DNA of 20,000 bases, from the IMG/VR virus record IMGVR_UViG_3300042564_002063, one strand, 5' to 3'. The notes under the pieces were generated by a model. The model was not told where the DNA came from. It did no database searches and saw nothing but the letters and a program-made list of their open reading frames with translations. The translations under genes were made by a program, and so were the position numbers. This stretch comes from an uncultured virus (IMG/VR IMGVR_UViG_3300042564_002063). Lineage: Duplodnaviria; Heunggongvirae; Uroviricota; Caudoviricetes. Positions within the stretch are counted from its first letter, which is position 1, and every line of letters starts with the position of its first letter. Positions 1 to 20,000 of this stretch are shown piece after piece.

Positions 1-50
1 TTTTCTTTCAAATAGTCATTAATAAAGATAGGTGGGTACGATATTGCCAT
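1..50 (-). CDS. 5' end of a CDS running off the left edge (MAISYPPIFINDYLKE...), probably a neck/tail-completion gene
   Basis: ATG at 50-48 overlaps the TAA of the upstream gene (TAATG). The frame is open to the window edge. Function is inferred from position only. Confidence 0.6.
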   Translation of the reverse strand, partial: MAISYPPIFINDYLKE

Positions 51-718
51 TAGATAAGACCTGCCTTTGCTATCCAGGATTGTCCGACTGTTACGCCTAG
101 AGTTCTACCGCCACGTTTTCCAGAGCTAAAGTTTTTCTTAAAGTCAACTGGACTACGAAGGTATGAAGCAATCCCAGAGCTTTCAAGAAATGACTGAGTA
201 AAGTATCTATTAAAAAATGAATTAAACACCCTCTCATACTCTCCTTGGACCTGGCCTCCTGGATTGCTCACCCTAACTGGCTTGGTGGTAAAAACTGTTT
301 CTCCGTCTTGCTCAAATGCAAGCACTCGCTGCTTTGGAACGATTGTAACTGGTATTCCATTTTCCATAATCCTAGCTTTATCATAGAATGGTACACGTGA
401 TCCATTCTTAATAGATGACGACTGTCTAAATGTTGAATTGAAGGATAGGCCTACTCCAGTAGAGACATACTTGATGTCGTATAGCCTAGCATCTGGGGAA
501 CCTGTCTTATCCCATTCGTAGACGTGGTGTAGGACTTGTGGATTTACCCTGGCATTTGCATCTATGTATGCCTTCAAAGCCTCTGACATCGTCGCTCCGA
601 GCTGCTGGAGGAATGATGGGTAGCCCTGCTTAACCCCATCCAAAAATCCTAAAGCATAGTTTACGATATTGTCCATATCCTTTGCAAACTGCTTGTTCTT
701 AACCGTTACCCTATACAT
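50..718 (-). CDS. Phage virion morphogenesis protein, putative neck/tail-completion protein (222 aa)
   Basis: Long ORF coupled by TAATG overlaps at both ends, downstream of the capsid and adaptor genes. No diagnostic motif recognised. Confidence 0.55.
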   Translation of the reverse strand: MYRVTVKNKQFAKDMDNIVNYALGFLDGVKQGYPSFLQQLGATMSEALKAYIDANARVNPQVLHHVYEWDKTGSPDARLYDIKYVSTGVGLSFNSTFRQSSSIKNGSRVPFYDKARIMENGIPVTIVPKQRVLAFEQDGETVFTTKPVRVSNPGGQVQGEYERVFNSFFNRYFTQSFLESSGIASYLRSPVDFKKNFSSGKRGGRTLGVTVGQSWIAKAGLI

Positions 719-1167
719 TAAACATCAGCCGCCTGATTTTCTGATCTACGAACAACTAACTTGTAATACTCAACATTTCCAAATGGACCAGCAAATGGCT
801 CATTCGTGGCTACCTCAAAAATAGTAGACTTGCCAGCTCTTGGTCCAGATGTTTCAACATATAGAGGATTACAATTCTTATCCCGAATGTTTGTTATGAT
901 TACATTTGTAATGGCGTTACCTGCGTCACGACTAGAGAATCTAATATCATCTTTTACTCTTCCCATTAGAATGCCATCTTGGGTAATATTTATATTTGGC
1001 TTGACTTCTTCTTTCCACGCTGTCCCAGCTGGAGCCAAACTACAGGCAATTGTTCTGTCTAGAACCCAGGTCTTTATAACGTTTCCAAGAGCACCTTGTT
1101 CAACTATTGGGTGATAAACATCTGCTTCCATTGGGAATATGAAATCTGTCTTGTCCCCACACGCCAT
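718..1167 (-). CDS. Putative head-closure / head-tail joining protein (149 aa)
   Basis: Size, beta-rich pattern (ADVYHPIVEQGALGNVIKTW ... IFEVAT ... YYKLVVRRS) and position after the adaptor resemble SPP1 gp16-type stoppers. TAATG coupling at both ends. Confidence 0.55.
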   Translation of the reverse strand: MACGDKTDFIFPMEADVYHPIVEQGALGNVIKTWVLDRTIACSLAPAGTAWKEEVKPNINITQDGILMGRVKDDIRFSSRDAGNAITNVIITNIRDKNCNPLYVETSGPRAGKSTIFEVATNEPFAGPFGNVEYYKLVVRRSENQAADV

Positions 1168-2048
1168 TATAAGACTCCTATTGTCCGAATCGGCCTCATG
1201 TATTTGGACAGAATCTTATCTACAATGATGTTTCCAGTGCCATCAAAGACACCAGAATCAAACTTAATCTTAAACTGATCGGTATTGTAGTCTGCAATAT
1301 AACGCTTGTAGTAATCAAGCTTTCCGCATGAAATATCGTCAACCAGCATTTCGGTCGCACGAACCACATCTGATGGTATTTTCTTATACCCTATTTCTAG
1401 TACGGCAGAGTAGTCGAAGCCTCTGGGAAATCCACGATATACGAAATTTAGATCTAGCATATCTGATCCAGCAGCTGGCAAAAGGATCGGTGCACCTTCA
1501 TTTCTGTTAAAGGTGTCTGAGTAAAGTTCTTTAATTGCAAACTTGTCTTTGGTTAGTCCATACTGAATGGTGTATAGCTCTGGCTCTGAGATATCAAAAA
1601 CTAATGTGTTGTTCTCATAAAGCTTTAGTAGCTTGTTTGCATTTGTCCAAATTGGAAGGTAGTCAGCACCTAGTCCAGTTGTGGAGTAATACTTCTTCTT
1701 GTAATAAAAACCGTCATTTACGATAGAGTCAATAATTGCTCTAGCAATTTCTTCATTTTTCCTATATTCCGCAATCTCTGTGGCGGTGGTTCCCTTAGTG
1801 GTTGGATCTACATATGGCCTAACCACGGAAACATTTTCTGTAGAATCATCTACAGTTATTTCATAATCTCCGTCAACAGTGCTAGGAAGATCTATGTATG
1901 CTGTCTGTCCAGCTGAAGTTATCTCAACAACTCCAGTGGATACTGAGTGGTCCGCCAAGTCTAGGATAGAATACTCATACTCTACCCCAACGTCCAATCC
2001 AGTAACTGGATAGGTAACACTACTTGACGGAACCCTCAATATTTCCAT
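1167..2048 (-). CDS. Putative head-tail adaptor/connector protein (293 aa, start reassigned to ATG 2048, MEILRV...)
   Basis: ATG at 2048 lies just after the upstream stop (2050-2052), with AGGAG at 2066-2062. Motifs 'EEIARAIIDSI' and 'IGYKKIPSDVVRATEMLV ... IVDKILSKY' resemble gp6/gp15-type adaptors. The gene is downstream of the major capsid gene. Confidence 0.65.
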   Translation of the reverse strand: MEILRVPSSSVTYPVTGLDVGVEYEYSILDLADHSVSTGVVEITSAGQTAYIDLPSTVDGDYEITVDDSTENVSVVRPYVDPTTKGTTATEIAEYRKNEEIARAIIDSIVNDGFYYKKKYYSTTGLGADYLPIWTNANKLLKLYENNTLVFDISEPELYTIQYGLTKDKFAIKELYSDTFNRNEGAPILLPAAGSDMLDLNFVYRGFPRGFDYSAVLEIGYKKIPSDVVRATEMLVDDISCGKLDYYKRYIADYNTDQFKIKFDSGVFDGTGNIIVDKILSKYMRPIRTIGVL

Positions 2049-2049
2049 T

Positions 2050-2574
2050 TTACTTGCCAAACTCCTGAGCAACCTCTTCTGGTGTTGCTAGTCGAATGTG
2101 ACCCCTTGTAAGCCACTGGTCAGCCTGTTCCTTGGTTACGATGTTGTAGCCACGGTATACCTTGCCAACTCCAGGCCAAGAAACATTCTTGCTTGAGTGG
2201 ACGGCAACCTTTTCAGGCTTTGCCTCTTCATTCTGCGTCTTAACAGATGGCTTACGCTTAACGGTTCCAGTGCCAATAACACCGTTAGCAACTCCAGTTA
2301 GGCCTGATGCAAGATCGGAAGGCTTTGCCTTATTTTGTGATGCAGAAGAGATGACCTTTGTGTCCTCTACTTCTTCAACAACAGAAACCTTTGCAGCTAG
2401 GTTAAATTTTTCAACAACCTCTTCAACCTTTGTCTCTGGTACTTCTTCTACTACAGATTCTGTAGCAATCTCTTCTACAAGTGCCTTAAATTCCTCAACT
2501 TTTTCTGCTGGGATTACAGCCTCACCATCAGCCAATACTGCTGGGATGACATCATTTGCATTTTCTTCTGACAT
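2050..2574 (-). CDS. Hypothetical protein (174 aa) with an acidic Glu/Val-rich N-terminus and a compact C-terminal domain, possibly capsid-associated
   Basis: AGGAGG SD just upstream of ATG 2574 and its own extended -10 at 2608-2600. It is the first gene after the major capsid gene. Confidence 0.7.
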   Translation of the reverse strand: MSEENANDVIPAVLADGEAVIPAEKVEEFKALVEEIATESVVEEVPETKVEEVVEKFNLAAKVSVVEEVEDTKVISSASQNKAKPSDLASGLTGVANGVIGTGTVKRKPSVKTQNEEAKPEKVAVHSSKNVSWPGVGKVYRGYNIVTKEQADQWLTRGHIRLATPEEVAQEFGK

Positions 2575-2599
2575 AATTCCTCCTGTCGTTATTCAATTA

Positions 2600-2608
2600 A
2601 TTATAACA
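2600..2608 (-). promoter_or_regulatory. Extended -10 promoter TGTTATAAT
   Basis: Exact TGnTATAAT in the intergenic gap, 25 nt before ATG 2574. The motif recurs in other gaps. Confidence 0.65.
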
Positions 2609-2621
2609 GATTAAATGGTAA

Positions 2622-2652
2622 GAGGGCAGGAGCTAGATGCCCCTGCCCCCTC
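2622..2652 (-). terminator. GC-rich hairpin after the major capsid gene, probable intrinsic terminator
   Basis: Minus strand GAGGGGGCAGGGGC-ATCTA-GCTCCTGCCCTC followed by TTACCATTT, about 20 nt after the capsid stop. Confidence 0.7.
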
Positions 2653-2671
2653 AAAGGTTTGCTACAGATTT

Positions 2672-3802
2672 TTAGCTATCTGAAGCAGCGTCAGCGAACG
2701 CAATAGCGTCCTCTTCCTCCCACTGTACACCAAAGCGTACGAATACAGTATATTCTACTGTGTCCTTCTTTGGCTTGTACTCACGGTTTACGGTGATGTC
2801 CCTCTGGAATCCCCATACACGGTTCTGTGGGAATGTGAGGTCAACGTAGCCATCTGGGTAGTAAGGAACTTCCTGTACGTCGATGCCTAGAACACGGGTA
2901 GTGCGAGCACCACCGAATGTCTGACCAGCTCCGTCTAGGTAAGCCTGGGTGTTAGCCTGGGTGTTACCGTTCTTGCCAAGAGCCTCGGCAATTGCATCGG
3001 ATAGTGTACCGTTGTTCTTAACGATACCCTGGAATGCGTCAGTACCTGCGTAGAACTTCAAGTTAGACTTGATTGCACGGTACTTACGTGGCATTGCCAA
3101 GATGATCTGCTGCATTACTTCTGGAGTCCATGCGTTGTCAGCTACTGTTACTAGTGCCTCGTGTGCATCTCCATTGGTCGTTACACGGTTAACAAAACCT
3201 TCCATAATGTTAAGGAATGCGTTGCTACCAGTGCCAGTACCATTGATTGCTAGGTCTTCGATGTCATTTGCAAAAGCGTTTGTCATCAAACGAACTAGGT
3301 GGTCCTCAAGAGCAGCACCTTCGATGCCATCTTCTAGAGCCTCAGCTGAGACCTCCCAGTCAAGACGGATCTTCTTGGTTGTTAGCTCTACCTTTGAGAA
3401 CTGAGCACCAGTGTTTTCGTAGTTACCGATTGCCTGTGCAGCAGCACGGATAACCCTCTCTCCAACATTGACCTTCTCGAGTTCCATTGTGTTGGCTCGC
3501 ATAGTTACACGACGACCATCCTTGGCGAGTACAGTTGCATCCCATACGTAGTCAATAAAACGACGTGCCTGTTCAGGGCGTAGAATACCACTGCCTGCAT
3601 CACCCGAAGGATTTACAGCATTTGGTCCAGTTGTTAGACCATATTCAGCGTTTGGAATGTTACCTAGTGTGTTTAGACCTGGGTCTGATACACCACCAAT
3701 GCCACCAGATGCGAAAGCACCCTGACCTTGATATAGACCAGGAGCAGTGCCACCTAGTTCACCAGATTCTCCTGGCTGATTTTTAATAATCTCTTCCGAC
3801 AT
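2672..3802 (-). CDS. Major capsid protein, HK97 fold (376 aa)
   Basis: Typical motifs: 'GILRPEQARRFID', 'FSKVELTTKKIRLDWEVSAEALED', 'FANDIEDLAINGTG', 'RVLGIDVQEVPY'. Strong SD AGGAGGTGA, position after the protease/scaffold gene, and a downstream terminator. Confidence 0.92.
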   Translation of the reverse strand: MSEEIIKNQPGESGELGGTAPGLYQGQGAFASGGIGGVSDPGLNTLGNIPNAEYGLTTGPNAVNPSGDAGSGILRPEQARRFIDYVWDATVLAKDGRRVTMRANTMELEKVNVGERVIRAAAQAIGNYENTGAQFSKVELTTKKIRLDWEVSAEALEDGIEGAALEDHLVRLMTNAFANDIEDLAINGTGTGSNAFLNIMEGFVNRVTTNGDAHEALVTVADNAWTPEVMQQIILAMPRKYRAIKSNLKFYAGTDAFQGIVKNNGTLSDAIAEALGKNGNTQANTQAYLDGAGQTFGGARTTRVLGIDVQEVPYYPDGYVDLTFPQNRVWGFQRDITVNREYKPKKDTVEYTVFVRFGVQWEEEDAIAFADAASDS

Positions 3803-3828
3803 ATTGTCACCTCCTAAGTGATTGTTAC

Positions 3829-4422
3829 TTAATTAAATAAGTCGGCAGTTTTGAGGAAACGTCCGCCCCATAGGGATTTTTCAACCTTTTCTGGTTGTTC
3901 CTGTACAATCTCTCCGAGATCGCCAGACTTACGGAAAGCGGTGTCAGCCTCTACAGCGTCTACCCTCTTTCCAAAATTATCAAACTCTGATGCTGCCTGT
4001 GCTAGCTCACCCTTTACAGATGTAAGCTCGCCCTTTACAACACCTAGAGACTTGTTTAGCTCAGATACCTGCTCGTGTAGAGACTTTACGGTATCTGCTA
4101 GATCGCTAAAGGCTGATGTTAGAGTATTCTTGATGTCAGCTACTGCGTCAACAATAACATCATCTGACTTCGATACCTCTTCTTCAGCAGACTTGTCCAC
4201 GTCTTCAGACTTCATTGCTTCGTCTTTATCCATGTCATCAGACTTCTTCTCTTCATCCATAGACTTCTCGTCCATAGACTTTTCCTCGTCCATGGACTTT
4301 TCGTCCATAGTCTTGTCTTCGGAATAGCCCTTCTCTACTGCTTCGGCATCTGCCTCTGGAGCGACCTGTGTTTCTTCAACTACGTCGTCGTTTTTTACGA
4401 CATCTTCAGTTGCTTCGTTCAT
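3829..4422 (-). CDS. Nested in-frame scaffold protein (197 aa, MNEATEDVV...) from an internal start in the protease gene
   Basis: AAGGAGG at 4437-4431, 8 nt before the in-frame ATG at 4422 (Met254). The downstream sequence is acidic, then heptad-like. Confidence 0.6.
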   Translation of the reverse strand: MNEATEDVVKNDDVVEETQVAPEADAEAVEKGYSEDKTMDEKSMDEEKSMDEKSMDEEKKSDDMDKDEAMKSEDVDKSAEEEVSKSDDVIVDAVADIKNTLTSAFSDLADTVKSLHEQVSELNKSLGVVKGELTSVKGELAQAASEFDNFGKRVDAVEADTAFRKSGDLGEIVQEQPEKVEKSLWGGRFLKTADLFN

Positions 4423-5181
4423 AGGACTTGCCTCCTTCGTCATCTTAGAAAGATTAATGCCTTTAGCACTATCAACTAAGAACTTTATCATTTCTGTTTT
4501 TTCGTCATCATTCTTTTCAACGAAACCTATGTTCTTCATCTGGCTGCCATTAATTGGACTTACCTCTGCGTCTAAGTCAGATACCTTTACGATACCGCTT
4601 TCGCTATCCCAGAAGACATTTTCGAATTCTACATCTAGGTTGTCACCCTTGATCATATCTACACCGTCTACTTTCTCTACAGACAAAATATTTGCAAACT
4701 GGTTGGCTGGATTATCTACAAGAGATAGCTCTACCAAGTCATAATCTTTGATAATCCTGATTGACTTATCCATCTTCTCGTCATAAGCGTCATCCCACTT
4801 ATTCATTCGGCCACCGATAGAAAAACCAGAAAGGGTTCCATCTAGAACCTTCTCCCAGGTATCCTGAGCACCCTTTGAAACATAGGCAGAAACGTAAACA
4901 CCAGAGAAGAATTTCTTCGACTCTGGATCAAAATACTTGTCTTCCTTAAAGGAAACCATTTTGCCAACAGATAGTGGCTGGTGCATTTCACGAATGTTGC
5001 CACGGAACTTTGCGAATGCCTTTAGAGATGCATCGGTAGTAACGATATCTGACTGCTTGTCAACGTTATCAAGTGTGGCAAATCCTGAGACAATACGTCT
5101 CTCTGAATCGACCTTGCTAAAAGGCATCGAGAGTCGAACATTCTCACCCTCGGTGTCCCAGTGAACCTTTGATATAGTCAT
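3829..5181 (-). CDS. Prohead maturation protease (HK97-type) fused to an acidic/coiled-coil scaffold region (450 aa)
   Basis: N-terminal motifs 'RIVSGFAT..NVDKQSDIV', 'IREMH', 'GTLSGFSIGG', 'LVELSLVDNPAN' match the caudoviral prohead serine protease. It lies between the portal and capsid genes. Confidence 0.9.
   Translation of the reverse strand: MTISKVHWDTEGENVRLSMPFSKVDSERRIVSGFATLDNVDKQSDIVTTDASLKAFAKFRGNIREMHQPLSVGKMVSFKEDKYFDPESKKFFSGVYVSAYVSKGAQDTWEKVLDGTLSGFSIGGRMNKWDDAYDEKMDKSIRIIKDYDLVELSLVDNPANQFANILSVEKVDGVDMIKGDNLDVEFENVFWDSESGIVKVSDLDAEVSPINGSQMKNIGFVEKNDDEKTEMIKFLVDSAKGINLSKMTKEASPMNEATEDVVKNDDVVEETQVAPEADAEAVEKGYSEDKTMDEKSMDEEKSMDEKSMDEEKKSDDMDKDEAMKSEDVDKSAEEEVSKSDDVIVDAVADIKNTLTSAFSDLADTVKSLHEQVSELNKSLGVVKGELTSVKGELAQAASEFDNFGKRVDAVEADTAFRKSGDLGEIVQEQPEKVEKSLWGGRFLKTADLFN
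4240..4308 (-). repeat. Four degenerate tandem MDE(E)KS units in the scaffold region
   Basis: Translation MDEKS-MDEEKS-MDEKS-MDEEKKS from imperfect 15-21 bp DNA units. Confidence 0.85.
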
Positions 5182-5190
5182 ACTACCTTA

Positions 5191-5244
5191 ATTATAATAC
5201 ACGTTTTATGAAATTGTTATAATTGCCAATAAACAATTATAACA
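5191..5244 (-). promoter_or_regulatory. Promoter region for the protease/capsid unit, with TATAAT boxes and an 11-bp inverted repeat
   Basis: Minus-strand TGTTATAAT at 5244-5236 and TATAAT at 5196-5191 (9 nt before ATG 5181). Inverted repeat TGTTATAATTG (5215-5225) / CAATTATAACA (5234-5244). Confidence 0.6.
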
Positions 5245-5246
5245 CA

Positions 5247-6875
5247 TTATTCTGAAGAACTACCCTCGCCCTGGGCATTTCGTCCAGAAACTGTTGATGG
5301 ACTGTCAGAATTATTATTAGTTCTTTCAGTATCACGCTGCCTGCTCTGTGCCGTATTGGCTCTAGTATCCGCTGCCTGACGAGACGACATTTCAAAAGGC
5401 TCGTCGCCGTCTGATCTTTGTGGTAGTCCAAGAACCTCACGTGCCTCGTTAGGGACCATAATCTGAGTCTTAACGTAACGCTCTAGAATCTGAGACTGAG
5501 TAATCTCATCAGTTAGAGTTAGCTCATTAAACTTAAGCTCTAGGATGTCTGTCTTTTCCTTGATAATTCTGCTGATAAGCTTCTCAATGTTTCTCTGCAT
5601 TGGTCTAGCTACCTGCTCCTTAAAGGTACGATCCTGAGATAGCGAAGCTGCAATATTTGACGCATCGCTACCACCTATCTTAGATAGCGGTACCTGGTGA
5701 GCAATCAGGATGTCATCACGGTTACGTAGTCGATACTCATTAAACGATGCCTCTTGAACTCCATTCTCAATTGGCTTCATCTCGAACTCTACCTTGTTTG
5801 TGTCAGAGTCTCCTGGCAAAGGAATGTATAGGGTTCTGTGCGACTGCCCCTTCAGGTTAGTCTGAAGGAATCTAAACAGCTTGTCCTCTGCATCAGAAGA
5901 TAGTTTTGCACCCTTAAGTGTTACAACGTAGCGTGGCACAGCCTTATTGCTAAAGTAGTCAATGTTGTACTGTGATGCTAGCTGATCTCCATGTAGGGAG
6001 GATACTGCAGACATGATATCTGGAATACCGTAATAAGTGTTTAATGGAGAGTACTGCTTAAAGTGAATAATCTCATTTGGTCTTGGATCTCCAGTTATGG
6101 GGTTTGCATTCTTTGCCCCAAAGTTTCTAAAGTAAACAACCTTTTGACCAATAATCTGAACAAAGCCATCTTTAAGTCTACGAACACGCATAGTTGTAGC
6201 TGGAATGTGACCAACGTAACCAATCTCACCACGAATAGTTCTACCAATTTCAAGGTAGCCATTTCCAGTTGCCTCGTAATCAGTTAGCACTTTCATCATT
6301 ACATTGGTAAAAGACTCTTCGTCATTGAGGTTTTCAATCCAGTCACGCATCTCAATCTTCATGCGTTCGATTCTCTTACGTGCCTTGTCCCTGGCTGAAT
6401 CGTTATCATTAGACTCAAGGGCCATCATTGTTCTGTCAGAAACATGGAAGTCGTAGCCAAGACCAACGATGTTCTCTACCTTAGCATCAATGGCTGCGTG
6501 GTTTGCAAAAGAGGTGTCATAGAAGTTGGCTAGCTCATACAGATTCCAAGGAGGAGTAATTACATCAAACATGCCGTAGCCGTTACGATAAACTGTACCT
6601 GGATTTATTTCCTTAGAGGTGGCACCGTCAACACCACGATTTACCGCCAAGGCACTATCTAGGTATACCGCTGAGTCTGTTCTTACATCATTTGGAATTG
6701 CCATATCATAGGCTTTTGCCATTCTGTCAGTACGACGCTTAAAGTTTTTATCCATTCCAGCTAGTGACTTTAGATCATCCCAGCTCTTGTTAAATGGATC
6801 CTGTGCCTTAAAGATATCTTCTTGCTTTTCCAAATCTGGTAAGCCAATATCTCTGATGTAGTAGTCTTCGGCCAT
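5247..6875 (-). CDS. Portal protein (542 aa)
   Basis: Portal motifs 'DYEATGNGYLEI.R', 'NEIIHFKQYSPLNTYYGIP', 'YFSNKAVPRYVV', 'DILIAHQVP..KIG', 'MVPNEAREVLGLP'. It is directly upstream of the protease gene. Confidence 0.92.
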   Translation of the reverse strand: MAEDYYIRDIGLPDLEKQEDIFKAQDPFNKSWDDLKSLAGMDKNFKRRTDRMAKAYDMAIPNDVRTDSAVYLDSALAVNRGVDGATSKEINPGTVYRNGYGMFDVITPPWNLYELANFYDTSFANHAAIDAKVENIVGLGYDFHVSDRTMMALESNDNDSARDKARKRIERMKIEMRDWIENLNDEESFTNVMMKVLTDYEATGNGYLEIGRTIRGEIGYVGHIPATTMRVRRLKDGFVQIIGQKVVYFRNFGAKNANPITGDPRPNEIIHFKQYSPLNTYYGIPDIMSAVSSLHGDQLASQYNIDYFSNKAVPRYVVTLKGAKLSSDAEDKLFRFLQTNLKGQSHRTLYIPLPGDSDTNKVEFEMKPIENGVQEASFNEYRLRNRDDILIAHQVPLSKIGGSDASNIAASLSQDRTFKEQVARPMQRNIEKLISRIIKEKTDILELKFNELTLTDEITQSQILERYVKTQIMVPNEAREVLGLPQRSDGDEPFEMSSRQAADTRANTAQSRQRDTERTNNNSDSPSTVSGRNAQGEGSSSE

Positions 6876-7243
6876 TAGCCTTCATCTCCATATAGTTCTA
6901 GTGTCTTTTTAGCAGCAGCAACAGCACCAAGATCATTAAGGTTAGGGATTAGACCATTCTTCATTCTGTCTACTTGCTCCGCATACTCATCATCTGATAC
7001 CCTGCTCACTCCTGGCATAAACTCATAAGAGCCGTCCCCCTGGCCCAAGTTTGTAGCTTCGTTAACAAGTTTTTGAATTTGTATTGCATCTCCACGATGC
7101 GAAGGAATATTTAAAACACTTCCGTTGCCATCTGTAAATGGCTTTCCGTTAGCCTTTTTCCAAAAATAAATCCCCCAGTCGTACTGCTTATCTAAAACAG
7201 TTATCTTGGAATTACCAATTTCATTAGGATTTTGTAGTTTCAT
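6875..7243 (-). CDS. Hypothetical protein (122 aa, start reassigned to ATG 7243, MKLQNPNE...), translationally coupled to the portal gene
   Basis: The stop overlaps the portal ATG (TAATG at 6877-6873). TGGTATACT lies 7 nt before ATG 7243. Confidence 0.7.
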   Translation of the reverse strand: MKLQNPNEIGNSKITVLDKQYDWGIYFWKKANGKPFTDGNGSVLNIPSHRGDAIQIQKLVNEATNLGQGDGSYEFMPGVSRVSDDEYAEQVDRMKNGLIPNLNDLGAVAAAKKTLELYGDEG

Positions 7244-7250
7244 AACCACC

Positions 7251-7259
7251 AGTATACCA
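7251..7259 (-). promoter_or_regulatory. Extended -10 promoter TGGTATACT, probably leaderless
   Basis: TGn-TATACT, then 7 nt, then ATG 7243, in a short intergenic gap. Confidence 0.6.
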
Positions 7260-7261
7260 TA

Positions 7262-10200
7262 CTATACTGGTTTTTGAATATTGGATATCCACGATACATT
7301 AGTATAAGCAGTATAAGAGTAGTCACCAAAAATTAAGTCTTCTCCGTCATCAACAATAATCTTGTTTGTTCCAGTGTATGCCTTATATACATCAGATGGG
7401 TCTACTCCGTAATAGCTGGTTGAGCTTACTACCAATACGCTGTTGTTTCCGCCCCACAAATATGGAATGATGTTCCAGTAGTTCCAATCCAATATTAGAG
7501 AGCCTGCCTTTTTAACCTTAAACCATGGTCTAAAAATTCTTGTCTGTACCTCTTGAAGGTTTGTAGACTTATAGTATGAGATATTGTTTACGGTTAATGG
7601 TCCAGTAATTCTGAATGCACCACTATAGTTATTAAAGTCTTGAGTATTTGCAAAACCAATACCTAGCATAGCCCACTCTTTTATGGTTATGTATGGATCT
7701 TTGACGATCTTGCCATTAACGTAAAATGCAATTCCGCTTTCGAGCTTACCCTTTTCATTTATCGCATATATTCTAGCTCTTTTGCCAGATGGGTGAGCTG
7801 CAACCATATATACTCTAATATAAGAGTTTTTGCTTTGAATCTCAAATATTTGAGTTGGTGCAAATGGGAATAGGTCTTGATCAAATCTCATAGATAGCTG
7901 CATAGCTATAACCTTGTAGTTATCGGAAGATTCTGGATTGATTGGCACAGATATACCACGATTAACTATTGGGTCATACTCTCCCTTTATTGTAATTCCG
8001 CTATCACGAGTCAGATATAAATACGGGGTACTCTTCTTGTATATTGAAAATGGATTTCTTGTCTTATAGGTGAAGTAGAATCCATCTTTTCTGTACGGAA
8101 ATATGTCATTTCCAAACCTAGTTCCAATTGGGGTTGGGCCTGTGTCTGAAAGAGATAGGGACGCATACTCTAAAGTTTTAATTTGGATTGGTGCATCAGA
8201 TACGCTTGACGAAGACATCTCTATGTGGGTAACAAGAGCTAAATTTTCAAAGCTTACTGATTGTGGAGGATAGATAACCACTCCATCCACTACCTCATAA
8301 GCTGTGGTTAGCCAGCTATCTCCTGGTGATACGATGCCGCTTTTTGGAGCCAACTCAAACTGAGAGTATGACGATAAAGGAGTGTTAGCCCCGTCTGAGA
8401 GTAGCTGAAAGGTAATATACGTCTTTACTACTGAGTTCGATGTGTCGTACTTGTAGGTATCTACTGCCCTATTTTTTAAATCGTCATAATTGTTAAAACC
8501 AGTAAATAAACTATTGTCTAACGAGGTGTACTCTCTTTGTATAGGAACAGAGTACTCTTCCTTAAGCTCTTCATAGGACCAGCTTCCTGTGGTTTCCTCT
8601 TGTATAAACTTTGATGGTGCTGGATAGTTAATGTTAAACTGAATAAAGTCTAGGTCTAGACGTTCGTCTCCCCTTGAGTCTAGTGAGTTTTTTGCAAACA
8701 CCGATAGAGGAATGTAATCTTCCCAGTAAGAATCAGCACCAACAACCACCTTAAACCCAGAAAGAGTGTCTTGTGCAGAAATATAGTAGCTTGCCATGTG
8801 ACCATTAATTATAGACTGAGCGTATGATCCAAAAGTACCTCCGTCATAAACAAAGTCAAATATTGCACTGGATGTAACGTCTTCTCCAGCATCTATAAGC
8901 TGTTGAATATAGTTTGCATCGATAAATTCATCCCAGACTATAGTTCCGTCAAAATAAAATGCAGAAGATATCTTTGAAGCATTTTTGCTTGAGCTAAACC
9001 CTACACCATAGAAGTTTCCAGAGAAGGTACTAGTGAAATCTTTTCTGCCACCTACATATATAGATGAAGATGAGAGCTTTCCAAAAAATTGAGCCGCTTC
9101 TCCTCCATAATAGTCAGAGAATTTAGAGATATCTACACCAACAATGAACTTTTCACCAACGCCGTCAAACTCTTTGGTCTTAGATGCTATTACAGTTTGA
9201 CCAGTTGGAGAACCTACAATATAATCAATAGTGCTTGGGGTTATAACTACCTCAAAGTATGACTGAGTGGCAGCATCCTCTATCATAAAAATTGTCTGGT
9301 TCTGGCTTGATGAAGCCTTCTCTTTACAAATTGCATAAAACATTTTTGGAATAGTGGCATCAATTGTTAGGTTATCTATAATCAAATACCCCTGGGAGTT
9401 TTGCCATTCTGATGATGGCCTAAGAGATATAAAGGACTCTTGCTCATTCTGACTGGATTCTAAGCCTTCGTTCCATTCTGACTCTGTTTTATTATTAAAT
9501 ACTGCTCTTGGCTTTTGGTATTCTGGAAAGCCAATAGAGTTTCCGCTAACAAGTATATTGTCGTATGTTGCCCTATTCCACTTGCCTATCCTTGGGTATG
9601 AATAATTCTTTGAATATTTAGAGAACGGATAATCAATAAATACTGAACTACCACTATAGGCATTATTGATATTTTCTGGGAATTCGACACCCTGGCCATA
9701 AACAAATCGTCTTTTTGCTACTTGGTTAGGAACCTTGTATCCGTATATTGCAATAGCGTCTATCTCAAATGGGTATACGTCGTCATGTGGGTAAAATCCA
9801 ATCCAGTCATTATCTAGTTGGGTATCTGAGTATCTGTCTGGAAATACAAGATTTTCTGAATCGATGAATGCCTGGCCAACCTGCTCTCCATTGATCAGTA
9901 GACTTATCTCTGAAGATGAATATCTTACATGCACTAGCATTGGCCTGTACCACTCACCAACGAAATGCCTTATTACGTTATCTCCTATTTTTAAAGATAG
10001 AAATGGGCCATTCACATATAGGCCGTCTTGTCCACGAATATTGCCGACAATTCTTTTTTCTTCATTAGTATCGGATGCTACTCTCATCCAAAATTCTAAG
10101 CTATACTCTTTGTGCTTTCCAGACTCATTCAAAAACCCTAGGGATGGAACTATCAGAGATGGGATATTTCCAGACCTTTGAAGAATTGTTAGGTTTGATC

Positions 10201-10960
10201 CTCCAAATACCATTGGGATACTGGAGTTTTTTGCAGCTAGAGTATTTTTCCTAACAAGGTAGTATCCATCTAAAGACTGTAGTCCATAAGATTTTGCAGG
10301 AATACCCTTGATTCCAGATGCACCGAATATGTCTGTGTCTATAGACTCTGGCATGACTCCTAGAGACGACGCATTAAATTCTTCAGACCACTGACCCAAA
10401 GTTATTCCATTCACTAAGAAGTCGTATTCGGTCTCTGGTGGGGCAGCAAAAAATCTAGCACCAATGACTATCCTAATATTAGTGTCTTGTGGTCTAGGAT
10501 TAAATGTATCTGATAGAAATATCCAGCTCTTATAAATTTCAGTAGAAAAAAACTTTACGTCCCTAATGGTTTCTCCACTTACAGTGTCAAAGTATTCATA
10601 CCCTAGATCAAAACCGCTTATGTACTCTGTGTCTGCATATACGAATGCCCCAATAGAAAAACTTGATAGATTTTTATCCAGATCATCAAGTGATACGATA
10701 TCTGGACTAATGCATTCTACAGAAAAGTCTTGCTCTGATAATGTACCAGAAATCCTGGAGGTAGTGCTTTCTGGAAATGGCTCATCTATAACAAAGAGTT
10801 CTGCTGACGCTGTTGCGTTGGTTATATCCCAGCCATCGGAGATGTCTCTTTGCTCTTCTGATATTAAGGATATATAGTCTGACACATCATCCAGTGCCCA
10901 AAAGGCTATTGGATGCTCTGAAAATACTTTTTCAGCATAAAGATTAGAAGGAATAGACAT
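7262..10960 (-). CDS. Large virion-associated protein with LamG/concanavalin A-like lectin domain(s) (1232 aa)
   Basis: 'PIAFWALDD', 'YSLEFWMR', 'GEWYRPMLVHVRY', 'LLINGEQV', 'IDAIAIY' form a LamG-like pattern. A second similar segment lies near the C-terminus ('FYVNGKIV...KEWAMLGI'). The protein is beta-rich and aromatic-rich. Confidence 0.65.
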   Translation of the reverse strand: MSIPSNLYAEKVFSEHPIAFWALDDVSDYISLISEEQRDISDGWDITNATASAELFVIDEPFPESTTSRISGTLSEQDFSVECISPDIVSLDDLDKNLSSFSIGAFVYADTEYISGFDLGYEYFDTVSGETIRDVKFFSTEIYKSWIFLSDTFNPRPQDTNIRIVIGARFFAAPPETEYDFLVNGITLGQWSEEFNASSLGVMPESIDTDIFGASGIKGIPAKSYGLQSLDGYYLVRKNTLAAKNSSIPMVFGGSNLTILQRSGNIPSLIVPSLGFLNESGKHKEYSLEFWMRVASDTNEEKRIVGNIRGQDGLYVNGPFLSLKIGDNVIRHFVGEWYRPMLVHVRYSSSEISLLINGEQVGQAFIDSENLVFPDRYSDTQLDNDWIGFYPHDDVYPFEIDAIAIYGYKVPNQVAKRRFVYGQGVEFPENINNAYSGSSVFIDYPFSKYSKNYSYPRIGKWNRATYDNILVSGNSIGFPEYQKPRAVFNNKTESEWNEGLESSQNEQESFISLRPSSEWQNSQGYLIIDNLTIDATIPKMFYAICKEKASSSQNQTIFMIEDAATQSYFEVVITPSTIDYIVGSPTGQTVIASKTKEFDGVGEKFIVGVDISKFSDYYGGEAAQFFGKLSSSSIYVGGRKDFTSTFSGNFYGVGFSSSKNASKISSAFYFDGTIVWDEFIDANYIQQLIDAGEDVTSSAIFDFVYDGGTFGSYAQSIINGHMASYYISAQDTLSGFKVVVGADSYWEDYIPLSVFAKNSLDSRGDERLDLDFIQFNINYPAPSKFIQEETTGSWSYEELKEEYSVPIQREYTSLDNSLFTGFNNYDDLKNRAVDTYKYDTSNSVVKTYITFQLLSDGANTPLSSYSQFELAPKSGIVSPGDSWLTTAYEVVDGVVIYPPQSVSFENLALVTHIEMSSSSVSDAPIQIKTLEYASLSLSDTGPTPIGTRFGNDIFPYRKDGFYFTYKTRNPFSIYKKSTPYLYLTRDSGITIKGEYDPIVNRGISVPINPESSDNYKVIAMQLSMRFDQDLFPFAPTQIFEIQSKNSYIRVYMVAAHPSGKRARIYAINEKGKLESGIAFYVNGKIVKDPYITIKEWAMLGIGFANTQDFNNYSGAFRITGPLTVNNISYYKSTNLQEVQTRIFRPWFKVKKAGSLILDWNYWNIIPYLWGGNNSVLVVSSTSYYGVDPSDVYKAYTGTNKIIVDDGEDLIFGDYSYTAYTNVSWISNIQKPV

Positions 10961-10974
10961 GATTCACCATGTAT

Positions 10975-10983
10975 AGTTTACCA
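10975..10983 (-). promoter_or_regulatory. Extended -10-like promoter TGGTAAACT
   Basis: TGn-TAnnnT in the 27-nt gap, 14 nt before ATG 10960. Confidence 0.45.
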
Positions 10984-10987
10984 CACA

Positions 10988-11581
10988 CTATTTTTCTAAA
11001 TGCCAAAAAGCTGGTGACATATACTTGATTCCACTAGCTATTGGCATGGACTCATGATAGAAAGGTGGCACGGATGGAAAGATTATCAAACTTCCAGCTT
11101 TTGGCTTTATTTTTACCCCTTGCTCTGAAAAGCTAATCTCTCCCCCAGAGTAGTTATCATTTAGGTAAAGAACAGCAGATATATTTTCTGTAGTTGGCTC
11201 TGGGCCTGAATCTGTGTGAGGTCCCATAGATGCCCCAGTAAAGTATTTGCTTATGCTAATTGGCATCTGAACCCCCAGATCAACGTTTAGCTTTTCTGCA
11301 TAGTCCTTGCCGTATACGGACAGAGTCCTTGTTAATACATCATACGCATCACGAATTTTACCGCTAGCAGAGTCATAAAATGAGACATCTGTTGTTTTTC
11401 TTTTTCCAAAGACATAGGAGTCTCCACTTGACATCCAGGTATGCCACTTAGAGATAAGAGATTCTTCTGATATATAGGAGTCTGTGCTTTCTATAAGATA
11501 CACAAGCTCTTCTGGGTTTGGTATTACGGACTCATAATAAAATATTTTTTCCGCAAAAACTTTAGGACTTTTTAGTCTCAT
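10988..11581 (-). CDS. 2OG-Fe(II) oxygenase, prolyl-4-hydroxylase-like (197 aa)
   Basis: HTD, 'SAVLYLNDNYSGGEISF', distal His in 'FYHES', and Lys in 'GIKY'. Confidence 0.88.
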   Translation of the reverse strand: MRLKSPKVFAEKIFYYESVIPNPEELVYLIESTDSYISEESLISKWHTWMSSGDSYVFGKRKTTDVSFYDSASGKIRDAYDVLTRTLSVYGKDYAEKLNVDLGVQMPISISKYFTGASMGPHTDSGPEPTTENISAVLYLNDNYSGGEISFSEQGVKIKPKAGSLIIFPSVPPFYHESMPIASGIKYMSPAFWHLEK

Positions 11582-12227
11582 TTCCCCACTCTTCCTTTTG
11601 CTTGTCTTGCTTAGGCTGCTCTGAACGCTTTAGCATTTCTAACTCCTCAAGGAATCCTTCTGGATATTCAATATCTGCGTAGTCCCACGATAATAGCATG
11701 GTATATCTTTCTCCAGAGGTAACCTCAGTTACTGCATGAACATTATCGATACCAACATCAAACACAATTGCGGTTCCAGCCTTTGGGGCAATAGAGATTT
11801 CGTGATCCCTAAACTTTAGGTTTCCACCTTCATAGTTGTCATTAAGATAAATAATTGTGACAAGCTTATTGTCTTGCCAAGCATTTGGAGTACCGTCTAG
11901 CTCTGCATTATCGGCATGGTATCCTGCGTAGGCACCTGGAAGCCATTTATGTGCACTTAGGGTGAGGTTTCGGACTGGTCTGCCCATAACATCTTCAGCG
12001 ACTTCTTTTAGGGAATGTCTTAGTTCATGGAAAAAGTTTGGATTAAACAGTTCAATGTCAAGCTCGTTTTTAGGTCCGTTTGGATCCATTACACGAGCAT
12101 TAAAAAAACAAGTTTTTTGCCACAAAGAGTCTCCAGCATCATAATAATCTATAAGCTTTTCACACTCTTCGCTTGATAAAAAGTTAGGTATTTCTACTAC
12201 ATCCTGCTTATGAACAATTTTTTCCAT
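11562..12227 (-). CDS. 2OG-Fe(II) oxygenase, prolyl-4-hydroxylase-like (221 aa)
   Basis: 'IPNFLSSEECEKLI', HAD, 'IIYLNDNYEGGNLKF', 'NVHAV', 'GERY'. Confidence 0.9.
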   Translation of the reverse strand: MEKIVHKQDVVEIPNFLSSEECEKLIDYYDAGDSLWQKTCFFNARVMDPNGPKNELDIELFNPNFFHELRHSLKEVAEDVMGRPVRNLTLSAHKWLPGAYAGYHADNAELDGTPNAWQDNKLVTIIYLNDNYEGGNLKFRDHEISIAPKAGTAIVFDVGIDNVHAVTEVTSGERYTMLLSWDYADIEYPEGFLEELEMLKRSEQPKQDKQKEEWGNETKKS

Positions 12228-12232
12228 AATGA

Positions 12233-12958
12233 TTAGGCAAGCTTATTGCCCTTTTTCCACTCCTCTTTCTGTCTAGCTTGTTGCTCACGAACCTTCTTTG
12301 TTTCTTCTTCCCACCAATTTTTCTTTTCCTCTGAGTATTCTGCATCTGCAAAATCCCAGAAGGATACCATAGTATACCTAGTACCTTCAGTAATTTCTGA
12401 TACACCATGTATATTTTCTACGCCACCAGGAAAAACAATTAGTGCATACGGTGTTGGCTTAAACGAGATATCGTGATCTGGGAAATATAGGTCCCCTCCC
12501 TCATAATTACCATTAAGGTATAGAATTGCCACATACTTATTAATTTCAAATGCATTAGGCTCGCCATGGTTGTCGGAGTTATCGGAGTGAGGGTTTGCAA
12601 AACCACCTACATCCCACTTTTGGGCATGTGATGTGTTTGCCTTTACTTCTCTACCAAAAACAGCCTCTACATAGGTCTTAAACTGCTCACGCAAGTTATC
12701 GAAAAAATCTCCAGGCAAGCTATAGTCTGCGAGCATTGGGTCGTTTGGCTGCAAGCCCATGCCAGAAGAGCCGTAGAAAGCAATGTCTCCCCACATCTCA
12801 GCCTTTGCCTCAAAGTAATTAATCATATTTTTAGCATCTTCTGGAGTCACAAAGTTTGGAATTTCTACAATTCTATTATCTTTAATTCCTAGAATACTAT
12901 TCTCTATTGGCTCATCTTTATAATATATAAAGCTATCAATATTTACATTATTATGCAT
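12233..12958 (-). CDS. 2OG-Fe(II) oxygenase, prolyl-4-hydroxylase-like (241 aa)
   Basis: 'IPNFVTPED', HSD, 'ILYLNGNYEGGDLYF', 'NIHGV', 'GTRY'. Confidence 0.9.
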   Translation of the reverse strand: MHNNVNIDSFIYYKDEPIENSILGIKDNRIVEIPNFVTPEDAKNMINYFEAKAEMWGDIAFYGSSGMGLQPNDPMLADYSLPGDFFDNLREQFKTYVEAVFGREVKANTSHAQKWDVGGFANPHSDNSDNHGEPNAFEINKYVAILYLNGNYEGGDLYFPDHDISFKPTPYALIVFPGGVENIHGVSEITEGTRYTMVSFWDFADAEYSEEKKNWWEEETKKVREQQARQKEEWKKGNKLA

Positions 12959-13634
12959 TGTCTACCTCCGAGTTACCGTGGGCAACTATCGTCCAAAAGA
13001 ATGGGCAAGTGTATCTAATTCCAGATTCTATTGTAGTTATGCCATGAATATAGTTCATGTCTCCTGGGAAGAAATATGCTGCCCCAGCCTTTGGCTTAAA
13101 TTGAATATCTTGGTTAGGGAAGTACAGCTCTCCACCCTCGTAATCATCATTTAGATAAATAATAGTTGCGATATCATACCAAGGAAAGTCGTTGGGCTTT
13201 CCTGCGTTTTCACCTTCGTGAAGTTCTTTATCTGCGTGTGGCATTTGAAGGTTTCCTGGAAGCCAGCGAACAAGAGCTGGAGATGTTGGATATGCCGTTA
13301 CGTTAAAGAAATTGTCAATCTCAACCTTAAGTCTCTTAACGATTGATCTAATGGTCTGTACGGTTTCAGGGCTCGTCTGATTAATAGTTGGATAAGTCGC
13401 TACACGGCCATCCCAATATCCAGAGTCATAGATTACGGTTCCGTCTTCATTGTAGTGGGTTTGGGTAATATCCCAGCTTTCATTATTACGGATAAAGCCA
13501 TTGAGTGCCTGAAGTTCTTCTTCAGTTAAGAAGTTCTCAAGTGTGCCGATCATTTCTGGACCATCTCCAAAAAATCCTGATGGCGTAATTGATACGGGGT
13601 TTTGATTATGATTATTAGTATATTGATTTTCCAT
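12951..13634 (-). CDS. 2OG-Fe(II) oxygenase, prolyl-4-hydroxylase-like (227 aa)
   Basis: 'LENFLTEEE', HAD, 'IIYLNDDYEGGELYF', 'YIHGI', 'GIRY'. Confidence 0.9.
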   Translation of the reverse strand: MENQYTNNHNQNPVSITPSGFFGDGPEMIGTLENFLTEEELQALNGFIRNNESWDITQTHYNEDGTVIYDSGYWDGRVATYPTINQTSPETVQTIRSIVKRLKVEIDNFFNVTAYPTSPALVRWLPGNLQMPHADKELHEGENAGKPNDFPWYDIATIIYLNDDYEGGELYFPNQDIQFKPKAGAAYFFPGDMNYIHGITTIESGIRYTCPFFWTIVAHGNSEVDNA

Positions 13635-13640
13635 AAACCA

Positions 13641-13649
13641 ATTATATCA
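13641..13649 (-). promoter_or_regulatory. Extended -10 promoter TGATATAAT, probably leaderless
   Basis: TGATATAAT-TGGTTT-ATG(13634) fills the 17-nt gap, with no SD. Confidence 0.7.
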
Positions 13650-13651
13650 CG

Positions 13652-14380
13652 TCAATCGTACTTTCGTCTTTCCCAAACATCACGCTGATAAATCCCTCCG
13701 CTTGGCTTTCTATACTTAAAGCTATTTGCCATATTCTTTGTGTATAACTCTGCAGGGTTTTCTATTACTATCTCAGTTTTCCAGTCCTCACGCTTGAAAG
13801 GAATTATTTGGGCATACGGAGTTCCTGCTGGTATTACACCAGTAAACCCCTTTGCTATAAAAAATGGCATTGTTCCTGGAAGACTTACCTTATCGTTATC
13901 AATTATTCCGCTAGTTGTCAGGAATGGCAGATCAAACCTGTTAAATGGTTGGGAGTATATTGCACTATATCCAGATGGTAGCTCTACTGCCCAATCTGCC
14001 CACCAAGCAAAGTGATGCTCATAATATCCCCATGGAACCTCAAACTGTGGCATGGGATCTCTAACATTAACAAAATCTTTATACTGATCATCTAGAATTT
14101 TTACTGATATTACTCCAGCATCATTCACGTAGAATTCAATATCACAAGGTGTCCTATAGACATATCCAGTTGTCATAATATCATAAAGTGCTGGGCAAGC
14201 TTTCCATGTAACTACCCTGCCACCATCGGGGGCAGTCCATGGCTCACCGTCAGGTCTCATGGCATATCTGTCAGCATCTTTATACCAAACTGGAATAGCC
14301 CTAGCTGTTGGGGTTGGCTTTGATATGCTGTCTTCGTTTAGCCAAGACCTATTTGAAATAAATTTAATAGACTTAGCCAT
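13652..14380 (-). CDS. Hypothetical protein, DUF6065-related (242 aa)
   Basis: 'WKACPALYDIMTTGY' and 'IPAGTPYAQIIP' parallel motifs in the neighbouring DUF6065-like gene. It lacks the YxNDxYxGG oxygenase core. Confidence 0.6.
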   Translation of the reverse strand: MAKSIKFISNRSWLNEDSISKPTPTARAIPVWYKDADRYAMRPDGEPWTAPDGGRVVTWKACPALYDIMTTGYVYRTPCDIEFYVNDAGVISVKILDDQYKDFVNVRDPMPQFEVPWGYYEHHFAWWADWAVELPSGYSAIYSQPFNRFDLPFLTTSGIIDNDKVSLPGTMPFFIAKGFTGVIPAGTPYAQIIPFKREDWKTEIVIENPAELYTKNMANSFKYRKPSGGIYQRDVWERRKYD

Positions 14381-15083
14381 TTGTAACTTTCATTACGATC
14401 TTCTTGACCTCGTGCTCACCAACAGATTCCCCAGTATGATCAACAGCATCACGATAGTAGTGTGTCCAGTGTCCTGCGGAATTCTTTTCCTGAGATGCTT
14501 CTGCTCTATTCTGCATTCTTTCTGACCACTCAGCAGTTTCCCACAATTCTGGTGTACCGCTTACAACATTAAGGCTATAAGCCTGTACGTCTTTTAATGA
14601 TATTGGCAAAATTGCTGCAATTGGAGTATTTGCTGGAATGGTAATTACTTCATTTGCCTTGTTAACTATCCAGGCAAGCGGAAAATCATTTTCTAATACT
14701 GATGTGCTTAATAAAGTAGTAAAGCACTGTGTCCCCTCTATAAATTGATTTGGAACTGGCATTGTTAGCAACGATACATTTTTTTTAGAAGAAAAATATA
14801 TTCCAGTATTAAAGCTTATGGTTCTATTTCCTCTATGAGGATGAACGTACCTCTCTCCAGAAAGGATGGATATATGGCTAGAAGTTGAGTCATTTATTCC
14901 GTCCCAAATAAATGATATATCTTCTGGAAACGAAAGATACCAACCTAAACGGTTTGCTAAAGAAACTGGAAAGCACTGATATGCGTGTCTATCAAAGGTT
15001 GCATCCATCCAATCTCTTTTCAGTGGAAGCTGATCTATGTTTGCAGAATGGCTACCAAGTTTGTAGACTGTTATGTCTTTCAC
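14373..15083 (-). CDS. DUF6065-like protein (236 aa, GTG start)
   Basis: 'RDWMDATFDRHAYQCFPVSLANRLGW' matches my recollection of the DUF6065 N-terminal signature. Also has 'IPANTPIAAILP' and a TAGTG overlap with the upstream gene. Confidence 0.7.
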   Translation of the reverse strand: MKDITVYKLGSHSANIDQLPLKRDWMDATFDRHAYQCFPVSLANRLGWYLSFPEDISFIWDGINDSTSSHISILSGERYVHPHRGNRTISFNTGIYFSSKKNVSLLTMPVPNQFIEGTQCFTTLLSTSVLENDFPLAWIVNKANEVITIPANTPIAAILPISLKDVQAYSLNVVSGTPELWETAEWSERMQNRAEASQEKNSAGHWTHYYRDAVDHTGESVGEHEVKKIVMKVTNG

Positions 15084-15787
15084 TAATTACCTGTCTCTGT
15101 GTAAAATTCTGGCTTATGGAACTTCTCTGAGTAATCAAGCATTGTAACTATTGAGAATTTTGTTCCAGAGTGTACGGGCATAGCACGGTGTGGGTACATA
15201 AAGTTAGATGGGAAAAGGTATAGGTCTCCCGCCTTAGCCTTGATGTTTAAATTTTGAAGCCTAAAGAAAAGCTCTCCACCTTCGTAGTCATCATTTGGAT
15301 ATGACACTGCAGAAAGAACACAGTTATAAGAATATCCGTTATCGTGATGTTCTTGGAAGTGTTGACCTGGACCATACTTGATAAAGTTCATAGCTTCCCA
15401 ATATCTAAGCTCTCCAATATTATGCATCTTGCAGTAATGCTTTACAGCCTGAAGCTGTCTAAAGTAGACCTCATCCCAAAGCTTACGTAGCTTATCTGCT
15501 GCCTCGCCCTGGTGCTCAGCAATATCTGTTTTCTTATATTTAAAATCTTTGCAGTCACGGTATTCTGGAATTTTCATGCCGTAGCCAACCATGGCCTCCT
15601 GATATTCATAATGATTGTTTGGGTCGTCTAAGACCTCTTCTAGTCGATTAATTATATCCATATCTTTTGGAAGTACGTCACGGTAAACAAGAATACCACT
15701 ACCAAGATCTTCAACAGAAGACCACGTAATTTCATCTATTTTATAAAAATCTTGAATTCTTTTATTTAAATCTTCTTGATCAGACAC
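15083..15787 (-). CDS. 2OG-Fe(II) oxygenase, prolyl-4-hydroxylase-like (234 aa, GTG start)
   Basis: 'KYGPGQHFQEHHD', 'SYPNDDYEGGELFF', 'YPHRA', 'GTKF'. SD AAGGAG upstream. Confidence 0.9.
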   Translation of the reverse strand: MSDQEDLNKRIQDFYKIDEITWSSVEDLGSGILVYRDVLPKDMDIINRLEEVLDDPNNHYEYQEAMVGYGMKIPEYRDCKDFKYKKTDIAEHQGEAADKLRKLWDEVYFRQLQAVKHYCKMHNIGELRYWEAMNFIKYGPGQHFQEHHDNGYSYNCVLSAVSYPNDDYEGGELFFRLQNLNIKAKAGDLYLFPSNFMYPHRAMPVHSGTKFSIVTMLDYSEKFHKPEFYTETGN

Positions 15788-15796
15788 TATGTCTCC

Positions 15797-16531
15797 TTAG
15801 TAAGTTAGTCTATTCATATCTTCTTGACGATAGTTGAAGTTTCTTAATCCTCCACGATCATTATAATCAGTCATAATTACGATTGAATACTTTGTTCCAG
15901 AAATCATGTCGTTTGATGCATGCTCATAAATATACGTAGATGGGAAGACAACCACATCACCCTTCTTTGGCTTTAGGGTCAGATTAAATCTAGGAAAGTA
16001 TAGCTCTCCTCCCTCATATCCTTCATTTGGAAATGCAACTACAGAGATTGTTGTAACATATGCTGGACCATGATCAGCATGGATCTTAAAGTGAGTTCCT
16101 GCCCCGTCGTACTTAACAAAGTTAAATGCCTCAAAGAAGTTTACTCCAACACCCCAGTACCTGCCGTAATCATCTACGTTTGGACTGATAGACCTAAAAG
16201 CCATCTCATGCATTTCGTATAGCTTAGAGTTGTGTTCGTCTTTTGGGCCAAGGTTGCTAGTGCTAACCTTAAAGTCTAGGCACTTCCTAGCCTCTTCTAG
16301 TACATCATCAGCCTCTGTTACCCTAGCACCCTGCCAGGAATACCTTGTCTGACCATTAAGGTTTCCTTCAAGCGTGTCAATAATATAATCGCAGAGGTCA
16401 CCGCTCATAGCATTATTATAAACATTAATGCCAAGTGCTGGATTACTTACTAAGACTCCTGCAGGAGTTACTCTAGATGGCATTCTATTTGAGTCTGTTT
16501 CTGATCTATCTTTTGTTAGCCAAGTATTCAT
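15797..16531 (-). CDS. 2OG-Fe(II) oxygenase, prolyl-4-hydroxylase-like (244 aa)
   Basis: 'KYDGAGTHFKIHAD', 'FPNEGYEGGELYF', 'YEHAS', 'GTKY'. Confidence 0.9.
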   Translation of the reverse strand: MNTWLTKDRSETDSNRMPSRVTPAGVLVSNPALGINVYNNAMSGDLCDYIIDTLEGNLNGQTRYSWQGARVTEADDVLEEARKCLDFKVSTSNLGPKDEHNSKLYEMHEMAFRSISPNVDDYGRYWGVGVNFFEAFNFVKYDGAGTHFKIHADHGPAYVTTISVVAFPNEGYEGGELYFPRFNLTLKPKKGDVVVFPSTYIYEHASNDMISGTKYSIVIMTDYNDRGGLRNFNYRQEDMNRLTY

Positions 16532-16538
16532 ATCCTCA

Positions 16539-16547
16539 ATTATAGCA
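16539..16547 (-). promoter_or_regulatory. Extended -10 promoter TGCTATAAT, probably leaderless
   Basis: TGCTATAAT-TGAGGAT-ATG(16531). Confidence 0.7.
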
Positions 16548-16549
16548 TA

Positions 16550-16577
16550 AGAGCCTAGGATGTTTCACCTAGGCTCT
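16550..16577 (-). terminator. Perfect 10-bp stem hairpin after the Fn3 gene, probable terminator
   Basis: AGAGCCTAGG (16550-16559), 8-nt loop, CCTAGGCTCT (16568-16577). It starts 14 nt after the stop and has a weak U-tract. Confidence 0.7.
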
Positions 16578-16591
16578 CTGCTTTATTTAGG

Positions 16592-17350
16592 CTAGAACGG
16601 TCCACCAACGCCACCAAGGAAGTATGGTGGGAAGTAAGGTGGGAAGTATGGTCCAAACGCTGGGAAGAATGGGAAGAACGGTGGGAAGTACGGGAAGCTT
16701 GGTGGGAAAAACGGTGGGAAGAATGGTGGGAAGAACGGAGAAATAGTTGTTACGCTATTAGAATTAGCAGAGTATTCACCAACGCCATTTGAATTTTCAG
16801 CACGGATCTGGTATGTCTGAGCTGTGCCACCTTCCTGGGTAATGTTAGTTGTGCTAGCAGGAGCATTTACTGTACCAGTCTTGCTGTCAGATGATGTCCA
16901 GCGATATAGCGTAATTGCCTTACCACCAGTTGCTGGAGCAGTCCAGTCAAGCTTGTCTTGATTAGTCTGAGCAGTAGCTGTTGGAGCTGACATGGTTGCA
17001 GGAACTGTTGTAGCTGTAACAGTAGTGGTAGACGATGCTGGAGATGTTCCAGCTGAATTTGTAGCAGTTACGCTAATTGTGTAAGTAACATTAGAAGCAA
17101 GGCTTTCTACAACAATAGGAGACGACGATCCCGTTGCAGTTCTAGTTGTCTGACCAGCTGCTGTAGCTGTAACGGTAAAGGATGTGGCTGCTGGTGATAG
17201 TGCTGGGAGTTCAAAAGCTACGCTAGCTGCTCCGTTATTAAATGCTCTATTTGTACCTACGTCAGTAGCAACTACGTTAATAGGTGCTAGAGGCTCTAGA
17301 AAGTCATTTGATGCTTGAGACTTTCTACCTGTTCTTTTTCCAGCTGCCAT
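16592..17350 (-). CDS. Fibronectin type III domain protein (two Fn3 domains) with a C-terminal Pro/Phe/Tyr repeat tail (252 aa)
   Basis: Fn3 patterns 'PLAPINVVAT ... LASNVTYTISVTATNSAGTSPAS' and 'VPATMSAPTA ... LDWTAPATGG..IT.Y ... YQIRAENSNGVGEYS'. SD AAGGAAGG. It follows the tail fibre gene. Confidence 0.85.
   Translation of the reverse strand: MAAGKRTGRKSQASNDFLEPLAPINVVATDVGTNRAFNNGAASVAFELPALSPAATSFTVTATAAGQTTRTATGSSSPIVVESLASNVTYTISVTATNSAGTSPASSTTTVTATTVPATMSAPTATAQTNQDKLDWTAPATGGKAITLYRWTSSDSKTGTVNAPASTTNITQEGGTAQTYQIRAENSNGVGEYSANSNSVTTISPFFPPFFPPFFPPSFPYFPPFFPFFPAFGPYFPPYFPPYFLGGVGGPF
16595..16738 (-). repeat. Degenerate 12-bp/9-bp coding repeat giving (P)P[F/Y]F units
   Basis: Encodes PFFPPFFPPFFPPSFPYFPPFFPFFPAFGPYFPPYFPPYFLGGVGGPF: 18 P, 17 F and 4 Y in 48 aa. 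The + strand shows recurring 'gggaag'. Confidence 0.95.
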
Positions 17351-17369
17351 GTTATGTGCCTTCCTTTAA

Positions 17370-19106
17370 TTATGCCGTTAGGTCGCCGTAGACCAACCAA
17401 GTGTTTTCTGCTCGCTTTAGAAGTGTTGCAGAAGACCACTGGGTCCTTAGCTTAAGTCCTGGAGTTGCATTGACTGTAACTCCACCTGCACCTGCAATTG
17501 TAACCTGACCAGTTCCAGTCTGAATAATATCAATAGTTGTTCCTACTGGGTAGGCTACTGAAGAATTTGTTGGAATAGTCAAGGTGGTTGCAGAAGACTT
17601 GCTAATCTCAACAATTGTATCACGTTCATTTAGATTAGAAAGTGTGTATGAGTCTGTCTTTTCAGCTATAGTAGTAATCGATGGAACACCCTGCTTTGTT
17701 TGAGTGCCGTCTGAGAATACGACACCAGTTGCCTCTAGGTTTCCAACAACAAGTGTTTCTCTTGTGGCGTTTGTGACATCTACTACGTTTGAAACTGGGT
17801 GTGGGACATTAGAAATAAGCTTCCACTTCTTTCCATCGCTTACGTCACGGAAGAATCCAGAGTGAAGGTGGCTTCCCTCAGTTCCTCCAACTACTCCAGT
17901 TGCTGCCAAGAAACCTACGTCTAGAACATCTTCATCGTATTGTCCAGATGCTAGGTAAATTAGTGGGTCTGACACAGATAGATCTGTTACATCTATGGTA
18001 GTAGTTGTTCCAGAGACCGTAAGGTTTCCTTCGACTATTAAGTTTGTCTCTACAGTTACATCACCAGTAAATGTTGCACCAGCAAGCGATGCCTTTGCAT
18101 CCAGTGCAGTCTGAGTTGCTGCAGAAACTGGCTTGTTAGCGTCAGAGGTATTGTCAACGTTACCAAGACCTACGTGTGACTTAGTTACACCAGCAACGGT
18201 ACCTGTAAAGGTAGGGTCAGCCGTAGGTGCCTTAGCATCTAGCTGAGTCTGAATAGCAGAAGTGACACCATTTACATATCCAAGCTCAGTAGACGAGACA
18301 TCTCCGACAGAGGTAGTGCTTGGAAGAACTACGGTTCCTGTAAAGGTTGGTCCACTTAGTGGTGCATATGTAGATGATGCAGTAGCAGATGCAAGCTTGG
18401 CATCTAGCTGACCTTGAATTCCAGAAGTTACGCCATTCACATATCCAAGTTCTGTAGAAGAAACATCACCAATTGATGTACTTGTTGGCAATACTACGGT
18501 TCCAGTAAAAGTAGGATTAGAGGTTGGAGCCTTGTCATCTAGCTCGCTTTGAATGCTTACGTCAGCTGCAGCTAGGTCATCTAGTTGCCCCTGGATAGAT
18601 GCTGTAGCACCAGACAGGTACTCGGCTTCTGTTACCGTAAGGCTTCCAATTCTAGCTGTAATGCCTGATGAAATAGAAGAGTTCATTTCCGAGGCATTGA
18701 CTAGATAGGATGTGCTGCTCCATGCGTCAGTGCCATTTCCAATCTTAAACTTTCCTGTGGTTGTGTCATATGCCAAGGTTCCTGCTGCAATAGCAGATGT
18801 ATCTGCATTCCACTGAGTAGTTGTCTTCTTAGCAATAGGAACAACCTTAGATGCGAAGTTTGGGTCATCGTTAATTGCTGCAGCTAGCTCATTTAGAGTA
18901 TTTAGAAGATCTGGTGCACCGTCAATAATGGATAGGAGCTCGGATGAGCTAGTGAAGTAGTCAAGATCGTCCCAGTGATTGATTCCATCACCAATCTTAA
19001 ACTTGTTGCTATCAGTTTCAAAACCGATTTCACCAGCTGCTAGGATAGGGTTGGCAGTAGCCCACTGAGAAGCTGTTCCTCTACGTTGCTGCATTCTTGT
19101 TGCCAT
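17370..19106 (-). CDS. Tail fibre protein with two Mtd_N-like domains and internal repeats (578 aa)
   Basis: 'MQQRRGTASQW...NPILAAGEIGFETD..KFKIGDG..HW..L.Y' is Mtd N-terminal-like, with a second copy 'GTLAYDTTTGKFKIGNG'. Fibre motifs 'APDLLNTLNELAAAINDDPNFA' and 'VGLGNVDNTSDANKPVS' are present. Confidence 0.85.
   Translation of the reverse strand: MATRMQQRRGTASQWATANPILAAGEIGFETDSNKFKIGDGINHWDDLDYFTSSSELLSIIDGAPDLLNTLNELAAAINDDPNFASKVVPIAKKTTTQWNADTSAIAAGTLAYDTTTGKFKIGNGTDAWSSTSYLVNASEMNSSISSGITARIGSLTVTEAEYLSGATASIQGQLDDLAAADVSIQSELDDKAPTSNPTFTGTVVLPTSTSIGDVSSTELGYVNGVTSGIQGQLDAKLASATASSTYAPLSGPTFTGTVVLPSTTSVGDVSSTELGYVNGVTSAIQTQLDAKAPTADPTFTGTVAGVTKSHVGLGNVDNTSDANKPVSAATQTALDAKASLAGATFTGDVTVETNLIVEGNLTVSGTTTTIDVTDLSVSDPLIYLASGQYDEDVLDVGFLAATGVVGGTEGSHLHSGFFRDVSDGKKWKLISNVPHPVSNVVDVTNATRETLVVGNLEATGVVFSDGTQTKQGVPSITTIAEKTDSYTLSNLNERDTIVEISKSSATTLTIPTNSSVAYPVGTTIDIIQTGTGQVTIAGAGGVTVNATPGLKLRTQWSSATLLKRAENTWLVYGDLTA
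18195..18530 (-). repeat. Internal fibre repeats: two 45-aa units plus a partial third
   Basis: AP...PTFTGTVVLP..TS.GDVSSTELGYVNGVTS.IQ.QLDAK begins at 18530 and 18365, and 'APTADPTFTGTV' begins at 18230. Confidence 0.9.
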
Positions 19107-19155
19107 AGTATTTTATCTCCTAATATCGGGTTTTGGCCCTCAATACTCATTTCTA

Positions 19156-19164
19156 ATTATAACA
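19156..19164 (-). promoter_or_regulatory. Extended -10 promoter TGTTATAAT upstream of the tail fibre gene
   Basis: Exact motif in the intergenic gap. SD AGGAG at about 19121-19117 precedes ATG 19106. Confidence 0.65.
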
Positions 19165-19178
19165 TTCGTTTTGAATGT

Positions 19179-19628
19179 CTAATTAAAGTTATCTATTGCT
19201 ATTCCACCATTCCAGGTCATTGCCCATTCATTTAGGTTATAATAGCCTGCATCTGTAACAGATACAAAATCTCCATCGTAGAATCCACCATCTTGGAAAA
19301 TACTAACAATAAGTCCATCTCCACCGATTGAAGTATCGTGAATGTGCTGAGGTAGATTGATAACATCGTTGTATGTTGCCAATACAATCCACTCATCATT
19401 AAAATAAATATTCATTCTAGAGTTAGTTGTATTAAACCATTGCATTCCAATAGTTGGATCCTCTGGTGCTGTATCTTGAATTATTACTAGTCTAGAATCT
19501 ACATAGGACTTAGTTACTGCATGTGTTGATTCTGTTGGTTCAGCGACTACAACAGTGCCTCCAAAGCTACCGCCGTCTGTAACGATCAGCCCATTCTTGA
19601 CTTTGAAGTCTTTTTCTGACACAGCCAT
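19179..19628 (-). CDS. Small fibre-associated virion protein (149 aa)
   Basis: 'DFKVKNGL.V', 'PTESTHAVTKSYVD' and 'AP..P..GMQWFNT....MNIY....W' are motifs typical of phage fibre proteins. SD AGGAG upstream. Confidence 0.65.
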   Translation of the reverse strand: MAVSEKDFKVKNGLIVTDGGSFGGTVVVAEPTESTHAVTKSYVDSRLVIIQDTAPEDPTIGMQWFNTTNSRMNIYFNDEWIVLATYNDVINLPQHIHDTSIGGDGLIVSIFQDGGFYDGDFVSVTDAGYYNLNEWAMTWNGGIAIDNFN

Positions 19629-19655
19629 TCAATTCTCCTAATTAAAACTTGTGGG

Positions 19656-19682
19656 TGGTGGGGTTTTTGAGGAACCCCACCA
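19656..19682 (-). terminator. 10-bp stem hairpin after the partial fibre gene, possible terminator
   Basis: TGGTGGGGTT (19656-19665), 7-nt loop, AACCCCACCA (19673-19682), starting 16 nt after the stop at 19699. Confidence 0.6.
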
Positions 19683-19698
19683 GAAAACCTTTGTTTAA

Positions 19699-20000
19699 TT
19701 ACGCTAGCAGTGTACCAACTACAGTAACTGTAGAGCTGTTGTTAGCGGTTGTTACTAGTAGCTGTACGTCTGTACCGCTGATTCCTGCAGAAATAGTAGA
19801 TGCTGAACCGTTAGTTCCAACAATACCATATTCTGTAATTGCAATATTTTCAGAATCATCTAGGGTCAAAAGGACCTTTGAAATTTCTGTGTGTGTTCCA
19901 TAAGCAACCTTCACAAGGAATTCAGCTGAGCGATAGTCTGCGTGTGCCCAGGCGTAAGCTGTCTGCACACCAGCAGTTGGTGCTGATAGAGTAGCTGCAA
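19699..20000 (-). CDS. 3' end of a virion/fibre protein entering from the right edge
   Basis: The frame is open past GTG 19968 to the edge (..AATLSAPTAGVQTAYAW..). 'YRSAEFLVKV ... TEISKVLL ... ITEYGIV' resembles a beta-domain seen at the ends of aquatic phage virion proteins. Confidence 0.7.
   Translation of the reverse strand, partial: AATLSAPTAGVQTAYAWAHADYRSAEFLVKVAYGTHTEISKVLLTLDDSENIAITEYGIVGTNGSASTISAGISGTDVQLLVTTANNSSTVTVVGTLLA

Follow-up and report, generated by a model that had tools for sequence, protein, structure and literature searches.

The oxygenase genes oxA and oxB and the DUF6065 gene dufA, which follow a gene for an Fn3 protein ending in a Pro/Phe/Tyr tract, may form a core with a functional link to Pro-Pro-rich tracts, the prolines of which would be the most likely target of hydroxylation by oxA and oxB. 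We favour this reading tentatively and rate it at just short of an even chance. The genes lie in a 20,000-nucleotide stretch of DNA (the window) from an uncultured lake phage, the hosts of which are probably actinobacteria. Among relatives of the Fn3 gene, specificity for Pro-rich tracts is limited to oxA-, oxB- and DUF6065-like genes.

Organization of the locus

The original prediction described a tail of Pro, Phe and Tyr followed by eight enzyme-like genes, and this description holds. The C-terminal 48 residues of the Fn3 protein include 18 Pro, 17 Phe and 4 Tyr (39/48), compared with a combined share of 8.9% in residues 1–203, and the genes downstream encode six PF13640 oxygenases and two DUF6065-type proteins (Table 1). 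The fn3 match exceeds the cut-off of 25 bits, and a weak match to a minor tail protein (phrog_6977, E 3.6e-4) was found among PHROGs. The DNA encoding the tract consists of imperfect repeats with periods of 12, 21 and 24. In related phages, similar tracts join domains within large proteins or bear an additional domain, which may be a Cys-rich knot, a self-cleaving Hint-like domain or one of another type.

Table 1 Coordinates of the features analysed in the window.
Feature	Coordinates	Strand	Evidence or remark
Fibre protein with Mtd_N domain, 578 aa	17370..19106	-	PF18454 70.5 bits; many tail-fibre PHROGs
Fn3 protein, 252 aa	16592..17350	-	Closes fibre gene run; PF00041 32.5 bits
Pro/Phe/Tyr tract, residues 204-252, SPFFPPFFPPFF...PPYFLGGVGGPF	16595..16741	-	C-terminal end of Fn3 protein
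Hairpin, 10-bp stem, in 60-nt gap between Fn3 gene and oxA	16550..16577	-	Stem found by scan; folding energy
Promoter-like site, GTGAAA-18-TATAAT with TG	16539..16568	-	10/12 matches; overlaps hairpin
oxA, 2OG-Fe(II) oxygenase, 244 aa	15797..16531	-	PF13640 38.1 bits; HxD...H plus K
oxB, 2OG-Fe(II) oxygenase, 234 aa	15083..15787	-	PF13640 51.6 bits
dufA, DUF6065 protein, 236 aa, predicted dUTPase-like fold	14373..15083	-	PF19541 105.4 bits
dufB, distant DUF6065 relative, 242 aa, predicted dUTPase-like fold	13652..14380	-	phrog_7084 1.3e-31
oxC, 2OG-Fe(II) oxygenase, 227 aa	12951..13634	-	PF13640 31.3 bits
oxD, 2OG-Fe(II) oxygenase, 241 aa	12233..12958	-	PF13640 33.8 bits
oxE, 2OG-Fe(II) oxygenase, 221 aa	11562..12227	-	PF13640 48.8 bits
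oxF, 2OG-Fe(II) oxygenase, 197 aa	10988..11581	-	PF13640 46.1 bits; precedes 1232-aa protein gene
1232-aa protein	7262..10960	-	Weak LamG-like PF13385, E 0.0046, below cut-off

The Fn3 gene and the eight genes of the block are all on the minus strand. Two fibre-type genes, encoding the Mtd_N fibre and a 149-aa protein, are located upstream, and 19 nt separate the Mtd_N fibre gene from the Fn3 gene. Downstream, genes for the LamG-like protein (1232 aa) and for a protein of 124 aa precede those for portal, protease and capsid. The block therefore lies between fibre and portal/capsid genes, as had been noted, without direct contact with the portal gene. Synteny reveals that the 1232-aa gene is kept between the island and the portal gene in relatives. 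Block and downstream head genes are tightly spaced in the same direction (gaps of -20 to +27 nt; overlaps of 1–20 nt among the eight genes), an arrangement that fits expression alongside the structural genes.

A hairpin and a new promoter had been proposed to separate the Fn3 gene from the enzymes, and the hairpin was borne out: the folding energy of the 60-nt gap is -26.5 kcal/mol (z -5.94), none of 200 shuffled sequences folded equally well, and for the 90 nt located 3' of the Fn3 stop codon, 56 of 116 distinct relatives reach an energy of -20 or lower. Because promoter-like sites occur in the region at chance frequency (23 versus 22.4 in shuffled sequences), the GTGAAA-18-TATAAT site is regarded as a putative promoter only. 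Terminator-like sites are likewise not enriched in the region (6 versus 5.9).

Oxygenases and DUF6065-type proteins

All six oxygenases exceed the PF13640 cut-off of 27 bits and retain, as stated in the original prediction, both the HxD...H motif and the basic residue. His151, Asp153 and His204 are invariant in the alignment, and Lys or Arg occurs ten residues past the second His in 6/6 proteins. At E < 1e-4, a profile of the six oxygenases matched protein hydroxylases only (P3H1, 4.5e-10; PKHD, 6.4e-10; B. anthracis P4H, 3e-9; PBCV-1 P4H, PDB 5c5t, 5e-7; and LH3). All 13 matches of the oxB profile were P4H, lysyl hydroxylases or PKHD, and the closest solved relatives of oxB are the Bacillus anthracis P4H (8.1e-5) and lysyl hydroxylases. 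These sequence comparisons support placing the six oxygenases in the protein-hydroxylase branch, the nearest structures being prolyl 3-/4-hydroxylases, lysyl hydroxylases and PKHD hydroxylases, in agreement with the Pro-hydroxylating fold proposed earlier. No oxygenase significantly matched TET/JBP or AlkB: Tet_JBP reached 18.2 and 16.6 bits (cut-off 34.9), and the six-oxygenase profile detected a Tet-like chain at E 0.092 only.

Unlike the oxygenases, dufA and dufB are predicted from structural models to adopt a dUTPase-like fold. The dufA model (pLDDT 85.8) matched dUTPases at Z 8.3–9.8 among the best 11 matches, and the dufB model (pLDDT 90.0) at Z 8.3–9.2 among the best 8, with a Foldseek E of 3.8e-4. 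No Pfam match was found for dufB; phrog_7084 is nevertheless common to both proteins (9.8e-6 for dufA), and the two profiles align with an hhalign probability of 81.5%. A dedicated tailoring role for dufB, as originally suggested, is undermined by its relatives in haloarchaeal viruses and a cyanophage, which lie amid nucleotide-metabolism genes, adjoining thymidylate synthase or ribonucleotide reductase, with no oxygenases alongside.

Tract type and enzyme content in related phages

Co-variation was analysed in 124 IMG/VR relatives of the Fn3 gene featuring a complete gene and sufficient flank, which fall into Pro-rich (PFFP/PPFF, n=93) and Pro-poor (FSPFG/FTPYS, n=31) tract classes. Tract and enzymes are adjacent in nearly all relatives with sufficient flank. 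The expectation that the enzymes co-occur with the PFFP tail was supported for three of them: oxB-like genes adjoin 93/93 Pro-rich tracts, dufA genes 92/93 and oxA-like genes 86/93, whereas all three are found at 0/31 Pro-poor tracts. The block as a whole does not behave as a dedicated unit. Genes similar to dufB adjoin 93/93 Pro-rich and 9/31 Pro-poor tracts, and oxC-, oxD- and oxF-like genes occur at 15, 3 and 4 of the 31 Pro-poor tracts, respectively; at the Pro-poor tracts, a ribonucleotide reductase gene is adjacent to these genes. Many Pro-poor loci keep a single short oxygenase at the oxF position.

The number of oxygenases, which ranges from 0 to about 11 in relatives, tracks repeat composition, as had been anticipated, with Spearman coefficients, uncorrected for ancestry, of 0.77 for Pro fraction and 0.80 for Pro-Pro pairs. 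In L016 and L261, which feature short tracts with 1–3 Pro-Pro pairs, only oxA and oxB are kept. In L187, a locus whose FTPFG tract is Pro-poor, four oxygenases and two dufB-like genes are present. In the Fn3 tree, tract type switches 4 times, and oxB switches along with it in 3/3 independent pairs, so that the association amounts to 3–4 independent changes (sign test p 0.25). Since the tract is encoded by the 3'-terminal part of a gene abutting the block, one recombination event could exchange both. The proposal that the tract is the dedicated substrate is supported in part: its composition tracks the enzymes, but the independent changes are few and the DNA is physically linked.

The association recurs in two further gene arrangements and genome-wide. 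In L203, the block is upstream of the gene, which bears a PPHF/PPFF tract. In L298, L321, L349, L355, L356, L363 and L366, the carriers are small proteins (83–163 aa) not similar to Fn3, encoded amid fibre genes 0.7–7 kb from an oxB+dufA pair. The genomes of four relatives contain 6–11 PF13640 genes with 4–22 PFFPPFFP-coding sites; one PF13640 gene and no such site are present in G005, a complete genome. A tract-first search for in-frame PFFPPFFPPFF carriers gave 32 loci in which both flanks extend over at least 6 kb, and 25 of them contain an oxB-like gene. No oxB-like gene was found within 6–10 kb in the other 7 carriers with good flanks; the block is 30 kb off on the same contig in L299 and in the overlapping L366 in the case of L365, and the rest are fragments.

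Known systems and competing explanations

The closest parallels are partial. According to Iyer, Abhiman, de Souza and Aravind (Nucleic Acids Res 2010, PMC2938197), genes gp41–gp54 of the Synechococcus phage Syn9 form a tandem dioxygenase array, the proposed products of which are secondary metabolites rather than a phage protein. Like the window, this tailed phage has, as described there, a run of several dissimilar classical 2OG-Fe(II) dioxygenases and, beside it, a dUTPase-fold protein with a conserved cysteine; the array directly follows tail-fibre genes. The alignment of Syn9 gp43 with DUF6065 is collinear but weak (E 0.0016, probability 16%). In contrast, two tryptophan halogenases and a JmjC protein are present in Syn9 and absent from the window, and none of 26 neighbouring Syn9 proteins examined has a Pro/aromatic tract. 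The same paper predicts bacterial operons in which beta-hydroxylase and PhyH dioxygenases and sulfotransferases are encoded beside collagen-like or tail-collar proteins, proposed as their substrates. These operons share with the window the idea, in both cases predicted, that neighbouring dioxygenases act on a co-encoded repetitive or fibre-type protein, but involve other dioxygenase families and Gly-rich triplet substrates and are cellular.

The prolyl 4-hydroxylase of chlorovirus PBCV-1 hydroxylates Pro in Pro-Ala-Pro-Lys repeats, according to the review PMC3634087 (citing Eriksson et al. 1999). This viral enzyme belongs to the same superfamily as the window oxygenases. PBCV-1, however, is a eukaryotic algal virus with one enzyme and hydrophilic repeats; the window represents a bacteriophage with six paralogues, dUTPase-fold proteins and an aromatic tract. 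Plant extensin-type hydroxyproline-rich proteins are structural proteins combining Pro-Pro runs with aromatics, in which prolyl 4-hydroxylases hydroxylate first. The window lacks both a Ser-Pro4 motif and an arabinosyltransferase; the likeness is one of composition only.

The block might instead be an island of auxiliary genes that occupies a variable position between fibre and head genes. Its enzymes would then act on metabolites, on host proteins or on a small peptide product, in line with the proposal made for Syn9 (PMC2938197), and the tract match would be due to ancestry and linkage. We consider this unlikely, although more probable than the other alternatives. The island of relatives also carries class II ribonucleotide reductase, cobalamin adenosyltransferase, sulfotransferase-like and GlcNAc-transferase-like genes, contrary to the earlier view of an island dedicated to the tract; complete relatives have more oxygenases scattered elsewhere in the genome; and the variable oxygenase number, the hairpin and promoter-like site, the few independent tract changes and the tract-less Syn9 array point the same way. 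Against it stand the split of oxB and dufA by tract type, a pairing that persists genome-wide and with a different gene order, strand or carrier protein, and the lack of any detected scaffold-building enzyme in the window. Quite unlikely, in our estimate, is the complete dedicated line of the original prediction, in which six oxygenases and both DUF6065-type proteins yield a hypermodified peptide, hydroxylated and then glycosylated or cross-linked, like a ribosomal peptide natural product. The tight packing, the intact catalytic residues, the increase of enzyme number with Pro content and tract length, and a weak match of oxE to the cyclophane-peptide oxygenase YhhC (NF041706) would suit such a line. 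That match, however, is far below the cut-off (29.2 versus 150 bits), oxC-, oxD-, oxF- and dufB-like genes also occur at Pro-poor tracts, dufB relatives lack oxygenases, bacterial DUF6065 genes have an oxygenase neighbour in 0/6 loci, and neither a glycosyltransferase nor a leader-peptide recognition element, protease or exporter was found for it in the window.

Hydroxylation by the oxygenases of another virion protein in place of the tract, for instance the 1232-aa protein or one of the two fibre proteins (Mtd_N and 149 aa), appears very unlikely. The position of the block between fibre and head genes, the similar setting in Syn9 and the tail-collar/collagen-like substrates proposed for bacteria are consistent with this scheme; yet the fibre and 1232-aa genes are common to Pro-rich and Pro-poor loci, and therefore do not track the enzymes, and their products lack Pro-rich repeats. 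We give least credence to nucleotide or DNA modification, in which dUTPase-fold proteins would handle nucleotides and oxygenases would oxidise bases. The predicted fold of dufA and dufB and the nucleotide genes around dufB relatives would fit, as would the ribonucleotide reductase adjoining dufB in L045, L206, L222 and L255 and the canonical dUTPase flanked by oxygenases in G003 and G006. Over motifs 2–4, dufB also aligns weakly, with invariant Asp and Gln, to the phages' own dUTPases, but with a probability of 5%; every good oxygenase match is a protein hydroxylase, and TET/JBP and AlkB matches are not significant.

According to the favoured explanation, the Fn3 protein would be the final product of the fibre gene run, presumably located on the virion, and its tract may serve as a stiff, highly hydrophobic spacer or tail. 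By analogy with collagen-type, plant and chlorovirus prolyl hydroxylases, which act on Pro-rich repeats, Fe(II)/2-oxoglutarate-dependent hydroxylation of tract prolines by oxA and oxB is the likeliest chemistry; it would raise the solubility of the tract and lock it in its extended conformation. The remaining four oxygenases may act on other positions, other tracts or other substrates, and dufB more likely has a separate, possibly nucleotide-related function while sharing the island. The few independent tract changes, the physical linkage, L187, the 7/32 carriers with no nearby oxB, the hairpin, the absence of a tract in Syn9 and the mixed island genes count against this explanation. For phage oxygenase arrays, the tract would provide a candidate substrate that can be tested.

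Gene order and protein families of the block

All long ORFs of the window are carried by the minus strand and are listed below in order of transcription. The block consists of six oxygenase genes (oxA to oxF), a DUF6065 gene (dufA) and a distant relative of the latter (dufB), which are separated by gaps of 9, 17 and 5 nt or overlap by 1, 8, 8 and 20 nt. The block is 27 nt from the gene encoding a 1232-aa protein, and the junctions after it, up to the head genes, are a gap of 12 nt and an overlap of 1 nt. The tight same-direction packing therefore embeds the block in a run of structural genes.

Features of the window in order of transcription, with the number of Fn3 homologues in which a similar gene is found beside a Pro-rich or a Pro-poor tract
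Feature	Coordinates	Strand	Beside Pro-rich tracts	Beside Pro-poor tracts
149-aa fibre-type protein		minus
578-aa fibre with Mtd_N domain	17370-19106	minus
252-aa Fn3 protein	17350-16592	minus
60-nt gap
Eight-gene block	10988-16531	minus
oxA		minus	86/93	0/31
oxB		minus	93/93	0/31
dufA	15083-14373	minus	92/93	0/31
dufB	14380-13652	minus	93/93	9/31
oxC		minus	91/93	15/31
oxD		minus	91/93	3/31
oxE		minus
oxF		minus	91/93	4/31
1232-aa protein (weak LamG-like match)		minus
124-aa protein		minus
Portal		minus
Prohead protease	3829-5181	minus
Major capsid protein		minus

The Pro/Phe/Tyr-rich end noted in the Fn3 protein was confirmed: these residues make up 39 of the last 48 positions (18 Pro, 17 Phe and 4 Tyr) and 8.9% of the first 203. 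The PF00041 match spans residues 42-111 (32.5 bits, cut-off 25), and a weak PHROG match alone indicates a second Ig-like domain (residues 117-203). Two other proteins of the window contain repeats. The Mtd_N fibre contains internal repeats of the type PTFTGTVVLPS...GDVSSTELGYVNGVTS...QLDAK, and in the prohead protease a long acidic insert with EKSMDE-type repeats, probably a fused scaffold, separates the protease part from a coiled region at the C-terminus.

The six oxygenases had been noted to retain an HxD...H motif and a basic residue binding 2OG, and the alignment agrees. All six score above the PF13640 cut-off of 27 (31.3-51.6 bits), share an invariant iron triad (His151, Asp153 and His204) and feature a Lys or Arg ten positions past the second His; their pairwise identity is 20-36%. 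Among solved structures, a profile of the six paralogues matched P3H1 (4.5e-10), the B. anthracis P4H (~3e-9) and the chlorovirus PBCV-1 P4H 5c5t (5e-7), as well as PKHD hydroxylases and lysyl hydroxylase LH3, while EGLN1 (near 1e-3) and a Tet-like chain (E 0.092) matched more weakly. All 13 chains matched by the oxB profile are P4H, lysyl hydroxylase or PKHD proteins. Because the nearest solved relatives are prolyl, lysyl and PKHD hydroxylases, the oxygenases are predicted to belong to the protein-hydroxylase branch, the similarity being weak and informative at the level of the superfamily branch only. None meets an NCBIfam equivalog cut-off; the best score against the PKHD-type dioxygenases NF003974/NF003975 is 33.1 bits (cut-offs 143 and 180). 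The PBCV-1 prolyl hydroxylase is described in a review as acting on the prolines of Pro-Ala-Pro-Lys repeats (PMC3634087).

A RiPP-like layout of precursor plus tailoring enzymes had also been proposed. Profile scans of the window revealed no leader or recognition element, processing protease, exporter or tailoring family of ribosomal peptide natural products, and oxE matches YhhC at 29.2 bits against a cut-off of 150. This layout is not supported: such families are missing from the window, and the tract belongs to a two-domain protein of 252 aa encoded among the fibre genes.

Tract type and enzyme content in relatives

In a search for cultured relatives among 50,697 phage records, neither the DNA of the block nor the Fn3 protein nor dufA found a match; oxB matched 92 records, cyanophage and marine only, all at less than 60% identity. 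The prohead protease shares ~40% identity with its counterparts in 130-kb Streptomyces siphoviruses, and Streptomyces phages account for 127 of the 139 matching records. An actinobacterial host is likely, because WhiB genes are present in all four complete relatives with terminal repeats (101-152 kb) and, among 14 control genomes, the same search gave a signal in Corynebacterium only. Near-identical DNA is contained in lake and freshwater metagenome runs.

Four IMG/VR scans for relatives of the Fn3 gene and dufB, sampled as the best 80 of 294, the best 80 of 461, 42 loci from 44 and the best 80 of 521, yielded 226 Fn3-like ORFs and 155 distinct proteins. We kept 124 proteins for which the gene was complete, a tract was detectable and preceded by at least 150 residues, and either a downstream boundary gene or a flank of at least 6 kb was available; the 31 that fell short of this were dropped. 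Every homologue in this set, for which a detectable tract was required, carries an aromatic/Pro tract, and these tracts fall into two kinds. Pro-rich tracts (93 proteins) are of the PFFP/PPFF/PPYF type, with a Pro fraction of ~0.3-0.45 and many Pro-Pro pairs. Pro-poor tracts (31 proteins) are of the F(S/T)PFG, FSPFGVFG or FTPYS type, with a Pro fraction of ~0.15 and zero Pro-Pro pairs. Two loci were set by hand: L144, the tract of which was mis-joined by the window rule and contains nine Pro-Pro pairs (Pro-rich), and L203, in which the block lies upstream of a 588-aa protein with a PPHF/PPFF tract, and where 11 oxygenases were entered versus 9 listed, leaving the class unchanged.

The expected co-occurrence of tract and block was found in part. 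Genes similar to oxB, dufA and oxA are split by tract type (see table), but genes similar to oxC, oxD, oxF and dufB are also found beside Pro-poor tracts. The notion of one dedicated eight-gene set is therefore not supported, and the other four oxygenases and dufB may serve other tasks. L016 and L261 are intermediate, having short tracts with 1-3 Pro-Pro pairs and oxA and oxB only. L187 is a counter-example, in which an FTPFG tract is accompanied by four oxygenases and two dufB-like genes, without oxA, oxB or dufA. Enzyme number tracks repeat composition: Spearman coefficients of oxygenase number, uncorrected for ancestry and based on counts many of which are clipped by contig ends, are 0.77 with Pro fraction, 0.80 with Pro-Pro count and 0.63 with tract length (0.48, 0.50 and 0.36, respectively, within the Pro-rich class).

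PFFP-type tracts are also found in other proteins, here called carriers. A DNA pattern for PFFPPFFPPFFP matched at least 126 stretches, and the DNA of about 80 was examined. In-frame carriers were identified in 73 loci, of which 32 have at least 6 kb on both sides; these well-flanked loci feature oxB-like genes in 25 cases, dufA-like genes in 23 and any oxygenase in 28. Those without oxB are L297, L299, L300, L312, L313, L318 and L365. In L299 the block is located ~30 kb away on the same contig, and L366, which overlaps L365, has oxB 750 nt from a second carrier; absence of oxB cannot be claimed for L297, L312 and L318, because their contigs are fragments (31-50% estimated completeness). In large carriers (706-1383 aa) from this search, the tract is an internal linker between domains. 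A second conserved layout features small carriers (83-163 aa) whose N-terminal parts are unrelated and whose C-terminus reads ...FK. Located among fibre-type genes, these carriers are 0.7-7 kb from an oxB and dufA pair with one or two more oxygenases, and the genes are partly on the other strand.

Genome records of relatives vary in both features. G002, G003, G004 and G006 have 10, 10, 6 and 11 PF13640 matches and 5, 4, 16 and 22 PFFPPFFP-coding sites, respectively; the complete G005 (109 kb), which has an FTPYS tract, has one match and no such site. A reversed control pattern gave 0, 0, 0, 0 and 5 sites over the five genomes.

Sequences following the tract differ among Fn3 homologues. In many of them (for instance, L017, L019, L024, L029, L038 and L045), the tract is followed by a ~150-aa domain whose first residue is Cys (C[IV]xEDTLI) and whose last residues are HNK or HNSKV, the C...HN(K) ends being recognised by eye. 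From its sequence, this domain looks like a Hint/intein-type self-cleaving domain, which would leave a reactive C-terminus on the tract; Pfam Hint_2 scores 22.5 bits on the long Fn3 variants, below its cut-off of 28.4. In L018, L049, L062, L073 and others, a ~25-aa Cys-rich module, such as CSGCIRSYCWQACPGCCGSCGC, follows the tract. The Fn3 protein of the window ends in LGGVGGPF and has neither the Cys-rich module nor the Hint-like domain.

DUF6065-type proteins and the dUTPase fold

Of the two DUF6065-like proteins noted, dufA is a clear member of the family (PF19541, 105.4 bits, cut-off 26.6). By sequence comparison dufB is a distant relative only, because it has no Pfam match, shares phrog_7084 with dufA, aligns to the dufA profile with an hhalign probability of 81.5%, and has nearest Atlas clusters in which PF19541 is found on 12-23% of members.

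Structure models of dufB (pLDDT 90.0) and dufA (85.8) were built on alignments of 34 and 40 relatives. The dufA model matched dUTPases in the top 11 rows (Z 9.8, rmsd 2.7, 115 residues aligned), followed by dCTP deaminases at Z 5-6, with unrelated structures below 4. The dufB model matched dUTPases in the top 8 rows (Z 9.2, rmsd 3.3, 120 residues aligned; Foldseek E 3.8e-4). Both matches span nearly the whole dUTPase chain, and the models thus place dufA and dufB in the dUTPase/dCTP deaminase fold. At the sequence level, neither protein matched PF00692 (dUTPase), and the dufB profile gave no match to PDB sequences at E up to 10. Alignments to the relatives' own dUTPases are weak for dufB (E 0.0074, probability 5%, 67 columns), with the invariant GIIDND/YAQII opposite GTIDAG/IAQLV of dUTPase motifs 3 and 4; dufA gave E 0.42. 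Each protein has an invariant cysteine (Cys37 in dufA, Cys62 in dufB).

We rejected dufB as a stand-in for a missing dUTPase as a simple rule, and dufA likewise is not a simple replacement, because two of five relatives carry a canonical dUTPase as well. Further PF13640 oxygenases lie to either side of the canonical dUTPase gene in the complete relatives G003 (~11.4-13.1 kb) and G006 (~69.6-73.0 kb), at a great distance from the fibre-side block. In these phages oxygenases occur among nucleotide-metabolism genes too.

Proposed readings: enzymes acting on the tract or a mixed gene island

We give about an even chance to a joint reading of these sequence data, in which the Pro-Pro-aromatic tract would be a structural spacer or tail widely used in this phage group, oxA, oxB and DUF6065 would be tied to it, and prolyl hydroxylation would be the likely reaction. 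The main rival holds that the block is an unrelated gene island, matched to the tract through linkage and ancestry. The tract is the 3' end of a gene abutting the block, and one recombination event would therefore move both: a single exchange with its ends in the conserved Fn3 part and in the conserved gene of the 1232-aa protein would carry tract and block along together. The raw tract-enzyme counts consequently overstate the evidence. A quick IQ-TREE tree, calculated from the 200 residues preceding the tract and with 37 of its 118 inner branches starred, shows four changes of tract type, at least three of them forced by supported branches, and four changes of oxB presence. The two change together in all three independent pairs (p 0.25), a test unable to reach significance with three pairs only; an earlier version with a cruder enzyme class had given 2-3 concordant of 4-5 pairs.

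The contents of the island that separates the Fn3 gene from the gene of the 1232-aa protein favour the rival. In Pro-poor loci, the island includes genes for a class II ribonucleotide reductase and a cobalamin adenosyltransferase, others that resemble sulfotransferase and GlcNAc-transferase genes, and unknown proteins of 200-240 aa. The reductase (B12-dependent, 676 aa) is present in L165, L169, L170, L045 and L206, along with the adenosyltransferase in L165, and is immediately preceded by a dufB-like gene in L045, L206, L222 and L255. In Pro-poor relatives, conserved pairs of 215-225-aa proteins with no Pfam match come after the Fn3 gene. Canonical dUTPases coexisting with dufA and dufB also favour a mixed island, as do the contexts of DUF6065-type proteins elsewhere. 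Relatives of dufB were found in 50 cultured records, 49 of haloarchaeal tailed viruses and one of a cyanophage. In the Halorubrum virus HSTV-2, gp40 (L285; PF19541, 35.7 bits) follows thymidylate synthase and DNA polymerase, and in cyanophage S-RIM4 the dufB relative comes after both reductase subunits; neither has an oxygenase neighbour. The family is conserved beside thymidylate synthase/DNA polymerase in HSTV-2 and 48 other haloarchaeal virus records, contexts that hint at a nucleotide-related role. Bacterial DUF6065 genes (>300 bits) had no oxygenase neighbour in the six loci examined. Their neighbourhoods, which hold housekeeping genes of various kinds, were dropped as a clue to function (RNase D, ppx/ppk, type II secretion, aminotransferase), with the order RNase D, DUF6065, ppx, ppk in two alphaproteobacterial loci. 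In a Gemmataceae MAG (L280, 8824-9792), the gene after DUF6065 weakly matches the hydroxyproline O-arabinosyltransferase family, below the cut-off (E 4.2e-4).

Arrays of 2OG oxygenases, with no substrate assigned, have been known in aquatic phages since at least 2010, and Iyer et al. proposed a role in secondary-metabolite synthesis (PMC2938197). The Syn9 array described there resembles the block in having tandem unlike classical dioxygenases and a dUTPase-fold protein with a conserved cysteine, but differs in its tryptophan halogenases and JmjC/MINA member, none of which was found among the 20 window proteins scanned. It too comes after tail-fibre genes; a Pro/aromatic tract is absent from all 26 neighbouring proteins examined, a further point in favour of the rival. 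Syn9 gp43 aligns collinearly but weakly with DUF6065, and gp46 was rejected as a relative (no similarity, E 0.44). In the literature searched, we found no description of an oxygenase array paired with a Pro-Phe tract and no paper on DUF6065; the matches listed for actinophage/freshwater 2OG oxygenases, cyanophage 2OG prolyl hydroxylase and PPFF/PFFP motifs included nothing relevant.

The hairpin and new promoter noted after the Fn3 gene fared differently. The hairpin in the 60-nt gap is strong (-26.5 kcal/mol, z -5.94; none of 200 shuffles folds as well), but the TATAAT-type site overlapping it belongs to consensus sites that occur in the region at chance frequency. Folding of the 90 nt that follow the Fn3 stop codon reaches -20 kcal/mol or lower in 56 of 116 distinct relatives (51/86 Pro-rich, 5/30 Pro-poor) and in no shuffled mean; many of these folds combine GC stems with T runs, their sequences being unrelated. 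Given these folds, the Fn3 gene would often end a transcription unit or precede an attenuator. The hairpin does not decide between the readings, because the enzymes would be available during synthesis of the Fn3 protein either way, whether transcribed from a new promoter or, by read-through, together with the head genes.

A fuller version of the joint reading, which we consider improbable, is an extensin-like fibre element in freshwater actinophages. Specialised paralogues would hydroxylate the Pro-Pro-aromatic polymer at several positions, and DUF6065, built on a dUTPase scaffold with conserved Cys and His, would serve as a new kind of enzyme acting on peptides or as a helper that holds the substrate. 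Once modified, the polymer would form a rigid or adhesive rod and present variable end modules to the host surface, either a Cys-rich knot or a reactive end produced by a Hint domain. If true, this would be the first defined substrate for phage dioxygenase arrays.

Should hydroxylation of the tract not be demonstrated, some other explanation would be required for the way in which oxB and DUF6065 divide between the two tract types. The lineage supplies a concrete, synthesisable candidate substrate, the (PPFF)n tract, and narrows the enzymes to oxA, oxB and DUF6065. Hydroxylation, if true, would represent the first system of post-translational hydroxyproline formation in a structural protein of a bacteriophage, and DUF6065 would gain a role.
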